64,000 bases of DNA. It comes from an uncultured Comamonadaceae bacterium. GTDB taxonomy: Bacteria > Pseudomonadota > Gammaproteobacteria > Burkholderiales > Burkholderiaceae_C. How positions within the stretch are numbered: the stretch's first letter is position 1; the number at the start of each line of letters is the position of its first letter. Under the pieces are notes generated by a model. The model saw nothing but the letters and a program-made list of their open reading frames with translations. It was not told the origin of the DNA and did not search any database. Both the position numbers and the translations under genes were made by a program. Shown here in pieces: positions 1-64,000 of this stretch. The DNA lies in assembly GCA_963933825.1 (NCBI GenBank), contig CAWVVY010000001.1, positions 78,797 through 142,796 of the forward strand, given 5' to 3'.

Positions 1-593
1 GCACTGCCAGCATTACTTTATCGGGCTTAGACATGGCGCAATTACTGCCCATGCGCCGGCGGGAACTGGGTGTGCATTTGGTGCCAGAAGAGCGTCTCGG
101 CAGAGGCGCTGTACCTGCTGTTGACTTGGCGCACAACTTGTTGCTGACACGCGATGAAGCTGTGGGCCCCAGTGGTTGGATCAATGGGCCGACATTGCTG
201 GCGCAAGCCAGCGAGATCATTCGCACATTTGGCGTCAAGGCTGGCGGGCCAAAGGCCGCTGCACAGTCCTTGTCTGGGGGCAATTTGCAAAAATTTATCG
301 TGGGTCGGGAAATTGGCGCCAACCCCAAGATGCTCATAGTGAGTCAACCAACTTGGGGGGTCGATGTGGGTGCTGCAGCTCAAATTAGAACCGCTATTTT
401 GGCGCTGCGTGATGCAGGTTGCGCGGTGTTATTGATCAGCGAGGAGCTAGACGAATTATTTGAATTGAGCGACCGTTTGCTGGTGATTGCCAAGGGCCAC
501 ATATCGCCTTCGCTGAACCGAGCTGACGCCTCAGTAGAAGTGGTGGGTGCTTGGATGTCAGGTTTGTGGACCACGGAGGCCAACCATGTTTGA
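1..593 (+). CDS. ABC transporter ATP-binding protein, C-terminal part (5' end lies outside window); BMP/nucleoside-type importer
   Basis: Frame is open from the window edge (in frame from nt 3) to TGA 591-593. It carries the ABC signature LSGGNLQKF and Walker B-like LLISEELDE. Two permeases and a BMP-family lipoprotein follow. Confidence 0.85.
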   Translation, partial: TASITLSGLDMAQLLPMRRRELGVHLVPEERLGRGAVPAVDLAHNLLLTRDEAVGPSGWINGPTLLAQASEIIRTFGVKAGGPKAAAQSLSGGNLQKFIVGREIGANPKMLIVSQPTWGVDVGAAAQIRTAILALRDAGCAVLLISEELDELFELSDRLLVIAKGHISPSLNRADASVEVVGAWMSGLWTTEANHV

Positions 594-1647
594 ACTGCGC
601 AACCGCGCTGAGGCGTCTAGGTTTTGGGCGGCTGCCTCGCCAGCGCTGGCTCTTCTCATTACGGTTGCCATTGGCATGGGTATTTTTGTCGCGCTTGGCA
701 AAGACCCTGTGCAAGGCTTGCAAGTGTTCTTTTGGGAGCCCATTAAAAGCAGCTATGCCATCAGCGAACTGCTGCTGAAAGCCACGCCCTTGTTGCTCAT
801 TGCAGTGGGCTTGGCCGTGTGCTTTCGCTCCAATGTGTGGAATATTGGTGCAGAAGGCCAGTACATAGTGGGTGCCATTGCTGCGGGTGGCGTGGCACTC
901 ATGGCCACACCGGACACGTCAGGCTGGATTGTGGTGCCCATATTGTTGGCGGCCATTGCCGGTGGCATGGCGTGGGGGGGTATCGTTGCATTGCTGCGTG
1001 ACCGTTTCAACGCCAATGAAATTTTAGTCAGTTTGATGCTTGTCTATGTGGCTGTGCAGCTGTTGCAGTACATGGTTTACGGGCCTTGGAAAGATCCCAA
1101 CGGCTACAATTTTCCCCAAACCAAAACTTTCGAGTCGGCCACTCAAATCCCCAAGCTCATGAGTGGCTCGCGCGTCACCATTGGTTTGCTGCTGGCGCTG
1201 GCTGGTGCAGGCGGTATGTGGGTGTACTTGTACCGCACAAGGGCTGGTTTTGCCCAACAAGTTGGCGGCATGGCACCTGCTGCTGCACGGTACGCAGGGT
1301 TTTCTGCGCGCAAGGGGTTGTGGACTGCGCTGCTCATCAGTGGCGGTTTTGCTGGTTTGGCAGGTGGTCTGGAAGTGGCTGGACCAATCGGCCAGCTCAC
1401 GCCTTACGTGCCGGCCGGGTATGGTTTTGCCGCCATTATTGTGGCTTTCGTTGGGCGGCTTCACCCAGTGGGAGCGGTGTTGTCTGCCTTGCTGATGAGT
1501 ATGTTTTATATAGGTGGCGAGTTGGCGCAGTCGCGCATGGGCTTGCCCAAATCCATTACAGGTGTGTTCCAGGGTCTGCTGTTGTTCAGCCTGCTGGCCT
1601 GCGACATGCTCATTGCCAAACAAATCACTTGGAGGCGTGCCCAATGA
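586..1647 (+). CDS. ABC transporter permease (BMP/simple-sugar type)
   Basis: GGAGG at 575-579. ATG 586 overlaps the upstream stop (ATGTTTGA). The product is hydrophobic with multiple TM segments. The ORF-track start at 547 is probably too early. Confidence 0.85.
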   Translation: MFELRNRAEASRFWAAASPALALLITVAIGMGIFVALGKDPVQGLQVFFWEPIKSSYAISELLLKATPLLLIAVGLAVCFRSNVWNIGAEGQYIVGAIAAGGVALMATPDTSGWIVVPILLAAIAGGMAWGGIVALLRDRFNANEILVSLMLVYVAVQLLQYMVYGPWKDPNGYNFPQTKTFESATQIPKLMSGSRVTIGLLLALAGAGGMWVYLYRTRAGFAQQVGGMAPAAARYAGFSARKGLWTALLISGGFAGLAGGLEVAGPIGQLTPYVPAGYGFAAIIVAFVGRLHPVGAVLSALLMSMFYIGGELAQSRMGLPKSITGVFQGLLLFSLLACDMLIAKQITWRRAQ

Positions 1648-2561
1648 GCAGTGCATTACTGGTTGCCGCAGCTTTAGATGCGGGGACAATTTTGGCGTTG
1701 GCCTCTCTTGGCTTGTTGATCAACGAGAAAGCCGGTATTTTGAATTTGGGTGCCGAGGGCATGATGCTGTGCTCTGCTTTGGCGGGCTTTGCCGCGGTGG
1801 TGCATACAGGCTCTAGCGTGATGGGTTTTGGCGCAGGCATGCTCGTAGGCGCCGCCATGGCGGCCTTGTTTGGCTGGCTGGTGATTTGGTTGGGAACCAA
1901 CCAATACGCCACTGGCTTGGCCTTGAGTTTGTTTGGCGCTGGGTTGTCGGCTTTTGCTGGAACGTCCTATGTCAAAGAAAAGCTGCCAGAAGCTGTGCAA
2001 TACAAAATTCCATTGCTAGGTGATTTGCCGTTTGTTGGCGAGGCGTTCTTTTCTCAACATCCAATGGTCTACATTGCGATGTGCATCACGGCTGGCATGA
2101 TGTGGTTTTTCTTTAAGACCCGTTCAGGTTTGGTGCTTAGAAGCGTGGGCGAGTCGCCACAGTCCGCCCACGCGCTGGGTTACAACGTGCGCCTCATTCG
2201 TCTTGGTGCTGTCATGGCCGGAGGTGCCTTGTGTGGACTGGCGGGCGCCTATGTGTCAACCGTTTACACACCACTGTGGGTAGAGGGTATGACTGCTGGC
2301 AAGGGTTGGATCGCACTGGCGCTCACCACGTTTGCCACGTGGCGTCCCATTCGTGTGCTGCTAGGTGCGTATTTGTTTGGTGGGGTGACCATGCTGCAAT
2401 TTCAGTTGCAAGCCGCGGGTGTGCACATCAGCAGCCAATTTCTAAACATGATGCCCTACTTGGCCACCATAGTGGTGTTGGTCTTGATTTCGCGAAATCC
2501 GCAGTGGATTCGCCTAAATATGCCGCAAAGCATAGGGAAACCCTTTCAGCCTAATTCATAA
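1644..2561 (+). CDS. ABC transporter permease (BMP/simple-sugar type), second subunit
   Basis: ATG 1644 overlaps the upstream stop (ATGA). The product from MSSALLVAAALDAG is a multi-TM permease. The tracked ORF from 1086 is an in-frame extension across the previous gene. Confidence 0.85.
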   Translation: MSSALLVAAALDAGTILALASLGLLINEKAGILNLGAEGMMLCSALAGFAAVVHTGSSVMGFGAGMLVGAAMAALFGWLVIWLGTNQYATGLALSLFGAGLSAFAGTSYVKEKLPEAVQYKIPLLGDLPFVGEAFFSQHPMVYIAMCITAGMMWFFFKTRSGLVLRSVGESPQSAHALGYNVRLIRLGAVMAGGALCGLAGAYVSTVYTPLWVEGMTAGKGWIALALTTFATWRPIRVLLGAYLFGGVTMLQFQLQAAGVHISSQFLNMMPYLATIVVLVLISRNPQWIRLNMPQSIGKPFQPNS

Positions 2562-2639
2562 TGTCGTCATGTAAAGCGCGTTCGCGCGCTGGCGAAAATT
2601 TTTGTTGTGTGTCTTTTTTAATTACCTTGGAGTGATGTC

Positions 2640-3782
2640 ATGTCTACTGTGAATATCCGCTCGCTGGTCAAGCTAGCAGCTTTGACAGCGTTGTCCGCCG
2701 CCGTACTGGTCGGTTGTGGCAAAAAAGAAGAGGCCGCTGCGCCTGAAGCCGCAGCGCCGGCAGCTGCCATCGTGGTGGAGCCGTTAAAAGTGGCATTCGC
2801 CTACGTTGGCCCAGTTGGCGACGGTGGCTGGACTTACGCCCACGACCGTGCCCGCGCAGAGGTGCAGGCTGCGTTCGGTGACAAAATTGTGACCAGCTAT
2901 GTCGAAAACGTTCCTGAGAGCGCCGACGCCGAACGCGTGATCCGTGACTTGGCTTCACAAGGCAATAAGCTGATTTTCGGCACCACATTTGGTTACATGG
3001 AACCCATGTTAAAAATCGCGCCTGACTTTGCCGACGTGAAGTTTGAACACGCGACTGGCTACAAGTCTGGCCCCAACATGCGCACCTATGACAGCCGCAC
3101 CTACCAAGGTGCTTACATGGCCGGCATTATTGCGGGTGCCATGACCAAGACCAACACCTTGGGTGTGGTCGGTTCAGTGCCAATCCCTGAAGTGATTCGC
3201 AATATCAACAGCTTCACCATGGGTGCGCAATCTGTGAACCCAGCCATCAAGACCAATGTGGTCTGGGTAGGTGAGTGGTTCAACCCACCAAAGGAAACAG
3301 AAGCTGCCCAGTCGTTGATCAACGGCGGCGCTGACGTGCTGATGCAAAACACCGACTCATCTGCTGTGTTGCAAACCGCTGAGAAAAACGGCAAGCGTGC
3401 ATTTGGGTGGGATTCTGACATGGCCGCTTACGCGCCAAAGGCCCATTTGGGCTCTGCAGTGATTAACTGGACGCCTTATTACACCAAGGCTGTGAATGAT
3501 GCACTCAACGGCACATGGGCGACCGGCAGTGTGTGGTGGGGCGTTAAAGAAGGCGCAATCGACATGGTGAATGTGGCTGAAGACGTGCCAGCAGACATCA
3601 AGGCAAAAATTAATGAAGTGCGCGCAGGCTTCAAAGACGGCAGCTTCGCTGTATGGACAGGCCCAATCGTGGACAACACCGGCAAAGAGCAAATTGCTGC
3701 GGGCACAACGGCTGACGACGGCTTCTTGGGCGGCGTTAAGTTCTACGTGAAGGGTGTTCAAGGTCAAGTGCCTGGAAACTGA
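2640..3782 (+). CDS. BMP-family (PnrA-like) ABC transporter substrate-binding lipoprotein
   Basis: Signal peptide with lipobox LVGC-GKK. The sequence has the BMP family look (FAYVGPVGDGGW..., NINSFTMGA). It sits last in the transporter cluster. Confidence 0.85.
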   Translation: MSTVNIRSLVKLAALTALSAAVLVGCGKKEEAAAPEAAAPAAAIVVEPLKVAFAYVGPVGDGGWTYAHDRARAEVQAAFGDKIVTSYVENVPESADAERVIRDLASQGNKLIFGTTFGYMEPMLKIAPDFADVKFEHATGYKSGPNMRTYDSRTYQGAYMAGIIAGAMTKTNTLGVVGSVPIPEVIRNINSFTMGAQSVNPAIKTNVVWVGEWFNPPKETEAAQSLINGGADVLMQNTDSSAVLQTAEKNGKRAFGWDSDMAAYAPKAHLGSAVINWTPYYTKAVNDALNGTWATGSVWWGVKEGAIDMVNVAEDVPADIKAKINEVRAGFKDGSFAVWTGPIVDNTGKEQIAAGTTADDGFLGGVKFYVKGVQGQVPGN

Positions 3783-3826
3783 CCAACGCTAGAGCGTTCA
3801 ACACAAGCCAATGGCTTGTGTGCTGG

Positions 3827-3859
3827 GGCCAGCGCAGCAATGCGGCTGGCCCTTTTTTG
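3827..3859 (+). terminator. Rho-independent terminator after the binding-protein gene
   Basis: GGGCCAGC ... GCTGGCCC stem followed by TTTTTT. A second 9-bp hairpin (acacaagcc aat ggcttgtgt) lies just upstream at 3802-3822. Confidence 0.7.
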
Positions 3860-3886
3860 TTGTTGGGGTTGTAAAGGTGAATCGTC

Positions 3887-4939
3887 ATGACACATGTGGT
3901 TTTTAAATCGGAGCAAGCAGCGCTTGCGTTGCTGGCGGCCCTGCCCAAGGCAGAGCTGCATGTGCACATTGAAGGCACTTTAGAGCCAGAGTTGATGTTT
4001 GCCTTGGCCATTCGAAACGGCGTGGCATTGCCTTACAAATCGGTCGATGAGGTGAGGGCGGCTTATGCTTTTGATAATTTACAAAGCTTCCTAGACATTT
4101 ACTACGCCGGCACCCAAGTGCTGATCACCCAGCAAGATTTTTTTGATATGACGTGGGCGTATTTAGAGCGTGCCCATGCAGATCACGTGGTGCACACAGA
4201 GTTGTTTTTTGACCCGCAGTCTCACACAGTGCGAGGTGTGGACATGGGTACCGTCATATTGGGCATACACCGCGCCTGCCAACAAGCAGCTGCGCAGTGG
4301 GGCATGAGCAGCGCACTCATTTTGTGTTTCTTGCGCCACTTAAGTGAAGACGAGGCGATTGCCACGTTGCTTGCAGCGGCACCCTACCGCGCACACTTGG
4401 TAGGCGTGGGACTGGACTCTAGCGAGCAAGGCCATCCGCCTGACAAATTTGCCCGTGTATTTGCAAAAGCTGCGGCGCAGGGATTAAAGCTGGTTGCGCA
4501 CGCGGGCGAGGAAGGTCCGCCGGCGTATGTGTGGCAAGCGCTGGATGTCTTGGGTGTGCACCGCATTGACCACGGTGTGCGCTCAATGGAGGACGCGGCG
4601 CTGGTGGCGCGACTGGCGGCCGAGCGCATACCGCTGACGGTGTGTCCGTTGTCCAACATGGCCTTACAAGTCACGCCAAACCTGGCCACACACCCGATTA
4701 AAACCATGCTGGATGCCAACTTGTGCGCCATGGTCAACAGCGACGATCCGGCCTACTTTGGTGGTTATTTGAACGATAACTTTGCCGCCATCATCACGGC
4801 TTTGTCTTTGTCGCCGCAAGATGTCTTGACCTTGGTACGCAATAGTTTTGAGGCGAGCTTTATAGACGACCGCTTGCGCGTGCAGTATGCGCTGCAGCTT
4901 GACAATGCGATGGCACAGTGGACGGTACAACATGGTTAG
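3887..4939 (+). CDS. Adenosine/adenine deaminase family protein (sequence resembles the bacterial type-2 adenine deaminases)
   Basis: N-terminal LPKAELHVHIEGTLEPELMFALA metal-binding motif, and SDDPAYFGGYL near the C-terminus. 350 aa. Confidence 0.85.
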   Translation: MTHVVFKSEQAALALLAALPKAELHVHIEGTLEPELMFALAIRNGVALPYKSVDEVRAAYAFDNLQSFLDIYYAGTQVLITQQDFFDMTWAYLERAHADHVVHTELFFDPQSHTVRGVDMGTVILGIHRACQQAAAQWGMSSALILCFLRHLSEDEAIATLLAAAPYRAHLVGVGLDSSEQGHPPDKFARVFAKAAAQGLKLVAHAGEEGPPAYVWQALDVLGVHRIDHGVRSMEDAALVARLAAERIPLTVCPLSNMALQVTPNLATHPIKTMLDANLCAMVNSDDPAYFGGYLNDNFAAIITALSLSPQDVLTLVRNSFEASFIDDRLRVQYALQLDNAMAQWTVQHG

Positions 4940-6296
4940 TCCTGCTCAGTTACATCACCCCAACATCAAAGTAAGCCATGTGCGCGGCTACCGGGCTGAT
5001 ATTTTGTACTTTGATGATCGCGGGCAAGCCCACTTGCAGTCTGATGGCCTGTTGGTGGTGGGGCCAGACCCAGCACAGTTGGTGGTGTGTGATGTGGTGC
5101 TAGCCTGCGGTGCTTTTAGCGCGATCAGACCTGACTATCCCCATGTGGATATCACCCATTACCCTGGCAAATGGCTTGCACCTGGTTTTGTTGATCTGCA
5201 TTCTCACTACCCGCAGCTAGACGTGATTGGCTCGCCATCGCCTGGCTTGCTGCCTTGGCTTGAGGACTACACCTTTCCAGCAGAGGCCAAGTTTGCCGAC
5301 CCGACATGGGCTACCAGCCGTGCGGGTTTCTTTTTAGATGAGTTGTGTCGGCACGGCGTGACCACATCTCTGGCGTTTGCAACGTCGCACGTGACGTCCG
5401 TAGAGGCCTTGTTCACCAACGCGCGCGCGCGCGGTATGCGCATACTGACGGGAAAATGCTTGCAAGATCAACATTGTCCTGATGGTGTGCGTGACACCAC
5501 CGAGCAAAGTTTGCTTGATACGGAGATGTTGATCAACCGTTGGCACGGCGTTGACCGCTTGGGCTATGCCATTACGCCGCGGTTTGTGCCAACGTCTTCA
5601 CACGCGCAGTTAGCGGGTGCAGGGGAACTGGCCAAGCAATACGGCAGCGTTTGGGTGCAATCGCACGTGGCTGAAAATCACGACGAGATCGCGTGGGTGG
5701 CGAGCCAGCATCCCGCAGCGCGCAGCTACCTAGAGGTTTACAACCAATACGGCTTGTTGCGCAAGCGCTCGGTCTATGCCCACTGTATTTACCTAGACGC
5801 GCAAGACCGTGACTTGATGGCGCAGACCGGCGCGGCAGCTGCTATTTGCCCCACCAGCAATGCGTTTCTAGGCAGTGGTTTCTTTGACTTTTCAGCGGGG
5901 AAATCACACCACATGGCCATGGGTCTGGCCAGCGATGTGGGCGGTGGCACGTCCATGAATGTGTTTAGGACCATGCGCGCCGCCTATGAGACTGCGCGTG
6001 TGGACTTGCCCAACCAGGGTCGGGCAGCCACCACACTGTCGCCAAGTTATTTGTGGTGGCTGCACACGGCTGGTGCGGCGCAAGCGCTTGATTTGGCCGG
6101 CGTGGTGGGTAATTTGCAACCTGGGTGCGAGGCTGACTTTGTGGTCATAAACCCGAAGGCCACCCCCATGTTGGCGCGCAAGGCCCTCGTGTGTGAGACC
6201 TTAGACGAGCAGTTGTTTGCCATGATTGTGTTGGGCGATGACCGCCTCATACAGCAAACCCATGTGGCCTTGCCTACAATGCTGGCTGATTGCTGA
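4932..6296 (+). CDS. guaD: Guanine deaminase
   Basis: Motifs DLHSHYPQ, AITPRFVPTSS, HVAENHDEIAWV, CPTSNAFLGSG and ADFVV are collinear with enterobacterial GuaD. ATG 4932 overlaps the upstream stop (ATGGTTAG). Confidence 0.85.
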   Translation: MVSPAQLHHPNIKVSHVRGYRADILYFDDRGQAHLQSDGLLVVGPDPAQLVVCDVVLACGAFSAIRPDYPHVDITHYPGKWLAPGFVDLHSHYPQLDVIGSPSPGLLPWLEDYTFPAEAKFADPTWATSRAGFFLDELCRHGVTTSLAFATSHVTSVEALFTNARARGMRILTGKCLQDQHCPDGVRDTTEQSLLDTEMLINRWHGVDRLGYAITPRFVPTSSHAQLAGAGELAKQYGSVWVQSHVAENHDEIAWVASQHPAARSYLEVYNQYGLLRKRSVYAHCIYLDAQDRDLMAQTGAAAAICPTSNAFLGSGFFDFSAGKSHHMAMGLASDVGGGTSMNVFRTMRAAYETARVDLPNQGRAATTLSPSYLWWLHTAGAAQALDLAGVVGNLQPGCEADFVVINPKATPMLARKALVCETLDEQLFAMIVLGDDRLIQQTHVALPTMLADC

Positions 6297-6327
6297 GCAT
6301 ATAAATTATCTACACTGAGGATGTGAC

Positions 6328-6894
6328 ATGAGTATTAAGAGTGACAAATGGATCAGGCGCATGGCTGAGAACGAGGGCTTGATCGATCCGTTTGAGCCAG
6401 GCCAAGTGCGAGAAGTTGATGGCAGAAAAGTCATCAGCTACGGCACCAGCAGTTACGGTTATGACATTCGTTGCGCGCCAGAGTTCAAGGTGTTTACCAA
6501 TATCCACTCCACAGTGGTAGACCCTAAGAATTTTGATGAAAAGAGTTTTGTGGATTTTGCAGGCGACTCTTGCATCATCCCGCCCAACAGTTTTGCGTTG
6601 GCTCGCACGCTGGAGTATTTCCGTATTCCACGCAATGTATTGACCATTTGTTTGGGTAAAAGCACCTATGCCCGTTGCGGCATCATCGTCAACGTCACTC
6701 CTTTTGAGCCAGAGTGGGAAGGTTTTGTGACCTTGGAATTCTCAAACACCACGCCCTTGCCTGCCAAGATATATGCTGGCGAAGGCTGTGCCCAGGTGCT
6801 GTTTTTTGAAAGCGACGAGGTGTGCGAGGTGAGCTATGCCGACCGTGGTGGCAAGTACCAAGGCCAAGTGGGCGTGACCTTGCCCAAGGCTTAA
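6328..6894 (+). CDS. dcd: dCTP deaminase
   Basis: 188 aa. [13 protein letters not shown]..., SSYGYD and ...RGGKYQGQ are typical Dcd features. Confidence 0.9.
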
Positions 6895-7085
6895 AACCCC
6901 AAGTACGACATGATGGCGCGGCACCAGGGTGTGGTACAGAGCCTACAAATGTGCGGTTTTAGTCTGAAAAATAGGGGTCTTTGGTTCTAGTTAAGCCCAT
7001 TTGTGCCTTATTTTTACCTGCACATGGGCACTGCAGTTCAGGGTCTAGCCGTGCGTAGCTTAAACGTGGGACAATCTTAGGCTAC

Positions 7086-8531
7086 ATGACAGCATCCTTT
7101 TCAGAACTAAATTTGGCACCGTCGTTGGCCAAAGCCGTAGCCCAAATGGGCTACGAAACAATGACTCCTATTCAAGCCCAAGCCATCCCAGTGGTGTTGC
7201 AAGGCCGTGACGTAATGGGGGCGGCCCAAACGGGCACTGGTAAAACAGCAGCTTTTTCGTTGCCCTTGTTGCAACGCTTGCTCAAGCATGAGAATGCATC
7301 CATGTCGCCGGCACGCCACCCTGTGCGCGCCTTGGTGCTCTTGCCCACGCGTGAGCTGGCCAACCAAGTTGCCGATCAAATCAGACAATACGCCGAATTC
7401 ACCAACTTGCGCAGTGCGGTGGTGTTCGGCGGTATGGATATCAAGCCGCAAATCATTGAGTTGCGCAAAGGCGTAGAGGTGTTGGTTGCAACCCCTGGCC
7501 GTTTGCTCGACCACATCGAAGGCAAAAGCGCTGTGCTCAACCAAGTTGAGTACGTGGTGTTAGATGAGGCCGACCGGATGCTGGACATTGGCTTTTTGCC
7601 AGATCTTCAGCGCATCCTGAGTCATCTGCCTAAAAAACGCACCACGCTGCTGTTTTCTGCTACCTTCTCAAATGACATCAAAAAGCTGGCTGGCAGTTAT
7701 CTACAAGACCCCGTCACCATCGAGGTGGCTAGGTCCAACTCTGCTGCCGCCAATGTTGAACAGCGCTTCTACAGTGCCAGCGGCGAAGACAAGCGCCATG
7801 CGCTGGTTGCTTTGCTGAAGCAGCACAGCGTTACGCAAGCATTTGTGTTTGTTAACAGCAAACTAGGGTGTGCCCGTTTGGCCAAAGCATTGGAGCGTGA
7901 CGGTCTTCGCACCACAGCCATGCACGGCGACAAGAGCCAAGATGAGCGCCTCAAAGCACTCGAGGCATTCAAGAGTGGCGAAGTGGATTTGTTGGTGTGT
8001 ACCGACGTGGCTGCGCGCGGGCTGGACATCAAGGATGTGCCTGCTGTGTTTAACATCGACTTGCCCTACAACGCCGAAGACTACATTCACCGCATTGGTC
8101 GCACTGGGCGCGCGGGGGCTTCTGGTTTGGCCATCTCGTTTGTATCCAACAGCGATGCACGGTTGCTCAGCGACATCGAAAAACTCATCAATATCAAGGC
8201 CGAGGTTGAGACGGTTGACACGGGCCCTCGCCCAGGCGCGGACTTCGTAACTGAGCGTCCGCCCAAGCGTCTCAACGACGGGCATAGATTGCAACAGCGC
8301 CGTGAAGACGGCAAGGAAAAACGCGCTGATAGCCAAGATCCGAAAGGGCGCTACCAACCGCCTCCGCGTCAAATGAGCAAAGACCCGTTGTTTGACCAGC
8401 CTTATCAGGCCAAAGCGGACAGCACCCCTGCCGCTTGGGAAGCCGCAGAGCCAGCGCGTGGACGTGGCTTGTCCGCTAACATCAAGCCCAAGCGCAAAGT
8501 GGCGGCCTTGTTTCAAACGGTAGTGGAGTAA
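7086..8531 (+). CDS. rhlE: ATP-dependent DEAD-box RNA helicase
   Basis: Q-motif, AQTGTGKT, PTRELA, DEAD, SAT and HRIGRTGRAG motifs, with a basic low-complexity C-terminal tail. Confidence 0.9.
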   Translation: MTASFSELNLAPSLAKAVAQMGYETMTPIQAQAIPVVLQGRDVMGAAQTGTGKTAAFSLPLLQRLLKHENASMSPARHPVRALVLLPTRELANQVADQIRQYAEFTNLRSAVVFGGMDIKPQIIELRKGVEVLVATPGRLLDHIEGKSAVLNQVEYVVLDEADRMLDIGFLPDLQRILSHLPKKRTTLLFSATFSNDIKKLAGSYLQDPVTIEVARSNSAAANVEQRFYSASGEDKRHALVALLKQHSVTQAFVFVNSKLGCARLAKALERDGLRTTAMHGDKSQDERLKALEAFKSGEVDLLVCTDVAARGLDIKDVPAVFNIDLPYNAEDYIHRIGRTGRAGASGLAISFVSNSDARLLSDIEKLINIKAEVETVDTGPRPGADFVTERPPKRLNDGHRLQQRREDGKEKRADSQDPKGRYQPPPRQMSKDPLFDQPYQAKADSTPAAWEAAEPARGRGLSANIKPKRKVAALFQTVVE

Positions 8532-8638
8532 CCCAAGCCGGCGCCACTCAATGGATTGAATTCAGTTGAGTCGCTAGGCTGGTTAACTGAGCGTATTTTC
8601 GCAGGTCGCGTCAACAGCCAATGCTTGTTGCGGCTGTG

Positions 8639-9502
8639 CTATTCGCTTGGCAGTTGTGCCCCCTGGCAAGCTACTCGGTGCAGCAACACATCCGGACTAC
8701 CCGGCAAAAATTCTGCTGCTTGCAGACACCCCCCCCATAAACAACCGCCATCCAGCGGCAACACGCCGCCCAGCGGCACTTGAGTGGCCTGCGTCAGCTG
8801 AAGGGTTGACCAGTGTCCAAAACCAATCCGTACGTTGTCGGTGGCCCTGCCTGGTACGTCAAACCAAGGCATCAGGCCAGCTGGGGCCAGCTGCGCAGCT
8901 CCTTTGTGCTCAAAGTCCATAAGCCCCTGCGCGTCGCACAACCGTATGCGTGTCAAGGCGTTCACGCTCAGGCGTATCTGATCCAGTGGGCTGGCGTTGA
9001 GGCCAGACGCCCAACTGTTGGGCATGTCGCCATACATGTGTTTGAAAAAGTGTTGGTACACCTGTGGGTCATCATGCCCAATGGTGGCGCTGGCAAGGGC
9101 TGCCACGTGCAGCGTTTCCGCCAGCGTCCACTGGGCCAATACGCCAGCATGGACCATCAGCCAGCCATGCTGGTGAATGGCCAACGGTTTCTTGCGCAGC
9201 CAGGCCAGTAAGTCTGCTCGGTCTGGCGCATTCAAAATGTCTTGCAGCGTGTCAAGGCGCTTTTGTTTGGCACCCGACAAGCCTATAGCCAGTAAATGCA
9301 AGTCGTGATTGCCCAGCAGGCATTGGGCGCTTGAGCCCAGTGCTTGTAGCCTGCGCAACACGGCCAGTGAGTGGGGTCCGCGGTTGACCAAATCGCCCAG
9401 CGCGAACAAGGTGTCGCGGCTGGGTGAGAAATTAATGTGTTGAAGTAATTGCGACAACTCAAAGTCGCAGCCTTGTATGTCGCCAATCATGTACAGTGCC
9501 AT
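8639..9502 (-). CDS. apaH: Bis(5'-nucleosyl)-tetraphosphatase, symmetrical
   Basis: MALYMIGDIQGC start and the GDLVNRG and GNHD metallophosphatase motifs. 287 aa. Confidence 0.88.
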   Translation of the reverse strand: MALYMIGDIQGCDFELSQLLQHINFSPSRDTLFALGDLVNRGPHSLAVLRRLQALGSSAQCLLGNHDLHLLAIGLSGAKQKRLDTLQDILNAPDRADLLAWLRKKPLAIHQHGWLMVHAGVLAQWTLAETLHVAALASATIGHDDPQVYQHFFKHMYGDMPNSWASGLNASPLDQIRLSVNALTRIRLCDAQGLMDFEHKGAAQLAPAGLMPWFDVPGRATDNVRIGFGHWSTLQLTQATQVPLGGVLPLDGGCLWGGCLQAAEFLPGSPDVLLHRVACQGAQLPSE

Positions 9503-9520
9503 GACGACATTATCGACGCT

Positions 9521-10819
9521 ATGAACTACTTAATCATTCTCTTCCTCACCCTGCTCAACGGCGCATTTGCCTTGTCCGAGCTTGCATTGGCCTCTAGTAA
9601 AAAAAGCCGCCTGCTGCGCATGGCCGACGCCGGCGACAAGGGCGCAGCAGCAGCAGCCAAGCTTCTGGATGACCCGACGGCATTTTTGTCGTCTGTTCAA
9701 GTGGGTATCACGTCCATTGGTATCTTGAACGGTATTGTGGGTGAGGCAGCCTTCAGTGGCGGTGTTGCTGAAACGCTGATGGCCTATGGCATGCCCGACA
9801 CCACGGCACCCATTGTTGCGACAGCCTTGGTGGTGGCCGCCATCACATTCGTGACCATCGTCTTTGGCGAGTTGGTGCCCAAGCGCATTGGCCAGTTGTA
9901 TCCCGAGGCTGTTGCCCGTTACGTGGCTATTCCCATGACCATCGTGGCGCGGTTTGCCCACCCATTTGTGGTGTTGTTGTCCAGCACCACACACTTTGTT
10001 TTGAGGTTGTTACGTGTCGACAACAAAGCGTCGCAAGTGGTGACAGAAGAAGAAATTCAAGCCAGTTTGGCTGAGGGCTTGGGCGCTGGCGTGATCGAGG
10101 TCAACGAGCACCAAATGGTCCGCAATGTATTTGCCTTGGACAAGCGTGTGTTGTCTTCCATTATGTTGCCGCGCTCAGATATTCATTGGCTGGATGCATC
10201 GCAAGACGTAGAAGCCGGTCTGGAAAAAGCGCGCGAATTGGGCCACTCGTGGTATCCCATTTGCAAAGGCAGTTTAGATGATGTGGTGGGTGTGCTGCAC
10301 ATGGCTGAAATGCTGCGCCTGCGCCACAGCGAGCCTGACGCCTTGTTGGGTCAGCATGCCTTGCCTGCCGTGTACGTGCCAGAGACGCTCAATGGTATGG
10401 AGCTGCTGGAGCAATACCGAGTGGCTGCTATGCGCATGGTGTTTGTGGTTGACGAGTACGGGGTGGTGCAAGGCTTGCTCACCCCTTTGGATTTGCTAGA
10501 GGCCATCACTGGCGAGTTAAAATCTGAAGAGGCCTTGGACACCTGGGCCACCGAGCAGCCAGACGGCTCTTGGGTGCTTGACGGCGCCATGCCAGCCAAC
10601 GAGGTCAAGGTTCGCCTTCAAGTAGAAGAGTGGCCTGATGAGGCTAAAAGCCGTTACAACACCTTGGCTGGTCTGCTGCAATACGTGTCTGGCGAATTGT
10701 TGAGCGCTGGAAATACTGTTAAAATTGATAATTGGTTATTTACAGTCACGCATGTCCACGGACGGCGTATTGACCAAGTGAATGCGGTTTCAGTTGAAAC
10801 CGACAGTACCGATGTTTAA
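9521..10819 (+). CDS. HlyC/CorC family transporter (CNNM TM domain + CBS pair + CorC_HlyC C-domain)
   Basis: Starting from MNYLIILFLTLLNGAF gives the usual DUF21 N-terminus. The 9449 start would overlap the apaH start region. Confidence 0.8.
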   Translation: MNYLIILFLTLLNGAFALSELALASSKKSRLLRMADAGDKGAAAAAKLLDDPTAFLSSVQVGITSIGILNGIVGEAAFSGGVAETLMAYGMPDTTAPIVATALVVAAITFVTIVFGELVPKRIGQLYPEAVARYVAIPMTIVARFAHPFVVLLSSTTHFVLRLLRVDNKASQVVTEEEIQASLAEGLGAGVIEVNEHQMVRNVFALDKRVLSSIMLPRSDIHWLDASQDVEAGLEKARELGHSWYPICKGSLDDVVGVLHMAEMLRLRHSEPDALLGQHALPAVYVPETLNGMELLEQYRVAAMRMVFVVDEYGVVQGLLTPLDLLEAITGELKSEEALDTWATEQPDGSWVLDGAMPANEVKVRLQVEEWPDEAKSRYNTLAGLLQYVSGELLSAGNTVKIDNWLFTVTHVHGRRIDQVNAVSVETDSTDV

Positions 10820-10843
10820 AATTGCCACCGAGATGGAGACCTC

Positions 10844-11371
10844 ATGCCTGTAGAACCGCAACCAGCCATCAATGAGCCTGACTACGGCGATGATGCGCAA
10901 CGTTGGCATGTGGTTCAAAGCAAGCCCAAGGCAGAGCGTGAGGCTTGCGAGCAGCTTCGCCGTCAAGGCTATGTGGTGATGCTGCCCGAGCTGGTTTTGC
11001 CTCGCAAGCGTTGGGAGGCATTGTTTCCACGTTACATGTTTTTACGCACCACTTCCAACGAGCAATCCATTGCACCTGTGCGTTACACCTTGGGTGTGAG
11101 CCAATTGGTGAGGTTCGCCAGCAAGCCCGCCACGGTGCCCAATGAGGTTGTGGTGGCCAGTATGGAGATGGCCAAGCGCATATCTGGCCAAGACGAGGTT
11201 GTAGCCCACGGCCTAGTGGCCGGTACTGCTGTTGAGGTGATTGATGGGCCACTCAAAGGTCTTCAAGCCATCGTGAAGTCATCAGCCCAAGACCGCGTGC
11301 TAATACTGCTGGAAATTATGGGGCGCGAAGTACACATCCAAACGCAAGCCAAGTGTGTGAAAGTCGCCTAA
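10844..11371 (+). CDS. NusG-family transcription antitermination protein (RfaH-like paralog)
   Basis: NGN-like WHVVQSKPKAEREACEQLRRQGY plus a C-terminal KOW-like segment (VEVIDGPLKGLQAIV). 175 aa. Confidence 0.7.
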   Translation: MPVEPQPAINEPDYGDDAQRWHVVQSKPKAEREACEQLRRQGYVVMLPELVLPRKRWEALFPRYMFLRTTSNEQSIAPVRYTLGVSQLVRFASKPATVPNEVVVASMEMAKRISGQDEVVAHGLVAGTAVEVIDGPLKGLQAIVKSSAQDRVLILLEIMGREVHIQTQAKCVKVA

Positions 11372-11553
11372 GCGCGGACTGAATCTACGCCAATTGTCTG
11401 CGGCACACGTGTACAACACCATCTATGTTGACGCACCAGTAAGAGGCAGACACCACACTTGTTTGGTGCATCGCCAATTCAAAGGGGTCTGAAGCTGCAC
11501 AGTAAAAGCCCATGTATGCACACAATGTACGTAATGTGTTGCATCGCAGCACA

Positions 11554-11569
11554 TGGCACGCGCTTTGCA
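11554..11569 (+). promoter_or_regulatory. Sigma-54 (-24/-12) promoter candidate upstream of urtA
   Basis: TGGCAC-gcgct-TTGCA has the exact GG-N10-GC spacing. It lies about 50 nt upstream of the urtA start. Confidence 0.65.
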
Positions 11570-11616
11570 TTAGAGGTAGCAGCTGCTAGATATATCTAGC
11601 CTGCAACAACCCTTTA

Positions 11617-12912
11617 ATGACTGGAATGAACCCCATGATGAATCGCCGCAGAAATTTGAAAACCCTCGCAATTGCCGCCGCTTTGGCCGTCGGCTCCTTT
11701 GCGGTTATTCCCCAAGCATTTGCAGCCGACACCATCAAGATTGGCGTGTTGCACAGCTTGTCTGGCACCATGGCTATTTCTGAATCTGTGCTCAAAGACA
11801 CAGTCCTGATGACCATTGCCGAAATCAATGCCAAAGGTGGTTTACTCGGCAAGCAGCTGGAGCCTGTGGTGGTCGACCCTGCGTCCAATTGGCCGCTGTT
11901 TGCTGAAAAAGCCAAACAGCTCATAGACCAAGACAAAGTGGCTGTGGTGTTTGGTTGCTGGACATCGGTATCGCGCAAATCGGTGCTGCCTGTGTTTGAA
12001 GAAAAAAACAGCTTGTTGTTTTACCCTGTTCAGTACGAGGGTGAGGAGCTGTCTAAGAATGTGTTTTACACAGGTGCAGCGCCCAACCAGCAAGCCATAC
12101 CTGCTGTTGAGTACCTGATGAGCAAAGACGGCGGCTCCGCCAAGCGCTTTGTGCTGCTAGGCACTGACTATGTGTACCCACGCACAACCAATAAAATTTT
12201 GCGCTCGTTCTTGAAGTCAAAAGGTGTGGCCGACGCAGACATCATGGAGGAGTACACACCGTTTGGGCATTCTGACTACCAAACTATCATTGCAAAAATC
12301 AAAAAATTCGCAGCTGAAGGCAAGAAAACAGCTGTTGTATCCACCATCAATGGTGACTCCAACGTTCCTTTTTACAAGGAGCTTGGCAACGCTGGTCTGA
12401 AGGCCAGTGATGTGCCAGTGGTGGCATTCTCAGTAGGTGAAGAAGAGTTGCGCGGTGTCGACACCAAGCCATTGGTAGGCCATTTGGCCGCATGGAATTA
12501 CTTCATGTCCATCAAGAACCCAAGCAATGACGCCTTCAAAACCAAGTGGGCCAACTACGCCAAGGCCAACAACTTACCAGGTCATAAAGACAAACCGTTG
12601 ACCAACGATCCCATGGAAGCCACTTATATCGGTTTGAACATGTGGGCGCAAGCTGTCACCAAAGCTGGCAGCACAGACACAGACAAGGTGGTTGCGGCCA
12701 TGGCTGGACAAACGTTTCCAGCGCCTGGCGGATTTATGAGCACCATGGACGCGAAAAATCACCACCTTCATAAGCCAGTGTTTATAGGCGAAATCAAGGC
12801 GGATGGCCAGTTCAGTGTGGTGTGGAAGACCAAAGGCCCGGTCATTGCGGATCCTTGGAGTGACTACATCGTAGAAAACAAAGGCAAAGCAAACGTGCCT
12901 ATGTCTAAGTAA
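11617..12912 (+). CDS. urtA: Urea ABC transporter substrate-binding protein
   Basis: Signal peptide ...AVIPQAFA-AD. UrtA/AmiC-type fold motifs (IKIGVLHSLSGTMA, YPVQYEG). First gene of urtABCDE, next to the urease genes. The exact start is uncertain (11617, 11626 or 11635). Confidence 0.9.
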   Translation: MTGMNPMMNRRRNLKTLAIAAALAVGSFAVIPQAFAADTIKIGVLHSLSGTMAISESVLKDTVLMTIAEINAKGGLLGKQLEPVVVDPASNWPLFAEKAKQLIDQDKVAVVFGCWTSVSRKSVLPVFEEKNSLLFYPVQYEGEELSKNVFYTGAAPNQQAIPAVEYLMSKDGGSAKRFVLLGTDYVYPRTTNKILRSFLKSKGVADADIMEEYTPFGHSDYQTIIAKIKKFAAEGKKTAVVSTINGDSNVPFYKELGNAGLKASDVPVVAFSVGEEELRGVDTKPLVGHLAAWNYFMSIKNPSNDAFKTKWANYAKANNLPGHKDKPLTNDPMEATYIGLNMWAQAVTKAGSTDTDKVVAAMAGQTFPAPGGFMSTMDAKNHHLHKPVFIGEIKADGQFSVVWKTKGPVIADPWSDYIVENKGKANVPMSK

Positions 12913-12976
12913 TTTGAATGTCAGGGGTATCCAAACCGGGTACCCCATTTTAACTAGTTCAATTAAAGAGAATCGC

Positions 12977-14584
12977 ATGCATAAAGCATTGTTCGCGTGG
13001 CTCAAGTGCGCCGCGTACGCATTGGTTGTGTGCACCAGTGGTGCCGCTCATGCGTTGACTCAAGCCGATGCATTGGCTTTGGTCGATGGTGACAGTGGCG
13101 ACAGAATTGCCGTTTTACAGAGGTTGGCCTCTGGCGACGATACCGTGGCGCATGACGTCATTCGCGCCATGGCGCAAGAACGTCTGCGCATATACAACGG
13201 ACGCGTGTTCATCCTGAATGACACTGTCCTGCAAGACGCGCTGAATGCCCAAGTTGTCGCGGTTACTTCTGAGGTGGAAGAGGTGATGGTCAACAACCGC
13301 TTACGCGGTGCGCTAGAGATCGCCTTGGCTGGGCTTGATATCGTCGGCGCCGATCCACAGCGTCAATTGCAAGCAGCAAGAAGCTTGCAGCGCGCAGCCT
13401 TTGACAGCCCCGAAGACGCGCCCATTGCGTTGTTGCAAAAAGCGCTCGGTCAGCCCGGGCTAGCCCTCGAGACTGAACAAATACTGGCGCTTAGCGTGGC
13501 TGCTGTGGCGCTGGCAAGCGATGATCCTGCTGTGCGTCTGGCTGCGGCCCACAAGCTAGGTGAGGCCAAGCGCCCAGTGGTGCGCCCTCTGCTGATGCAG
13601 CGCCAAGCTATTGAGACCGATGCAGGTGTACAAGCCGCATTAAAAAGCTCGTTGGCCGCGGTTGATCGGGCTCTCGCCATCAGCCGTGCATTGGCGGAGT
13701 TGTTCACGGGTATCAGCTTGGGTTCCATATTGTTGCTGGCTGCACTGGGCTTGGCCATCACTTATGGCCTCATGGGTGTGATCAACATGGCCCATGGTGA
13801 GCTCATCATGGTTGGCGCCTATGCAACGTGGTGGATACAAACCATTTTTAAACAGCAGTTGCCTCAGTATTTCGACGCCTATTTAGTGGCAGCAGTGCCC
13901 ATCGCGTTTTTGGTTGCCGCATTGGTTGGTGTGGTGATGGAGCGCACCGTTATTCGTTATTTATACGGCAGGCCACTGGAGACTTTGTTGGCAACGTGGG
14001 GTATCAGCTTGGTGCTGATGCAGACTGTTCGTACATTATTTGGGGCCCAAAATGTGGGTGTTGAAAATCCTTCATGGATGAGTGGCAACGTCTTGCTCAT
14101 GGGTAACCTGAGCCTGCCGTGGAACCGCATTGTGATTGTCGGGTTCGCGCTGGCGGTGCTGGCTGGCGTGGCGTGGGTCATCTCAAAAACACGCATGGGT
14201 TTGTTCGTCAGAGGTGTGACACAAAACCGCCCCATAGCCGCTTGCATGGGTGTCAACACCGCACGCATTGACACCTACGCCTTTGCACTGGGTTCTGGCG
14301 TGGCGGGTTTGGCGGGTTGTGCACTCAGCCAAATTGGCAACGTGGGTCCTGACTTGGGACAAAACTACATCGTTGATTCGTTCATGGTGGTGGTGCTTGG
14401 CGGCGTTGGTCAGCTCGCAGGAACGGTGTATGCAGCGCTTAGTTTGGGCGTCCTCAATAAATTCATAGAGGACTGGGCTGGTGCTGTTTTGGCCAAAATT
14501 GCGGTGCTTGTTTTCATAATTGTGTTTATTCAAAAACGTCCACAAGGCATGTTTGCCATGAAGGGCCGGAGTGCTGAGTCATGA
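12977..14584 (+). CDS. urtB: Urea ABC transporter permease with a ~240-aa N-terminal extra domain
   Basis: The C-terminal ~290 aa form a LivH-type permease (GVINMAHGE...). The N-terminus has a signal-like peptide and an Ala/Leu-rich helical-repeat region. ATG 12977 was chosen over 12914. Confidence 0.88.
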   Translation: MHKALFAWLKCAAYALVVCTSGAAHALTQADALALVDGDSGDRIAVLQRLASGDDTVAHDVIRAMAQERLRIYNGRVFILNDTVLQDALNAQVVAVTSEVEEVMVNNRLRGALEIALAGLDIVGADPQRQLQAARSLQRAAFDSPEDAPIALLQKALGQPGLALETEQILALSVAAVALASDDPAVRLAAAHKLGEAKRPVVRPLLMQRQAIETDAGVQAALKSSLAAVDRALAISRALAELFTGISLGSILLLAALGLAITYGLMGVINMAHGELIMVGAYATWWIQTIFKQQLPQYFDAYLVAAVPIAFLVAALVGVVMERTVIRYLYGRPLETLLATWGISLVLMQTVRTLFGAQNVGVENPSWMSGNVLLMGNLSLPWNRIVIVGFALAVLAGVAWVISKTRMGLFVRGVTQNRPIAACMGVNTARIDTYAFALGSGVAGLAGCALSQIGNVGPDLGQNYIVDSFMVVVLGGVGQLAGTVYAALSLGVLNKFIEDWAGAVLAKIAVLVFIIVFIQKRPQGMFAMKGRSAES

Positions 14585-15732
14585 GTGCACCTCATTCAAT
14601 ATCTGATTTGGCCCACGATTTACCGGTGCCGGGTCCAGTGCTTACCCGCCGTGGCTGGGGTGTCTTTTGGATGGCCGTTGTGGTGATTGCCGTGCTGGCC
14701 CCTCTGGCCAATTTGGTTGTCCCTGAAGGGCAGCCCTTGCATCTCAGTGGCTACATGGTCGGCCTATTGGGAAAAATCATGTGCTATGCCATTTGTGCGT
14801 TGGCCATTGATTTGATTTGGGGTTACACAGGTATTCTCAGTTTGGGCCACGGTTTGTTTTTTGCATTGGGTGGCTACGTGATGGGCATGTACTTGATGCG
14901 CCAAATTGGTTTGGACGGCAACTACAAAAGCCCGCTACCTGATTTCATGATTTTCTTAGATTGGAAAGCGTTGCCTTGGCACTGGGCGCTGTCTGATAGC
15001 TTGCCCGCAACGCTGGCGCTGGTTGTGTTGGTACCAGCGGTGGTGGCCTATATATTTGGCTACTTTGCTTTTCGCTCGCGCATCAAAGGTGTTTATTTTT
15101 CAATCATCACGCAGGCCTTGACCTTTGCTGCGTTGTTGCTGTTCTTTCGCAACGAAACAGGTTTAGGCGGCAACAACGGCTTTACTGACTTCAAGCGCAT
15201 TGCTGACATACCGCTGGCCACTGCAGGCATGCGCATGTTTTTGTTTGTGCTGACAGGTACTGTACTGTTGGCCTGTTATCTGGGCGCGCGTTGGATGGTG
15301 CGCAGCAAGTTTGGACGCGTGCTGCAAGCTGTGCGTGACAGCGAAAGTCGTTTGATGTTTTGTGGCTACAATCCCTTGCCCTACAAACTGGCTATTTGGA
15401 CGGTATCGGCTGTGATGTGCGGCATTGCTGGCGCCTTGTACGTGCCCCAGGTGGGCATTATCAATCCGAGTGAGTTGAGCACAGCCAACAGCATTGAGAT
15501 GGTGATTTGGGCTGCAGTTGGCGGGCGAGCCACATTAATTGGGCCCATTATTGGCGCATTCATTGTGAACGGTGCCAAATCTTGGTTGACCGTAGCCTTT
15601 CCTGAGTTTTGGCTGTATGTGTTGGGCGCCTTGTTTATTGGTGTGACGTTGTACTTACCACATGGTGTGGTCGGTTTGTGGCGCCAGATGATGGCCAAGT
15701 TTGCTGCAGGCCGGTCAGGGGGTGCGCCATGA
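14581..15732 (+). CDS. urtC: Urea ABC transporter permease
   Basis: LivM-type permease. Its start overlaps the urtB stop (ATGA). Confidence 0.9.
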   Translation: MSAPHSISDLAHDLPVPGPVLTRRGWGVFWMAVVVIAVLAPLANLVVPEGQPLHLSGYMVGLLGKIMCYAICALAIDLIWGYTGILSLGHGLFFALGGYVMGMYLMRQIGLDGNYKSPLPDFMIFLDWKALPWHWALSDSLPATLALVVLVPAVVAYIFGYFAFRSRIKGVYFSIITQALTFAALLLFFRNETGLGGNNGFTDFKRIADIPLATAGMRMFLFVLTGTVLLACYLGARWMVRSKFGRVLQAVRDSESRLMFCGYNPLPYKLAIWTVSAVMCGIAGALYVPQVGIINPSELSTANSIEMVIWAAVGGRATLIGPIIGAFIVNGAKSWLTVAFPEFWLYVLGALFIGVTLYLPHGVVGLWRQMMAKFAAGRSGGAP

Positions 15733-16601
15733 CCCCTGGTTTGATGCAAGACGGTGCGCAGCGGATGGCACACGCTCGCCACAGGCGTTCTAGCGCCACC
15801 GTATCGGGCGACCGAAGTCCTGGCATCGGCAGGGTGCATGTGCCCGGTGAGATCGATGTCACTCACGGGCGCATTTTGTACTTAGAGGATGTGCATGTCA
15901 GTTTTGATGGCTTCAAGGCCATCAACGGCTTGTCATTGGACATTGCGCCTGGTGAATTGCGCTGCATTATTGGCCCGAATGGCGCTGGTAAAACCACCAT
16001 GATGGACATCATTACCGGGAAAACCCGCCCTGACAGAGGCCGTGTTTTTTTGGGCAGCACCATCGATTTATTGCGCTACCGCGAAGCTGATATTGCCGCC
16101 TTGGGCATTGGACGCAAGTTTCAAAAACCTACAGTGTTTGAGCATCTCAGCGTGTTTGAAAATCTCGAGCTTGCCTTGGCCGCCAACAAAAGTGTGCGCA
16201 GCAGTTTGCTATTTCGATTGACACCTCTGCAGCGCGAGCGCTTGGCTGAGGTGTTAATCACCATACAACTGGCCGCACATGCCAAAGACCTAGCCGGCAC
16301 GTTAAGCCACGGACAAAAGCAATGGCTAGAAATTGGCATGTTGTTGATGCAAGAGCCCCGACTGTTGCTGCTTGACGAACCGGTGGCGGGTATGACGGAT
16401 GAAGAAACTGAGCGGACGGCCGAGCTGTTTTTAAGTCTTAAAGGAAAACATTCGCTGGTGGTGGTCGAACACGACATGAACTTTATACGTGCCATAGCCG
16501 ATACCGTAACAGTCTTGTGTGAAGGTGCTGTATTGGCCGAAGGTACGCTAGACCACGTACAAGCAGACCAGCGCGTCATTGATGTGTATTTAGGCCGCTG
16601 A
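15729..16601 (+). CDS. urtD: Urea ABC transporter ATP-binding protein
   Basis: ATG 15729 overlaps the urtC stop. Motifs GPNGAGKTT, LSHGQKQWLEI and LLLLDEPVAG. Confidence 0.9.
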   Translation: MTPGLMQDGAQRMAHARHRRSSATVSGDRSPGIGRVHVPGEIDVTHGRILYLEDVHVSFDGFKAINGLSLDIAPGELRCIIGPNGAGKTTMMDIITGKTRPDRGRVFLGSTIDLLRYREADIAALGIGRKFQKPTVFEHLSVFENLELALAANKSVRSSLLFRLTPLQRERLAEVLITIQLAAHAKDLAGTLSHGQKQWLEIGMLLMQEPRLLLLDEPVAGMTDEETERTAELFLSLKGKHSLVVVEHDMNFIRAIADTVTVLCEGAVLAEGTLDHVQADQRVIDVYLGR

Positions 16602-16649
16602 TCACAGCCATTGCATTGTTGTTATTTTAAATACATAGAAAGCCAGAGC

Positions 16650-17342
16650 ATGCTCGAGGTCCAGTCGATAAACCAGTATTACGGCAGCAGCCATATTTTG
16701 CGCGGACTGAGTCTGCGGGCCGCTGTTGGCGAGGTGACGGTTGTGTTGGGCCGCAATGGGGTGGGTAAGACCACGCTGCTCAAATCACTGATGGGGTTGG
16801 TGCCTATTAAAAGTGGCGATATTGTGTTGAACGGCAAAACCATTACCAAAGATGCGCCTTACGCACGCGCGCGTGCGGGCGTGGGTTATGTGCCACAAGG
16901 AAGAGAGATATTTGCGCGCCTCAGTGTGCGCGACAACCTGCTCATGGGTCTGGCCACGCAAACAGCGACCACGCCCATCCCCGATGAGTTGTTTGAACTG
17001 TTCCCCGTATTGGAGGAGATGTTGAACCGCCGCGGCGGTGATTTGTCTGGGGGGCAGCAACAGCAACTGGCTATTGCCAGGGCTTTGGCGGCCAAGCCCA
17101 AGCTGCTCATTTTGGATGAGCCCACTGAGGGCATTCAGCCCAGCATCATCAAAGACATTGGGCGCGTTATTCGCATGCTGGCTGACCGTGGCGACATGGC
17201 CATTGTGTTGGTTGAGCAATACTATGACTTTGCCCAAGCGTTGGCTGACCGTTACGCGGTGATGGAACGCGGTACGTTTATCGCGCAAGGCCCTGGCCAT
17301 GAAATGGCCGCCAAAGGTGTTCGAGACCTCGTGGCTATCTAG
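16650..17342 (+). CDS. urtE: Urea ABC transporter ATP-binding protein
   Basis: Starting from MLEVQSINQYYG: GRNGVGKTT, LSGGQQQQLAIARAL and LLILDEPTEGIQPSI. Confidence 0.9.
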   Translation: MLEVQSINQYYGSSHILRGLSLRAAVGEVTVVLGRNGVGKTTLLKSLMGLVPIKSGDIVLNGKTITKDAPYARARAGVGYVPQGREIFARLSVRDNLLMGLATQTATTPIPDELFELFPVLEEMLNRRGGDLSGGQQQQLAIARALAAKPKLLILDEPTEGIQPSIIKDIGRVIRMLADRGDMAIVLVEQYYDFAQALADRYAVMERGTFIAQGPGHEMAAKGVRDLVAI

Positions 17343-17347
17343 GGCAA

Positions 17348-18049
17348 TCAGCAGGCGCGGTGTGCTGACTGGGCAAGCGACTCGCCTATGCCGGATTTCA
17401 GCATGCCGCGCTGCTCAATGAAAGCAATCACGTCGGGCAAACCCACCAGTGTTTTCAAGTTGGTCATGACATAGGGTTTCACACCTTGTGGCGTGGTGCG
17501 CATGCGCCGTGTGTCCGTGTTCATCACGTCTAAGCTAGCGCCAACATAGGGCGCCAAGTCTGTTTTGTTGATGATGAAAAAATCACTTTTGGTGATGCCT
17601 GGACCACCCTTGCGCGGTATTTTCTCACCTGCTGCGACGTCAATGACATAGATGGTGAGGTCGCTCAGCTCAGGGCTGAATGTAGCGGCCAAGTTGTCGC
17701 CGCCACTTTCTATAAACACGATGTCGGCGTTGGGGAACTGCTCCAGCATTCTGTCGATCGCCTCTAAGTTGATGGATGCGTCTTCACGGATGGCCGTGTG
17801 TGGACAACCGCCTGTTTCCACGCCCATGATGCGCTCAGCCGCCAATGCACCGCTGACTGTGAGCAACCGTTGGTCTTCTTTGGTGTAAATGTCGTTGGTA
17901 ATAGCAATTAAGTCGTAGGTGCTAGACATCGCCTTGCAGAGCATTTCTAGCAGGGTGGTTTTGCCAGAGCCGACTGGCCCCCCTATGCCCACGCGCAGTG
18001 GTGGCAGCAACTTGGTGCGGTTGGCAATGTGGTGAAGTGCGGTTGTCAT
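17348..18049 (-). CDS. ureG: Urease accessory GTPase
   Basis: [12 protein letters not shown]-loop and ESGGDNL. 233 aa. Confidence 0.93.
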
Positions 18050-18789
18050 GATCGGAAAAGCCTTGAGTATTGGGTTTCATGTTGGGCGCTGTGAATAGCC
18101 AGCATAGGCGCGCACGCTTGGCGTGTGAAGTCGTTAAGCGCCTGTGCCGTTGCCACAGCCGTGGGTATGTCTTGCACCAGACGTGCGAGTATGCGCTGGC
18201 CTGCGCTTTGCCCAAGCGGCACAGCCTTGATTGCGGCTTGAACCTGGTTCTCTGCCCATGTAAAAGCGTGTGCACTGAGTGCATCGGCGTGGCTGGCCAA
18301 ACCACATGCCGCGACAGCGGCGCATACAACTGGAAAGGTGGGTACAGCTAAGGCGCAAGCTTGCAGTGCATGGTGCGCTTTGGTGGCTGGCAGGTCGGCG
18401 TTGGACGGGTCAAACTGTCCAGCCCACACCACCAGCGAGCGTCCCATTTGTTCAGTTTGTCGTCTTAATTCGTGCGTCTCTCGGGTGTGCAATACCCAGT
18501 TATTGAGTGCGTGTACGCGCTCAAAATCTGCGTTGTGCCAAGCCGGAATGGCTTGAGCCATAACGGCTAAGTCGCAGCGGGCCAAGCTGATGTGCAGCTG
18601 CTCAACAACCCAATCGCCTGCGCTGCGCTCGTCGTGCACTTGCAAACACGCCACGCCAGCTTCTAACCCGTCTGAATAACTAAACCCACCAACGGGCAAG
18701 GCAGGCGAGGCCAGCCAGAGCAGTTGCAGCAGGCCCGGCGTTGCAGCAGTCCCGGTAGTGGCGGTGTTAGCGGTTGTTGGCTCAGCCAT
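18046..18789 (-). CDS. ureF: Urease accessory protein UreF
   Basis: [24 protein letters not shown]. The start at 18789 (MAEPTT) overlaps the ureE stop (ATGGCTGA). The longer 18903 start would overlap the ureE coding sequence. Confidence 0.85.
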
Positions 18790-19327
18790 GTGCGTGGCCG
18801 TTGTCATGGAGGTGCCCGTCACCATGACCGTGTTTGTGGGTATGGCCCTTATCGGCGTGTTGATGAGCTGAGTGGTCTCCGTAGGCACCTGACTCAGGCT
18901 CAAAAGCGGATTGTGCCTGCGCGACTGTTAAGTGCATATCGCGCAACATGTCAGCCAGCACATGGTCGGGTTCAATGTGCAGGTGAGTGGGTGTCAGTTC
19001 AATGGGTACATGGCGGTTGCCAAGGTGGTAGGCCGCACGCACGAGGTCAAATGGTCGACCGTGTTCAGCGCAAGGGGTGATGCGCAGTACCGTTTGATCG
19101 GCGGCAACGACACGCAACAGTTCGCCCTGTGTGCTGACCAACACGTCACCGCCACGCAGCACGCACCCACGGGCTATGAATACGCCGACCAGATTGCCCT
19201 CACTGGTGGTGGCATCAAAACGACTTTTTTGCCTGACATCCCAGTCTAGACAGACACAAGGTGCACGGCGCAGCAACGCGCTGGCCAAGCCTCCACCTTG
19301 TGGGAGTATTTTGTTGAACAGTTGCAT
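18782..19327 (-). CDS. ureE: Urease accessory metallochaperone UreE with His-rich tail
   Basis: UreE N-domain followed by the C-terminal [30 protein letters not shown]. Confidence 0.88.
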   Translation of the reverse strand: MQLFNKILPQGGGLASALLRRAPCVCLDWDVRQKSRFDATTSEGNLVGVFIARGCVLRGGDVLVSTQGELLRVVAADQTVLRITPCAEHGRPFDLVRAAYHLGNRHVPIELTPTHLHIEPDHVLADMLRDMHLTVAQAQSAFEPESGAYGDHSAHQHADKGHTHKHGHGDGHLHDNGHAHG

Positions 19328-19333
19328 GGTGTT

Positions 19334-21052
19334 TTAAAACAAAAAGTAGCGCTGCGCCATGGGCAACTTTACCGCCGCCTCACACACCAGCAACTCACCA
19401 TCGGCGCGCACGGTGTAGCGTTGTGGGTCGATCTCCATGATGGGCAGGTAGCTGTTGTGCACCATGTCACGTTTGCTTAAATTTCTGCAATGCTGCACGG
19501 GTACTGTTGCCTTGTGCAACCCGTAGCGCTGTGCAACATCCAGTGCTTGGGCCGCTTGTGACACAAAGCTGACGCTGCTGCGCGTCAGCGATCGGCCATA
19601 GCTGCCAAACATGGGCCTGAGGTGCACGGGTTGTGGCGTGGGTATGGAGGCATTGGGGTCGCCCATAGCGGCCAGCGCGATGCTGCCACCTTTGACCACA
19701 AGGCTTGGCTTCACACCAAAAAAAGCAGGCTTCCAAACCACCAAGTCTGCCATTTTCCCCACCTCTATAGAGCCCACGATGTGCGCCATACCGTGTGCGA
19801 TGGCAGGGTTGATGGTGTATTTGGCAATGTAGCGTTTCACGCGGTGGTTGTCGCTGAGCGCGCTGTCGCCGCTGGCAATGCCGCGTTGCGATTTCATTTT
19901 GTCGGCTGTCTGCCACGTGCGAATAATGACCTCTCCCACGCGCCCCATGGCTTGGCTGTCGCTGCTCATGATGCTGATGGCACCCATGTCGTGGAGTATG
20001 TCTTCGGCGGCAATCGTTTCGCGGCGAATGCGGCTTTCTGCAAAGGCCAAGTCTTCTGGAATGCCCGCATCGAGGTGGTGGCACACCATGAGCATGTCGA
20101 CATGCTCATCCAAGGTGTTGACCGTATAAGGCATGGTGGGGTTGGTTGACGAGGGTAAAAAGTTGGCTTCACCCACCACACGGATGATGTCAGGCGCGTG
20201 TCCGCCGCCGGCGCCTTCGGTGTGAAAGGCGCACAAGGTCCTTCCTTTGGTTGCGGCGATGGTGTCTTCCACAAAGCCTGCCTCGTTCAAGGTGTCACTG
20301 TGTATGGCAATTTGAATGTCATGGTCATCGGCGACGCTTAAACAATTGTCAATTGCCGAGGGTGTGGTACCCCAATCTTCGTGCAACTTAAGCCCCATGG
20401 CGCCAGCGGCGATTTGCTCGATCAGCGCAGGTTGGCGACTGGCATTGCCTTTGCCCATAAAGCCAATGTTCATGGGTAAGCCATCAGCAGCTTGCAGCAT
20501 GCGTTCTATGTGCCAAGGGCCAGGGGTGCAGGTGGTGGCCAAGGTGCCGGTGGCTGGGCCAGTACCGCCTCCCAGCATGGTGGTGATGCCACTGGCCAAT
20601 GCCTCGTCAATTTGTTGTGGGCAAATAAAGTGTATGTGGCTGTCTATGCCGCCAGCCGTGACGATGAAGCCTTCGCAGCTGATGACTTCAGTGCCTGGGC
20701 CGATGATGATGTCTACGCCGTCTTGGGTATCGGGGTTACCTGCTTTGCCAAGCGCCACAATAAGACCGCCCTTTAAGCCTATATCGGTTTTTACGATGCC
20801 CCAGTGATCAATCACCAAAGCATTGGTCATAACGGTATCGACCGCACCCTCTTGGCGGGTGTGTTGGCTTTGGGCCATGCCGTCTCGAATGGTTTTGCCA
20901 CCACCAAACTTGACCTCGTCGCCGTAGCCGCCGGCGCGCAGCGTGTAGTCAGCTTCTACTTCCACCAATAGATTGGTATCCGCCAAGCGCACGCGGTCGC
21001 CAGTTGTAGGTCCAAACATGTCGGCGTAGGCGTGTCGTGCAATAGTGACCAT
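19334..21052 (-). CDS. ureC: Urease alpha subunit
   Basis: 572 aa. Motifs [18 protein letters not shown] and GGGHAPD. Confidence 0.95.
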
Positions 21053-21064
21053 AAAAAATTTCTG

Positions 21065-21370
21065 TTAGTTGGGTGGGTTGTGTAGACCACGAAAGCCAAT
21101 GGTGACCCGCTTCCCTGCGTACTCAACCAACTCCACCGTACGCTGCTGGCCTGGCTCAAACCTAACGGCTGTGCCGCTGGCAATGTTGAGGCGCATACCC
21201 TGCGCGGACGCCCGTTCAAAATCTAGAGCGGCATTGGTTTCCGCAAAGTGGAAATGCGACCCCACTTGTATAGGGCGCATGGCGGTGTTGCGCACCAACA
21301 CGGTCACAGTTCGCCTGCCAGTGTTGAGCGTGAGATCGCCCGTAAGGGTGAGTATTTCGCCGGGAATCAT
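21065..21370 (-). CDS. ureB: Urease beta subunit
   Basis: The MIPGEI... start is typical of UreB. The tracked ORF adds 4 upstream codons. Confidence 0.92.
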
Positions 21371-21382
21371 GTACATCTCCAA

Positions 21383-22078
21383 TCAAGCAAATACAGTAGC
21401 AAGCGCGTGCGTAAGGCCGAACAATGCCAAGGCACCTCCTAGGCTTCGTTGCACCCATTTGGCGTGCGTTTGCAGCTTCAGGCCTGCAACCCAGCCGACG
21501 ACCAACAGTGCTGCACTGCCGAACGCCACGCCTATCAAAGAGGCTGTACCGTTTAGCTCGTTGCCATGCGCTGCACCGTGGCATACAGCAAAGCTGGCAA
21601 CCATCACGGCGCTGAGCATCACAGCTTTATGACCGCCGGTACCGCCTGCTTTTGTACGTGTGCGTGTGTATGTCTCGCTGAGCAACAAGCCCATTACCAG
21701 CAACGATGCTGCAATGCCCAACTCAAAAGTTTGTGATTGCATGGCCCATGGCGTTGAGGCACCTGCAACCACCAAGCACACCATAAACAACCAAGGGGCC
21801 CAAGCAAGGCGGTTGGCTGCACTCCAAACACCAATCGCCAGCAGAGCCGCTAGGTGGTCTAGTCCAGTGAATGGGTGTGAAAAACCGGTTGCAACATGTG
21901 ACAGCGCGCTGTGTGTGTGAGCCAGCGCTAACGTGCTTGCGCTGTGTGCCTGGACCAGCCAGGGGGCCAAGACTGAGCCCAGTCCTACCGCGGTGCGGCC
22001 TAACGTGTTGCGGCGAACGGGCAAGCGGCCTTGTGTAACGCAGATGTGGTGGTGTTGCATGGTGTGTTTCCTAGACAA
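21383..22078 (-). CDS. ureJ: HupE/UreJ family nickel transporter
   Basis: Signal-like N-terminus, multi-TM product and His-containing motifs (HPFTGLDH, HGAAHG). Located between ureA and ureB. The start codon is uncertain. Confidence 0.8.
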   Translation of the reverse strand: MSRKHTMQHHHICVTQGRLPVRRNTLGRTAVGLGSVLAPWLVQAHSASTLALAHTHSALSHVATGFSHPFTGLDHLAALLAIGVWSAANRLAWAPWLFMVCLVVAGASTPWAMQSQTFELGIAASLLVMGLLLSETYTRTRTKAGGTGGHKAVMLSAVMVASFAVCHGAAHGNELNGTASLIGVAFGSAALLVVGWVAGLKLQTHAKWVQRSLGGALALFGLTHALATVFA

Positions 22079-22099
22079 AAGCAGGGTTGGCGGCGGTGT

Positions 22100-22402
22100 T
22101 TAAGCTATGGGTTGGTGCACGGTGACGAGTTTGGTGCCGTCCGCAAATGTAGCTTCAACCTGTATGTCGGGCACCATCTCCGAAATGCCCTCCATGACGT
22201 CGTCTTTGCCCAGAACTGTGCGCCCAAACGCCATGAGTTCTGCAACGCTGCGACCGTCACGCGCACCTTCCATGACCGCTGCCGTAATGAACGCAACAGC
22301 TTCTGGGTAGTTGAGCTTCAAGCCTCGCGCGCGACGTTGTTGTGCCAACAGCGCTGCTGTAAAAATAAGCAGTTTGTCTTTTTCTCGCGGCGTTAAATCC
22401 AT
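22100..22402 (-). CDS. ureA: Urease gamma subunit
   Basis: [20 protein letters not shown]..., 100 aa. Confidence 0.95.
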
Positions 22403-22497
22403 ATGTATGTGCAGCGTTGAGGCTGTGTCAGTGTTTGTTGGTGACTACCTGCAGTCGTCATTGCCACCACAATGCGCGGCAATCTCAGACTGGGTTT

Positions 22498-22513
22498 AGC
22501 AATGTCTGTGCCG
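22498..22513 (-). promoter_or_regulatory. Sigma-54 (-24/-12) promoter candidate upstream of ureA
   Basis: The minus strand reads cGGCAC-agaca-TTGCt with GG-N10-GC spacing, about 95 nt upstream of the ureA ATG. Confidence 0.5.
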
Positions 22514-22610
22514 CAGCCTATGGGGTGTGGCATCGAGACTCGGTGTGGTGTCTTGCCCTAAATTGGTGCTATAGCCAACTGGGCCAATGAGGCCGCACTT
22601 AAGTGGTGCG

Positions 22611-23498
22611 TCACACCCCCCAAATGCGCGGCATTGGTGCATCCATGTTCCAAGCGATGCGTCTAAAAACAGGCCACAGCGACTGGAAGCGATGCATGAT
22701 GGGCTCTACAGTGGGCGCGAGGGCTCGCACCACCACCATGTTGTCGTTGGGAGAAGTGATGGCGCAGGGTGTGTCGGTGGACCACGCGCTCAGGGCATCT
22801 CTGCATGCCTGCAGGCAGCGCTCACGTTGCGAGGCTGTCAGAGCGCTGCCCTGTGCCCACCACATCGTGCCCATGGTTCTATAGCCATTCAGCCCAAGTT
22901 GGCCGTCCATTAACAGCTTGTCGTTGGCGTGCAGGTAAGCCGCTTCTCGCCATATATTGCTGATAACCAACTGCTGCACAAAGCTACCCGTTTCAAACGG
23001 TTGGCTGGCGTGCGGCAAACCCAATCCAATCACGTCCCAGCCAATCACTTGTGCGCTGGGTGCCAAAGTGGCTTGCCATTGGTTCTCACCGCGGCATCCT
23101 GAATAAGCAATGGTCTCCAACGGCAACCACTCCAAGCGCGCGTGCTCACCAAGCTGTATGCGTATCCGTTGTGCGGCCAATACCTCATCGCTGAGGTAGT
23201 AACGTGTTGCGCCTGGCGTGCTGATGAGTGCGTGTGCGTTGTCTTGCACGTCCACGTTGATCACCACCTCGTCGCCGCCAACAAGTCCGCCAGGTGGATG
23301 AATCATCACGTTGTGACACACCGCAGGCCCCTCAGGATACAGACTTTTTAAAATTCGAATTGGGCCACTGTGGCTGTGCGTGGCCACAGTCGCATCGCTG
23401 CCATCCCTGTTGTTGCACCGGTAGCGCAAATTGAGCTCAGCTGTCCACGTGTTGGGACGTGAAGAGCCTGCAGCGCTGGGTGTGTTTGTTGAAGCCAT
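22611..23498 (-). CDS. ureD: Urease accessory protein UreD
   Basis: 295 aa with a UreD-like sequence (LNLRYR..., HPPGGLVGGD). First gene of the ure cluster. Confidence 0.85.
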   Translation of the reverse strand: MASTNTPSAAGSSRPNTWTAELNLRYRCNNRDGSDATVATHSHSGPIRILKSLYPEGPAVCHNVMIHPPGGLVGGDEVVINVDVQDNAHALISTPGATRYYLSDEVLAAQRIRIQLGEHARLEWLPLETIAYSGCRGENQWQATLAPSAQVIGWDVIGLGLPHASQPFETGSFVQQLVISNIWREAAYLHANDKLLMDGQLGLNGYRTMGTMWWAQGSALTASQRERCLQACRDALSAWSTDTPCAITSPNDNMVVVRALAPTVEPIMHRFQSLWPVFRRIAWNMDAPMPRIWGV

Positions 23499-23532
23499 GC
23501 CAATGCATGAGCAATTTTTGCACCACGCTGAG

Positions 23533-23563
23533 GTAGCCTAGAGTTTCTATGTTTCTAGGCTAC
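23533..23563 (-). terminator. Perfect 10-bp hairpin between the gabD 3' end and the ureD 5' end (terminator or operator candidate)
   Basis: gtagcctaga-N11-tctaggctac. No U-tract on either strand. Confidence 0.35.
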
Positions 23564-23599
23564 GCCAAATTGCCGTTTCAAGTGGTGTCAACACAGGGC

Positions 23600-25075
23600 T
23601 TACTTCAACACATCGCCAATACACAAAAATTTAATCTCAACATAATCATCCATGCCATGTGATGAGCCTTCGCGGCCTAAGCCGCTTTGTTTGACGCCGC
23701 CAAAAGGCACATGTTCCGTAGCCAAAACGCCCACGTTGACGCCTACCATGCCGTATTCCAAAGCCTCGCTCACGCGGAATATGCGACCCATATCGCGGCT
23801 GTAGAAGTAGCTGGCCAAGCCAAATTCTGTGTTGTTGGCCGCGTCTACGGCCTCTTGCTCGTGCTCAAATTTAAAGATGGGTGCGAATGGACCAAAGGTT
23901 TCTTCTTTGGCACACAGCATATCTGCAGTGGCGTCTGCCACAACTGTGGGTTCAAAGAACTGCCCTGCCATGCGTTTGCCACCAGCCAACACCCGCGCGC
24001 CTTTGGCAATGGCGTCATCCACGTGGCGCTGAACTTTTTGCAAGGCAGCCTCTTCAATCAGAGGACCTTGGTTGACACCCTCGTCAAAGCCATTGCCGAC
24101 CTTGGTGGTTTTAACTTTGGCGGCAAATTTGGTGGTGAACTCGTCATACACCTTGGATTGCACGTAGATGCGGTTGGAGCACACGCAGGTTTGCCCGGCA
24201 TTGCGGTACTTGCTGATAAATGCGCCTTCTACGGCGCTGTCAATATCGGCGTCGTCAAACACAATAAACGGTGCGTTGCCGCCCAATTCAAGTGACATTT
24301 TCTTCACAGTCGGAGCAGACTGGGCCATCAAAATACGGCCAACTTCTGTGCTGCCCGTGAAGCTGATGTGGCGCACCACATCGCTGGCGCACAACACCTT
24401 GCCAATGGCAATCGATTGGTCTGCGTCCGCACTGAGCATGTTGAGTACGCCAGCAGGTATACCAGCGCGCATGGCCAATTCGGCTGCGGCCAATGCGGTC
24501 AGCGGTGTGAGCTCTGCGGGTTTGATGATGACAGGGCAGCCTGCTGCCAACGCTGGTGCCACCTTGCGGGTGATCATGGCCAGGGGAAAGTTCCAAGGCG
24601 TGATGGCGGCGCAAACGCCTATAGGCTCACGCATCACCAGCAAACGCCGGTTGTTGTCAAATGTGGGCAAGGTCTCGCCGTTGACGCGTTTGGCCTCTTC
24701 GGCAAACCACTCCACAAAGCTGGCGCCGTAGGCAATTTCGCCTGTGGCCTCGGCCAATGGCTTGCCTTGTTCGGCCGTCATGATCCGCGCCAAGTCGGCT
24801 TGGTTGGCCATCAACAGGTCAAACCATTTGCGCAAAATTTGGCTGCGCACTTTGGCTGTTGTTTTGCGCCATGCACCCCAAGCGGCATTGGCTGCGGCAA
24901 TGGCTTGTTCGGCATGCGCCGCGCCTAAGTTGGCCACGTCGGCCAAGTGCTCGCCTGTGGCCGGATCGGTCACGGCAAAGGTGCCGTTGCCATCTACCCA
25001 TTCTCCGTTGATTAGGGCTTTGGTTTTAAGCAGCGTGGGGTCATTGAGCTGCGATAGGGGGGAAATGCGGGCCAT
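23600..25075 (-). CDS. gabD: NAD(P)+-dependent succinate-semialdehyde dehydrogenase
   Basis: Aldehyde dehydrogenase motifs (ELGGNAP, FxNAGQTCVC, PFGGVKQSG) and a GabD-like N-terminus, LINGEWVD. The alternative start is 25090. Confidence 0.85.
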   Translation of the reverse strand: MARISPLSQLNDPTLLKTKALINGEWVDGNGTFAVTDPATGEHLADVANLGAAHAEQAIAAANAAWGAWRKTTAKVRSQILRKWFDLLMANQADLARIMTAEQGKPLAEATGEIAYGASFVEWFAEEAKRVNGETLPTFDNNRRLLVMREPIGVCAAITPWNFPLAMITRKVAPALAAGCPVIIKPAELTPLTALAAAELAMRAGIPAGVLNMLSADADQSIAIGKVLCASDVVRHISFTGSTEVGRILMAQSAPTVKKMSLELGGNAPFIVFDDADIDSAVEGAFISKYRNAGQTCVCSNRIYVQSKVYDEFTTKFAAKVKTTKVGNGFDEGVNQGPLIEEAALQKVQRHVDDAIAKGARVLAGGKRMAGQFFEPTVVADATADMLCAKEETFGPFAPIFKFEHEQEAVDAANNTEFGLASYFYSRDMGRIFRVSEALEYGMVGVNVGVLATEHVPFGGVKQSGLGREGSSHGMDDYVEIKFLCIGDVLK

Positions 25076-25257
25076 GGTGTGTATTCTCAAATGGTCTAAA
25101 TGTGGGGGGAGTCGGATGACTTGTCTCAGCTATAAGCATACCGCCATCAAGCATGACATGCGCGGTCGAGGCATACAAGCGCATGCGTGTGTCCGACTTA
25201 GGTGAAAATAGATGCTTTGGTAGTTTTGAACTTACCGTCTATTACACATTGTTAGCA

Positions 25258-27906
25258 ATGAGCACACCCATGAGCCAGTCGCCAGTTAATCGTTTCACAG
25301 TCGCCGATATCCGCAAGACCTTTTTAGCCTTTTATGCGGAGCGTTCCCACACCGTGGTGCCCTCTAGCTCTTTGGTGCCTGCCAACGACCCCACGCTGAT
25401 GTTTGTGAATTCTGGCATGGTGCAATTTAAAGATGTGTTTTTGGGTTCAGACAAGCGCAGTTACAACCGCGCCACGTCGGTGCAAGCTTGTTTGCGTGCT
25501 GGTGGCAAGCACAACGACCTTGAAAATGTTGGCTACACGGCACGCCACCACACCTTTTTTGAAATGTTGGGCAACTGGAGTTTTGGCGATTATTTCAAGC
25601 GCGAGAGTTTGTTGTGGTCGTGGGAGTTGCTGACCGAGGTGTTTAAGCTCCCCAAAGAGCGTTTGCTGGCCACTGTGTATGCAGACGACGACGAGGCCTA
25701 CGACATTTGGACGCAGGTGATAGGCCTGCCGCCGGAGCGCGTGATTCGCATTGGAGACAACAAGGGCGGGCGCTACAAAAGCGACAATTTTTGGATGATG
25801 GCCGATACAGGTCCATGTGGCCCGTGTTCTGAAATTTTTTACGATCATGGCGCGCACATTCCAGGCGGCCCACCCGGCAGCCCAGACGAAGATGGTGACC
25901 GTTTTATTGAAATTTGGAACAACGTGTTCATGCAATACAACATGGCAGATGACGGCTCGGTATCGCCGTTGCCCGCGCCTTGTGTGGACACTGGCATGGG
26001 CTTGGAGCGATTGGCAGCTATTTTGCAGGGTGTGCACAGCAACTACGAAATCGATGTGTTCCAAGCCTTGATTGCCGCTGCAGCCCGCGAGACAGCTTGT
26101 GCCGATTTGACTACACCGTCGCTCAAAGTGATCGCTGATCACATTCGCGCTACGGCGTTTTTGGTCAGCGATGGCGTGGTACCCGGGAACGAAGGCCGTG
26201 GTTACGTACAGCGCCGAATCATTCGTCGCGCCATCCGTCACGGCTACAAATTGGGACAAATGAAGCCCTTTTTCCACAAGCTGGTGCCAGATTTGGTGGT
26301 CTTAATGGGCGGTGCTTATCCCACTCTGGCGGCTAAATCGCAGCATGTCATGGACGTGCTTAGAGTGGAAGAAGAGCGCTTTTACGAGACGTTGGCCACA
26401 GGTATGGATATTTTGGATGCGGCCTTGCCACAAGGCATGACAACGCTTGCCGGCGATGTGGCTTTTAAGTTGCACGACACATACGGCTTTCCACTAGACC
26501 TCACCCAAGATGTGTGTCGTGAACGTCAAGTTGCCGTTGATGTGGCCGGTTTTGACGCGGCCATGACACGCCAAAAAGACCAAGCGCGTGCTGCTGGCAA
26601 ATTCAAGATGGACAAAGCGTTGGACTACACCGGCGCTTCAACCGAGTTTGTCGGCTACGGGCAATTAAGCAGCCCAGCCAAGGTACTTGGTTTGTATGTA
26701 GATGGCACTGCAGTGGCTGAATTATCAGCTGGTCAAACGGGTGTGGTGGTGCTAGACACCACGCCGTTTTACTCAGAAAGCGGCGGTCAAGTGGGTGATG
26801 CGGGCGTCCTAGTTGCTGATGGTCTGAAGTTCGACGTGAACGATACTCAAAAAATAAAAGGCGATGTGTTTGGTCATCATGGCGTGTTGGTTACGGGCAC
26901 CATGAAGCTAGGGGGTGACGTGCAGGCCAAGGTGGATCCCGATCTGCGTGCGGCCACAGTCCGCAACCACTCTGCCACTCACCTCATGCACACAGCATTG
27001 CGGACTGTACTGGGTGAGCATGTGCAGCAAAAGGGTAGCCTAGTAGATGCGGGTAAAACCCGCTTTGACTTCACCCACAACGCACCAGTTACCGATGCGC
27101 AGTTGCGCGAAATTGAGCAACTGGTAAACCGTGAAATTGTGTTCAACACCCCAGCCCAAGCGCGTGTCATGGACATTGAGTCTGCCCAAGCCACAGGCGC
27201 GACCATGTTGTTTGGTGAAAAGTACGGTGAGACCGTGCGTGTATTAGACATCGGCAGCAGCCGTGAGTTGTGCGGGGGCACCCATGTCTCTGCCACGGGC
27301 GACATTGGCCTATTTTCTATAGTGGCTGAAGGCGGTGTGGCCGCCGGTGTCCGTCGTATAGAAGCTGTGACAGGCTTGAATGCCTTGGCTTATGTACAGC
27401 TCATGGAGGACACCTTGGGTGGTGTGGCTGGCAGCTTACGCGTTACCCCACAGGAGGTGCCTGCACGCGTGGGTGCGTTGTTGGCTCAGATACGCGACCT
27501 TGACAAAGAACTCAACGCGCTCAAAGGCCGCTTGGCTTCTGCACAAGGCGATGAGCTGTTGGGGCAGGCGGTTGATGTGAACGGTGTGTTTGTACTTTCA
27601 GCCAAGCTTGATGGCGCAGACGCCAAAGCCTTGCGCGAGACCATGGACAAACTCAAGAACAAACTCAAATCGGCTGTGATTGTGTTGGGTGCAGGAGAGG
27701 GTGACAAGGTGCACATTGCCGCCGGTGTCACGCCTGATGTGGTGGGCAAGGTCAAGGCTGGTGAGTTGGTCAACATGGTGGCCCTGCAAGTAGGCGGCAA
27801 GGGGGGCGGCAAACCCGACATGGCAATGGCTGGTGGCACGGATGCCGCAGCCTTGCCACAGGCCCTGGCCAGCGTGCACGCGTGGGTGGCCCAGCGACTG
27901 GTTTAA
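25258..27906 (+). CDS. alaS: Alanine--tRNA ligase
   Basis: The sequence from MSTPMSQS... includes [15 protein letters not shown], the editing-domain HSATHLMH and the C-terminal DHHA1-like region. Confidence 0.95.
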
Positions 27907-27917
27907 ACAGCCTGCTT

Positions 27918-27978
27918 CACGCAGCGCTTGTTGCTGCGGTGAACAGCCACTGCCTGCTGGCCTAGGCTGGGCAGCAGG
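27918..27978. terminator. Two hairpins between convergent alaS and ispH (weak bidirectional terminator candidates)
   Basis: cgcagc-N7-gctgcg (27920-27938) and cctgctg-N12-cagcagg (27953-27978). Neither has a clear U-tract. Confidence 0.3.
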
Positions 27979-27993
27979 TCATCGGCCGTCTGT

Positions 27994-28944
27994 TCAATGG
28001 TCTGGGCGCAAGCCTTTAGGCATTGGGAATTGAATGGTTTCTTCAACGCCGTTCATGGTTTGCACGGATAAAGCGCCCAGCAACTTCAAGCGGGCAATGA
28101 CTTCTTGCACCAGTATTTCTGGCGCTGATGCGCCGGCTGTCAGGCCCACGCGTTGGCAGTCATGCACCCACTCTGGGTTCAAGTCGGCGGGGTTGTCCAC
28201 CATGTAGGCAGGTGTACCCAAACGCTCCGCCAATTCGCGCAAACGGTTGCTGTTGGAGCTGGTGGGGCTGCCCACCACAATGACAATATCCACTTTACCC
28301 GCCATCACCTTGACAGCATCTTGGCGGTTTTGTGTGGCATAGCAAATGTCTTGTTGCTTGGGCTCGCGCACCGAGGGAAAGCGTGCCTTGATGGCGCGCA
28401 TGATGCTGGCCGCGTCATCCACGCTCAACGTGGTTTGCGTGACCACAGCTAATTTGTGGGTTTGCGCGGGTTGTACGGTTGCCACGTCTGCCTCGTCTTC
28501 AACCAAATGTATGCCGCTGTTGAGTTGGCCCATGGTGCCTTCCACCTCTGGGTGGCCCTTGTGGCCAATCATTAAAAACTCATAGCCTTCTTTGGCCAGC
28601 TTGGCCACTTCCACATGAACTTTGGTGACCAGTGGGCAAGTGGCATCGAATATGGAAAAGCCGCGCGCTTTAGCTTCTGCTTGTATGGCTTTGCTCACCC
28701 CGTGGGCCGAAAAAACCAAGGTCGCGCCAGCTGGTACATCGTTTAAGTCTTCTATGAAGATGGCCCCCTTTTGTTTGAGGTCGTCCACTACATAGGTGTT
28801 GTGCACAATTTCATGGCGTACATAAATGGGCGCACCGAATTTGGTCAAGGCGTGCTCAACAATGTCTATGGCTCGGTCTACACCTGCACAAAAGCCGCGT
28901 GGCTGGGCCAACACCACGTCGCGTGTCATGGTTGGCTCGCTCAT
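27994..28944 (-). CDS. ispH: 4-hydroxy-3-methylbut-2-enyl diphosphate reductase
   Basis: [21 protein letters not shown] and TCPLVTKVH. 316 aa. Confidence 0.93.
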
Positions 28945-29408
28945 TGCATGACTCCAATGATGTTGACTTCAAAGGTCACCGCCTGGCCAGCCAGGGGGTG
29001 GTTGAAGTCAAACTGCACGCTTGAGCCGTCTTCTCTGACTTGAACCACAGCACCTGCGTATTGGCCAGAGCCATCTGGTGTGGGGAACTGCACCACCACA
29101 CCGGGTGCGTAGGTCTCATTGGGGTCGCCCAGCTCATTCAACATGGCGCGTGCCACCCATTGCACCAACTCGGGGTTGCGTGGCCCAAACGCGTCGCCTT
29201 CTGGCAGTTGCAGCGTGGTGCGCGTACCTTCAGCCAAACCGAGAAGGTGTTGTTCAATCGACGGTGACAGTTGGCCACCGCCCATGCTGAGCGTGGCAGG
29301 TTGGCCGCCAAAGGTACTGATGATGTCTTGGCCATCTACGCCGCACATGCGGTAGTGGAGGGTGAGAAAAGAGCTGGGTTCAATAAGATTGACTGTGGAG
29401 TTGGACAT
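28941..29408 (-). CDS. FKBP-type peptidyl-prolyl cis-trans isomerase (SlpA/FkpB-like)
   Basis: ...[22 protein letters not shown]-terminus. Its stop overlaps the ispH start. The start was taken at MSNSTVNL. Confidence 0.8.
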
Positions 29409-29600
29409 GGGTGCGTGAGCCGTCAGGGTTGTGCCCGAGTACCTGGTGCCCCATCTGGGGCTATAACAGGTCACGGAGTAGACATCAGTAATTACACCTT
29501 ATTGTAGAAACATGCGAGCCGCGGCGGCGCTGGTGTCTTGGTTAACCCACATAAATTGTGCCTGCCCTTGTTGGAAGGCGGATCATAGATAGGACCACCC

Positions 29601-30272
29601 ATGCGAACCGCTTGGCCCATTGACAGCCGCCCGCGCGAAAAACTCCAACTGCTGGGTGCCCAGTCTTTGTCAGACACCGAGTTGCTGGCCTTGCTGCTGC
29701 GCACTGGCACAGCCAAAGCCCACGTGCTTGATTTGGCCAGCCAGATATTGCAACAGTTTGGTGGATTGGCCGGCTTGCTCAATGCATCACCTGCAGCACT
29801 CAGAGCGGTCAATGGTCTAGGCCCGGCTAAACAGGCAGAATTGTGCGCCGTAGCCGAGCTGGCCAAACGTGCCACAGCGCAAAGCTTGCAAGACAAACCT
29901 AGCTTTACACAACCCCAAGCGGTCAAACATTATTTGCAGTTGCATTTGGCACACTTGCCCAATGAGCACTTTGCCGTGTTGTTTTTAGACAGCCAACACC
30001 ATTTGTTGGCCATGGAAACACTGTTCCAAGGCACGTTAAACCACACCAGCGTCTATCCCCGAGAGGTGCTGGTGAGGGCCCTTCACCACGGCGCAGGCGC
30101 CGTTATTTTGGCGCACAACCACCCCAGCGGCTGTGCAGAGCCTTCGCCTGCGGATGTGCAGTTAACTGAAACGCTTCAAGAAGCTTTACGGGTGGTAGAC
30201 GTACGCGTGCTAGACCATATGGTGGTGTCACAAGGTGCGGTTTACTCCATGGCTGAACAGGGATTACTGTAG
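29601..30272 (+). CDS. radC: RadC-family (UPF0758, JAMM motif) protein
   Basis: Helix-hairpin-helix N-terminal part and the HNHPSG JAMM motif. 223 aa. Confidence 0.88.
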   Translation: MRTAWPIDSRPREKLQLLGAQSLSDTELLALLLRTGTAKAHVLDLASQILQQFGGLAGLLNASPAALRAVNGLGPAKQAELCAVAELAKRATAQSLQDKPSFTQPQAVKHYLQLHLAHLPNEHFAVLFLDSQHHLLAMETLFQGTLNHTSVYPREVLVRALHHGAGAVILAHNHPSGCAEPSPADVQLTETLQEALRVVDVRVLDHMVVSQGAVYSMAEQGLL

Positions 30273-30313
30273 CGTGGCACAGATGACGGCGCGTTATTTG
30301 TCACAATGCGAAT

Positions 30314-30949
30314 ATGAAAGCCCGCACCTTCTCCGATCTGCAAGCGATGCAAACTGCATTGCGTGCGCAGGTGCGTGCTGCCCAAGAGGCAGCCGTAGCC
30401 ATGGCACTGGCTCACGAGCAAGCTAGGCGTGAACGTCACTTATTTGAATTCACGGTAGGTGAGGTAAGCCCTATCAAAGATGCAGGGCGTGCACCGCACG
30501 CGACTGCGCAGGTTGAACCCAGACCCAAACAACGCGATTCAGACAATGCCACTGTCATGAGCTCGGCGCTGTCAGATGACTTTGATGTCACCAGCTTGTT
30601 AGAAACCGACGAGGCATTGAGTTACAGGCGCAACGGCATTGGCGACGATGTGTTGCGTAAATTACGCGGCGGTTACTGGTCGTTGCAAGGGCAGGTCGAC
30701 TTGCACGGTCTGCGCAGTGACCAAGCGCGAGAAGCCTTGTCAGCTTTTTTACGCAAATCGGTTATGAACGACTGGCGCTGTGTGCGTGTGATTCATGGCA
30801 AGGGCTTGGGTTCACCCGGTAAAACACCTGTGCTCAAACTGAAGGCCCAGCGGTGGTTGGTACAAAAGAAAGAAGTGCTGGCCTTTGTGCAAGCCAGAGG
30901 CTGCGATGGCGGCGCTGGTGCACTGATGGTGTTGCTACAAAGCGCTTAG
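30314..30949 (+). CDS. Smr domain-containing protein
   Basis: C-terminal DLHGLRSDQAREAL...VRVIHGKG Smr motif. Confidence 0.8.
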   Translation: MKARTFSDLQAMQTALRAQVRAAQEAAVAMALAHEQARRERHLFEFTVGEVSPIKDAGRAPHATAQVEPRPKQRDSDNATVMSSALSDDFDVTSLLETDEALSYRRNGIGDDVLRKLRGGYWSLQGQVDLHGLRSDQAREALSAFLRKSVMNDWRCVRVIHGKGLGSPGKTPVLKLKAQRWLVQKKEVLAFVQARGCDGGAGALMVLLQSA

Positions 30950-31041
30950 CCAAGCCAAACGTTGTTGCCACTAGCCTTGCACGCCGATCTTGCTTGCATA
31001 CCCACCGTGGCACTGGTTGTGGTCACCACAAGCGTGGCAAG

Positions 31042-31914
31042 TCAGCCTACAGCATCCGCGCTTTGCCGCTGCATCATGGCCAGGAGGTTGGCAATGGTGG
31101 GACGCAACTCAAGGCGGTTGCAAATCAAGTCAACGGCGCCTTTGCTCTGCAAAAATTCGGCTCGCTGGAAGCCTTCAGGCAAGGTCACGCGCACGGTGCT
31201 TTCAATCACGCGTGGTCCGGCGAAGCCAATCAGGGCTTTTGGCTCGGCAATCACAACATCACCCATGAATGCAAATCCCGCACTCACACCGCCCATGGTT
31301 GGGTCAGTCAGCACGCTGATGTAAGGCAATCCTTTTTTGGCCAAGCGGGTCAGCGAAGCATTGGTTTTCGCCATTTGCATCAGAGACAACAAACCTTCTT
31401 GCATGCGTGCGCCACCGGTGGCAGTGAAGCAAATGAACGGACACTTCTGTTCAATCGCGTGTTCGACGCCGCGCACAAAGCGCTCACCGACCACCGAGCC
31501 CATAGAGCCGCCCATGAAGTCAAACTCGAACGCGGCCACCACCACGGCCATGTTCAATACGCTGCCGCTCATGACAACCAAGGCGTCTGTTTCGCCAGTA
31601 TTTTTCTTGGCCTCTTTTAAACGCTCGGCGTACTTGCGGCTGTCTTTAAACTTGAGCGCATCGACGGGCTCAACTTCCTGCGCAATGTCGTAACGGCCTG
31701 CGGCGTCTAAAAAGGTATTCAATCGGGCGCGTGCGCCCATGCGGTGGTGGTGGTCGCAATGCGGGCAGACGTAGGTGTTCTTTTCCAAGTCGGACTTGTA
31801 CAGCACGGCGTCGCACTGGCCACATTTTGTCCACACACCCTCTGGCACGCTGCGCCTGTTAGCAGCAAGCGTGGGGTTGATACGTGGCGGTAATAGTTTT
31901 TCTAACCAAGACAT
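31042..31914 (-). CDS. accD: Acetyl-CoA carboxylase carboxyltransferase beta subunit
   Basis: N-terminal zinc ribbon CGQC...CPHC plus the carboxyltransferase domain. Confidence 0.93.
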
Positions 31915-31994
31915 GATAATTCCCTTTTTCCTAGCAGCTGCTGCACATGGGCGTTGTCAGACGCGGGTGGTGGTGACACAGCCAACGTGCTAGT

Positions 31995-32816
31995 TTAGCG
32001 TGGCCCCAAGGCGTTGAGAGCAATTCTTATTTCGCCAAGGAAGTCCCGCACATGGCTGCCAACCTCATCCTTGGGCGCCGTTTGCGCTATTTGAATGATT
32101 TTCGTACCAATAACAACCGCATCTGCTTGTGCGCCGACGGCGCATGCTGTGTGTGCATCCCGAATACCAAAGCCTACCCCCACGGGTATGTGAATGTGCT
32201 TGCGAATGCGCGGCAGCATGGCGGCCACTGCATCGGTATCAAGATGGCCAGCACCAGTAACGCCTTTGAGCGACACATAGTACACATAGCCAGTTGCAAG
32301 TTGCCCAACCATGGCCATGCGCTCGTCGGTAGACGTGGGCGCTAGTAAAAATATAAGGTCCATGTCTTGGGCACGCAGCGCCGCAGCAAAGTCTTCACAT
32401 TCTTCAGGTGGGTAGTCCACTACCAATACACCATCAACCCCTGCGGCTTTGGCGTCGCGCACAAATGCGTTCTCTCCCTGGTTGTAGTCGTAGCGCTCAA
32501 TCGGATTGGCATAGCCCATGAGCACCACTGGTGTGGTGTCATCGTTTTGTCTGAAGTCGCTCACCATGGCCAGGATTTGGGTCAAGCCAATGCCGTCGCG
32601 CAGAGCTTGCTCGCCTGCTTGTTGAATGACAGGGCCATCGGCCATGGGGTCAGAAAAAGGGACGCCCAGCTCAATGATGTCTGCCCCACCTTTGACCATG
32701 TCGTGCATCAACGATGGTGTGATGTCTGGTTGAGGAAAGCCCGCGGTGATGTAGGGTATCAGTGCGCGTTGGCCTTTGGCAGCCAAGGCGGCCATGGTCG
32801 GTTGAATGCGACTCAT
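31995..32816 (-). CDS. trpA: Tryptophan synthase alpha chain
   Basis: Starting from [15 protein letters not shown]..., the ATG overlaps the trpB stop (ATGA). Motif [14 protein letters not shown]. Confidence 0.92.
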
Positions 32817-34090
32817 GACTTGAACCCCACAACCTGTTCGCCTGACTGAATCCCGCCTTTGACGCTTTGGCCTGAACAACTTGGGCGGCAAAAGAAATCG
32901 GCATTGCTGAGGTCGGCCACGGTGCCAATGTCCTTGTCGCCGCGACCTGATAGGTTGACCAAAATAGTCTGGTCTGGTGACATGGTTTTGGCCATTTTCA
33001 TGGCGTAAGCCAACGCATGGCTGGATTCCAACGCTGGAATAATGCCCTCGACACGGCACAGGTGATGGAAAGCATCCAGTGCTTCTGTGTCGGTAATGCC
33101 CACGTATTCTGCCCGCTTGATGTCTGCAAGGTAAGCGTGCTCTGGGCCAACGCCTGGGTAGTCAAGGCCTGCACTGACGGAGTGTGTTTCGGTAATTTGC
33201 CCCATGCTGTCTTGCAGCAAGTAGGTACGATTGCCGTGTAACACGCCCGGTGTACCTCTGCTGATAGAGGCGCTGTGTCGGCCTGAGTCCAAGCCTTCTC
33301 CTGCAGCTTCCACACCAATGAGGCGCGTATTGACGTGCGCGATGTAGGGGTGAAAAATGCCCATGGCATTGCTGCCCCCGCCCACGCAGGCTACGACTGC
33401 ATCGGGTTGTCTGCCGGTCATGACTGGCATTTGCTCTAAGCATTCGTTGCCAATGACGCTTTGAAAGTCGCGCACCATCATGGGGTAGGGGTGTGGACCA
33501 GCCACTGTGCCAATGATGTAGAAGGTGTTTTCAACATTGGTGACCCAGTCACGCATGGCTTCATTCAACGCGTCTTTCAAGGTTCGGCTGCCAGAATTGA
33601 CAGGTACTACTGTCGCGCCAAGCAGCTTCATGCGGTACACATTGGGGCTTTGGCGCTTGACGTCCTCGCTGCCCATGTATACAACGCACTCAAGACCGTA
33701 GCGGGCGCAAATGGTAGCTGTGGCCACGCCGTGCTGGCCGGCACCGGTTTCGGCAATGATACGGGGCTTGCCCATGCGCTTGGCCAGCATGGCTTGGCCA
33801 ATCACGTTGTTGATTTTGTGCGCGCCGGTGTGGTTCAAGTCCTCCCGCTTCAGGTAAATTTGTGCGCCACCAATCTCACTGCTGGTGCGCGCAGCGTGGT
33901 AAATGGGGCTCGGGCGGCCTACAAAGTGGGCCAGTTCGTAATTGAACTCGCGCAAAAACTCTGGGTCGTGCTGGTAACGTGCGTAAGTTTCTTTCAACTC
34001 GGCAATGGCGTGTGTGAGGGTTTCACTCACAAAGCTGCCGCCATAAGGGCCAAAATGGCCGCGCGCATCGGGTTGTTGGTAGTTGTCCAT
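32813..34090 (-). CDS. trpB: Tryptophan synthase beta chain
   Basis: [14 protein letters not shown]-lysine motif and GGGSNAMG. Confidence 0.95.
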
Positions 34091-34192
34091 GGGAATGCCT
34101 CTATCGGAAAAACGTATTGACTGTGTGTTTGCAGCGCCTCACCGGAGCCACTGTAAAACAACGGCTGCTGGGTGGCGCAACTGACAATATGA

Positions 34193-34846
34193 CTAAGTGT
34201 GAGCGCTGCGAACGGCTTGGTAAAAATCAAGCATCAGCGTGCGGTCTTTGATGCCTTTGGATTGCTCTATGCCAGAGCTGACATCAACGGCCCAAGGCCT
34301 AGCGAGGCGAATGCCATCGGTCACATTTGCAGGATTGAGTCCACCAGATAAAACGAGGCGATGGTTTGCGTTTAGTTCGGGGTGTGACCACGGGAAAGCT
34401 GTCCAGTCAAAAGAATGTCCGCCGCCCCCATAAGCATCAATTTTTGCGTCTAACAAAATGGCTTGTGCCGGGCGGTACTGTTGGTTGAATTGTAAAAGAT
34501 CAAAGCCGGCTGCGCCATTACCCACAGGAACACGTGCTACTTTCCAAAAAGGCTGGCCAAACCGTTCGCAATCGGACAGGCTTTCTTCCCCGTGAAACTG
34601 CAGTACGGCACCAGGCGCCTGCGCCAAGGCCGCTGTTACATCAGAGGCCAGTGCGTTTACAAACAACAGCACGGGCGTGATGTGCGGCGGCAGTATGGCC
34701 GCCAGTTGCCCAATACGCTCAGGTGTAACAAAGCGCGGGCTTTTGGCGTAGCACACAAAGCCAATGAAGTCGGCGCCGACTTCAATGGCGTTTTCAACAT
34801 CGATTTCACGCGTGAAGCCGCAAAACTTAATACGGGTAGGGGTCAT
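34193..34846 (-). CDS. trpF: Phosphoribosylanthranilate isomerase
   Basis: IKFCGFT... N-terminus, 217 aa, in trp gene context. Confidence 0.88.
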   Translation of the reverse strand: MTPTRIKFCGFTREIDVENAIEVGADFIGFVCYAKSPRFVTPERIGQLAAILPPHITPVLLFVNALASDVTAALAQAPGAVLQFHGEESLSDCERFGQPFWKVARVPVGNGAAGFDLLQFNQQYRPAQAILLDAKIDAYGGGGHSFDWTAFPWSHPELNANHRLVLSGGLNPANVTDGIRLARPWAVDVSSGIEQSKGIKDRTLMLDFYQAVRSAHT

Positions 34847-35676
34847 AGAGGTAGGCTGTCAAATGCTGGTGTGCGCTCGGGTAGCCCCCAATGCGCGTCG
34901 TATGTGGGGCCTAGAAAATACAGCCCGCTGGGGCTGAAGGTGGGCGATGCCGCGTTGCGGTTGCGCGCTGCCAGCACCTCTTTAATCCATTCCGGCGAGC
35001 GTCTGCCCAAACCAATGTCAACCAAACAGCCCATGATGTTGCGAATCATGTGGTGCAAAAAGGCATTGCCTTCTACGTCAAGGCGAATGTATGCGCCCAT
35101 GTGGGTGAAGTCGGCACGGAGCAAGGTTTTGACGGGTGAGGGTGACTGGCATTGCGCGGCTCTAAAAGATGAAAAATCGTGCTCGCCCAGCAGATATTGG
35201 GCCGCTGCGGCCATGTGCGCAACTTGTAAGGGCTGGTGAATCCATCCCACGCGGTCCACATCTAAGCAAGGCCGCACACCATCAGCCATCACGATATAAG
35301 CGTAGCGCCTGGTCAGGGCGCTGCCACGCGCGTGGAATGTTTTGGGCACCACGCGTGCCCACTGCACAGCGATGTCTTTGGGTAAGTAGCGGTTGGTGCC
35401 TCGCACCCACGATGCCTCGTCTCTGCGCGTGTGGCTGTCAAAGTGCACCACTTGCATCAGACCATGCACACCAGAGTCTGTGCGCCCAGCACATACAGTG
35501 CCGATGGTTTCGCCAGCGGTAAATTGCCCAAGGGCAAGCTGTAACTTGTCCTGAACTGTATTACCGTCGGCCTGACTTTGCCAGCCAAAATACGCCGAGC
35601 CTTGGTAGGCCACACCGAGGGCAATGCGTTGTGACCCTGCGGGCTCTGTATCTGCGAAAGCGCTTGTTAGGTTCAA
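34843..35676 (-). CDS. truA: tRNA pseudouridine(38-40) synthase
   Basis: The GRTDSGVHG catalytic Asp motif. Overlaps the trpF start. Confidence 0.9.
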   Translation of the reverse strand: MNLTSAFADTEPAGSQRIALGVAYQGSAYFGWQSQADGNTVQDKLQLALGQFTAGETIGTVCAGRTDSGVHGLMQVVHFDSHTRRDEASWVRGTNRYLPKDIAVQWARVVPKTFHARGSALTRRYAYIVMADGVRPCLDVDRVGWIHQPLQVAHMAAAAQYLLGEHDFSSFRAAQCQSPSPVKTLLRADFTHMGAYIRLDVEGNAFLHHMIRNIMGCLVDIGLGRRSPEWIKEVLAARNRNAASPTFSPSGLYFLGPTYDAHWGLPERTPAFDSLPL

Positions 35677-37454
35677 CGGTTGTCTTTGAGGTCTAGGTCA
35701 GACGCACGCAAGTCCGTCATGCTGCTAATGGGAGATGCGGCTTGCACGTTGTAGAGCTCGTTTTCAGGATCGATAATTCGACCCCAGTCACAACATTGTG
35801 CCCATTCAGCTGAGTCTAAGTCGACCAAGGGTTTTAATTCCCGCGCAGTTGCTTCAAAGGCCAGTTGTGCCCCGCGCTGTTTGTGGAAGTCAAGCAGTGC
35901 CATGTAGTAATCGGGACGATCGGTGTCATAAGCCAAGGCTTGGTTCAGTGTGTGAACAGCCAAGTCTTGAAATCCAGCGCGCCACAAGCCATAGGCCTTG
36001 CTTAAGTTGTCCTCATCGCTGTCATGGTTTTGATCTGAATTTGCTTCAGCGCTGGTCACGATGGGTGTCGCGTCTTGAATAGGGTTGACCGTTGTGCCTA
36101 AGTTGTCAGCTACAGGGCCAGTTTCATAGCCATCAGAGCGGTCAGGTCCTGCGACTTCAGCACGTTTACGCTTGGGCATAAACAGCCACAACAGCAGCGC
36201 CAACAGGGCCGCAGCAATGGGCCAAAACAGTGGGTGCTGGACTTGTGGTTGCTGCCAAAACGCGTGGTTGCGAATGCGCGCAGCCATGGTTTGCAATTGC
36301 GTGGGTTGGCTGTCCGGCGCAGTGGCAGTTGTTTGGGCAGTTGTTGATACTGCTGTTGGGTCTACAGTCGCCTCGGCAGTGGGCACTTCTTTGAGTGATG
36401 TGCCCATTGTGATTGCATCGCTATTAGAGGTTGCAGTTGACGACTCCTGCGCAGCCGGTGTTGAATCAGTGCTGGGTGTTAACTCGTCTTTAAGCGCCTG
36501 CAACTCGTTGATTCGCTGCTGAGCAGCAGCCTCACGTTGTGTGGTTTCTTGCGCAGCTTGCGCCTGGGCTATGGCTTCCAGTTCTTTGGCTGAGTCTTGT
36601 GTAGCCTTGAGCTCCAAACGGTCGCCAGTGGCCGGTTTCGCGGTTTGTTCTTGCTGCACGCTACCGGTTTTTGGGTCTTGTGTGACATTGGCCGGCGCTG
36701 CGTTGCCGGCCAAACGTTGTTTGTAGGCTTGAAATTGCGCCAATTGCGCTTGTACCAGCCTGTCGGCCTCAGCGGCGTCGACTGCTCGCACTTGGGCTGC
36801 GCTGGGCAAGGTGACCGTGGCACCAGCTCTGATGAGGTTTAGGTTGTCTTGTATGAAGGCTGCCGTGTTTGTTCTCTGCAAAGCAATGAGTGCTTGATTG
36901 GCACTGACACCTTCACCAAAAGTCTTGAAAGATCTATCAATTATTTCGCTCGCGGTATCGCCGTTTTGCACACGCTCGTTTGCGGGTGTTACATCTGCTG
37001 AAGCAGGCGATTCGGAACTGTTTGTTGCGGGTAACAGTTGCAAAGCGAATTCTCGCTGCAACACGCCGCTGGACCAGCGCACAGTTAAGAGCAAATCTGT
37101 GTTGGTTTGCTCAATCGCGTCTCGCGTGCTGATATCAACATAGGCGCTACCGTCTGCCCGTCTGCGGATGACCACAGTCATCACGGCCAAACTGGCCCGG
37201 TATTGCAAGCCAGCTTGCGTATAGCTGCCAGGTGGTGCTGGCTTAATTTCAAGCTTGGCGAGCTCAGCCGCGGTCACACCAGTCACCTCAATGCGTGCCC
37301 GCAAGGGCTCACCCTGGCTAGACTGAACAGTTGCGCCACCTAGGTCAACGGCCCAACTCATGCTGCTGATTAGACATGCAGTGGCTGCACCCAGGGTCCG
37401 CAGCTTCAGGGAGGTTCTTGAGCGAGAGAGAGATGTGTGTTGATTGGCTGACAT
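35673..37454 (-). CDS. fimV: FimV-like protein (N-terminal FimV/LysM-like region, low-complexity centre, TM segment, TPR-like C-terminus)
   Basis: Conserved position between asd and truA. It has a signal/TM N-terminus, Ala/Gln/Thr-rich repeats and a WPIAAALLALLLWLF TM segment. The start may instead be 37499. Confidence 0.7.
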   Translation of the reverse strand: MSANQHTSLSRSRTSLKLRTLGAATACLISSMSWAVDLGGATVQSSQGEPLRARIEVTGVTAAELAKLEIKPAPPGSYTQAGLQYRASLAVMTVVIRRRADGSAYVDISTRDAIEQTNTDLLLTVRWSSGVLQREFALQLLPATNSSESPASADVTPANERVQNGDTASEIIDRSFKTFGEGVSANQALIALQRTNTAAFIQDNLNLIRAGATVTLPSAAQVRAVDAAEADRLVQAQLAQFQAYKQRLAGNAAPANVTQDPKTGSVQQEQTAKPATGDRLELKATQDSAKELEAIAQAQAAQETTQREAAAQQRINELQALKDELTPSTDSTPAAQESSTATSNSDAITMGTSLKEVPTAEATVDPTAVSTTAQTTATAPDSQPTQLQTMAARIRNHAFWQQPQVQHPLFWPIAAALLALLLWLFMPKRKRAEVAGPDRSDGYETGPVADNLGTTVNPIQDATPIVTSAEANSDQNHDSDEDNLSKAYGLWRAGFQDLAVHTLNQALAYDTDRPDYYMALLDFHKQRGAQLAFEATARELKPLVDLDSAEWAQCCDWGRIIDPENELYNVQAASPISSMTDLRASDLDLKDNR

Positions 37455-37600
37455 CGGGTGTTCCATGTGCGAGTGAATCAATAAAACCTGCTTATACAAA
37501 CTGTAGCACCATGTAGAAAGTCAAGCCAAGTTCGCGAGTGCTGCTGCTACAGGCTTTAGAAGCTGTTGATCTTCTTAAGCCTCGCGGCGTACTGACTGCC

Positions 37601-38731
37601 TCAGTTGTCTAGCAATATGCGCAACATACGGCGCAACGGTTCAGCAGCGCCCCACAGCAACTGGTCGCCAACGGTGAATGCGCCCACGTATTCAGGCCCC
37701 ATAGCCAGCTTGCGAACGCGACCTACGGGAATGCTCATGGTGCCGGTCACAGCCACAGGCGTGAGATCACGTATGGTGTCCTCTCGGTTGTTGGGCACTA
37801 CTTTTACCCAGTCGTTGTCTGCGGCCATCAAGGCCTCAAGGTCAGCCACTGGCACATCTTTGTTCAGCTTAAAGGTGAGTGCTTGACTGTGGGAGCGCAT
37901 AGCACCTACGCGCACACAGAAACCATCAACCGGAATGGCGGGTGCGGTAAAGCCTTCACCCAAGCCCAAAATCTTATTGGTTTCTGCCATCCCTTTCCAC
38001 TCCTCTTTCGACATGCCATTGCCCAAGTCTTTGTCAATCCAAGGTATCAATGAGCCGCCCAGTGGCACGGTAAAATTGGCCGTTTCGTCGCTGCTTAAAG
38101 CGCGTTGTTTGGCCACAATCATGCGGTCGATTTCTAATATCGCGCTTGTGGGATCGTCTAACAAGGCTTTGACCTCAGCATGCAGTGTGCCGTACTGCGT
38201 CAACAACTCGCGCATATGTTGTGCACCGCCGCCAGAGGCTGCTTGGTAGGTTTGTGTGCTCATCCACTCCACCAGACCGGCCTTGTACAAAGCGCCAACG
38301 CCCATCAGCATGCAGCTGACCGTGCAGTTGCCGCCCACCCAGTTGGTGTTGCCATTGCCAAGCGCGTTTTTGATGACGTGCATGTTGACTGGGTCTAAGA
38401 CGATGACGGCGTCGTCTTTCATGCGCAATGTGGACGCTGCGTCAATCCAATGGCCAGTCCAGCCAGCAGCACGTAACTTTGGAAATACCTCGGCGGTGTA
38501 GTCACCGCCCTGGGCCGTGATGATGATCTCGCAACGCTTGAGCGCAGCAATTTCATAAGCGTCTTGTAGCTTGGTTTCGTTTTTGGCCTGGGACGGCGCA
38601 GTCCCGCCAGCGTTGGAGGTGGAAAAAAATAATGGTTCTATCAGCTCAAAATCGCCTTCAGCCATCATGCGGTCTATGAGCACCGAGCCCACCATACCGC
38701 GCCAACCTATCAAACCTACCAACTTACTCAT
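37601..38731 (-). CDS. asd: Aspartate-semialdehyde dehydrogenase
   Basis: [18 protein letters not shown]-terminus and the GGNCTVS active-site Cys. Confidence 0.93.
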
Positions 38732-39094
38732 GACTGTTCGCCCTTTAACAATGACATCTATAAAAAACCTGTGCCAATCCAGCACCGACTGTTCAATACT
38801 GCAGAGCCCAGCCCGTCTGGCCAGTTGGGCACAACGAGCGGGGGGCTGTTAGCCTTTAATCGTCGCAATGGTGTTGGTTGTCTTGCACTGCCCATCACGT
38901 GGCAAACGCTTGTCGACAGTGCTGCGGTGTTGGCTGCACAATTTAATTATAAATTGTAGTGCATTTGCTCTACGTCTATAACGGATAAAACAAGGTGACT
39001 GATGGCCCGAGGCTGGCAAAAACCTGCGCTACAGACAGCTTGACCAACGGGTTGTTTTGTTATCCCTCTTGCGACCTTAGCGACCTTAGCGACG

Positions 39095-39556
39095 TTATTG
39101 CTTACATTTCAAGGATGGGCCATCAGTGGCCAGCGGCCAGTGGCAAGCACATGCTTCCCCATGAGCCGCCTCTACCAGCACTTGTAACACCCCGCATGCT
39201 TGGTCAGGTGAAGCGTTATGGCAACTTGCGCGCAGGCTCTTAAGCTGGCCAAGCAGTGTTTGCAGGCTGGTTATTTTGAGTTGCACACGGTCGATGTGAT
39301 TGCTGACCAATGACTCGGCGTGTAGGTGGGTGTATGCATTGGCTAGCGTCATGTCTAGCAAGCTTTGAATATCTGCCAGCGGCATGTCCAAACTGCGGCA
39401 ATGGCGAATGAACAGCAAGCGCTCTTGATGCACGGCTTGGTAGTCGCGGTAGCCGTTAGCAAGTCGCGGGGGGTGCGGCATCAGGCCTTTTTTTTCGTAA
39501 AACCGTATGGTCTCCGTGTCTGTGTAGGCCGCAGTTGCCAGTTCTTTAATTTTCAT
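39095..39556 (-). CDS. MerR-family metal-responsive transcriptional regulator (CadR/ZntR/PbrR-like)
   Basis: The HTH region MKIKELA...ETIRFYEKKGL, a coiled dimerisation helix and a Cys-rich C-terminus (C..ACGV...EACACH). Confidence 0.8.
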   Translation of the reverse strand: MKIKELATAAYTDTETIRFYEKKGLMPHPPRLANGYRDYQAVHQERLLFIRHCRSLDMPLADIQSLLDMTLANAYTHLHAESLVSNHIDRVQLKITSLQTLLGQLKSLRASCHNASPDQACGVLQVLVEAAHGEACACHWPLATDGPSLKCKQ

Positions 39557-39565
39557 ATGAAGCGC

Positions 39566-39596
39566 TTGACTCCGTAGTGACTACAGGGTTTTAAAT
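39566..39596 (+). promoter_or_regulatory. MerR-type promoter/operator for the divergent CDF gene
   Basis: TTGACT (39566-71), a 19-bp spacer carrying the dyad GTAGT-g-ACTAC, then TTAAAT (39591-96). An over-long spacer with a dyad is the hallmark of MerR-family promoters. Confidence 0.7.
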
Positions 39597-39648
39597 GGTA
39601 GCACCAGGTATGACCCCCTGCCTGATGACCCATTGAAAGGACAAGTCC

Positions 39649-40269
39649 ATGGCTGCACATGTTTGCGCGCACGACACGCCATCTCCTAAACGCATGACCA
39701 ACCTACCCCGCTACCGGCTTATTTTGTGGGTCGCTGTAGTGGTTAATGCGGCGATGTTTGTTGTGGAACTGCGCGCCGGGTTGAGTGCCAACTCGTTGTC
39801 GTTGTGGGCGGATGCCATTGATTTTGGTGGCGATGCGTTGAACTATGGCATGTCCTTGGCGGTGCTAGCGTCTGCAATCGCCTGGCGCGCACGCGTGGCC
39901 CTGTTCAAAGGCTTCTGCATGATGGGCTTCGGCGTTGGCGTGCTGGTTCATGCGGTTTGGTCAGCGTGGGGCGGCGAGGTGCCAGAGCCCTTGATCATGG
40001 GCAGTGTTGCCGTTGTGGCCTTGGTCGCCAATGTGGGGGTGGCTTGGATGCTGTACGCTTTTCGCGAGGGTGATGCCAATATGCGCAGCGTCTGGCTGTG
40101 CTCGCGCAACGATGCCATAGGCAACGTTGCTGTGTTGGCGGCTGCCGGTGGTGTGTTGGGCAGTGGCAGCGCGTGGCCAGACTTGTTGGTCGCCAGTGCC
40201 ATGGCCAGTTTGGCACTCACCAGTGGCTGGCAAGTGCTCAAACTAGCGCGTCAAGAGTTGGTTGCTTAG
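39649..40269 (+). CDS. Cation diffusion facilitator-type metal efflux protein (TM domain only, 206 aa)
   Basis: Six predicted TM helices with a CDF-like ...[16 protein letters not shown] motif. Divergent from the MerR regulator. Confidence 0.7.
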
Positions 40270-41345
40270 CCCTGCGCCAGCAGAGCTGTCACAACCGCGT
40301 CCCCCATCTCTGTGGTGCCCACTTTGGTGGTGCCCTGTGCGTAGATGTCCGGCGTGCGCAAACCTTGCGTCAGCACGGCCTTGACGGCGTCTTCGATTTT
40401 GTCAGCCATAGCCGCTTGGTTTAACGAGTAGCGAAGCATCATGGCCGCACTCAAAATGGTGGCCAATGGGTTCGCAATACCTTGGCCTGCAATGTCAGGT
40501 GCACTGCCATGGCTTGGCTCGTACAGGCCCTTGTTGTTCACATCCAGAGATGCGGAGGGCAGCATGCCAATTGAGCCTGTGAGCATAGAGGCTTCGTCAG
40601 ACAAGATGTCGCCAAACATATTGCCTGTCACCACCACGTCGAATTTTTTGGGTTCTTTTACCAGCTGCATGGCGGCGTTGTCCACGTACATGTGGTCTAG
40701 GACAACATCTGGGTAGGCTTGACCGACCTCGGTCATCACGTCTTTCCAGAACTGGAAAGTTTCCAATACATTGGATTTGTCGACGCTGGTCAAGCGCTTG
40801 TGGCGCAAGCGTGCGGCTTTAAACGCCACGTGCGCAATACGCTCAATTTCTGGTCGTGAGTAGCGCATGGTGTCAAAGGCTTCTTCTGCGCCTGGGAAAT
40901 GGCCATCAGTGGCCGTGCGGCGTCCACGCGGCTGGCCAAAGTAAATGTCGCCAGTCAACTCGCGAATGATGAGTATGTCTAAGCCAGCAATCAGCTCAGG
41001 CTTGAGGCTAGAGGCGTCGACCAACTGCTCGTAGCAAATGGCGGGGCGGAAATTGGCAAATAGGCCCAAGTGCTTGCGCAAACCCAATATGGCTTGTTCC
41101 GGACGCAGAGGGCGGTCAAGCGTGTCGTATTTCCAGTCACCTACAGCGCCAAATAAAATAGCGTCTGCGTCTTGTGCCAACTGCAATGTGCTGTCCGGTA
41201 GCGGGTGGCCATGCTGCTCGTAGGCAGTGCCGCCCACGGGGGCAAACGTCATGTCCAAGGGCAAGCCGGTGGCTTGTAGCACCTTGACAGCTTGGTCAAT
41301 GATTTCTGGGCCTATGCCGTCGCCTGGCAGTACTGCAATTTTCAT
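40266..41345 (-). CDS. leuB: 3-isopropylmalate dehydrogenase
   Basis: [15 protein letters not shown] and [10 protein letters not shown]. Confidence 0.95.
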
Positions 41346-41381
41346 GGTTGTATGTGTTGTGTGTCTAAAGACTGTTGAGCG

Positions 41382-42041
41382 TTAAGCGTTGGGAGTAGGC
41401 AAGCTATGGGCCAACCAAGGCTTTTCAAGCAAACGTTTTGATTCAAAGGCTTTGATTTTGTCGGCGTGCGTTAGGGTAAGGCCAATGTCGTCTAAACCGT
41501 TGATAAGGCAATGCTTGCGAAATGCCTGCACCTCAAATTTAATTTCTTCGCCCTGCGGCTTGATCACCACTTGGCGCTGCAAGTCTACGGTGAGCTCGTA
41601 GCCTGGGAAAGCTGCAACTTCGTCAAACAATGTGCCAACTGTGGCTTCCGGCAATTGAATAGGTAGCAAGCCATTCTTGTAACAGTTGTTAAAAAAGATA
41701 TCTGCAAAGCTAGGCGCAATGATGGCCCTAAAGCCATATTGGTCTATAGCCCAAGGCGCATGCTCACGCGAAGAGCCGCAGCCAAAATTTTTACGCGCCA
41801 GCAGCACAGAAGCACCTGAGTAGCGAGACTGGTTGAGTACAAAGTCAGGGTTGGGTCTGCGGCTGTCGGGGTCTTGCCCAGGAAAGCCCGGGTCTAGGTA
41901 GCGCCATTCGTCAAATAAATTAGGGCCAAAGCCGGTTTTGCGAATGGATTTCAAAAACTGTTTGGGAATGATGGCGTCGGTGTCCACATTCTCTCGGTCA
42001 ATAGGGGCGACCAAGCCCGTGTGTAATGTAAATTGTTGCAT
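41382..42041 (-). CDS. leuD: 3-isopropylmalate dehydratase small subunit
   Basis: 219 aa. [14 protein letters not shown]. Confidence 0.93.
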
Positions 42042-42065
42042 GGCTGAGTTCCTGTATTGCTTGGC

Positions 42066-43487
42066 TTACGCGAGGCCGCGCACGTCAACAAAATGGCCGT
42101 GGACGGCGGCGGCGGCGGCCATGGCGGGGCTGACCAAATGGGTACGTCCTTGTGCGCCTTGGCGGCCCTCAAAGTTGCGGTTGCTTGTGGAGGCGCAGCG
42201 TTCGCCGGGCTCTAAGCGGTCGGCGTTCATGGCCAAGCACATGGAGCAACCTGGCTCTCGCCATTCAAAACCCGCGGCCTTGAAAATATGATGCAGGCCT
42301 TCTTGTTCGGCTTGGACTTTTACCAAGCCAGAGCCAGGCACAACCATGGCAACAATGACGTTGCTGGCGACGCGTTTGCCCAGCTTTTTGACCACGGCGG
42401 CGGCTGCGCGCATGTCCTCAATGCGGCTGTTGGTGCACGAGCCAATAAAAACCTTGTCTACAAAAATATCTGTAATGGCCTTACCGGGCGACAAGCCCAT
42501 GTAGGTGAGTGCGCGTTCTGTGGCATCGCGCTGGCTGGGATCTTTGATGGTGTCAGGATCTGGCACAAAGCCATCAATACCTGTGACCATTTCAGGCGAT
42601 GTACCCCAAGTGACTTGCGGCACGATGTGGGCTGCTTGCAGCACCACAGTGTGGTCAAACTTGGCATCGGCATCTGAGTGCAAGCCTCGCCAGTAAACCG
42701 TTGCTTGATCCCACTCGGCACCGGTTGGCGCAAAAGGGCGGCCCTTGACGTAGGCTATGGTTTTGTCATCTACCGCCACCAAGCCTGCGCGCGCGCCGGC
42801 TTCAATGGCCATGTTGCACACCGTCATACGGCCTTCCATGGACAACTCTTGGATGGTCTGTCCGCCAAACTCAATTGTGTAGCCCGTGCCGCCAGCGGTG
42901 CCAATTCGACCAATGATGGCCAGCACCACATCTTTAGCCGTACAGCCCACAGGCAACTTACCGTCCACGCGCACCAGCATGTTGTTGGCTTTCTTAGCGA
43001 GCAGCGTTTGGGTGGCCATGACATGCTCAACCTCGCTGGTGCCAATGCCGTGCGCCAACGCGCCAAAAGCCCCGTGGGTAGAGGTGTGTGAGTCGCCACA
43101 CACCACGGTCATACCCGGTAAGGTTGCGCCTTGCTCTGGGCCCATCACGTGAACAATGCCCTGTTGCTTGCTCAAAAATGGAAAATAGGCCGCCGCACCA
43201 AATGCGGCAATGTTGCTGTCTAGCGTGACGATTTGTTCTCTTGATACCGGGTCTGTAATGCCATCGTAGCCCTGCTCCCAACCTTGGGTCGGCGTGTTGT
43301 GGTCGGCAGTGGCCACAATTGAAGAGGCGCGCCACAGCTTGCGCCCAGCCTGGCGCAGGCCTTCAAAAGCCTGGGGGCTGGTGACCTCATGTACCAAATG
43401 CCGGTCTATATATAGAACGGCGGTACCGTCTTCTTCGGAATGGACGACGTGTTCGTCCCAAATTTTGTCGTAAAGCGTACGTGCCAT
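42066..43487 (-). CDS. leuC: 3-isopropylmalate dehydratase large subunit
   Basis: [13 protein letters not shown] start and aconitase-family Cys motifs (VCGDSHT, GSCTNSR). Confidence 0.95.
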
Positions 43488-43688
43488 GGTGTGAGTCCTG
43501 TGCGTTGCGGGCCAGCGTCTACTAGTGTGCAATCCGTTATTTTATGTCGTTGTAAAAATGATGGCTCATGCACACTTTTAAATGTGACTTGTCTTGCCGT
43601 TGGTAAGTCCGCTTGCATCCATCTATTTGTAAATAATTTAACGCAGCTGTGGAATTGTTAAATATCAGGTGCTAGAATACGAGGCTTA

Positions 43689-43765
43689 GCGGCTGTAGCT
43701 CAGTTGGATAGAGTACTTGGCTACGAACCAAGGGGTCGTGGGTTCGAATCCTGCCAGCCGCACCA
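43689..43765 (+). tRNA. tRNA-Arg (anticodon ACG)
   Basis: Hand-folded cloverleaf: acceptor GCGGCTG/CAGCCGC, anticodon stem CTTGG/CCAAG with loop CT-ACG-AA, TTCGAAT T-loop, encoded CCA. Confidence 0.9.
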
Positions 43766-43786
43766 ACTCATTAGAGTTCAAAAGAA

Positions 43787-43815
43787 GGGTCACAAAGCAA
43801 TTTGTGACCCTTTTT
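43787..43815 (+). terminator. Rho-independent terminator after tRNA-Arg
   Basis: GGGTCACAAA-gcaa-TTTGTGACCC followed by TTTTT. Confidence 0.85.
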
Positions 43816-43873
43816 GCGTTGCATCTTCAGTGTCCAACTGAGATGTCTGCAGCATCAGCCTGTAAGGACCAGT

Positions 43874-44452
43874 ATGTCAGACGAAGATTCACTCGCCTTC
43901 GACCCAGATAACCTAGATGAAGATGAGGATGAGCTGTCGCATGGCGGCGCTGGCATGCAAGCTGGCGAGCCTACCGCGCCACCTAAAAACTACATCACCC
44001 CAGTTGGCGAAGCACGCCTGCGCGCTGAGCTGATGCAGCTGATTGACGTCGAGCGCCCAGTGGTGGTTGACGCGGTGCATTGGGCAGCCAAAAACGGTGA
44101 CCGATCAGAAAATGGAGACTACATTTACGGCAAAAAGCGCCTGCGCGAAATCGACAGGCGTTTGCGGTTTTTAACCAAGCGCTTGACGGTAGCCGAGGTG
44201 GTGGATACGACGCGCAACCAAGGCGTTGAGCAAGTGTTTTTTGGGGCGCATGTCACGTACAGCCAACCCGACGGCGAGCAGGTTCATGTGCACATAGTTG
44301 GGGTGGATGAAGTGCAGCACGACCAAGGGCAAATCAGTTGGGTCTCACCTGTCGCCACAGCCCTGTTACGTGCCCATGTTGGCGACGAGGTGCGGGTCCA
44401 CACACCCACAGGGGTGCAAGTGCTGCTGGTTGAGAATGTGCAGTACGGCTAA
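43874..44452 (+). CDS. greB: Transcription elongation factor GreB (acidic N-terminal extension)
   Basis: Starting from MSDEDSLAFDP. Gre coiled-coil (ITPVGEARLRAEL...) plus the C-terminal FKBP-like domain (ISWVSPVATALL). Confidence 0.85.
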   Translation: MSDEDSLAFDPDNLDEDEDELSHGGAGMQAGEPTAPPKNYITPVGEARLRAELMQLIDVERPVVVDAVHWAAKNGDRSENGDYIYGKKRLREIDRRLRFLTKRLTVAEVVDTTRNQGVEQVFFGAHVTYSQPDGEQVHVHIVGVDEVQHDQGQISWVSPVATALLRAHVGDEVRVHTPTGVQVLLVENVQYG

Positions 44453-44784
44453 GCCAGTTGCACCCATTGGTTTCTAAAAGCCACATAAACGAACACACCC
44501 AAGACAATGCTGAGCAGGGCTTGCTTGCGCCATAACTGGGCGACAACCACTGTGAAGCCTGCGGCCAATTCGGGCCAAGGTCCATCCGCGTGTGACTGGG
44601 CGTTGCTCGCCAATGTGTGCGCTGTGAGCAAGACCATGATGGCCAGCGGTAAAAAACGACCCAAGCGCAATACCAATGTGTGTTGTTGTAGCCATTTTGC
44701 AGCCAAAAACGGCGCAGCCCTCAGGCCAAACGTTACCAATCCCATGATGGCGATGGCACTGATGACGTAGCCCCAGTCGTTCAT
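44449..44784 (-). CDS. azlD: Branched-chain amino acid exporter small subunit AzlD
   Basis: Small 4-TM protein. Its ATG overlaps the azlC stop (ATGA). The tracked ORF extends upstream into azlC. Confidence 0.75.
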   Translation of the reverse strand: MNDWGYVISAIAIMGLVTFGLRAAPFLAAKWLQQHTLVLRLGRFLPLAIMVLLTAHTLASNAQSHADGPWPELAAGFTVVVAQLWRKQALLSIVLGVFVYVAFRNQWVQLA

Positions 44785-45515
44785 AGGATGTCCTTGCTGG
44801 TAGGTAAGTGGGCAAGTGTTTGAGAAGCTTTGGGCAAACGTTGCAGCCACAAGCCCACGGCTACCGACAACGCTATGGCAACCAACAGCGCCTGTTGCGG
44901 CACCAGCCACAAGGCCAGCGCATAGGAGACCAGAGCTGTCCACAGTGCGTGGCTATTGCTGCTTGAGCGCCACTGCTCAACTGCGAGTACGGCAAACAAA
45001 GCACCCAGCGCAAAGTCCAAACCAATTAATTGAACCTGAGCACGTGCGCCAATAAGCGCGCCTACAGCTGAGCCCGCGACCCACCATGCTTGGTTCAGCG
45101 CGGTAATAGCCAACATGTGCTGGGTGGAGGTGTGGGCGGGTAGGGTGGTGAGTACCGAATAGGTCTCGTCAGTGAGTCCGAACACCACATAAGCCTTGGC
45201 CGACCAGCGCTTGGGCAGCCGGTCCAGTAACGACAGGCCATAAAACACGTGGCGCAAGTTGATGACAGCAGTGGCGACCGCAATGGTGGCCAGGGGCAGT
45301 CCCGCAGCCAGCATGGGGACCATCATGAATTGCGACGCGCCTGCATACACCACCACACTAGACGCGATGGCCAGCCACCAAGGCCCGCCAGCTTGCACAA
45401 ACAAAAAGCCAAACACCATGCCCAGCGGGATATAGCCCATGGCTACAGGCAGTGACAGCAGCCAAGGGGTACGTGGCAAGGGGGCGTCATCGCCTACCAA
45501 GGAGGGCTTAGTCAT
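44781..45515 (-). CDS. azlC: AzlC family branched-chain amino acid exporter subunit
   Basis: Starting from MTKPSLVGDD. Multi-TM product with AzlC-like motifs (GASQFMMV). The longer 45920 ORF overlaps the spoT 3' end. Confidence 0.78.
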   Translation of the reverse strand: MTKPSLVGDDAPLPRTPWLLSLPVAMGYIPLGMVFGFLFVQAGGPWWLAIASSVVVYAGASQFMMVPMLAAGLPLATIAVATAVINLRHVFYGLSLLDRLPKRWSAKAYVVFGLTDETYSVLTTLPAHTSTQHMLAITALNQAWWVAGSAVGALIGARAQVQLIGLDFALGALFAVLAVEQWRSSSNSHALWTALVSYALALWLVPQQALLVAIALSVAVGLWLQRLPKASQTLAHLPTSKDIL

Positions 45516-45543
45516 GCGGCAGTTGTCGGACTTAAGCAAGCAA

Positions 45544-47805
45544 CTAGGACAAGGGCTTAGGCTTGACGCGTTGTGCGCGTAGCACGTGTGGCGTGCGCTT
45601 GGCGGTGCGCAACACGTCTGCCAAGTGGCGGCGGTGGCGCACCGCAACAGTAAATCGCAACTCAACCTGTGTGCGGTCAGAGCCCATCTCCACGTGGGTG
45701 ATGTCGGCCTCAGCACTGGTAAGCGCACCGGCAACGCGCGCCAATATGCCTTTGCTATTGTCAACAGTGACCAAAACTTTAGACTCAAATGCCCGGGTGG
45801 GCTCGTCTGCCCACTCGACTTGTAAGAAGCGCTCTTTGTCGCGCTGTAGCAGTCGCTTACCGGTTGGGCATTCATCGGTATGAACGGCCAAGCCTTCCCC
45901 ACGGCCCAAGTAGCCGACAATTTTGTCGCCTGGGATGGGGCTGCAGCATTGGGCGTACTGGACAGTTGCGCCTTCGCTGCCGTCTAAAGTCAATACACCT
46001 TGGCTGACAGTCTCGTTGGTGGGTTGAGAAAACCGCTCATTGGTGATGAGCAGCATGTCTGGACGTGAGCCCAGTTCGATCAGCAAGGCAGTGGTTTTTT
46101 TAGCCACCATACTCGCGATGCGTCTGCCCAATCCGATATCTGCCATCAGGTCGTCGCGTGTTTTGTTACCCGTAAAGCGCAATACTTTTTCCCACAGTTT
46201 GGTGTAGGTCTCTGTATCTTCTGGCAATTGCGCGATGCCCTCGGCACGCAAGGCTTGTCGCAGCATGCGCTCACCCAACACGCGCGACTGGTCCTCTTCC
46301 ATTTGTTTCAAATGGTTGCGAATCTTTGACCGTGCACGCCCGGTTTGCACAAAGCTCAGCCACGCTGGGTTAGGCTGGGACATGCTGGCTGTTTCGATTT
46401 CAATGACATCGCCGTTTTGCAGCTCTGAGCGCAGCGGCGCTGGCTCGCCGTTTACGGTAGCAGCTACGGCGTGTTGCCCCACGTCGCTGTGAATGGCAAA
46501 CGCAAAGTCCACCAATGTGGCGCCTTTGGGCATAGACAAAATTTTGCCTTTGGGTGTGAACACATACACAGAGTCTGGGAACAAGTCAATTTTGATATGG
46601 TCCCAAAACTCGGCTGCATCTCGGGTTTCTTGTTGGATGTCTAACAGCGACTGCACCCACTGTGCACCTAGTTTTTGGCTGTGTTCACTGGTGGGGTCGT
46701 CTGCCTTGTACAGCCAGTGCGCGGCCACGCCAGACTCGGCCACCACATCCATGTCTGTGGTGCGAAACTGAATTTCAATGTTGATGCCTGCAGGCCCCAC
46801 CAGTGTGGTGTGCAGTGACTGGTAGCCGTTGAGTTTTGGAATGGCAATGTAGTCTTTAAAACGCCCTGGTACTGGTTTGTACAGCTGGTGTAACAAACCC
46901 AACGAGGTGTAGCAGTCAGCCAACTTGGGCAGTATCACGCGAAAGCCGTATAAGTCACTCACTTGAGAAAAGGTGAGGCGTTTCTCAGTCATTTTTTCGT
47001 AAATGGAGTACAGCGTTTTTTCTCGTCCCTGCACATCGGCGTACAGGTTGTGATTGGCCAAACCATTTAAAACCTCGTCCTTAACGCGCTCAACCAAATT
47101 GTTGCGTCGCCTGCGCGCGCTGGCTACGGCTTTGCTCAGCGTTTGGTAGCGCCAAGGATGTAAGAACCTAAACGACAAGTCTTGCAACTCACGGTAGGTC
47201 ACGTTGAGGCCGAGACGGTGAGCAATGGGGGCGTAAATATCAGCGGTTTCACGTGATATGCGGCCCCATTTATCGCGAGGCATGTCCCCCATGGTGCGCA
47301 TGTTGTGCAGGCGGTCGGCCAGCTTGATGAGTATGACGCGTACATCGCGCGCCATGGCTAGCAGCATTTTTCTAAATGATTCGGCCTGGTTATCTTCGCG
47401 GTTGTCGAACTCTAACCTTTCAAGCTTGGTCAAGCCGTCGACCAGATCGGCCACAGTCACACCAAATCTCTCAGCCATTTCAATTTTGGTAATGCCGCTG
47501 TCTTCCAGCACGTCGTGCATCAAAGCGGCCATCAGCGCTTGGGCATCGAGCTTCCATTCCGCACACAAACCCGCCACAGAGATAGGGTGGGTGATGTAAG
47601 GCGCGCCGCTGTGGCGCATTTGGCCCAGGTGGGCTTCGTCGGCAAATTTATAGGCTTTGCGAATGCCTTCAATATCAGACTCGCTTAAGTAATCGAGTTT
47701 GCTTAAGAGCGCAGCAAAACTGGCCGCTGCTGCGCTGTGCGCGGCTGACCCCGGCCCCTGTTTGGACACTGCGCTAACGGCACTGGCTTTTTCAATTCGA
47801 CCCAT
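45544..47805 (-). CDS. spoT: Bifunctional (p)ppGpp synthetase/hydrolase
   Basis: HD domain (HPISVA...HDVLED), RelA/SpoT synthetase domain, and TGS and ACT C-terminal domains. Follows rpoZ. Start chosen by eye; 47847 is also possible. Confidence 0.92.
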   Translation of the reverse strand: MGRIEKASAVSAVSKQGPGSAAHSAAAASFAALLSKLDYLSESDIEGIRKAYKFADEAHLGQMRHSGAPYITHPISVAGLCAEWKLDAQALMAALMHDVLEDSGITKIEMAERFGVTVADLVDGLTKLERLEFDNREDNQAESFRKMLLAMARDVRVILIKLADRLHNMRTMGDMPRDKWGRISRETADIYAPIAHRLGLNVTYRELQDLSFRFLHPWRYQTLSKAVASARRRRNNLVERVKDEVLNGLANHNLYADVQGREKTLYSIYEKMTEKRLTFSQVSDLYGFRVILPKLADCYTSLGLLHQLYKPVPGRFKDYIAIPKLNGYQSLHTTLVGPAGINIEIQFRTTDMDVVAESGVAAHWLYKADDPTSEHSQKLGAQWVQSLLDIQQETRDAAEFWDHIKIDLFPDSVYVFTPKGKILSMPKGATLVDFAFAIHSDVGQHAVAATVNGEPAPLRSELQNGDVIEIETASMSQPNPAWLSFVQTGRARSKIRNHLKQMEEDQSRVLGERMLRQALRAEGIAQLPEDTETYTKLWEKVLRFTGNKTRDDLMADIGLGRRIASMVAKKTTALLIELGSRPDMLLITNERFSQPTNETVSQGVLTLDGSEGATVQYAQCCSPIPGDKIVGYLGRGEGLAVHTDECPTGKRLLQRDKERFLQVEWADEPTRAFESKVLVTVDNSKGILARVAGALTSAEADITHVEMGSDRTQVELRFTVAVRHRRHLADVLRTAKRTPHVLRAQRVKPKPLS

Positions 47806-47884
47806 ACCCCCTACTGTAGCGCTAAGCGCGACAACTTGAGGGCACATGGGTTACTTTTAGAAAGCCTTGCGTCACAACTGGGCA

Positions 47885-47920
47885 ACAAAAAACACCCGGC
47901 AGTATGACTGAGCGGGTGTT
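47885..47920 (-). terminator. Intrinsic terminator/attenuator-like hairpin between rpoZ and spoT
   Basis: The minus strand reads AACACCCG-N14-CGGGTGTT followed by TTTTgttg. Confidence 0.5.
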
Positions 47921-47966
47921 GGATGGTGCAAGTGGTCATACAAGCCCGTGCCGTTCAAGCGCCAAC

Positions 47967-48170
47967 TTAAATGGGCACTTTACGTAGCATTTCCAAGCCA
48001 ATTTCGCCAGCTGCAATTTCGCGCAAAGCGGTTACGGCTGGTTTGTTTTTACTGTCAACTTTTGGTGCGTGACCTTGGCTCAACATACGAGCGCGGTAAG
48101 TTGCTGCCAAAACAAGTTGGAAGCGGTTGGGGATTTTCTCCAAACAGTCTTCAACGGTAATGCGGGCCAT
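47967..48170 (-). CDS. rpoZ: DNA-directed RNA polymerase omega subunit
   Basis: [10 protein letters not shown]... start. 67 aa. Confidence 0.93.
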
Positions 48171-48225
48171 GGTTGGACTCCAATCCAGACAAATCAAACA
48201 AAAAAACGGTGCGGTTCGTTGAAAG

Positions 48226-48245
48226 TGACACTTAAAGAAGTGTCA
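48226..48245 (-). terminator. 8-bp hairpin just downstream of gmk (weak terminator candidate)
   Basis: tgacactt-aaag-aagtgtca. Only a short U-run follows on the minus strand. Confidence 0.35.
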
Positions 48246-48249
48246 TATT

Positions 48250-48882
48250 TCAGTCGGTCAGACCCAGACCAGCAAAGGTTTCCGCACGCAAGCGGCGCTG
48301 GGCGACAAACTTGAGACGGTGGGCATGGACGATGGCTTTCAGGTCGAACAGCGCACGCTCGAATAGTTCATTGATTATAACGTAGTCAAAGTGTTGGGCT
48401 TGGTCAATTTCAATGCGGGCATTCGCAAGGCGCAGTTCAATCACATCGGTTGAGTCTTCAGCTCGGCGCTCAAGACGGGAGCGCAACTCGTCCCAACTGG
48501 GTGGCAGTATGAATATCAACACCGCGTTGGCATACAGGTCTTTGACTTGCAACGCGCCTTGGTAGTCAATCTCAAGCACCACATCCAAGCCTTTGGCGAT
48601 TTGCTCGTCAATGGCTTTTCGTGAGGTGCCATAGCTGTTGCTGTGCACCAAGGCCCACTCTAAAAACTCGTCTTGACTCACCATGGTCTCAAAAGTGGCG
48701 TCGTCTATAAAATGGTATTCACGCCCAGCTTTTTCTTGCCCACGGGGGGCGCGGGTGGTGTGCGACACGCTTGGGCTTACCCGCGAGTCCAACTCCATCA
48801 GTGCTCTGACTAGGCTGGACTTGCCTGTGCCGCTGGGCGCAGCGACGACAAAGAGGTTACCGGGATAAGTGGTGGTGGTCAT
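48250..48882 (-). CDS. gmk: Guanylate kinase
   Basis: Starting from [33 protein letters not shown] motif. Confidence 0.92.
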
Positions 48883-48889
48883 GGTGGAA

Positions 48890-49789
48890 TTATTCAATGT
48901 TTTGCACTTGTTCGCGCATTTGCTCAATCAGTACCTTCATGTCTACTGAAATGCGGGTCAGCGTCAGGCTAGAGGACTTGGAGCCCAAGGTGTTGGCTTC
49001 GCGGTGTAGCTCTTGAATGAGAAAGTCCAAACGTTTGCCCAATTCGCCACCTGTGGCCATCAGCCTATCAATCTCGTCGAGATGCGCGTCTAAGCGGTTG
49101 ATTTCTTCGGCCACATCTATGCGAATGGCAAAGGCAGTGGCTTCGCTTAAAGCCCTGTCACGCGCGGCTTGTAGGCTAGATTCATCTGCGCTCGCATGGG
49201 CGTCGCCCAAAGCGGCTTGCCACCGGTCTAAAAACTTTTGGCGCTGCAGCTCAACCAATTCAGGCACCAGTGGGGTGGCCTGTTTGACCAAAGCCCTCAA
49301 CTCGCCAGTTCTGCCGGTGATCATGACGCTGAGCCGTGAGCCTTCTTGAGCGCGGGCCTCAACCAAGCCGTTCGCCGCGGTTAGCAGCATGCTTTGCACA
49401 CGCTCGGGTAAATCGGCGTTGTTGTGCTCTGTGCCACCTGCCATTTGCATGATGCTGGAGACGCTGAGCGACGCAGCGTTTGGCAGCACCGACTGAATGG
49501 TGTTTTGCGCGTCCAGCAAGCGTTGCAATTCAGCCCGCTCTGGGACACGTGCCACAGTGCTGTGGCTGCGCTCAAGCCAAGCGCGCACCTCAACTTTACC
49601 GCGCTTGAGACGCTTGGTCAGGGCTTCGCGCAGGGCGGGCTCGCTGGCGCGCAGTTCGTCGCTGAGACGAAAGCTTAAATCTAGAAAGCGGCTATTGACC
49701 GAACGAATCTCCATGCCAAGTGCCACAGGACTGGCATCGCTAGGGGGGGATTGGCTGCTTGCGTAGCCTGTCATGCTGTAAACGGTCAT
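48890..49789 (-). CDS. yicC: YicC family stress-induced protein
   Basis: MTGYA... N-terminus and the C-terminal ...[12 protein letters not shown]...[15 protein letters not shown]. Confidence 0.88.
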
Positions 49790-49895
49790 GGCTTGGATGC
49801 GCGGTGGTGAGGCCGCAAATTTGCTAAGCCCTACATTATCGCAGGCCGCCGCCCGTTCAAAGATATGACATGATCACAGGCTACCTAGCAACCCA

Positions 49896-50657
49896 ATGAG
49901 TGTGTTTATGAGCTACCTACGCAATGCCAACCGCGCCGCAGATGCGCTGCGCCCCGTCACTATTACCCGCCAATTTACGGTGCATGCCGAGGGCTCTGTG
50001 CTGATTGAGTTTGGCCAAACCCGCGTGTTGTGCACGGCCTCTGTGGAAGAGCGCGTGCCGCCGCACAAAAAAGGCAGTGGTGAAGGCTGGGTGACCGCCG
50101 AATACGGCATGCTGCCGCGCGCCACCCATACCCGCAGCGCTCGCGAAGCCGCCAAAGGCAAGCAAAGTGGTCGCACACAAGAAATTCAACGTCTGATTGG
50201 TCGCTCGCTGCGCGCGGTGTTTGACTTGAAAGCGCTGGGCGAGCGCACCATCACGCTTGACTGCGATGTGTTGCAAGCCGATGGCGGTACCCGCACTGCC
50301 GCCATCACTGGTGCCTATGTCGCTGCATGCGACGCTGTAGCGTCCCTGTTGGCCAGCGGCGTGCTGACAGTCAGCCCCATTCGCGAACCAATTGCCGCTA
50401 TTTCGGTAGGTATTGTGGACGGTACGCCGCTGCTGGACTTGGAATACACCGAGGACTCAGCCTGCGATACAGACATGAACGTCGTCATGACTGGTGCAGG
50501 CCATTTTGTAGAAGTGCAGGGCACGGCAGAGGGCGCGGCATTTTCACGCGCAGAAATGGGTCTGCTGCTAGACCTCGCTGACAAGGGCATTGCCGAGCTG
50601 GTCACCATGCAACAAGCGGCCTTGGCCGTCCCAGTTGCTGGCGCAGCCAAACAATAG
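49896..50657 (+). CDS. rph: Ribonuclease PH
   Basis: Collinear with E. coli RNase PH ([35 protein letters not shown]). The start may be 49908. Confidence 0.93.
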
Positions 50658-50667
50658 GTCACGTGCC

Positions 50668-51300
50668 ATGAAACTGGTATTGGCTTCTAACAATGCGGGC
50701 AAATTGGCCGAGCTGCAAGCCTTGTTTGCCCCCTTGGGCGTGGAACTGGTGGCGCAAGGTGAGCTGGGTGTGCCAGAGGCCCCTGAGCCACATTGCACGT
50801 TTGTAGAAAACGCTTTGGCCAAAGCGCGCAACGCCGCTTTGCACACTGGGCTTCCTGCTATCGCAGACGATGCGGGCTTGTGTGTGGAAGCATTTGGCGG
50901 GCGGCCAGGCGTGGACACGGCCTACTACGCCACGCTGTTTGGCTATGCCAAAAGCGATGACAACAACGTGGTGGCCCTGTTAGAACAAATGGCAGGCATT
51001 GACGACAGGCGTGCAGCCTTGGTAAGCACGTTGGTCGCTGTGCGCAGCGCCACAGACCCCGAGCCACTCATTGCCGCTGGCCGTGCCGCTGGCCTCATTA
51101 CGCATGAGCCGATTGGTGACAACGGCTTTGGATTCGACCCCGTGATGTGGTTGCCAGAGTTTGAGCAAACCTTTGCCCAGTTGCCAGTTGAGGTTAAAAA
51201 CGCCAACAGCCATAGAGGCAAAGCCAGTCAGATTATGCTTGGCTTGATTCGCCAGCGATGGCTTGAGCCTCAACCAAGCCATCACCCAACCGCTGTCTAA
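50668..51300 (+). CDS. rdgB: Non-canonical purine NTP pyrophosphatase (dITP/XTP)
   Basis: Starting from MKLVLASNNAGKLAEL. FGYDP-like GFGFDP and SHRG motifs. Confidence 0.9.
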   Translation: MKLVLASNNAGKLAELQALFAPLGVELVAQGELGVPEAPEPHCTFVENALAKARNAALHTGLPAIADDAGLCVEAFGGRPGVDTAYYATLFGYAKSDDNNVVALLEQMAGIDDRRAALVSTLVAVRSATDPEPLIAAGRAAGLITHEPIGDNGFGFDPVMWLPEFEQTFAQLPVEVKNANSHRGKASQIMLGLIRQRWLEPQPSHHPTAV

Positions 51301-51326
51301 ACAGCAGCCACACACAGTTCTTACCT

Positions 51327-52565
51327 ATGGTGATTGAGATTCAGAGCAATGGCCAAGTCGGCGTTGCCAGTCCAGACGTGGTGCATATGATGCGCCCGGG
51401 TGTGTTGCAAATGGCAGCGCTGCCGCCATTGGCTTTGTACGTGCACATACCGTGGTGTCTGCGCAAATGCCCTTACTGCGACTTTAACTCCCATGAATGG
51501 GCGGCAGACCAAGCTCAAGCGTTGCCTGAGCGCGCCTATGTGGCAGCCGTGATGGCCGACTTAGAGGCTTCTTTGCCATTGGTGTGGGGACGCACGGTGC
51601 ACAGCATATTTATAGGGGGCGGCACGCCCAGCTTGTTTGCGCCTGAGGTCATTGGCGATTTATTGGGGCAAATTCGCGCCCGTTTAAAGCTCTCTGCTGA
51701 TTGCGAAATCACCATGGAAGCCAACCCAGGCACCTTCGAGCGCGAGCGCTTTAAAGCCTTTAGAGCCGCGGGCGTCACCCGGTTATCGGTGGGCGTACAA
51801 AGCTTCTCCGATGACGCGTTGCAACGCATTGGCCGCGTGCACGATGGCGCGCAGGCATTGGCCGCCGTTACTGAGGCGGTGCAGGCGTTTGACACCTGCA
51901 ACGTTGACATCATGTACGCCTTGCCAGGCCAAACGCTGGCCGAAAGTGCACGTGACATAGACACCGCACTGGGTCTGGGTGTGCCGCATATTTCGTTGTA
52001 CCACCTCACCATAGAACCCAATACCTTGTTTGCCGTTAAGCCGCCAGTGCTCCCAGAAGACGACGACGCCTACGCCATGCTAGACCTCATTACCGAGCGC
52101 ACCACCGCCAACGGCTTTGAGCGTTATGAGGTATCGGCTTACGCCCAAGCCGATCACGGCTGCTGGCACAACACCAATTATTGGCAGTTTGGCGATTACT
52201 TGGGCATTGGCGCTGGTGCGCACAGCAAGCTCACCTTTGCCCACCGCGTCACCCGACAAGTCCGCTTGCGCGATCCGCGCCGCTACATGCAAGCCGCCAT
52301 GCAGGGCAGGGCCTTGTCGTCCAGCACAGACGTGGCACTGGATGAGCTGAGCTTTGAGTTCATGCTCAACGCGCTGCGCTTGCGCAGTGGTTTTGAGCTC
52401 AGCCTGTACACAGAGCGGACAGGCTTGTCGGTGAGCCGCATACAAGCCGCACTAGAGACGGCACAGGCCAAAGGCTTGATCAGCCGAACCGGTAACCACA
52501 TCGCGCCAACCACACTCGGTTTTGACTTCCTGAGCGACTTGCAAAGCTTATTCTTGAGCGCGTAG
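51327..52565 (+). CDS. hemW: Radical SAM heme chaperone HemW (HemN-like)
   Basis: LYVHIPWCLRKCPYCDF radical-SAM CxxxCxxC motif. Start uncertain (an internal Met near 51387 is possible). Confidence 0.85.
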   Translation: MVIEIQSNGQVGVASPDVVHMMRPGVLQMAALPPLALYVHIPWCLRKCPYCDFNSHEWAADQAQALPERAYVAAVMADLEASLPLVWGRTVHSIFIGGGTPSLFAPEVIGDLLGQIRARLKLSADCEITMEANPGTFERERFKAFRAAGVTRLSVGVQSFSDDALQRIGRVHDGAQALAAVTEAVQAFDTCNVDIMYALPGQTLAESARDIDTALGLGVPHISLYHLTIEPNTLFAVKPPVLPEDDDAYAMLDLITERTTANGFERYEVSAYAQADHGCWHNTNYWQFGDYLGIGAGAHSKLTFAHRVTRQVRLRDPRRYMQAAMQGRALSSSTDVALDELSFEFMLNALRLRSGFELSLYTERTGLSVSRIQAALETAQAKGLISRTGNHIAPTTLGFDFLSDLQSLFLSA

Positions 52566-52656
52566 CAAAACATGGCTTTTAGTTGGTTAGAATATTGACT
52601 TGCTTTCACAAAAGCATGGTTGTGCAACACAGCCCTGTTGAAAGCGATAAATCGAC

Positions 52657-52744
52657 GGAAGAGTGGCAGAGTGGTCGATTGCACCGGTCTTGAAAACCGG
52701 CGTCCCGCAAGGGACCGTGAGTTCGAATCTCACCTCTTCCGCCA
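52657..52744 (+). tRNA. tRNA-Ser (anticodon UGA)
   Basis: Acceptor GGAAGAG/CTCTTCC, anticodon arm ACCGG-TC-TTGA-AA-ACCGG region with UGA, long variable arm (cgtcccgcaagggaccg), TTCGAAT T-loop, encoded CCA. 88 nt. Confidence 0.9.
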
Positions 52745-53302
52745 ATGATTAAGCGAATACGCCCTCTATAGGACGTTTTTTGTTTCTACATACCCAAAAA
52801 CATACCCAAGATTTTTGGCTGCTCACGGCTCATTGCCATCGGTCCGCGTATTTGGCTGCTGCCCTTTGGGGTCACGTTGCGATCTGTTTGCCACACCAGT
52901 TTCTGATGTTCTGCCTGCGCAGACCCCACCGTACCCCCACCCCCCATTTTCTCAAATGGGTCCCCCCAGAACACTTGTACAGTGTTCCGCTCAAACGATT
53001 TAAAAATCAGGGGATCTCTGTCTAAGGTTAGACACCCAGCTAGTGTGCGCATGGTGCGCGCCATGGTTTATCGAGGAGGGGGTCAGTTTAAACCTTTAGC
53101 CTTCTTAAGACCGTTTAACCACCAATCGATATAGTGAATCGCCCCGGGTTTCATGGGCGATATTTTCTCAGACTGGGCTTGCTACAGACACACCGAAACC
53201 GGAGTTACGCAGTGGATCCTTAGGGGAAACACTTAAGTCGCCTAAAGCTCAGGTTGATAGAATTTAATCCTCTTAAGATGTTTTCATTGTTGAGGAAATA
53301 TC

Positions 53303-54919
53303 ATGTTTGTGCTCGCTTGGTTATTTGGTATTGCGGCGACTCTGGTCTTTATTGCGATCTTAGTCACCTTTTTAAATCACTTCTATCGTAAATCCAGTCG
53401 TGACCTCGCGATCATTCGTACTGGATTCGGTGGTCAAAAAACCCTCATTTCAGGGGGTTGTTTGGCGTTGCCTTTCCTTCATAAAATTGACGAAATAAAT
53501 TTGCGAACTATTCGAATTGAAGTTCGTCGGATCGCTGAAAAATCGCTGATTACTGAAGATCGCATGCGAGTAGATGCCGAACTTGAGTTCTATGTGCGAG
53601 TACAGCCCACAATTGAAGGTGTCGCTACAGCAGCCCAGTCGCTTGGTTCAAAGGCATTCAATACTGAAGGTATTCGAAACTTGCTCGAAGGTCGATTCAT
53701 TGATGCTGTCCAAGCGATTGCCGCAAGTCTCACCATGGACCAAATCCATGAGAAAAGATCCCAATTTGTTGCTGAAATTTCCGCATTACTCAAAGATAAT
53801 TTGGCTGAAAATGGTGTGATTCTTAGCTCAGTCTCATTGACACGATTGGATCAGACATCATTTTCTTCATTGGATGAGAATAATGCATTTAACTCAGTAG
53901 GAATGCGACGATTAGCCGAAATAATTGCTGTTAACCGAAAAAAGAGAGTCCAGATCGAAGCAGAAGCAGATATTTCTGTTCTCCAAACTCAATTAGATGC
54001 CACCAAGCAACGACTGCATTTAAATCAGCAAGAAGAAGAGGCGCAAATTCGGCAGCGACTGGAACTTGATAAAATCAAAGCCCAGAGTGAGTCCCAGGCT
54101 GCTGAAGCTCGTGAAGTTGCCCAGGCCACTTCTGAATCTGCTCGAATTAGTCGAGAGCAAGAAATTCGGATGCGTGAAATTCAAAAACAACGTGAATTAA
54201 ATAAAATAGAAATAGAATCGCAGCTCAACTCAGCGATGCGGAAAATAGATAGCTCGATAACGTTAGCTGCGAAAAATGCTGAAGAGGCGAGTGCCCAGGC
54301 GGCAGCTGAATTAGCTCGAACAGCCGTTATATTGGCTCAAGAAAAAGTTCAAACTGATCGAGAGCGCGCGGTCGCCGACCGCTCACTTGAGATGGCTCTT
54401 AAGCGTGTGAAAGAAGCTGGTGAAGTCGCTGAAGCAAATGCAGCCTCTGAGACAACGGTGTTATTGAAGCACGCTAAGGCAGCAGCTGAAGCCACGCTCA
54501 CTCGTGCGCATGCAGAAAAAACACGTATGTTGGCTGAGTCCGAGGGGTCGCGTGCAATGATTGATGCTGAAAATGCTCTTAGCACACCTGTGCTAAATAT
54601 GAAGTTGGAGCAATACCGGCTTGACCGATTACCTGACATCATGGCGCAAATGATGAAGCCAGTCGAAAAAATAGACAGCATTCGTATCAACCATGTCAGT
54701 GGCTTTGGTGCGACTAGCGGTTCCGCTACGCTAGGCACTGGAGGTTCCAGTGTTCACGGTAGTGATAAGCCGCCGGTAACACAAGTCATGGACAGCATTT
54801 TAGGAATGGCACTTCAATTGCCCGCGCTAAAAAGTATCGGTGACCAAATTGGTGTCGACTTATCTGGTGCCATTGGCGCCGCTTCCAAGCCGACGCCTAA
54901 TAACGATCAAAAAACCTGA
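53303..54919 (+). CDS. Flotillin-like SPFH/band-7 family protein (YqiK/FloT-like)
   Basis: GAGGA RBS, N-terminal TM helix, SPFH domain, then a long Glu/Ala/Gln-rich coiled coil. 538 aa. Confidence 0.8.
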   Translation: MFVLAWLFGIAATLVFIAILVTFLNHFYRKSSRDLAIIRTGFGGQKTLISGGCLALPFLHKIDEINLRTIRIEVRRIAEKSLITEDRMRVDAELEFYVRVQPTIEGVATAAQSLGSKAFNTEGIRNLLEGRFIDAVQAIAASLTMDQIHEKRSQFVAEISALLKDNLAENGVILSSVSLTRLDQTSFSSLDENNAFNSVGMRRLAEIIAVNRKKRVQIEAEADISVLQTQLDATKQRLHLNQQEEEAQIRQRLELDKIKAQSESQAAEAREVAQATSESARISREQEIRMREIQKQRELNKIEIESQLNSAMRKIDSSITLAAKNAEEASAQAAAELARTAVILAQEKVQTDRERAVADRSLEMALKRVKEAGEVAEANAASETTVLLKHAKAAAEATLTRAHAEKTRMLAESEGSRAMIDAENALSTPVLNMKLEQYRLDRLPDIMAQMMKPVEKIDSIRINHVSGFGATSGSATLGTGGSSVHGSDKPPVTQVMDSILGMALQLPALKSIGDQIGVDLSGAIGAASKPTPNNDQKT

Positions 54920-54993
54920 TTCCTCTTCCACTTAAAACTCAGTTTTCTCCCTGAAACCAACGAGCTTCTCGCTCACTACTTAGGACTAACACC

Positions 54994-56229
54994 ATGAGCT
55001 TTTCACGACGTAAATTCTTGGCCGGAACTGGTACTGCAGGCCTAGCCGTAATGGGCGCGACAATTCCATTTGAGCTGGTTTTGGCACAAGGGTCGCCCAT
55101 TAAGCTTGGCTCAATTTTAGACAATTCGGGAAACCTCGATGCGTATGGAAAACCTATGGTGATGGCTACCACACTGGCGGTTGAAGAGCTTAATGCAGCT
55201 GGTGGTTTGCTAGGCCGAAAAATTGACTTGATTCAATATGACTCACAGTCAAATATGGCACTTTATACAAAATATGCACAGCAACTTACCCGCAGCGATA
55301 ATGTCGATGTGATGCATGGAGGTATTACGTCAGCTTCACGAGAAGCTGTTCGCCAAACGTTGCATCGTGCCAATACCTTGTATTTTTACAACGTACTGTA
55401 CGAAGGTGGGGTATGTGATCGTAATATTGTGTGTACAGGGACCACTCCCGCCCAGGCTGCAGAACCGATTGTTGAAGTTGCCCTCAAGGAATGGGGGAAT
55501 ACGGCATACATACTAGCAGCGGACTATAATTACGGTCAAATTACAGCAAAATGGCTTAAGCACTACATCACTCAAGGTGGTGGAAAAGTATTGCAAACTG
55601 ACTTCTTTCCGCTTGACGTGGCTGACTTTGGCTCGACTATCGCTAAAATTCAGCAAGCAAAACCCAAATTTTTGGTTGCAGCTTTAGTCGGTGGCGCGCA
55701 CATGTCATTCTTTCGCCAATGGGCGGCTACAGGAATGAATAAGAAAATACCCATGTGTTCAACAACATTTGGGGTTGGTAATGAGCATCTCGCGTTATCG
55801 GCAGCAGAAGGTGACGGTATCCTGATAGCGGGTAACTACAGCCAAGAAAATACAAACCCCTCCAACAAAGACTTCCTAGCTAAGTGGGCCAAACGTTTCG
55901 GAGATACGAAGCTCATACATGAAATTGCTGTTTCTCAGTACCAGGGCATCATGCTATGGGCCGAATGCGTTAAGAAGGCCGGATCACTCGACCGTGAAAA
56001 AATGCTGGCAGCGATCGAGTCAGGTGTCAGCATTCAGGGTCCGGGTGGGACGATTACCCTAGAGCCTAAAACACATCATGCTATATTGGACATTAATGTA
56101 ATGGAAGTGAAAAACCAAAAACTCACAATCAAGAAACAATATAAAGCTCGTATGCCATCAGATACACTTCAATTCTGTGATTTGCAGAAAAATCCAAAAG
56201 AAAATAAACAATTCGAAGTTAAAATTTAA
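54994..56229 (+). CDS. Urea/short-chain-amide-type (UrtA/AmiC/FmdD family) ABC substrate-binding protein with a twin-arginine motif
   Basis: MSFSRRKFLAGTG... signal. Collinear with the core UrtA in this window (IKLGSILDNSGNL / IKIGVLHSLSGTM; YNVLYEG / YPVQYEG). Confidence 0.85.
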   Translation: MSFSRRKFLAGTGTAGLAVMGATIPFELVLAQGSPIKLGSILDNSGNLDAYGKPMVMATTLAVEELNAAGGLLGRKIDLIQYDSQSNMALYTKYAQQLTRSDNVDVMHGGITSASREAVRQTLHRANTLYFYNVLYEGGVCDRNIVCTGTTPAQAAEPIVEVALKEWGNTAYILAADYNYGQITAKWLKHYITQGGGKVLQTDFFPLDVADFGSTIAKIQQAKPKFLVAALVGGAHMSFFRQWAATGMNKKIPMCSTTFGVGNEHLALSAAEGDGILIAGNYSQENTNPSNKDFLAKWAKRFGDTKLIHEIAVSQYQGIMLWAECVKKAGSLDREKMLAAIESGVSIQGPGGTITLEPKTHHAILDINVMEVKNQKLTIKKQYKARMPSDTLQFCDLQKNPKENKQFEVKI

Positions 56230-56241
56230 CAATAAATTGTT

Positions 56242-56267
56242 CCCCGGATTGTGTAATCCGGGGTTTT
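56242..56267 (+). terminator. Hairpin + T-run between the binding-protein and permease genes (partial terminator/attenuator)
   Basis: CCCCGGA-ttgtgtaa-TCCGGGG followed by TTTT. Confidence 0.6.
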
Positions 56268-56285
56268 CTATTTAAAAAGGTTGAT

Positions 56286-57152
56286 ATGGATTACGCGGCA
56301 GTTGTTACTTTGGAAATCATCTACATGATTGCCTTTTTGATTCTGACTAGCGCCGGATTAGCTGTCATTTTCGGAATGATGAAAGTCATTAATTTGGCGC
56401 ACGGTGAGTTCGTAATGGTTGGGGGCTACACTACGATCGCTTGTGCAAAAGCAAATATAAATATTTATTTTGCAATGCTCATTATAGCGCCAGTTGTCGT
56501 GGGTATATTAGGCTTATTGGTTGAGAGACTTGTGGTACGTCATCTTTACGGGCGTATGGTTGACACAATGTTAGCAACATGGGGGCTGTCGCTAATGATG
56601 GTCGGGATTGTGACATTTATTTTTGGAAACACAGCGGTCAGTGTACCAGCGCCTATTTCAGGCTATTCAGTCGGTCAGTTCCAAATGGGGGGATATAATT
56701 TGTTCATCATTGTAATTGCCGCATTATTAGTTGTTTCCATGTTTTTGGTAATGCGCTTTACACGACTCGGCCTTGTTGCGCGCGGAGCAATGCAGAGTGC
56801 TGATGTTGCATCCTCGTTGGGCTATGACCCTCAACGAGTGTACATGTGGACATTTGCTGTTGGATCCGCACTATCTGGTCTGGCTGGCGGTGTGCTTGCA
56901 CCACTGACCGGTTTACTGCCTTCCTCTGGTGCCGCTTATGTGGCCAAAGCTTTTATTACCGTCGTTACAGGCGGTGGGGCTTTCATTACCGGAACTTTGT
57001 CGAGTTCAATTATTTTTGGTTCCATCAACCAAGCTGTGTCTTTCGCCTCAACGCCCGTGATAGGGGAAGTCGCTATGCTGGCCATTGCCGTTGTGCTATT
57101 ACGTGTGATGCCGCAAGGTATTACAGGTCGATTTTTTCGTAACGCGACATGA
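56286..57152 (+). CDS. LivH/UrtB-type ABC permease (short form, 288 aa)
   Basis: The KVINLAHGE motif and multiple TM segments. Paralogous to the C-terminal half of the core UrtB. Confidence 0.88.
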   Translation: MDYAAVVTLEIIYMIAFLILTSAGLAVIFGMMKVINLAHGEFVMVGGYTTIACAKANINIYFAMLIIAPVVVGILGLLVERLVVRHLYGRMVDTMLATWGLSLMMVGIVTFIFGNTAVSVPAPISGYSVGQFQMGGYNLFIIVIAALLVVSMFLVMRFTRLGLVARGAMQSADVASSLGYDPQRVYMWTFAVGSALSGLAGGVLAPLTGLLPSSGAAYVAKAFITVVTGGGAFITGTLSSSIIFGSINQAVSFASTPVIGEVAMLAIAVVLLRVMPQGITGRFFRNAT

Positions 57153-58246
57153 TTGGTGACGCCGCCAATTTCTCCAGTGCAGGTCGTACTCAATGGGTCT
57201 GGATAGTTCCAGTAGTTATTCTGTTGTTGGTTTTGCCTGCTGTGTTAGATACGAGCACGCCCACACTGCTTGCTATCTGGGCTTTGTTTGCCTTATCGCT
57301 GGGTTTAATGTGGGGGTATGCAGGTATTCTCAGCTTTGGGCATGCTGCCTATTTTGGTCTCGGAGCCTATACCTACGCGATTACTGCCATGAATTTGGGT
57401 GAGAGCACGGCAGCTTGGATACTGGCTATTCTCCTCCCAGCTTTTGTGGCATCTCTCATTGGCGCAATGATGTTTTACGGTCGCATTAGCGATGTTTACA
57501 TGGGCGTAATCACTTTAGTTTTCTCGTTAATATTAGCAAAATTCATGGGAGCAACAGCTGGAGAAGCCTATCGCATCGGAAGTACTCGTTTAGGTGGGTT
57601 TAATGGTATTCCGGCATTTCCAATTATCAACGTGCCGGGTGACCCTTCTACACCAATTTTCGGGACGCCTTTTTATTATTTAGTCATCTGTTGTTTAGTG
57701 TTTTGCTATCTCATTGCGCGTTGGGTATTGTCTAGCGCTTTCGGTCGAATTTTACTGGGGATCCGCGAAAATGAGGCGCGTATCGAATTACTGGGCTACG
57801 ACGCAGCAGCTTACAAAACAGGTATTTTTTCGCTGTCAGCTGCTATGGCTGGCATGGCCGGTTGTCTTTACGCTAGTTGGGCAGAAATCGTCACACCAGC
57901 ATTGTTTGGGCTAGGGCAATCGGTTGAGGTCATCATCTGGGTAATCGCCGGTGGTCTTGGTACCTTGATGGGGCCAGTAATAGGGGCAGGACTACTCGGG
58001 TCACTCAAGTTATTACTTGGATCTCAAACGTATGTCGATAACTCGCTGGTTATTGGAAGTATTTTGGTATTGGTAGTCCTTGTGCTGCCTCGTGGTTTAT
58101 TGCCCACTTTGACAGGCTGGCGCCGACGACAGGATCACCGTAGTGTTCGTCGTGCTCGAACCAATAGTATGCGCCGACGTGGGGGTGAGACCCGCCGCCC
58201 TCAACAACGCGCTGCTGGCAACAACCAGAATGAGCAGGAGACATGA
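57149..58246 (+). CDS. LivM/UrtC-type ABC permease with an Arg-rich C-terminal tail
   Basis: Start overlaps the upstream stop (ATGA). Multi-TM product paralogous to the core UrtC. The last ~41 aa contain about a dozen Arg. Confidence 0.88.
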   Translation: MIGDAANFSSAGRTQWVWIVPVVILLLVLPAVLDTSTPTLLAIWALFALSLGLMWGYAGILSFGHAAYFGLGAYTYAITAMNLGESTAAWILAILLPAFVASLIGAMMFYGRISDVYMGVITLVFSLILAKFMGATAGEAYRIGSTRLGGFNGIPAFPIINVPGDPSTPIFGTPFYYLVICCLVFCYLIARWVLSSAFGRILLGIRENEARIELLGYDAAAYKTGIFSLSAAMAGMAGCLYASWAEIVTPALFGLGQSVEVIIWVIAGGLGTLMGPVIGAGLLGSLKLLLGSQTYVDNSLVIGSILVLVVLVLPRGLLPTLTGWRRRQDHRSVRRARTNSMRRRGGETRRPQQRAAGNNQNEQET

Positions 58247-58968
58247 GCGAAGTTATTGTCGAAACCCGTGATCTGTCTATGCGGTTTGGTGGTGTACTTG
58301 CCATCAACAATGTAAATTTTAATTTGCATGAGCGAGAAATGCGCTGCCTGATCGGTCCTAATGGTGCGGGTAAAAGTACCTTATTTAAATGCCTGACTGG
58401 GCAACAAAAAATCAATCACAGCAACGGCCACGTGTTCATCCGCGGACAGGATGTCACAGGCTGGCAGCCACATGAAATCGTGCAACTTGGTGTCGGAGTA
58501 AAAACTCAAGTACCTTCTCTCATGAACGGCTTGACAGTCTGGGAGAATCTGTGGCTGGCGGCTCGTCGGATCCATGGCAAACAGGGCGCATCGCATGAGG
58601 TTGACCGAATGGTCATCGAACTAGATTTACAAACCCATTTACGCCGGAATGTAGGAGAACTCGCGCATGGCCAACGTCAGATCGTGGAAATTGGTTTGGT
58701 GCTTTGTCAGCGTCCTAAGCTTGTATTGTTAGATGAACCAGCAGCTGGTATTACCGGAGCGGAAGCTGATCGGTTGGTTGAACTAATTCATAGTATCAAT
58801 CTGCAGGCTGCTGTAGTGGTAGTTGATCATGACATGAATTTTGTCCGAATGCTTGGTGGTTCTGTAACTGTGCTGCACCAGGGAGCAGTGTTGATGGAGG
58901 GCACCGCCGACGCGGTTATGAACAATGAAAAAGTGCGGGAGGTATACATTGGCAACCGGGCGAAATGA
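58243..58968 (+). CDS. LivG/UrtD-type ABC ATP-binding protein
   Basis: GPNGAGKST, LAHGQRQIVEI and LVLLDEPAAG. ATGA overlap with the permease gene. Confidence 0.9.
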   Translation: MSEVIVETRDLSMRFGGVLAINNVNFNLHEREMRCLIGPNGAGKSTLFKCLTGQQKINHSNGHVFIRGQDVTGWQPHEIVQLGVGVKTQVPSLMNGLTVWENLWLAARRIHGKQGASHEVDRMVIELDLQTHLRRNVGELAHGQRQIVEIGLVLCQRPKLVLLDEPAAGITGAEADRLVELIHSINLQAAVVVVDHDMNFVRMLGGSVTVLHQGAVLMEGTADAVMNNEKVREVYIGNRAK

Positions 58969-61472
58969 TCATGGCTGAAAAACTCCTATCTAATCCAGTC
59001 GATTTTGAGCACGCTGATGTGGTGCTCAAGGTATCCGAACTTCACGCCGGCTACGGACATGTTCCCGTTTTGAATGGCGTCAATCTGGAAGTCCGCGAGG
59101 GTGAGGCGGTTGGCGTTGTAGGTCACAACGGCATGGGTAAAACAACGCTGCTAAAAGTTATCATGGGGTTGATTGTGTCTACCGGTGGCCGTATCGAACT
59201 CGATGGAACCGATGCCACAGACTTCGCTGCACATCAGCGCGCACAAATGGGTATTGGCTATGTGCCTCAGGGTCGAGGTATTTTGCCTGGTCTTACCGCA
59301 CTTGAAAACATCCGGATGGCCTGGCGCGAAGACATCGGGGAGACTGAAGAGCAGTCTGTCGAACGCGTAGTCGATCAGTTCCCTCGTTTAGGGGCTTTGC
59401 TGGACCGCAAGGGTGGATCGTTGTCAGGTGGAGAACAGCAGATTCTAGCGCTAGCTCGTGCTCTTGTTCCGAGGCCTTGGCTGCTGCTGCTGGACGAGCC
59501 CAGCGAAGGTATACAGCCATCCATCGTGCAAGAAATTGGAAGTACTTTGTCTAGCTTGCGTGACGAGTTTGGGTTGGCATTGGTCATTGTTGAACAAAAT
59601 TTGGATCTAGTGCTGGATGTGTCGAACCGCGTGGTTGTGTTCGAGCGCGGCCATATCATCAAGGAATTGAAGACTGACGATTTGCGTGGTGGTGGCTTAA
59701 GTGAACTATTGGGAATGGGTTCTGCGCGGATATCGAACCGATCGAATGACGAAGGTAGCAAGCCATTTGAAGCCGTTCATATGCCAAAGCGCCAAAGCGA
59801 GGAACATAACCAATCACAAATCGAAAACACTGGCTACACCGATCTCAGCAGTAAGAGCATTACCAGCCACCAGCTTCGCAACAAAGCTACTTCAATTCAC
59901 AAACGGTCGCATTCAAACGCAATCGATTCAATGGCTAAAGCCACCGAGGGAATCATGTCTACCGTCAAACGTCCTACTGTCGATCAGATGCACACTATCG
60001 TCGAGTCACTACACATGAATATGTCATCGCGTGAAGTGGCCGAGTATTTGGAAATCATGGAAGGCACTTTCCAGTCCTACGACAGGCTGACTCAGTTGCC
60101 GGACAACCTTCCGCCCGTTCGCTATCCGCGTACCCCTGGTATCAAACCTAGTCCTGCTGACAACCCCCTCAACGCCTGGGCAGTCAAGAGCGAAGTTCAC
60201 GGTGCTGTGCATGGGCCGCTGTCTGGCAAGCGCGTGGTACTTAAGGACAATATTTGTCTGGCAGGGGTGCCGCTTATGAATGGTGCGTCGTCGCTTGAAG
60301 GTTATGTGCCCGATCTTGACGCCACGCTTGTCACGCGTATTCTGGACGCAGGGGGTACCATCGTTGGTAAGGCGCATTGCGAGTATTTTTGTTTGTCCGG
60401 CGGCAGCCACACCTGCGCAGCTGGTCCCGTGCACAACCCTTATCGCTACGGTTATTCTGCGGGTGGCTCATCATCGGGTTCAGCTTCGCTTGTAGGCTCC
60501 GGTGAGATTGGTATGGCTATAGGGGGTGACCAAGGTGGATCGATCAGAATGCCTGCGTCTTGGTGTGGCATCTACGGTTTAAAGCCAACCCATGGCTTGG
60601 TGCCCTACACCGGCGTTATGCCAATCGAAGCCACTATCGACCACGCTGGACCTATGACAGCCACAGTAGCTGACAATGCGCTGCTACTTGAAGCCATTGC
60701 CGGTGCCGACGGTTTGGACCCACGGCAGTCCAACGTGCGCGTTGACCGCTACACTGCCGCGCTTGGAAGGGGTGTTTCAGGACTTCGCGTCGGTGTATTG
60801 ACCGAAGGTTTCAACCGCCTCGAAAGCGAGCCCGATGTCGACAAGAAAGTGCATCAAGCTGCTGACCGATTGCGTGCGATGGGTGCAATTGTTGAAGACG
60901 TTTCTGTACCCATGCACATGGATGGCCCGGCTATTTGGACAGCGATTGCAATTGAAGGCCTTCAAGCCCAAATGATGAACGGCAATGGAATGGGCTTTAA
61001 CTGGAAGGGCTTGTACACCACCAGCTTACTGGATGCGCACTCTGCGTGGCGCGCCCGTGCTGATGAGTTGTCACCATCGCTCAAAGTATCCATGATGGCT
61101 GGTGAGTATTTCATTAAAAACTACCGTGGACATTTCTATGCTAAGGCGCAAAATTTAAGCCGAGTACTAGCCAATGCCTACGACGCCGCCTTGTCGCGCT
61201 ATGACTTACTGCTTTTGCCTACGCTGCCGATGAAGGCCACGCCAATTCCGCCATCTAATGCGCCGCTCAAATTGATCGTCCAACGCGCGCTCGAAATGCT
61301 GGGTAATACCTGCCCATTCAACGTAACGGGGCACCCCGCTATGAGTGTGCCTTGCGGCATGTCCAACGGCCTACCTATCGGAATGCAGCTGGTCGCCAAG
61401 CATTGGGACGAGTCCACCATTTATCGCGCTGCCCATGCCTTCGAGCAGTCGGGCGACTGGCGAAATTTTTAA
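58965..61472 (+). CDS. Fusion protein: LivF/UrtE-type ABC ATP-binding domain (aa 1-~251) + low-complexity linker + amidase-signature hydrolase (aa ~331-835)
   Basis: One uninterrupted 835-codon frame. The ATPase part has GHNGMGKTT, LSGGEQQILALARAL and LLLLDEPSEGIQPSI. The amidase part has LKDNI, GGSSSGS and GGSIRMPAS. Confidence 0.8.
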   Translation: MIMAEKLLSNPVDFEHADVVLKVSELHAGYGHVPVLNGVNLEVREGEAVGVVGHNGMGKTTLLKVIMGLIVSTGGRIELDGTDATDFAAHQRAQMGIGYVPQGRGILPGLTALENIRMAWREDIGETEEQSVERVVDQFPRLGALLDRKGGSLSGGEQQILALARALVPRPWLLLLDEPSEGIQPSIVQEIGSTLSSLRDEFGLALVIVEQNLDLVLDVSNRVVVFERGHIIKELKTDDLRGGGLSELLGMGSARISNRSNDEGSKPFEAVHMPKRQSEEHNQSQIENTGYTDLSSKSITSHQLRNKATSIHKRSHSNAIDSMAKATEGIMSTVKRPTVDQMHTIVESLHMNMSSREVAEYLEIMEGTFQSYDRLTQLPDNLPPVRYPRTPGIKPSPADNPLNAWAVKSEVHGAVHGPLSGKRVVLKDNICLAGVPLMNGASSLEGYVPDLDATLVTRILDAGGTIVGKAHCEYFCLSGGSHTCAAGPVHNPYRYGYSAGGSSSGSASLVGSGEIGMAIGGDQGGSIRMPASWCGIYGLKPTHGLVPYTGVMPIEATIDHAGPMTATVADNALLLEAIAGADGLDPRQSNVRVDRYTAALGRGVSGLRVGVLTEGFNRLESEPDVDKKVHQAADRLRAMGAIVEDVSVPMHMDGPAIWTAIAIEGLQAQMMNGNGMGFNWKGLYTTSLLDAHSAWRARADELSPSLKVSMMAGEYFIKNYRGHFYAKAQNLSRVLANAYDAALSRYDLLLLPTLPMKATPIPPSNAPLKLIVQRALEMLGNTCPFNVTGHPAMSVPCGMSNGLPIGMQLVAKHWDESTIYRAAHAFEQSGDWRNF

Positions 61473-61510
61473 CAAATCAAGAATTTTGAAAAAGTAGGAA
61501 CCAGGAAAAC

Positions 61511-63298
61511 GTGACTAACAATCCATTTTTATCAAATTGGGTTAAAAGCGGTGCAGACGGAAAGCTGAGACCGCCCGGCTCGGCATCGTTTGTTGCCGGC
61601 CCAACGGATGTGTCTTTACATTTCATGACTATTCCGCAACTGTTGGACCGCACCGTCTCACTCTATGGCTCGCGGGACGCAGCGGTTTTTGTTTCGCAAA
61701 ATCAACGTCTCAGTTGGTATGACCTAAAAAAACAGGCCGACGACATGGCGGCTGCCTTGCTATCTATGGGCATACGGCGTGGTAACCGTGTCGGTATTTG
61801 GGCTCCAAATCGGCTGGAATGGTTGCTGACTCAATTTGCCACGGCCCGTATTGGTGCGGTGCTGGTCAATATAAATCCCGCTTACAAAAGCAGCGAACTC
61901 GAGTACGCCCTTAATAAGGTCCGCTGCCGAATGCTAGTAATGGCGCGCGGCCACAAAAACAATAATTACTTGGACATACTTCGTGAACTGGCACCTGAAA
62001 TTGATAGGCCTGGCCAGGCAGGTGATTTGACATCACTTCGGCTGGAACATCTGAAGCACGTCATCTTGTTAGACGAACTTTCATTGTCTGCACATGACGC
62101 AGCTAAGCTGCCGGTTCCCGTGCGTGCCATGCGTTTTTTTGACTTTCTACGCCAGGCCGGTCCTGCGCACCACGCGCGCTTAAAGGGTTTGTCCGCTGAA
62201 CTTGACCCAGACGAGGCGATCAACATTCAGTTCACCAGCGGCACCACGGGTAACCCGAAGGGGGCAACTTTGTCTCACTTCAATATTGTCAATAACGCTA
62301 GGTTTGCGGCAAAGTCTATGGCGTTGACTCATATTGACCGCATGTGTATACCAGTGCCGCTTTATCACTGCTTTGGTATGGTACTCGGGGTACTTTCATG
62401 CACCGCTGTGGGTGCTGCCATGGTATTCCCAGGAGAAGGATTTGATGCAGCTGCAACCCTCCAGTCTTTACAAAAGCAGCGTTGCACTGCACTGCACGGC
62501 GTTCCGACCATGTTCATCGCCATGTTGGCTGAACCCACGATTAGTAATCTCGACTTTAGTGCTTTAAGAACAGGCATCATGGCCGGAGCGCCGTGTCCTG
62601 TCGAAACTATGCGGGCGGTTATGCGCACGCTAAACATGACCCAAATTACCATTGGTTATGGCATGACCGAAACCTCACCGATTTCTTTTCAGTCTCACAT
62701 ATCCGACCCGGTCGAGCGCCGTGTATCTACTGTCGGCCGCATCCAGCCGCATGTGCAGGCCAAGGTGATTGACGAACATGGACGAATGGTATCAGTCGGA
62801 ACGCCGGGCGAATTGTGTGTTCGAGGTTACCTAGTAATGCGTTCGTATTGGGAAGATGCCGGGCAGACTGCTGAGACAATTGATGAGTCTGGCTGGTTGC
62901 GCACTGGCGACCTAGCAACCATAGATGCCGAAGGTTATTGCAATATCGTCGGTCGCGTTAAGGATATGTTGATTCGCGGCGGCGAAAATGTCTTCCCGCA
63001 AGAAATTGAAAACCTCCTGATGCTGCACCCCAAGGTTCTTGATGCGCAGGTGTTCGGGGTTCCAGATGTTAAATACGGAGAAGAAATCACCGCTTGGTTG
63101 ATCCTTCGACCTGGTCAGTCCGCTGAGCCCGAAGAGTTTGTGGAGTTTTGCCGTGCCCGAATGGCTTATCACAAGGTACCGCGTTATGTGCGTTTTGTGA
63201 GGGAGTTTCCGCTCACAGCCACGGGAAAACCTCAAAAATACCTGATGCGTCAAAGTATGATTACAGAACTCGGTTTACACGTACGACAGACGGCCTGA
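61511..63298 (+). CDS. AMP-dependent acyl-CoA synthetase/ligase (medium-chain, ACSF2-like)
   Basis: GTG start preceded by AGGAA. Motifs IQFTSGTTGNPKGATLSH, GYGMTETSP, TGDLA and ...GKPQK. Confidence 0.88.
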   Translation: MTNNPFLSNWVKSGADGKLRPPGSASFVAGPTDVSLHFMTIPQLLDRTVSLYGSRDAAVFVSQNQRLSWYDLKKQADDMAAALLSMGIRRGNRVGIWAPNRLEWLLTQFATARIGAVLVNINPAYKSSELEYALNKVRCRMLVMARGHKNNNYLDILRELAPEIDRPGQAGDLTSLRLEHLKHVILLDELSLSAHDAAKLPVPVRAMRFFDFLRQAGPAHHARLKGLSAELDPDEAINIQFTSGTTGNPKGATLSHFNIVNNARFAAKSMALTHIDRMCIPVPLYHCFGMVLGVLSCTAVGAAMVFPGEGFDAAATLQSLQKQRCTALHGVPTMFIAMLAEPTISNLDFSALRTGIMAGAPCPVETMRAVMRTLNMTQITIGYGMTETSPISFQSHISDPVERRVSTVGRIQPHVQAKVIDEHGRMVSVGTPGELCVRGYLVMRSYWEDAGQTAETIDESGWLRTGDLATIDAEGYCNIVGRVKDMLIRGGENVFPQEIENLLMLHPKVLDAQVFGVPDVKYGEEITAWLILRPGQSAEPEEFVEFCRARMAYHKVPRYVRFVREFPLTATGKPQKYLMRQSMITELGLHVRQTA

Positions 63299-63321
63299 GT
63301 CATATTAAAAGAAAGAATAAC

Positions 63322-64000
63322 GTGACAGAAGATCAACTGGCTTTTCTGGACGCTTATGCGTTGGCTGGCTTGTTACATAGTAAACAACTGTCACCTGTTG
63401 AAGTCACGCAGATGATGCTGAGTCGTATCGAACGCGTCGACAAGACCTTCCTCTCCTACGCCACAATTACCTATGAAACAGCCCTAGCACAGGCGCGTTT
63501 GGCCGAGGCTATGATCATGCGCCGCCAAATACTCAGCCCTCTTCACGGGGTTCCTATCGCATTGAAGGACCTGTGTTTTACTCAGGGTATAGTCACCGCA
63601 GCCGGAATGCCGATGATGCGCGATTTTGTTCCCGTTTATGATGGAACCGTGGTGAAAAGACTACGAGAAGCAGGCACGGTGCTGCTGGGTAAGCTGACCA
63701 TGACTGAGGCTGCCTTCGCCGACCACCACCCCGACGTACCGCCACCGATTAATCCGTGGCATAGAGACCACTGGTCTGGCGCATCATCAAGCGGTTCCGG
63801 GGTGGCTGTAGCTGCCGGTTTGTGCTTTGCTGCCATTGGTACTGACACAGGTGGTTCGATTCGATTCCCCTCTGCAGCTAATGGCGTAACTGGCCTCAAG
63901 CCGACTTGGGCACGGGTTCCTGTGTACGGTGCTTTCGAATTGGCAGCTTCGTTGGACCACATCGGACCAATGGCTAGAACAGCGATCGACTGCGGTCATA
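63322..64000 (+). CDS. Amidase-signature family hydrolase (GatA-like), N-terminal part; continues beyond window
   Basis: My own translation from GTG 63322: VTEDQLAFLDAY...GVPIALKDL...WSGASSSGSGVAV...GTDTGGSIRFPSAANG...LDHIGPMAR. The frame is open to the window end. It is not in the ORF track because there is no stop. Confidence 0.85.
   Translation, partial: MTEDQLAFLDAYALAGLLHSKQLSPVEVTQMMLSRIERVDKTFLSYATITYETALAQARLAEAMIMRRQILSPLHGVPIALKDLCFTQGIVTAAGMPMMRDFVPVYDGTVVKRLREAGTVLLGKLTMTEAAFADHHPDVPPPINPWHRDHWSGASSSGSGVAVAAGLCFAAIGTDTGGSIRFPSAANGVTGLKPTWARVPVYGAFELAASLDHIGPMARTAIDCGH

Follow-up and report, generated by a model that had tools for sequence, protein, structure and literature searches.

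A horizontally acquired island at tRNA-Ser(UGA) of an uncultured Comamonadaceae bacterium carries a conserved cassette, probably for uptake and breakdown of a small amide other than urea

The window analysed here is a stretch of 64,000 nucleotides from an uncultured Comamonadaceae bacterium. It encodes two ABC importers of the urea-transporter type, and this raises the question of what the second is for. The first belongs to the canonical urea system, with urtABCDE at 11617-17342, all five of which pass their NCBIfam cut-offs, and a minus-strand ureC at 19334-21052. The second stands just 3' of tRNA-Ser(UGA), next to two amidases and an acyl-CoA ligase. The first-pass annotation placed the urea system 35-40 kb upstream of this group, in good agreement with the 35-41 kb found for urtABCDE plus ureC, and read the group as an accessory module for import, deamidation and thioesterification of an amide. 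We find that a horizontally acquired island has inserted at the 3' end of tRNA-Ser(UGA), that 52745-64000 is its left, tRNA-proximal part, and that the conserved cassette within it probably serves a small primary amide other than urea, in the manner proposed below. The cassette of this marine bacterium is common to at least 80 other species and has never been studied. Its features are as follows.

52657-52744, plus strand: tRNA-Ser(UGA), the integration target (ARAGORN; homology to the relative L010 stops at 52745)
52731-52744, plus strand: 14-bp att core CACCTCTTCCGCCA at the tRNA 3' end (junction in L090/L091 and L093)
52745-53302, no strand: island leader of 558 bp, found in all near-identical copies
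52786-53064, minus strand: 92-aa ORF inside the leader, without family or Pfam match
53303-54919, plus strand: flotillin with N-terminal membrane anchor, SPFH/Band_7 and Flot domains (Pfam Band_7, Flot)
54994-56229, plus strand: periplasmic binding protein of the UrtA/AmiC family (Pfam Peripla_BP_5/6; Tat motif SRRKFL)
56242-56263, plus strand: terminator-like hairpin just 3' of the binding-protein gene (consensus scan: stem of 9 bp, 6 of them GC pairs, then a T-run)
56286-57152, plus strand: UrtB-like permease (Pfam BPD_transp_2; UrtB models below cut-off)
57149-58246, plus strand: UrtC-like permease (Pfam BPD_transp_2; UrtC models below cut-off; ATGA overlap)
58243-58968, plus strand: ATPase 1, UrtD-like (Pfam ABC_tran; UrtD model below cut-off)
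58965-61472, plus strand: 835-aa ATPase::amidase fusion in one open frame
58965-59729, plus strand: ATPase 2 (UrtE-like), N-terminal domain of the fusion (Walker A, signature and Walker B intact and conserved in the alignment)
59730-59954, plus strand: low-complexity fusion linker of 75 codons (alignment of 80 loci)
59946-59957, plus strand: internal Shine-Dalgarno-like GAGGGA with the ATG that opens the amidase domain (conservation in 80 loci)
59955-61472, plus strand: amidase-signature amidase, C-terminal domain of the fusion (NCBIfam PRK07235; PDB 3A1K)
61511-63298, plus strand: acyl-CoA ligase of the ANL superfamily with a GTG start (Pfam AMP-binding and AMP-binding_C)
63322-64000, plus strand: second amidase-signature amidase, leaving the window after 226 of 466 codons (translation with Lys/Ser/Ser motifs)

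Every gene that the first-pass annotation described is present and co-oriented on the plus strand, and the ATGA overlaps that it gave at 57149, 58243 and 58965 are confirmed base by base. The importer has the five-component architecture of one binding protein, two permeases and two ATPases. The second amidase can be followed to its full 466 aa on a contig identical to the window (L003, 10695-12095). The hairpin at 56242-56263 is a possible attenuator that would give an excess of binding protein. Homologue searches bear out the claimed lack of a regulator or integrase: no homologue of an integrase, of MarR or of an AmiC-like sensor occurs anywhere in the window, and no remnant of the latter two in the leader (52745-53302). 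The usual regulators, MarR plus the AmiC-like sensor, are missing from the present copy. Nor did tblastn find a homologue of nitrile hydratase or aldoxime dehydratase in the window.

The island junction is exact, with homology to relatives breaking at 52744/52745. One relative (L010) has 96.4% DNA identity to window positions 41330-52745, the 11.4-kb left flank, and is collinear up to the end of tRNA-Ser; its sequence beyond that point is unrelated to the window. Since the L010 contig ends 2.6 kb past the tRNA, the cassette could sit elsewhere in that genome. A more distant relative (L012) has yet other genes after tRNA-Ser, and three relatives show three different contents 3' of it. Comparison of this locus among relatives, which the first-pass annotation had proposed, therefore upholds the accessory status that it assigned: the site is variable, and neither L010 nor L012 has the cassette there. 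The 14-bp core joins the identical cassette to two different, unrelated P4-type integrase elements in L090/L091 and L093. These two integrases, which abut the core with the cassette to their right, are only 35% identical to each other; they belong to elements that arrived later, in front of the cassette. Positions 52745-64000 themselves contain no integrase, transposase or att repeat, and the window has no second copy of the core. The island's own integrase is absent from the window and also from a gene list (without DNA) reaching about 7 kb further. The right end of the island and a matching att repeat were not found in the window or in the 1.9 kb of DNA beyond it available through L003. On the right-hand side, other copies carry an IS3-type element and what is weakly recognisable as an FGGY-kinase-like remnant (E = 0.0017). 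The flanks of the cassette are unrelated in other lineages.

Base composition changes at the same point. The drop in GC and the AT-rich codons noted earlier after tRNA-Ser(UGA) are reflected in a GC of 0.551 for 1-52656 versus 0.493 for 52745-64000, and the windowed profile shows a dip with its minimum (0.45-0.49) at 53-59 kb. GC3 is 0.38-0.46 from the flotillin gene through the first ATPase gene and 0.52-0.57 in the remaining cassette genes, versus 0.59-0.69 for six core genes elsewhere in the window. The dip is deepest over the cassette's 5' half; the 3' half, at GC 0.52-0.55, is near the host value, and in three other copies (L005, L007 and L009) the cassette matches its host in GC.

Could the importer nevertheless be a second urea transporter? 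Each subunit was tested against the curated NCBIfam equivalog cut-off for the corresponding Urt protein. Though Urt models are the best family matches, all five parts fall below the cut-offs: the binding protein scores 231 and 324 bits with the two UrtA models (cut-offs 493 and 495), the first permease 198 and 229 with UrtB (250 and 374), the second 185 and 254 with UrtC (296 and 576), ATPase 1 241 with UrtD (304) and ATPase 2 252 with UrtE (286). UrtA has eight strictly conserved urea contacts, at W120, S122, Y141, Q144, E146, Y190, N246 and S274, and mutating Q144, N246 or W120 strongly reduces or abolishes urea binding (PMC10392092). The true UrtA of the window retains all eight. At the same positions the cassette protein reads I, S, Y, L, E, Y, V and G, so that four contacts are lost (W120I, Q144L, N246V and S274G); the aligned pockets read I-S-Y-L-E-Y-Y-V-G in the cassette and W-S-Y-Q-E-Y-F-N-S in UrtA. 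This eight-residue pattern, with its I/L/V/G replacements, is constant in 58 of 58 species of the fused clade, except that position 144 agrees in 57. Together, the scores and the lost contacts support the earlier view that this is not the urea system.

The retained pocket residues align with S85, Y104 and Y150 of AmiC (PDB 1PEA alignment), which we take to be amide contacts, and AmiC P107 and Val correspond to the cassette Leu and Val at the Q144 and N246 positions. The binding-protein pocket is thus predicted to be of the amide and not the urea type, matching the AmiC pattern. Because the contacts for the carbonyl and one NH2 group are kept and the site of the second NH2 is hydrophobic, the pocket points to a ligand R-CONH2 in which R is a small aliphatic or aryl-aliphatic group.

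In the cassette, ATPase 2 is fused to a complete amidase. The fusion is a single ORF in all 80 species-level loci, and more than 120 clusters at 90% identity hold both domains. The linker ranges from 40 to 122 aa, with 35 distinct lengths among the 80 loci, and its majority-residue fraction is 0.34, versus 0.79 and 0.87 in the two domains. The linker frame is nonetheless free of stops in 80 of 80 loci, versus 22 and 41 for the other two frames; among linkers with GC below 0.62, the fusion frame is open in 21 of 21 and the others in 2 and 3. An open frame maintained across so many lengths, with the other frames stopped in most loci, argues that the fusion is under selection, and it is ancient within its clade. 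The fused ATPase has invariant motifs at residues 53 (GHNGMGKT), 153 (LSGG) and 173 (LLLLDE). The start of the amidase domain is conserved as well: 79 of 80 loci retain the internal ATG, and 71 a Shine-Dalgarno-like motif. Upstream of this ATG, the G residues at -9 and -8 are found in 80 and 79 of the 80 loci, and G at -6 in 73, although the encoded residue varies. Unfused relatives have a stop codon, a spacer of 83-181 nt and a canonical Shine-Dalgarno sequence at the same place, and a 505-aa "amidase" has been annotated in some MAGs.

The amidase half matches NCBIfam PRK07235 over profile positions 2-505 of 506 (796 bits, cut-off 545) and the Rhodococcus N-771 amidase, PDB 3A1K, over residues 28-497 of 504 (E = 1e-138); the Ser-cisSer-Lys triad (Lys427, Ser502 and Ser526) is present and invariant in the alignment. 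We take the N-771 enzyme to be soluble, homodimeric and linked to nitrile hydratase, in whose operon it presumably lies. The ligase scores 767 bits with PRK12583 (cut-off 832) and has both the Pfam AMP-binding and C-terminal domains. It has no close characterised relative, and its best PDB matches span only the C-terminal two thirds. It lies directly 3' of the fusion in 57 of 62 loci and is 55% identical to the Sulfitobacter cassette ligase and 23% to the Agrobacterium one. Conservation is weakest for the second amidase, whose matches are AtzE-like, GatA-like and biuret-hydrolase-like; it follows the ligase in 21 of 53 loci and lies elsewhere in 8. Synteny in at least 80 species and the similarity to the N-771 amidase lend support to the pathway of import, deamidation and thioesterification suggested in the first-pass annotation. 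Beta-oxidation-type genes adjoin the cassette in many relatives.

In cultured Sulfitobacter strains the fused cassette is carried on plasmids together with flotillin and ligase genes. None of the eight unfused plasmid clusters has this pair, and none has flotillin. The fused cassette is related to unfused clusters that are often of the aldoxime-nitrile type: unfused homologues adjoin genes for nitrile hydratase and aldoxime dehydratase, ANTAR, an AmiC-like sensor, and AMP-binding and beta-oxidation proteins. Neither nitrile hydratase nor aldoxime dehydratase is annotated in the flanks of the two fused Sulfitobacter plasmid clusters or found among the called genes of L005, L007 and L009.

Flotillin belongs to the conserved set of cassette genes and is not incidental content. 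In 50 of 54 species loci its gene immediately precedes that of the binding protein, at a distance of 35-353 bp, and in the other four it is missing; in the window, the interval between the two genes contains no terminator-like site. It is also present in both fused plasmid clusters. Flotillin-carrying loci come from Alpha-, Beta- and Gammaproteobacteria as well as SAR324-labelled MAGs; position and orientation are retained at fusion identities of 53-100% and through many changes of flank, and flotillin identity co-varies with that of the rest of the cassette (rho 0.66-0.87). Because the fused clade probably arose only once, the occurrence in 52 of 56 versus 0 of 8 loci does not represent independent events. 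The nearest other flotillins stand in yqiJ-flotillin pairs. No NfeD/YqiJ-type gene adjoins the cassette flotillin, the leader containing just the 92-aa ORF; in Sulfitobacter the gene upstream of flotillin is AmiC-like.

The proposed mechanism begins with the Tat-exported binding protein, which would capture an amide, R-CONH2 with small aliphatic or aryl-aliphatic R, for inward transport by the five-part importer. The second ATPase subunit would hold the complete amidase on a flexible tether of 75 residues, and the tethered enzyme would split the amide into acid and ammonia on the cytoplasmic side of the transporter. The adjacent ligase would then turn the acid into a CoA thioester for beta-oxidation-type enzymes, with the second amidase as an optional extra. 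The internal ribosome-binding site and ATG probably also give free amidase, which could pair with the tethered copy, since the closest solved homologue is presumably a homodimer. As for flotillin, which is inherited together with the fused form, its most likely role is to scaffold the transporter-enzyme complex in the membrane or to gather it into clusters there. In this scheme we infer the substrate class, the coupling of hydrolysis to import, the role of flotillin and internal initiation. More tentatively, the whole may be a previously undescribed kind of membrane metabolon: an enzyme-coupled ABC importer with its amidase tethered to one nucleotide-binding subunit, a free copy from the conserved internal start completing the dimer and the NfeD-less flotillin assembling or clustering the complexes. 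If so, amide import and hydrolysis would be physically coupled.

Several other explanations compete with parts of this scheme. The view that the region is ordinary core genome after a tRNA gene is consistent with the lack of integrase, transposase and att repeat in this part of the window and with the near-host GC of the 3' half; it is extremely improbable given the exact break in homology to the 96% relative, the three contents in three relatives, the use of the tRNA core as att site by two integrase elements beside the same cassette, the low GC3 (0.38-0.57 versus 0.59-0.69), and the IS3-type element and weak kinase-like remnant rightward in other copies. A second urea or ureide system (urea, biuret, allophanate or a ureido acid), with two amidases releasing ammonia for nitrogen scavenging only, is very unlikely. 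The Urt models are the best matches for all five transporter parts, and the second amidase resembles AtzE, GatA and biuret hydrolase, but the sub-cut-off scores and the loss of four of eight contacts, including Q144, N246 and W120, speak against it. The cassette has no linked gene for a urease, urea carboxylase or allophanate hydrolase, the fused amidase is of the N-771 and not the allophanate-hydrolase type, and the ligase that follows the fusion needs a carboxylic acid product. The cassette might instead be the downstream half of a nitrile/aldoxime pathway, with nitrile hydratase elsewhere in the genome and a nitrile as external substrate, as the unfused homologues embedded with both enzymes and the presumed nitrile-hydratase link of the closest amidase would suggest. 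This is improbable: neither enzyme occurs in the window, in the annotated surroundings of the two fused Sulfitobacter clusters or among the called genes of L005, L007 and L009, and the pocket keeps the amide carbonyl and NH2 contacts in common with AmiC.

The remaining alternatives concern the fusion and flotillin. The fusion could be only formal, the working amidase being made from the internal start and read-through being a tolerated loss of the ATPase stop. The conserved ATG and Shine-Dalgarno-like motif, with their nucleotide-level constraint, the stop, spacer and canonical Shine-Dalgarno sequence of unfused relatives and the 505-aa annotations all fit this idea, and free amidase may be the main product. 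A neutral read-through, however, should have been broken or frameshifted many times at 65-84% protein identity; the frame is open in every locus over 35 linker lengths, with the other frames mostly stopped, and we consider a purely formal fusion unlikely. It is somewhat doubtful, though a possibility of real weight, that flotillin stands outside the mechanism, either as a hitch-hiker that became fixed a single time, in the fused clade's ancestor, or as membrane protection against amphiphilic amides or acids. The probable single origin of the clade and the four loci without flotillin agree with this; its constant place and orientation across several classes and changing flanks, its co-divergence with the cassette, the loss of the NfeD/YqiJ partner and its closeness to the binding-protein gene do not.

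Taken as an importer of a small primary amide coupled to hydrolysis and CoA activation, the cassette can be compared with several known systems. UrtABCDE has the same five components, order and protein families, but the cassette proteins score below the equivalog cut-offs and W120, Q144, N246 and S274 are replaced. AmiC, from the aliphatic amidase operon of Pseudomonas aeruginosa, shares the binding-protein fold and amide-type pocket; it is, however, a cytoplasmic sensor paired with AmiR, whereas the cassette protein is a periplasmic binding protein with a Tat signal. Coupling of a Urt-like importer to an amidase is also known from amide-linked transporters such as FmdDEF of Methylophilus, although AmiE and FmdA belong to enzyme families other than the amidase-signature one. 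In Pseudomonas, urt genes adjoin a formamidase gene (PMC13209695). Neither the AmiC operon nor the amide-linked Urt-like systems have the fusion, flotillin or ligase.

Also close are the aldoxime-nitrile clusters of Pseudomonas chlororaphis B23, Agrobacterium (pAtAF1_95), Tistrella (pTM2) and Rhizobium (pMK-3), in which an amidase of the same subfamily acts before the acid is thioesterified. The B23 genes oxdA-amiA-nhpAB-acsA form an aldoxime-nitrile-amide-acyl-CoA pathway, whose course from amide through acid to acyl-CoA is published (Hashimoto et al. 2005, J Biol Chem 280:8660). The unfused clusters of Agrobacterium, Tistrella and Rhizobium have a homologous transporter of five parts (47-59% identity to the two halves of the fusion), MarR, and an AmiC-like sensor or a substrate-binding-domain gene, whereas the present copy of the cassette has no regulator. 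AMP-binding and beta-oxidation genes are found in the Agrobacterium cluster as well; the cassette ligase is of a different lineage (23% identity). Compared with all of these, the cassette lacks aldoxime dehydratase and nitrile hydratase, joins ATPase and amidase in one protein and adds flotillin.

The island resembles tRNA islands with P4-type tyrosine integrases in its insertion at a tRNA 3' end, deviant composition, variable site and reused 14-bp core, but no integrase or distal repeat can be assigned to it. Its flotillin has the membrane anchor and SPFH and flotillin domains of Escherichia coli YqiK and Bacillus FloT and is about 33-40% identical to YqiK-type proteins; unlike its nearest other relatives, it has no adjacent NfeD/YqiJ gene and is fixed upstream of an ABC importer. 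Finally, the Rhodococcus N-771 amidase (3A1K/3A1I) is the closest solved structure and shares the N-terminal helical region and Ser-cisSer-Lys triad, but it is a free-standing chain of 521 residues, whereas the cassette amidase is the C-terminal domain of an ABC ATPase.

The first-pass annotation had described co-oriented genes following tRNA-Ser(UGA), including an amidase fused to the second ATPase of an importer, and all of them, eight in number, are present. The tRNA is preceded by the housekeeping genes rph, rdgB and hemW, and the window also contains a canonical urea transporter. The features are as follows (window coordinates).

11617-17342, canonical urtABCDE, which passes equivalog cut-offs
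52657-52744, + strand, tRNA-Ser(UGA), called by ARAGORN
53303-54919, co-oriented with the cassette, flotillin (Band_7 + Flot)
54994-56229, co-oriented, binding protein of the Peripla_BP_5/6 type
56286-57152, co-oriented, permease 1
57149-58246, co-oriented, permease 2
58243-58968, co-oriented, ATPase
58965-61472, co-oriented, 835-aa fusion (ABC ATPase at residues 1-255, full amidase-signature amidase at 331-835)
61511-63298, co-oriented, acyl-CoA ligase
from 63322 and leaving the window, co-oriented, second amidase

The three ATGA overlaps reported between importer genes are all real. The proposed change of composition after the tRNA is also borne out, with GC falling from 0.551 before it to 0.493 after it and GC3 at 0.38-0.57 in the cassette versus 0.59-0.69 in core genes. 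GC3 climbs steadily along the cassette (window 53303-64000), from 0.38 in the flotillin gene to 0.57 in the amidase half of the fusion, and windowed GC likewise climbs from 0.49 to about 0.53-0.56 in L191, an 86%-identical cassette copy from a Porticoccaceae-labelled MAG. Such a gradient could stem from a mosaic origin or from an expression gradient. A strong terminator-like hairpin at 56242-56263 stands directly 3' of the binding-protein gene, within the presumed operon, and may be an attenuator that gives binding protein in excess of the membrane parts.

The catalytic motifs are kept in both halves of the fusion. More than 120 clusters (90% identity), each of 818-859 aa, contain both domains. 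An exhaustive search with 50% clustering added, in essence, a single full-length fused representative (56% identity); the remaining relatives are all free amidases about 500 aa long, and the fusion therefore marks one clade. A species scan with one genome per species found at least 80 loci with fusions 65-84% identical. Among the loci listed, most are from Burkholderiales (Limnohabitans, Rubrivivax, Methylibium, Rhizobacter), the remainder being MAGs labelled Bradyrhizobium/Xanthobacteraceae, Granulosicoccus and SAR324.

The ATPase and amidase halves lie in a single uninterrupted frame in all 80 loci listed, and the recurrence of this one ORF across many independent assemblies rules out an artefact of assembly or annotation. 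The linker between the halves ranges from 40 to 122 aa, with 35 distinct lengths in the 80 loci listed, and its majority-residue fraction is 0.34, far under that of the ATPase half (0.79) or the amidase half (0.87). Of the two alternative linker frames, one is stop-free in only 22/80 and one in only 41/80 of the loci listed. In linkers with less than 0.62 GC, 21/21 fusion frames are open, versus 2/21 and 3/21 for the other frames. On these comparisons of sequence, the fusion is real, old and under selection. An AlphaFold2 model of the fusion, built on a 14-sequence alignment, has a mean pLDDT of 43.8 and an unfolded amidase core, and offers no basis for linker disorder or domain docking. Among solved structures, the amidase half comes closest to the Rhodococcus N-771 enzyme (E = 1e-138); a literature search on ATPase-amidase fusions gave nothing useful.

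The amidase may also be made from a start within the fusion gene. In 79 of the 80 loci listed, the amidase domain begins with an ATG codon, and the nucleotides upstream of it include GG at -9/-8 (80/80 and 79/80) and G at -6 (73/80). The residue encoded at the -6 G varies between G, E, V, A and D, and the retention of nucleotides while the residue changes suggests that the RNA is what is constrained, as a Shine-Dalgarno site. In unfused relatives a stop codon and a spacer of 83-181 nt come first, followed by a canonical Shine-Dalgarno site ahead of the same Met, which shows a possible route to the fusion. We infer that tethered and free amidase are probably both made. Some NCBI MAGs carry a 505-aa "amidase" beginning at the internal Met (P0051 and P0063, in the sequence cluster of the fusion), at least 90% identical to the fused clade, and the accession numbering has no slot for a UrtE-like protein. 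These entries reflect either annotation at the internal start or a broken ATPase half.

The cassette transporter had been proposed to be distinct from the urea system, which was placed separately in the window. The urtABCDE genes and ureC indeed score above equivalog cut-offs. Urt models are also the best hits of all five transporter parts of the cassette, yet all five fall below the curated cut-off, in agreement with the proposal. The canonical UrtB (window 12914-14584) is 556 aa long and the UrtB profile matches residues 262-552 only; it thus has an N-terminal extension of about 260 aa.

The binding pocket provides a closer view of the substrate. In the structure of UrtA with urea (PDB 8HIC), the strictly conserved contacts are W120, S122, Y141, Q144, E146, Y190, N246 and S274, with hydrogen bonds to urea from S122, Q144, Y190 and N246, and a W120A mutant shows no binding (PMC10392092). 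The numbering of these contacts was checked on the 8HIC sequence, and the columns were read in an alignment. The true UrtA of the window keeps 8/8 of the contact residues; the cassette binding protein has I, S, Y, L, E, Y, V and G at these positions. All 58 fused-clade species share this pattern (57/58 at position 144), as do Sulfitobacter and five of the eight unfused relatives; Gln144 is kept in the remaining three. In an alignment with the acetamide sensor AmiC, the retained residues fall on S85, Y104 and Y150, which are contact residues there, and AmiC is non-polar (P107 and a Val) at the positions of UrtA Q144 and N246. The pocket thus keeps the contacts to C=O and one NH2 and places smaller hydrophobic residues at the site of urea's second NH2, which would suit a monoamide R-CONH2. 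By model scores and pocket residues, the cassette transporter is evidently not a urea transporter. The binding protein carries a twin-arginine signal (SRRKFL), and a literature search on its closest structure, PDB 8TG1, gave nothing useful. The pocket signature I-S-Y-L-E-Y-Y-V-G sets the cassette family, currently annotated as a "urea" or "branched-chain amino acid" transporter plus "amidase", apart from true urea transporters. This matters for the reading of nitrogen-cycle genes in aquatic metagenomes (Limnohabitans, Roseobacter-group and other lineages).

Synteny was counted in those listed species loci that have enough flank. In 50/54 loci flotillin immediately precedes the binding-protein gene in the same orientation, the ligase is directly 3' of the fusion in 57/62, and the second amidase follows the ligase in only 21/53, with a position elsewhere in 8. 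The identity of flotillin rises and falls with that of the other cassette genes (rho 0.66-0.87). The conserved unit includes both flotillin and ligase. The nearest non-cassette flotillins (Paracoccus denitrificans PD1222 and Phaeobacter, about 40% identity) belong to classical YqiJ/NfeD-flotillin pairs with no transporter nearby, and a literature search for a flotillin-transporter link gave nothing useful. The closest solved structures to the ligase are feruloyl-CoA, oxalyl-CoA and fatty-acyl ligases (E = 1e-68 to 1e-63, C-terminal part only), and the closest to the second amidase is GatA. Naming a substrate from either enzyme was given up because these structures are too distant.

Recurrent neighbours in the listed species loci are a MarR regulator (25) and a signal-less AmiC-like protein (24), along with enoyl-CoA hydratase, SDR, a second ligase and a thiolase with DUF35. 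The MarR and AmiC-like genes form a pair upstream of flotillin (L007 1603-3312 and L179 1689-3329, two other cassette loci; 24-25 of the 80 loci listed). The window copy is without both genes, as the reported absence of a regulator implied, and its 558-bp leader is not a remnant of them, having no matches to either. Directly 3' of the cassette in Limnohabitans-like genomes (L005 15808-19622; L006) lies a block of second ligase, thiolase, DUF35 OB-fold protein and enoyl-CoA hydratase. The same four genes occur inverted, beyond debris, in the window lineage, on ENA contig ERZ4132402 (18.9 kb, gene list only). The block hints at a retro-Claisen or retro-aldol step downstream.

Relatives of the cassette are also borne on plasmids of cultured bacteria. 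The fused form is on two, pTHAF37_e of Sulfitobacter sp. THAF37 and one plasmid of S. alexandrii AM1-D1. In Sulfitobacter the MarR and AmiC-like genes come first, then flotillin, binding protein, two permeases and ATPase, and finally a 793-aa fused "amidase" and the ligase, which is 55% identical to the window ligase. The unfused form, two ATPase genes and then a 504-aa amidase (47-59% identity), is on eight other plasmids, from Agrobacterium, Tistrella, Shinella, Pleomorphomonas, Aureimonas, Paracoccus, Thioclava and Rhizobium. None of these eight clusters has flotillin or an adjacent ligase. Nitrile hydratase accompanies the unfused form in three of them, the Agrobacterium cluster also has aldoxime dehydratase and an AMP-binding/beta-oxidation block, and those of Paracoccus and Thioclava have an AmiC-like protein plus an ANTAR regulator.

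The region is an acquired island at an integration hot-spot. Its accessory status, proposed at the outset, is upheld by the tRNA-Ser locus of relatives, where the content after the tRNA differs. A metagenome scan with HemW found contig L010 (HemW 99% identical), whose DNA is 96.4% identical to window 41330-52745, with homology ending one base past the tRNA and followed by a terminator hairpin and then a large ORF for a repetitive surface protein. That ORF (L010 11419-13989; at least 683 aa, Ser/Thr/Ala-rich, running off the contig) is another variable insert at tRNA-Ser, and the more distant L012 (about 74% identity) has yet other genes 3' of the same tRNA. In cassette loci with fusions 73-84% identical (L005, L007, L009), cassette GC equals that of the host and the flanks are unrelated, which fits long residence there and recent import in the window lineage.

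The cassette is present on other contigs at 99.96-100% identity. In L090/L091 and L093, a P4-type integrase element rather than the tRNA lies to its left, and both elements join the cassette at the 14 bases CACCTCTTCCGCCA, the last 14 bases of tRNA-Ser. The two integrases are 35% identical, with unrelated flanks. Since two different elements meet the cassette at this core, it is a working att site, and the elements are later insertions between tRNA and cassette, which is not their cargo. Sharing a core despite being so different also rules them out as the cassette's own integrases. These two small P4-like elements (L090 1-7521 and L091; L093 28-1864) thus target the same tRNA-Ser core; one comprises integrase, a 255-aa protein, AlpA, two small ORFs and a 578-aa DNA_pol_A protein, then an IS3-type element. 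The window has no second copy of the core. Neither an integrase of the cassette's own nor a right-hand repeat was found in DNA read to 1.9 kb past the window end, and the gene list of ERZ4132402, the one window-type contig that reaches further, has no integrase.

Contig L003, identical to the window, reaches 1.9 kb further right. There, L003 12123-13110 (about 64750-65740 in window-equivalent positions, outside the window) holds - strand fragments of a decayed FGGY/glycerol-kinase-like gene (weak FGGY_C, E = 0.0017), and a tRNA-like 3' fragment (...GGTCACAGGTTCGAACCCTGTACCACCA), called by neither ARAGORN nor Rfam, lies right of the second amidase. Both may be debris of earlier integrations. 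The tRNA-linked island is itself ordinary; the cassette is the interesting part.

We propose that a small non-urea amide would be bound in the periplasm and imported, that the amidase tethered to the second ATPase would hydrolyse it at the transporter, and that the acid product would be converted to its CoA thioester. Flotillin may serve as a scaffold, and the internal start may supply a partner for the tethered amidase monomer. Cultured carriers exist (the two Sulfitobacter strains), so that these ideas are directly testable. A literature search found no description of the ATPase-amidase fusion, of its fixed tie to a flotillin that no longer has an NfeD partner, or of the pocket signature dividing the cassette family from urea transporters; a search on FmdDEF gave nothing useful. 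To our knowledge, the clients of the flotillin family are mostly unknown, and the fixed partnership offers a concrete candidate bacterial client.

ABC importers and the enzymes that act on what they import are usually viewed as distinct. In the cassette, by contrast, a single polypeptide combines a transporter subunit with what would be the first catabolic enzyme in at least 80 species, and selection keeps the frame open across a drifting linker; the fusion thus lends itself naturally to testing how substrate is handed over at a transporter. The parts of the cassette all come from known families, and linking amide uptake to an amidase is an established logic. Conversion of amide to acid and on to acyl-CoA is reportedly part of the nitrile pathway of Pseudomonas chlororaphis B23. 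The MarR and AmiC-like proteins of the cassette relatives would make up a sensor and regulator pair unlike the classical AmiC-AmiR.

Follow-up and report, generated by a model that had tools for sequence, protein, structure and literature searches.

In a 64,000-nucleotide stretch of DNA from an uncultured Comamonadaceae bacterium (the window), one gene encodes the UrtE-like ATPase of an ABC importer joined in frame to an entire amidase, and comparison with related loci indicates that the open frame between the two is kept by selection and that the amidase probably retains a start of its own. The ORF listing and the raw sequence agree that the gene runs for 835 codons with no in-frame stop between its two domains, as the original prediction had stated. 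The features of this gene and of the cassette around it are collected in Table 1.

Table 1. Features of the fusion gene and its cassette, in window coordinates
Feature	Coordinates	Strand	Basis
Flotillin/SPFH gene, syntenic first cassette gene	53303..54919	+	Pfam Band_7 and Flot
Periplasmic binding protein, amide/urea (Peripla_BP_5/6) type, twin-arginine signal	54994..56229	+	profile matches
Terminator-like hairpin between binding-protein gene and first permease gene	56242..56263	+	9 bp, 6 GC, then T tract
Permease, UrtB-like	56286..57152	+	domain and family profiles, synteny
Permease, UrtC-like	57149..58246	+	domain and family profiles, synteny
UrtD/LivG-like ATPase, partner nucleotide-binding domain	58243..58968	+	domain and family profiles, synteny
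Fusion ORF: UrtE-like ABC ATPase, linker and amidase	58965..61472	+	835 aa, ATG start
ABC nucleotide-binding domain, UrtE/LivF type, aa 1-251	58965..59717	+	TIGR03410, motifs, UrtE alignment
Low-complexity linker, 79 codons, probably disordered	59718..59954	+	open frame, dN/dS, AF2
Internal Shine-Dalgarno-like core GAGGGA	59946..59951	+	nucleotide conservation, anti-SD pairing
Internal ATG (Met331), ancestral and probable independent amidase start	59955..59957	+	ATG conservation, NF005565 start
Amidase-signature enzyme, 505 aa, RhAmidase/PRK07235 subfamily, aa 331-835	59955..61472	+	NF005565, 3A1K, motifs
Acyl-CoA ligase (PRK12583-like), syntenic last core gene	61511..63298	+	domain and family profiles, synteny
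Second, separate amidase gene, cut by window end	63322..64000	+	accessory gene

The N-terminal part of the protein matches Pfam ABC_tran (aa 36-180, E=4e-32) and the NCBIfam UrtE profile TIGR03410 (aa 21-244, 252.0 bits, below the 285.8 cutoff). It carries Walker A (GHNGMGKT, position 53), a Q-loop (VPQ, 100), the LSGG signature (153), Walker B (LLLLDE, 173) and, as in LivF, VEQN (209) in place of the H-loop histidine, and these residues are invariant in an alignment of homologues (A1); judged by its motifs, it is an ABC nucleotide-binding domain of the LivF/UrtE branch. Residues 20-251 align with the canonical UrtE of the window (16611-17342, 243 aa) at 41% identity and are co-terminal with it, the UrtE end falling exactly at SELLGM, in agreement with the earlier placement of that end at about aa 251. 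Canonical UrtE stops at ~230-243 aa without a C-terminal domain, unlike the fusion. The amidase part matches NF005565/PRK07235 over aa 333-834, which align to positions 2-505 of the 506-position model and score 796 bits where the cutoff is 545; it also matches Pfam Amidase (E=5e-94). The Lys, cis-Ser and Ser motifs whose integrity had been claimed are all present (LKDN, 426; GGSSSGS, 500; GGDQGGSIRMP, 520) and are invariant in the 23 homologues of alignment A1. The triad assigns this part to the amidase signature (AS) family, and the end-to-end match, which includes the N-terminal region and lies above the cutoff, assigns it to the PRK07235/RhAmidase subfamily. RhAmidase occurs in the cytosol as a free-standing protein and is linked to nitrile hydratase genes, whereas in the fusion an ABC ATPase is attached to the N-terminus of the amidase and the gene lies within an importer operon. 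The closest structure is that of RhAmidase from Rhodococcus sp. N-771 (PDB 3A1K/3A1I; 3A1K, E=1e-138 over amidase aa 29-498), with which the Ser-cisSer-Lys signature motifs are held in common; it is a ~107 kDa homodimer that acts on small aliphatic and aromatic amides (PMC11732141). Both domains are complete and appear catalytically competent from their sequences. An AF2 model of the full-length protein, built from a 23-sequence alignment, has a mean pLDDT of 46 and is confident in the ATPase only (~70-92), being poor in the amidase part.

Orthologous loci could carry either a stop codon between the two genes or the same fusion. A survey that took just the amidase as query covered 80 species-representative genomes and gave 75 loci with enough upstream DNA, and 72 of these contain the same ATPase-amidase fusion, open through to the amidase; in the other three (L055, L065 and L076) a single frameshift interrupts the frame and both halves are intact. 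Clustered at 90% identity, full-length homologues fall into at least 120 groups; they are ~820-860 aa long with 72-99% identity, and all contain both Pfam domains. The fusion is kept across Beta-, Alpha- and Gammaproteobacteria and SAR324; many carriers are uncultured Proteobacteria, and every carrier seen is a MAG or metagenome. Freshwater Limnohabitans-like bacteria carry the cassette in abundance, and one 831-aa variant of the fusion occurs on 228 contigs. Fused forms are found only at amidase identities of at least 62%, relatives at 57% or below being standalone amidases, and two 50%-identity representatives (P0121 and P0125) look like amidase chimeras with unrelated N-terminal domains. 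By this distribution the fusion is confined to one clade and has a single evolutionary origin, so that counts across loci are not independent. The pre-fusion state (urtE, stop, amidase) was not found around the standalone relatives P0126, which has no transporter nearby, and P0129, whose neighbours are a MarR gene and a Peripla_BP_5/6 gene, with no ABC system of this type beside it; P0123 and P0124, the closest of the standalone relatives, lie on contigs too short to show their neighbourhoods. Our literature search returned no paper on an ATPase-amidase fusion, a LivG/acyl-CoA-synthetase fusion or a flotillin-ABC-amidase operon. The original prediction would have been undermined by a fusion that is common and already annotated: common in databases it is, but our search found no paper on it, and its entries have no label beyond 'amidase', 'ATP-binding cassette domain-containing protein' or 'hypothetical protein'. 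The fusion is new to the searchable literature, not to sequence space.

The linker had been described as a translated spacer rich in Ser, Asn, Lys and His. Its low complexity holds, but the composition is broader, with Ala, Ile, Glu, Arg and Thr added to those residues and almost no aromatic or large hydrophobic ones. In the AF2 model it has a pLDDT of 21-27 and lacks secondary structure, and by this prediction is probably disordered. The chance that it would be free of stops is 2.1% when its own mononucleotides are shuffled and 3.6% when the base composition of the window is used, close to the ~2% first estimated. In related loci the linker frame is open in 75 of 75 in-frame linkers, whereas the other two frames are open in 28/75 and 43/75. 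Linkers are 54 to 122 codons long, with lengths that differ by whole codons. Their dN/dS values (0.37-0.63) indicate weak purifying selection on a hypervariable, poorly conserved sequence, while those of the ATPase and amidase domains are 0.03-0.16 (amidase 0.03-0.13, strong purifying selection). Since dS between clade members is ~1, neutral linker sequence would have been randomised by now. The comparison thus indicates that the open frame is maintained by selection and is not an accident or a sequencing error, in line with the earlier view and with the recurrence of the fusion across genomes. This argument rests on dS and the alternative-frame control, not on independent linker types, and BLASTP grouping of linkers chained low-complexity Ala/Pro-rich sequences into one cluster. 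Openness by chance is fairly frequent in high-GC linkers, the alternative frames being open in 37-57%. The term spacer is only partly apt, as the linkers are long for an intra-operon spacer and weak purifying selection acts on them. The ribosome-binding site of the amidase lies within the last ~10 nt of the linker; a search of the linker for an internal promoter gave no consensus match.

A GAGGG at 59946-59950, 4 nt before the ATG at 59955, had been put forward as a possible start for a second product, and both elements are seen in the raw sequence. The internal ATG is present in 79 of 80 loci and Met331 is invariant in alignment A1; because the NF005565 match begins at aa 333, corresponding to model position 2, the ancestral start of the amidase is Met331. 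Upstream of it, G occurs in 100%, 97%, 78% and 96% of loci at positions -9, -8, -7 and -6, respectively, and the -9 to -5 core takes the forms GGGGG, GGAGG, GAGGG, AGGAG and GAGGT, while the residues encoded there vary between clades (PGG, LGG, AGV, RGD, TEG). Of 158 Gly codons at this core, 116 are the rare GGG or GGA, compared with 754 of 4401 in amidase bodies. Predicted anti-SD pairing at the internal start of the window (-6.4 kcal/mol) is the strongest of the cassette, exceeding that at the starts of the other genes; across loci, the median reaches -8.6 kcal/mol where the background is -2.3, placing it in the top 0.9% of ORF positions, and in 61 of 76 loci it lies within the top 5%. A conserved start codon with a properly spaced Shine-Dalgarno sequence is therefore found inside the ORF, as expected for internal initiation. 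The start of the ATPase itself (58965) has a weak Shine-Dalgarno (-2.5) and overlaps the stop of the upstream ATPase (ATGA), consistent with coupled translation. mRNA structure and GC content relax at 0 to +60 of the internal ATG, a feature not unique to this start (mean z of at most 1.35, compared with 1.38 elsewhere in the gene). In most lineages the protein also conserves the Gly at codon -3, and some of the apparent Shine-Dalgarno signal could accordingly come from a hinge residue. The suggestion of a second product is strongly reinforced by this conservation across lineages at the nucleotide level: because the ATG is conserved and has the strongest predicted ribosome-binding site of the cassette, the gene probably yields a ~90 kDa tethered form together with a free ~55 kDa amidase. 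ClpB, IF2 and CheA are known cases in which an internal start gives two in-frame isoforms from one gene. The fusion resembles them in having a strong predicted Shine-Dalgarno and ATG inside the ORF, and differs in that its short form would be the entire ancestral enzyme, to which the long form adds a transporter motor.

Flotillin, binding protein, two permeases, UrtD-like ATPase, fusion and acyl-CoA ligase follow the same order in all loci, the upstream flotillin gene being present in essentially all of those with enough flank, and the operon is tightly coupled at the translational level through ATGA overlaps. The second amidase gene occurs only in Comamonadaceae/Rubrivivax-type loci. The cassette has the five-component architecture and gene order of UrtABCDE and LivF systems (HAAT family), with the amidase fused to just one of its two ATPases. 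We rejected a urea transporter, since all five transporter parts score below curated urea-family cutoffs and a separate, bona fide urtABCDE elsewhere in the window passes every one of them. The true UrtE scores 341.5 with TIGR03410, so the score of the fusion ATPase below the cutoff points to a paralogue with non-urea specificity. The nearest PDB entries to the binding protein are 8TG1, urea-binding proteins and AmiC; for 8TG1, the top match, the searchable literature held no ligand information, and the ligase matches are generic as to substrate. The imported substrate is presumably a small amide other than urea.

On balance we lean towards a mechanism in which the UrtE-position ATPase of a HAAT importer is tethered to a RhAmidase-like amidase, with two products that form a dimer at the importer. 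Ribosomes arriving from the upstream ATPase across the ATGA overlap would read through to give the ATPase-linker-amidase protein, so that each transporter would hold exactly one amidase protomer beneath its cytoplasmic face, while ribosomes loading at the internal Shine-Dalgarno and ATG would make the free enzyme. A free protomer could then pair with the tethered one into a complete dimer anchored at the importer, a pairing made plausible by the homodimeric state of RhAmidase, the closest characterised relative and the one subfamily member known to be a homodimer, and surplus free amidase would work in the cytosol. Imported amide would be converted to ammonia and a carboxylic acid close to its entry point, and the adjacent acyl-CoA ligase would activate the acid. 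We infer that both products are made, that the dimer is completed, that proximity is of benefit, that the substrate class is as given above and that the tether physically couples uptake to hydrolysis. Counted against this mechanism, tethering one enzyme does little for a small-molecule product unless the complexes are clustered. A more ambitious version, a hard-wired transport metabolon, would supply the clustering: the operon-encoded flotillin would gather many importer-amidase complexes, each with tethered protomer and free partner, into a membrane microdomain where amide is hydrolysed and the acid handed to the CoA ligase before it can diffuse away. We regard this extended version as doubtful.

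Other explanations can be set against the tethered-enzyme mechanism. The fusion could matter only for expression and stoichiometry, the lost urtE stop ensuring co-translation of the amidase, with a tether that would play no spatial role and a linker that might be cleaved; the single origin, the poorly conserved linker sequence and the tight coupling of the rest of the operon are all what this would predict. The amidase, however, already has a strong independent ribosome-binding site (predicted) that secures its expression, so that read-through would be unnecessary for co-expression, and stops that should be tolerated are absent from all 75 linkers despite the value of dS, which makes this account unlikely. 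The frameshifts in the three exceptional loci and the chimeric appearance of P0121 and P0125 might raise the suspicion of an artefact in the window, whether from a missed stop, an indel or chimeric assembly. Yet the identical 835-aa protein occurs on four independent contigs from different samples, the same architecture recurs in hundreds of independent assemblies from ENA, JGI, NCBI and Logan, and the three exceptions are single frameshifts; we rejected sequencing or assembly error on these grounds, its probability being negligible.

It is also conceivable, if rather improbable, that the amidase is a regulatory or sensor domain that reads cytoplasmic substrate or product and throttles ATP hydrolysis (trans-inhibition), tethered catalysis being secondary. 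C-terminal additions to importer ATPases are an established regulatory theme (PMC10945777), seen in NrtC/CmpC (a binding-protein-like regulatory domain), MetN, ModC and MalK; NrtC, like the fusion, bears its addition on one of two ATPase subunits, and here the strong internal start could supply the bulk of the catalytic enzyme separately. The known additions, however, are non-catalytic sensors joined by short linkers or hinge helices that transmit conformational change (PMC10945777), whereas the fusion carries a complete catabolic enzyme with its own conserved translation start on a long tether. It does not fit the pattern of a non-catalytic ligand- or regulator-binding domain on a short or helical hinge, because the enzyme is whole, its triad is intact and its linker is hypervariable and predicted to be unstructured. 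Strong purifying selection on the triad and on the amidase as a whole fits an active enzyme, although sensing would still be compatible with it. Amide uptake operons in which an amide-specific binding protein or ABC importer adjoins an unfused hydrolase gene have been described (bioRxiv 10.1101/2024.02.22.581678). In P. aeruginosa amiEBCRS, Methylophilus fmdDEF and Mesorhizobium MeAmi (SBP_bac_5 with an FmdA_AmdA amidase), the enzyme is encoded apart from the transporter, as a distinct polypeptide, and the operons lack flotillin and CoA ligase; their enzymes, nitrilase-superfamily AmiE or FmdA_AmdA, belong to families other than that of the fusion amidase, while the binding protein of our cassette is distantly related to AmiC.

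Arguments about the physical coupling of transporters to enzymes in 'transport metabolons' usually draw on weak interactions. The fusion offers a test case for channelling in which the link between a transporter and the first catabolic enzyme has been made covalent and kept by evolution, and in which the linker and the internal start provide clean genetic handles. The tethered-plus-free arrangement suggests a way to attach a dimeric enzyme to an asymmetric, heterodimeric motor; if the flotillin-clustered metabolon were true, a gene fusion, together with an internal ribosome-binding site and a scaffold, would give bacteria a means of channelling small-molecule substrates. For annotation, ~830-aa proteins labelled just 'amidase' hide a transporter subunit, and the cassette probably marks an unrecognised route for using the nitrogen and carbon of organic amides.

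The UrtE/LivF-type ATPase and the amidase are encoded, as the original prediction held, by a single open reading frame without an in-frame stop. Both domain models are matched: the UrtE model aligns with residues 21-244 and Pfam ABC_tran with residues 36-180, and positions 2-505 of the 506 in the amidase model PRK07235 correspond to residues 333-834, scoring 796 bits where the cutoff is 545. Because this amidase match runs almost end to end, Met331 is the residue at which the ancestral amidase began. Pairwise alignment with the canonical UrtE of the window, which is 41% identical to the fusion ATPase, agrees with the proposed domain boundary, since the UrtE C-terminus falls at fusion residue 251 (...LLGM). 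The ATPase has complete Walker A, Q-loop, LSGG, Walker B and LivF-type VEQN motifs, the Lys/cis-Ser/Ser signature of the amidase is intact, as had been noted, and the motif and signature residues of both are unchanged across 23 homologues.

Four independent contigs from separate samples encode the identical 835-residue protein, and a full-length search recovered at least 120 clusters (90% identity) of approximately 820-860 residues, 72-99% identical, all containing both Pfam domains. The amidase was also searched separately, as originally proposed, against one genome per GTDB species, so that the fusion was not selected for, and the best 80 of 551 relatives were examined (amidase identity 76-93%). 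Their hosts include Burkholderiales (Limnohabitans/Comamonadaceae, Rubrivivax, Rhizobacter, Methylibium and others), Alphaproteobacteria (a Bradyrhizobium MAG, Xanthobacteraceae and Stellaceae), Gammaproteobacteria MAGs and one SAR324 MAG. A UrtE-like ATPase is in frame and open into the amidase at 72 of the 75 loci with sufficient upstream DNA; the exceptions (L055, L065 and L076), all of one MAG series, carry single frameshifts with both halves intact. The independent contigs, the clusters and the 72 fused loci together refute a sequencing or assembly artefact. The fusion is common in public databases, which contain hundreds of copies, all from uncultured organisms, under the generic names "amidase", "ATP-binding cassette domain-containing protein" or "hypothetical protein".

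The linker varies from 54 to 122 codons across loci and its composition follows genomic GC, being Ala/Pro/Arg/Ser-rich at high GC and Ser/Asn/Lys/His-rich in the 48%-GC linker of the window. Shuffling the 237-nt linker left it open in 2% of trials, which reproduces the chance estimated originally. All 75 in-frame linkers are open in their own frame, compared with 28/75 and 43/75 for the other two frames. Frame 0 is open throughout the lower-GC Limnohabitans-like group, the alternative frames at a minority of its loci; since synonymous divergence in this group is approximately 1.1 per site, an unconstrained linker sequence would have been randomised. The open frame is kept by selection. Linker dN/dS is 0.37-0.63 in four clades as against 0.03-0.16 in both domains (Nei-Gojobori; values approximate, as linker alignments are uncertain), as expected of a disordered spacer in which length and openness count for more than sequence. 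AF2 on a shallow alignment gave pLDDT of ~70-92 for the ATPase and an unstructured linker at pLDDT 21-27; because the amidase was poorly modelled, we take this as a weak indication of linker disorder.

The amidase ATG is kept in 79 of the 80 loci. The residues preceding it vary by clade (GPGG-I/T, SLGGP, QAGVS, SRGDT or ATEGI), and nucleotides -9 to -5 always form a G-rich Shine-Dalgarno-like core (GGGGG, GGAGG, GAGGG, AGGAG or GAGGT), the GAGGG described previously, 4 nt 5' of the ATG, being visible in the raw sequence of the window. This core is encoded by Gly codons that are scarce elsewhere (GGG plus GGA, 116/158 there versus 754/4401 in amidase bodies). G occurs at -9, -8, -7 and -6 in 100%, 97%, 78% and 96% of loci, and A at -10 in 55%, against 19% A at third positions of the linker. 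The core is predicted to pair with the 3' end of 16S rRNA at a median energy of -8.6 kcal/mol, compared with -2.3 for the ORF background, and ranks at a median within the top 0.9% of positions in the ORF (top 5% in 61/76 loci). Within the window, the predicted energy is -6.4 at the internal site and weaker at the starts of the flotillin (-6.2), UrtD-like ATPase (-5.1), ligase (-4.3) and binding-protein (-3.9) genes; the corresponding across-locus medians are -8.6 at the internal site, -7.4 at the binding-protein start and roughly -3 to -4 at those of the other cassette genes. The internal site is thus predicted to be the strongest of the cassette on both measures. Local mRNA structure and GC fall just 3' of the amidase ATG, with a comparable dip elsewhere in the gene. 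At the ATPase start the site is weak (-2.5) and the start codon overlaps the stop of the preceding gene (ATGA), as is typical of translational coupling. On the simplest reading, one ORF would give rise to an ATPase-linker-amidase of ~90 kDa and a free amidase of ~55 kDa. The free amidase suggested originally gains from the conserved ATG and core, and the two products themselves are deduced from sequence, which provides solid evidence for a two-product fusion under selection.

Features of the fusion and its surroundings (window coordinates unless a related locus is named)
Feature	Coordinates	Strand	Remarks
urtABCDE	11617-17342	+	UrtB with ~260-aa N-terminal extension
canonical urtE	16611-17342		
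5' ureB sRNA	20604-20888	+	Rfam match, 98.7 bits; near urtABCDE
tRNA-Ser(tga)	52657-52744	+	just 5' of cassette
first cassette genes	53200-56500		GC 0.33-0.50; window mean 0.54
flotillin/SPFH gene	53303-54919	+	Band_7 + Flot; same strand as ABC cassette, 75-nt gap
binding-protein signal	54994-55100	+	twin-arginine type, MSFSRRKFLAG...
terminator-like hairpin	56242-56263	+	between binding-protein and first permease genes; 9 bp, 6 GC, then T tract
UrtC-like permease C-terminus	58120-58243	+	highly basic low-complexity tail, ~40 aa: RRRQDHRSVRRARTNSMRRRGGETRRPQQRAAGNNQNEQET
fusion ORF	58965-61472	+	835 codons
internal GAGGG	59946-59950		
amidase ATG	59955		Met331
second amidase-signature gene	63322-64000	+	runs past window end; 466 aa, GTG start
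its counterpart in L084	10695-12095		
extra genes (Peripla_BP_5/6, MarR or FmdA_AmdA), L083	1035-2171; 13291-14274		
extra gene (Peripla_BP_5/6 or MarR), L088	6848-7939		

All loci with enough flank share one gene order: flotillin/SPFH, Tat-signal binding protein, two permeases, UrtD-like ATPase, fusion and acyl-CoA ligase. This order extends to the 62%-identity representative L083 and the distant Burkholderiales-type locus L086. Flotillin, whose conserved pairing with an ABC importer is unusual, is syntenic at essentially all related loci (L001-L080, L083 and L086) across proteobacterial classes. The signal of the binding protein suggests export via Tat, and the hairpin downstream of its gene is plausibly an attenuator that holds the binding protein above the membrane complex in amount. 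A second amidase, PRK06169-like yet below cutoff and separate from the fusion, is conserved 3' of the ligase gene at some 30 loci of the Comamonadaceae/Rubrivivax type and is missing from those of Alpha- and Gammaproteobacteria.

Since the urtABCDE of this genome clears every curated NCBIfam urea cutoff, all five cassette transporter parts score below these cutoffs and the nearest structures to the binding protein are the uncharacterised receptor 8TG1, urea-binding proteins and AmiC, the cassette would encode a paralogue that imports some small amide other than urea. Urea as its substrate is ruled out by the sub-cutoff scores and the separate bona fide urtABCDE. The amidase would release ammonia and an acid from the imported amide, and the ligase would then activate the acid.

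With moderate confidence, we favour a model in which the tether fixes one amidase protomer to the cytoplasmic side of every importer, free protomers being made from the internal start. The nearest characterised enzyme, RhAmidase (3A1K, matching the amidase part with E=1e-138), is a homodimer of ~107 kDa (PMC11732141). Because the ATPase pair is heterodimeric, each complex would carry a single tethered protomer and a free partner would complete the dimer at the importer, a requirement that would explain why the frame has stayed open and why the internal ribosome-binding site is conserved. We speculate that flotillin clusters the complexes into microdomains, where small-molecule proximity channelling could work. 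A regulatory or sensor role for the amidase would have precedent in NrtC, MetN and ModC, but is disfavoured by a linker that is long, hypervariable and predicted to be unstructured. We also disfavour a purely expression- or stoichiometry-related purpose of the fusion, since a strong independent ribosome-binding site is already present, yet stops never appear in the linker.

When 50%-identity representatives were searched exhaustively with the amidase alone, P0122 (818 aa, 62% amidase identity) was the only one to combine the ABC ATPase with an amidase, and relatives at ≤57% identity are standalone enzymes of ~500 aa; the fusion therefore has a single origin. The few other long representatives have unrelated N-terminal domains, among them P0121 and P0125 (an OB-fold and an HsdM N6-methylase), which are probably chimeric assemblies and not real alternative fusions. 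A pre-fusion arrangement of ATPase, stop and amidase was not found around the genes of the standalone relatives P0126 and P0129 or on the short contigs of P0123 and P0124. At more distantly related loci, an extra Peripla_BP_5/6 gene, possibly for an AmiC-like sensor, and a MarR regulator lie beside the cassette or beside standalone amidase relatives; an FmdA_AmdA acetamidase/formamidase is also encoded close by in L083. Amidase identity of 76-93% across proteobacterial classes points to horizontal spread of the cassette, and this sharing, the adjacent tRNA gene and the low GC of the first cassette genes suggest that the cassette was acquired horizontally, possibly in an island next to the tRNA gene.

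No description of an ATPase-amidase fusion was found in the literature searched, which included few subscription journals. C-terminal additions to importer ATPases are known from MalK, MetN, ModC and NrtC/CmpC (PMC10945777), and amidase genes adjoin amide importers in amiEBCRS, fmdDEF and the MeAmi operon (bioRxiv 10.1101/2024.02.22.581678). Unlike the additions of MalK, MetN, ModC and NrtC, that of the fusion is the entire first enzyme of catabolism; it is attached through a long disordered tether, sits on one ATPase subunit only and keeps a conserved internal translation start, and the cassette differs from known systems in including a flotillin and a CoA ligase. The fusion is a directly testable model for transporter-enzyme coupling.
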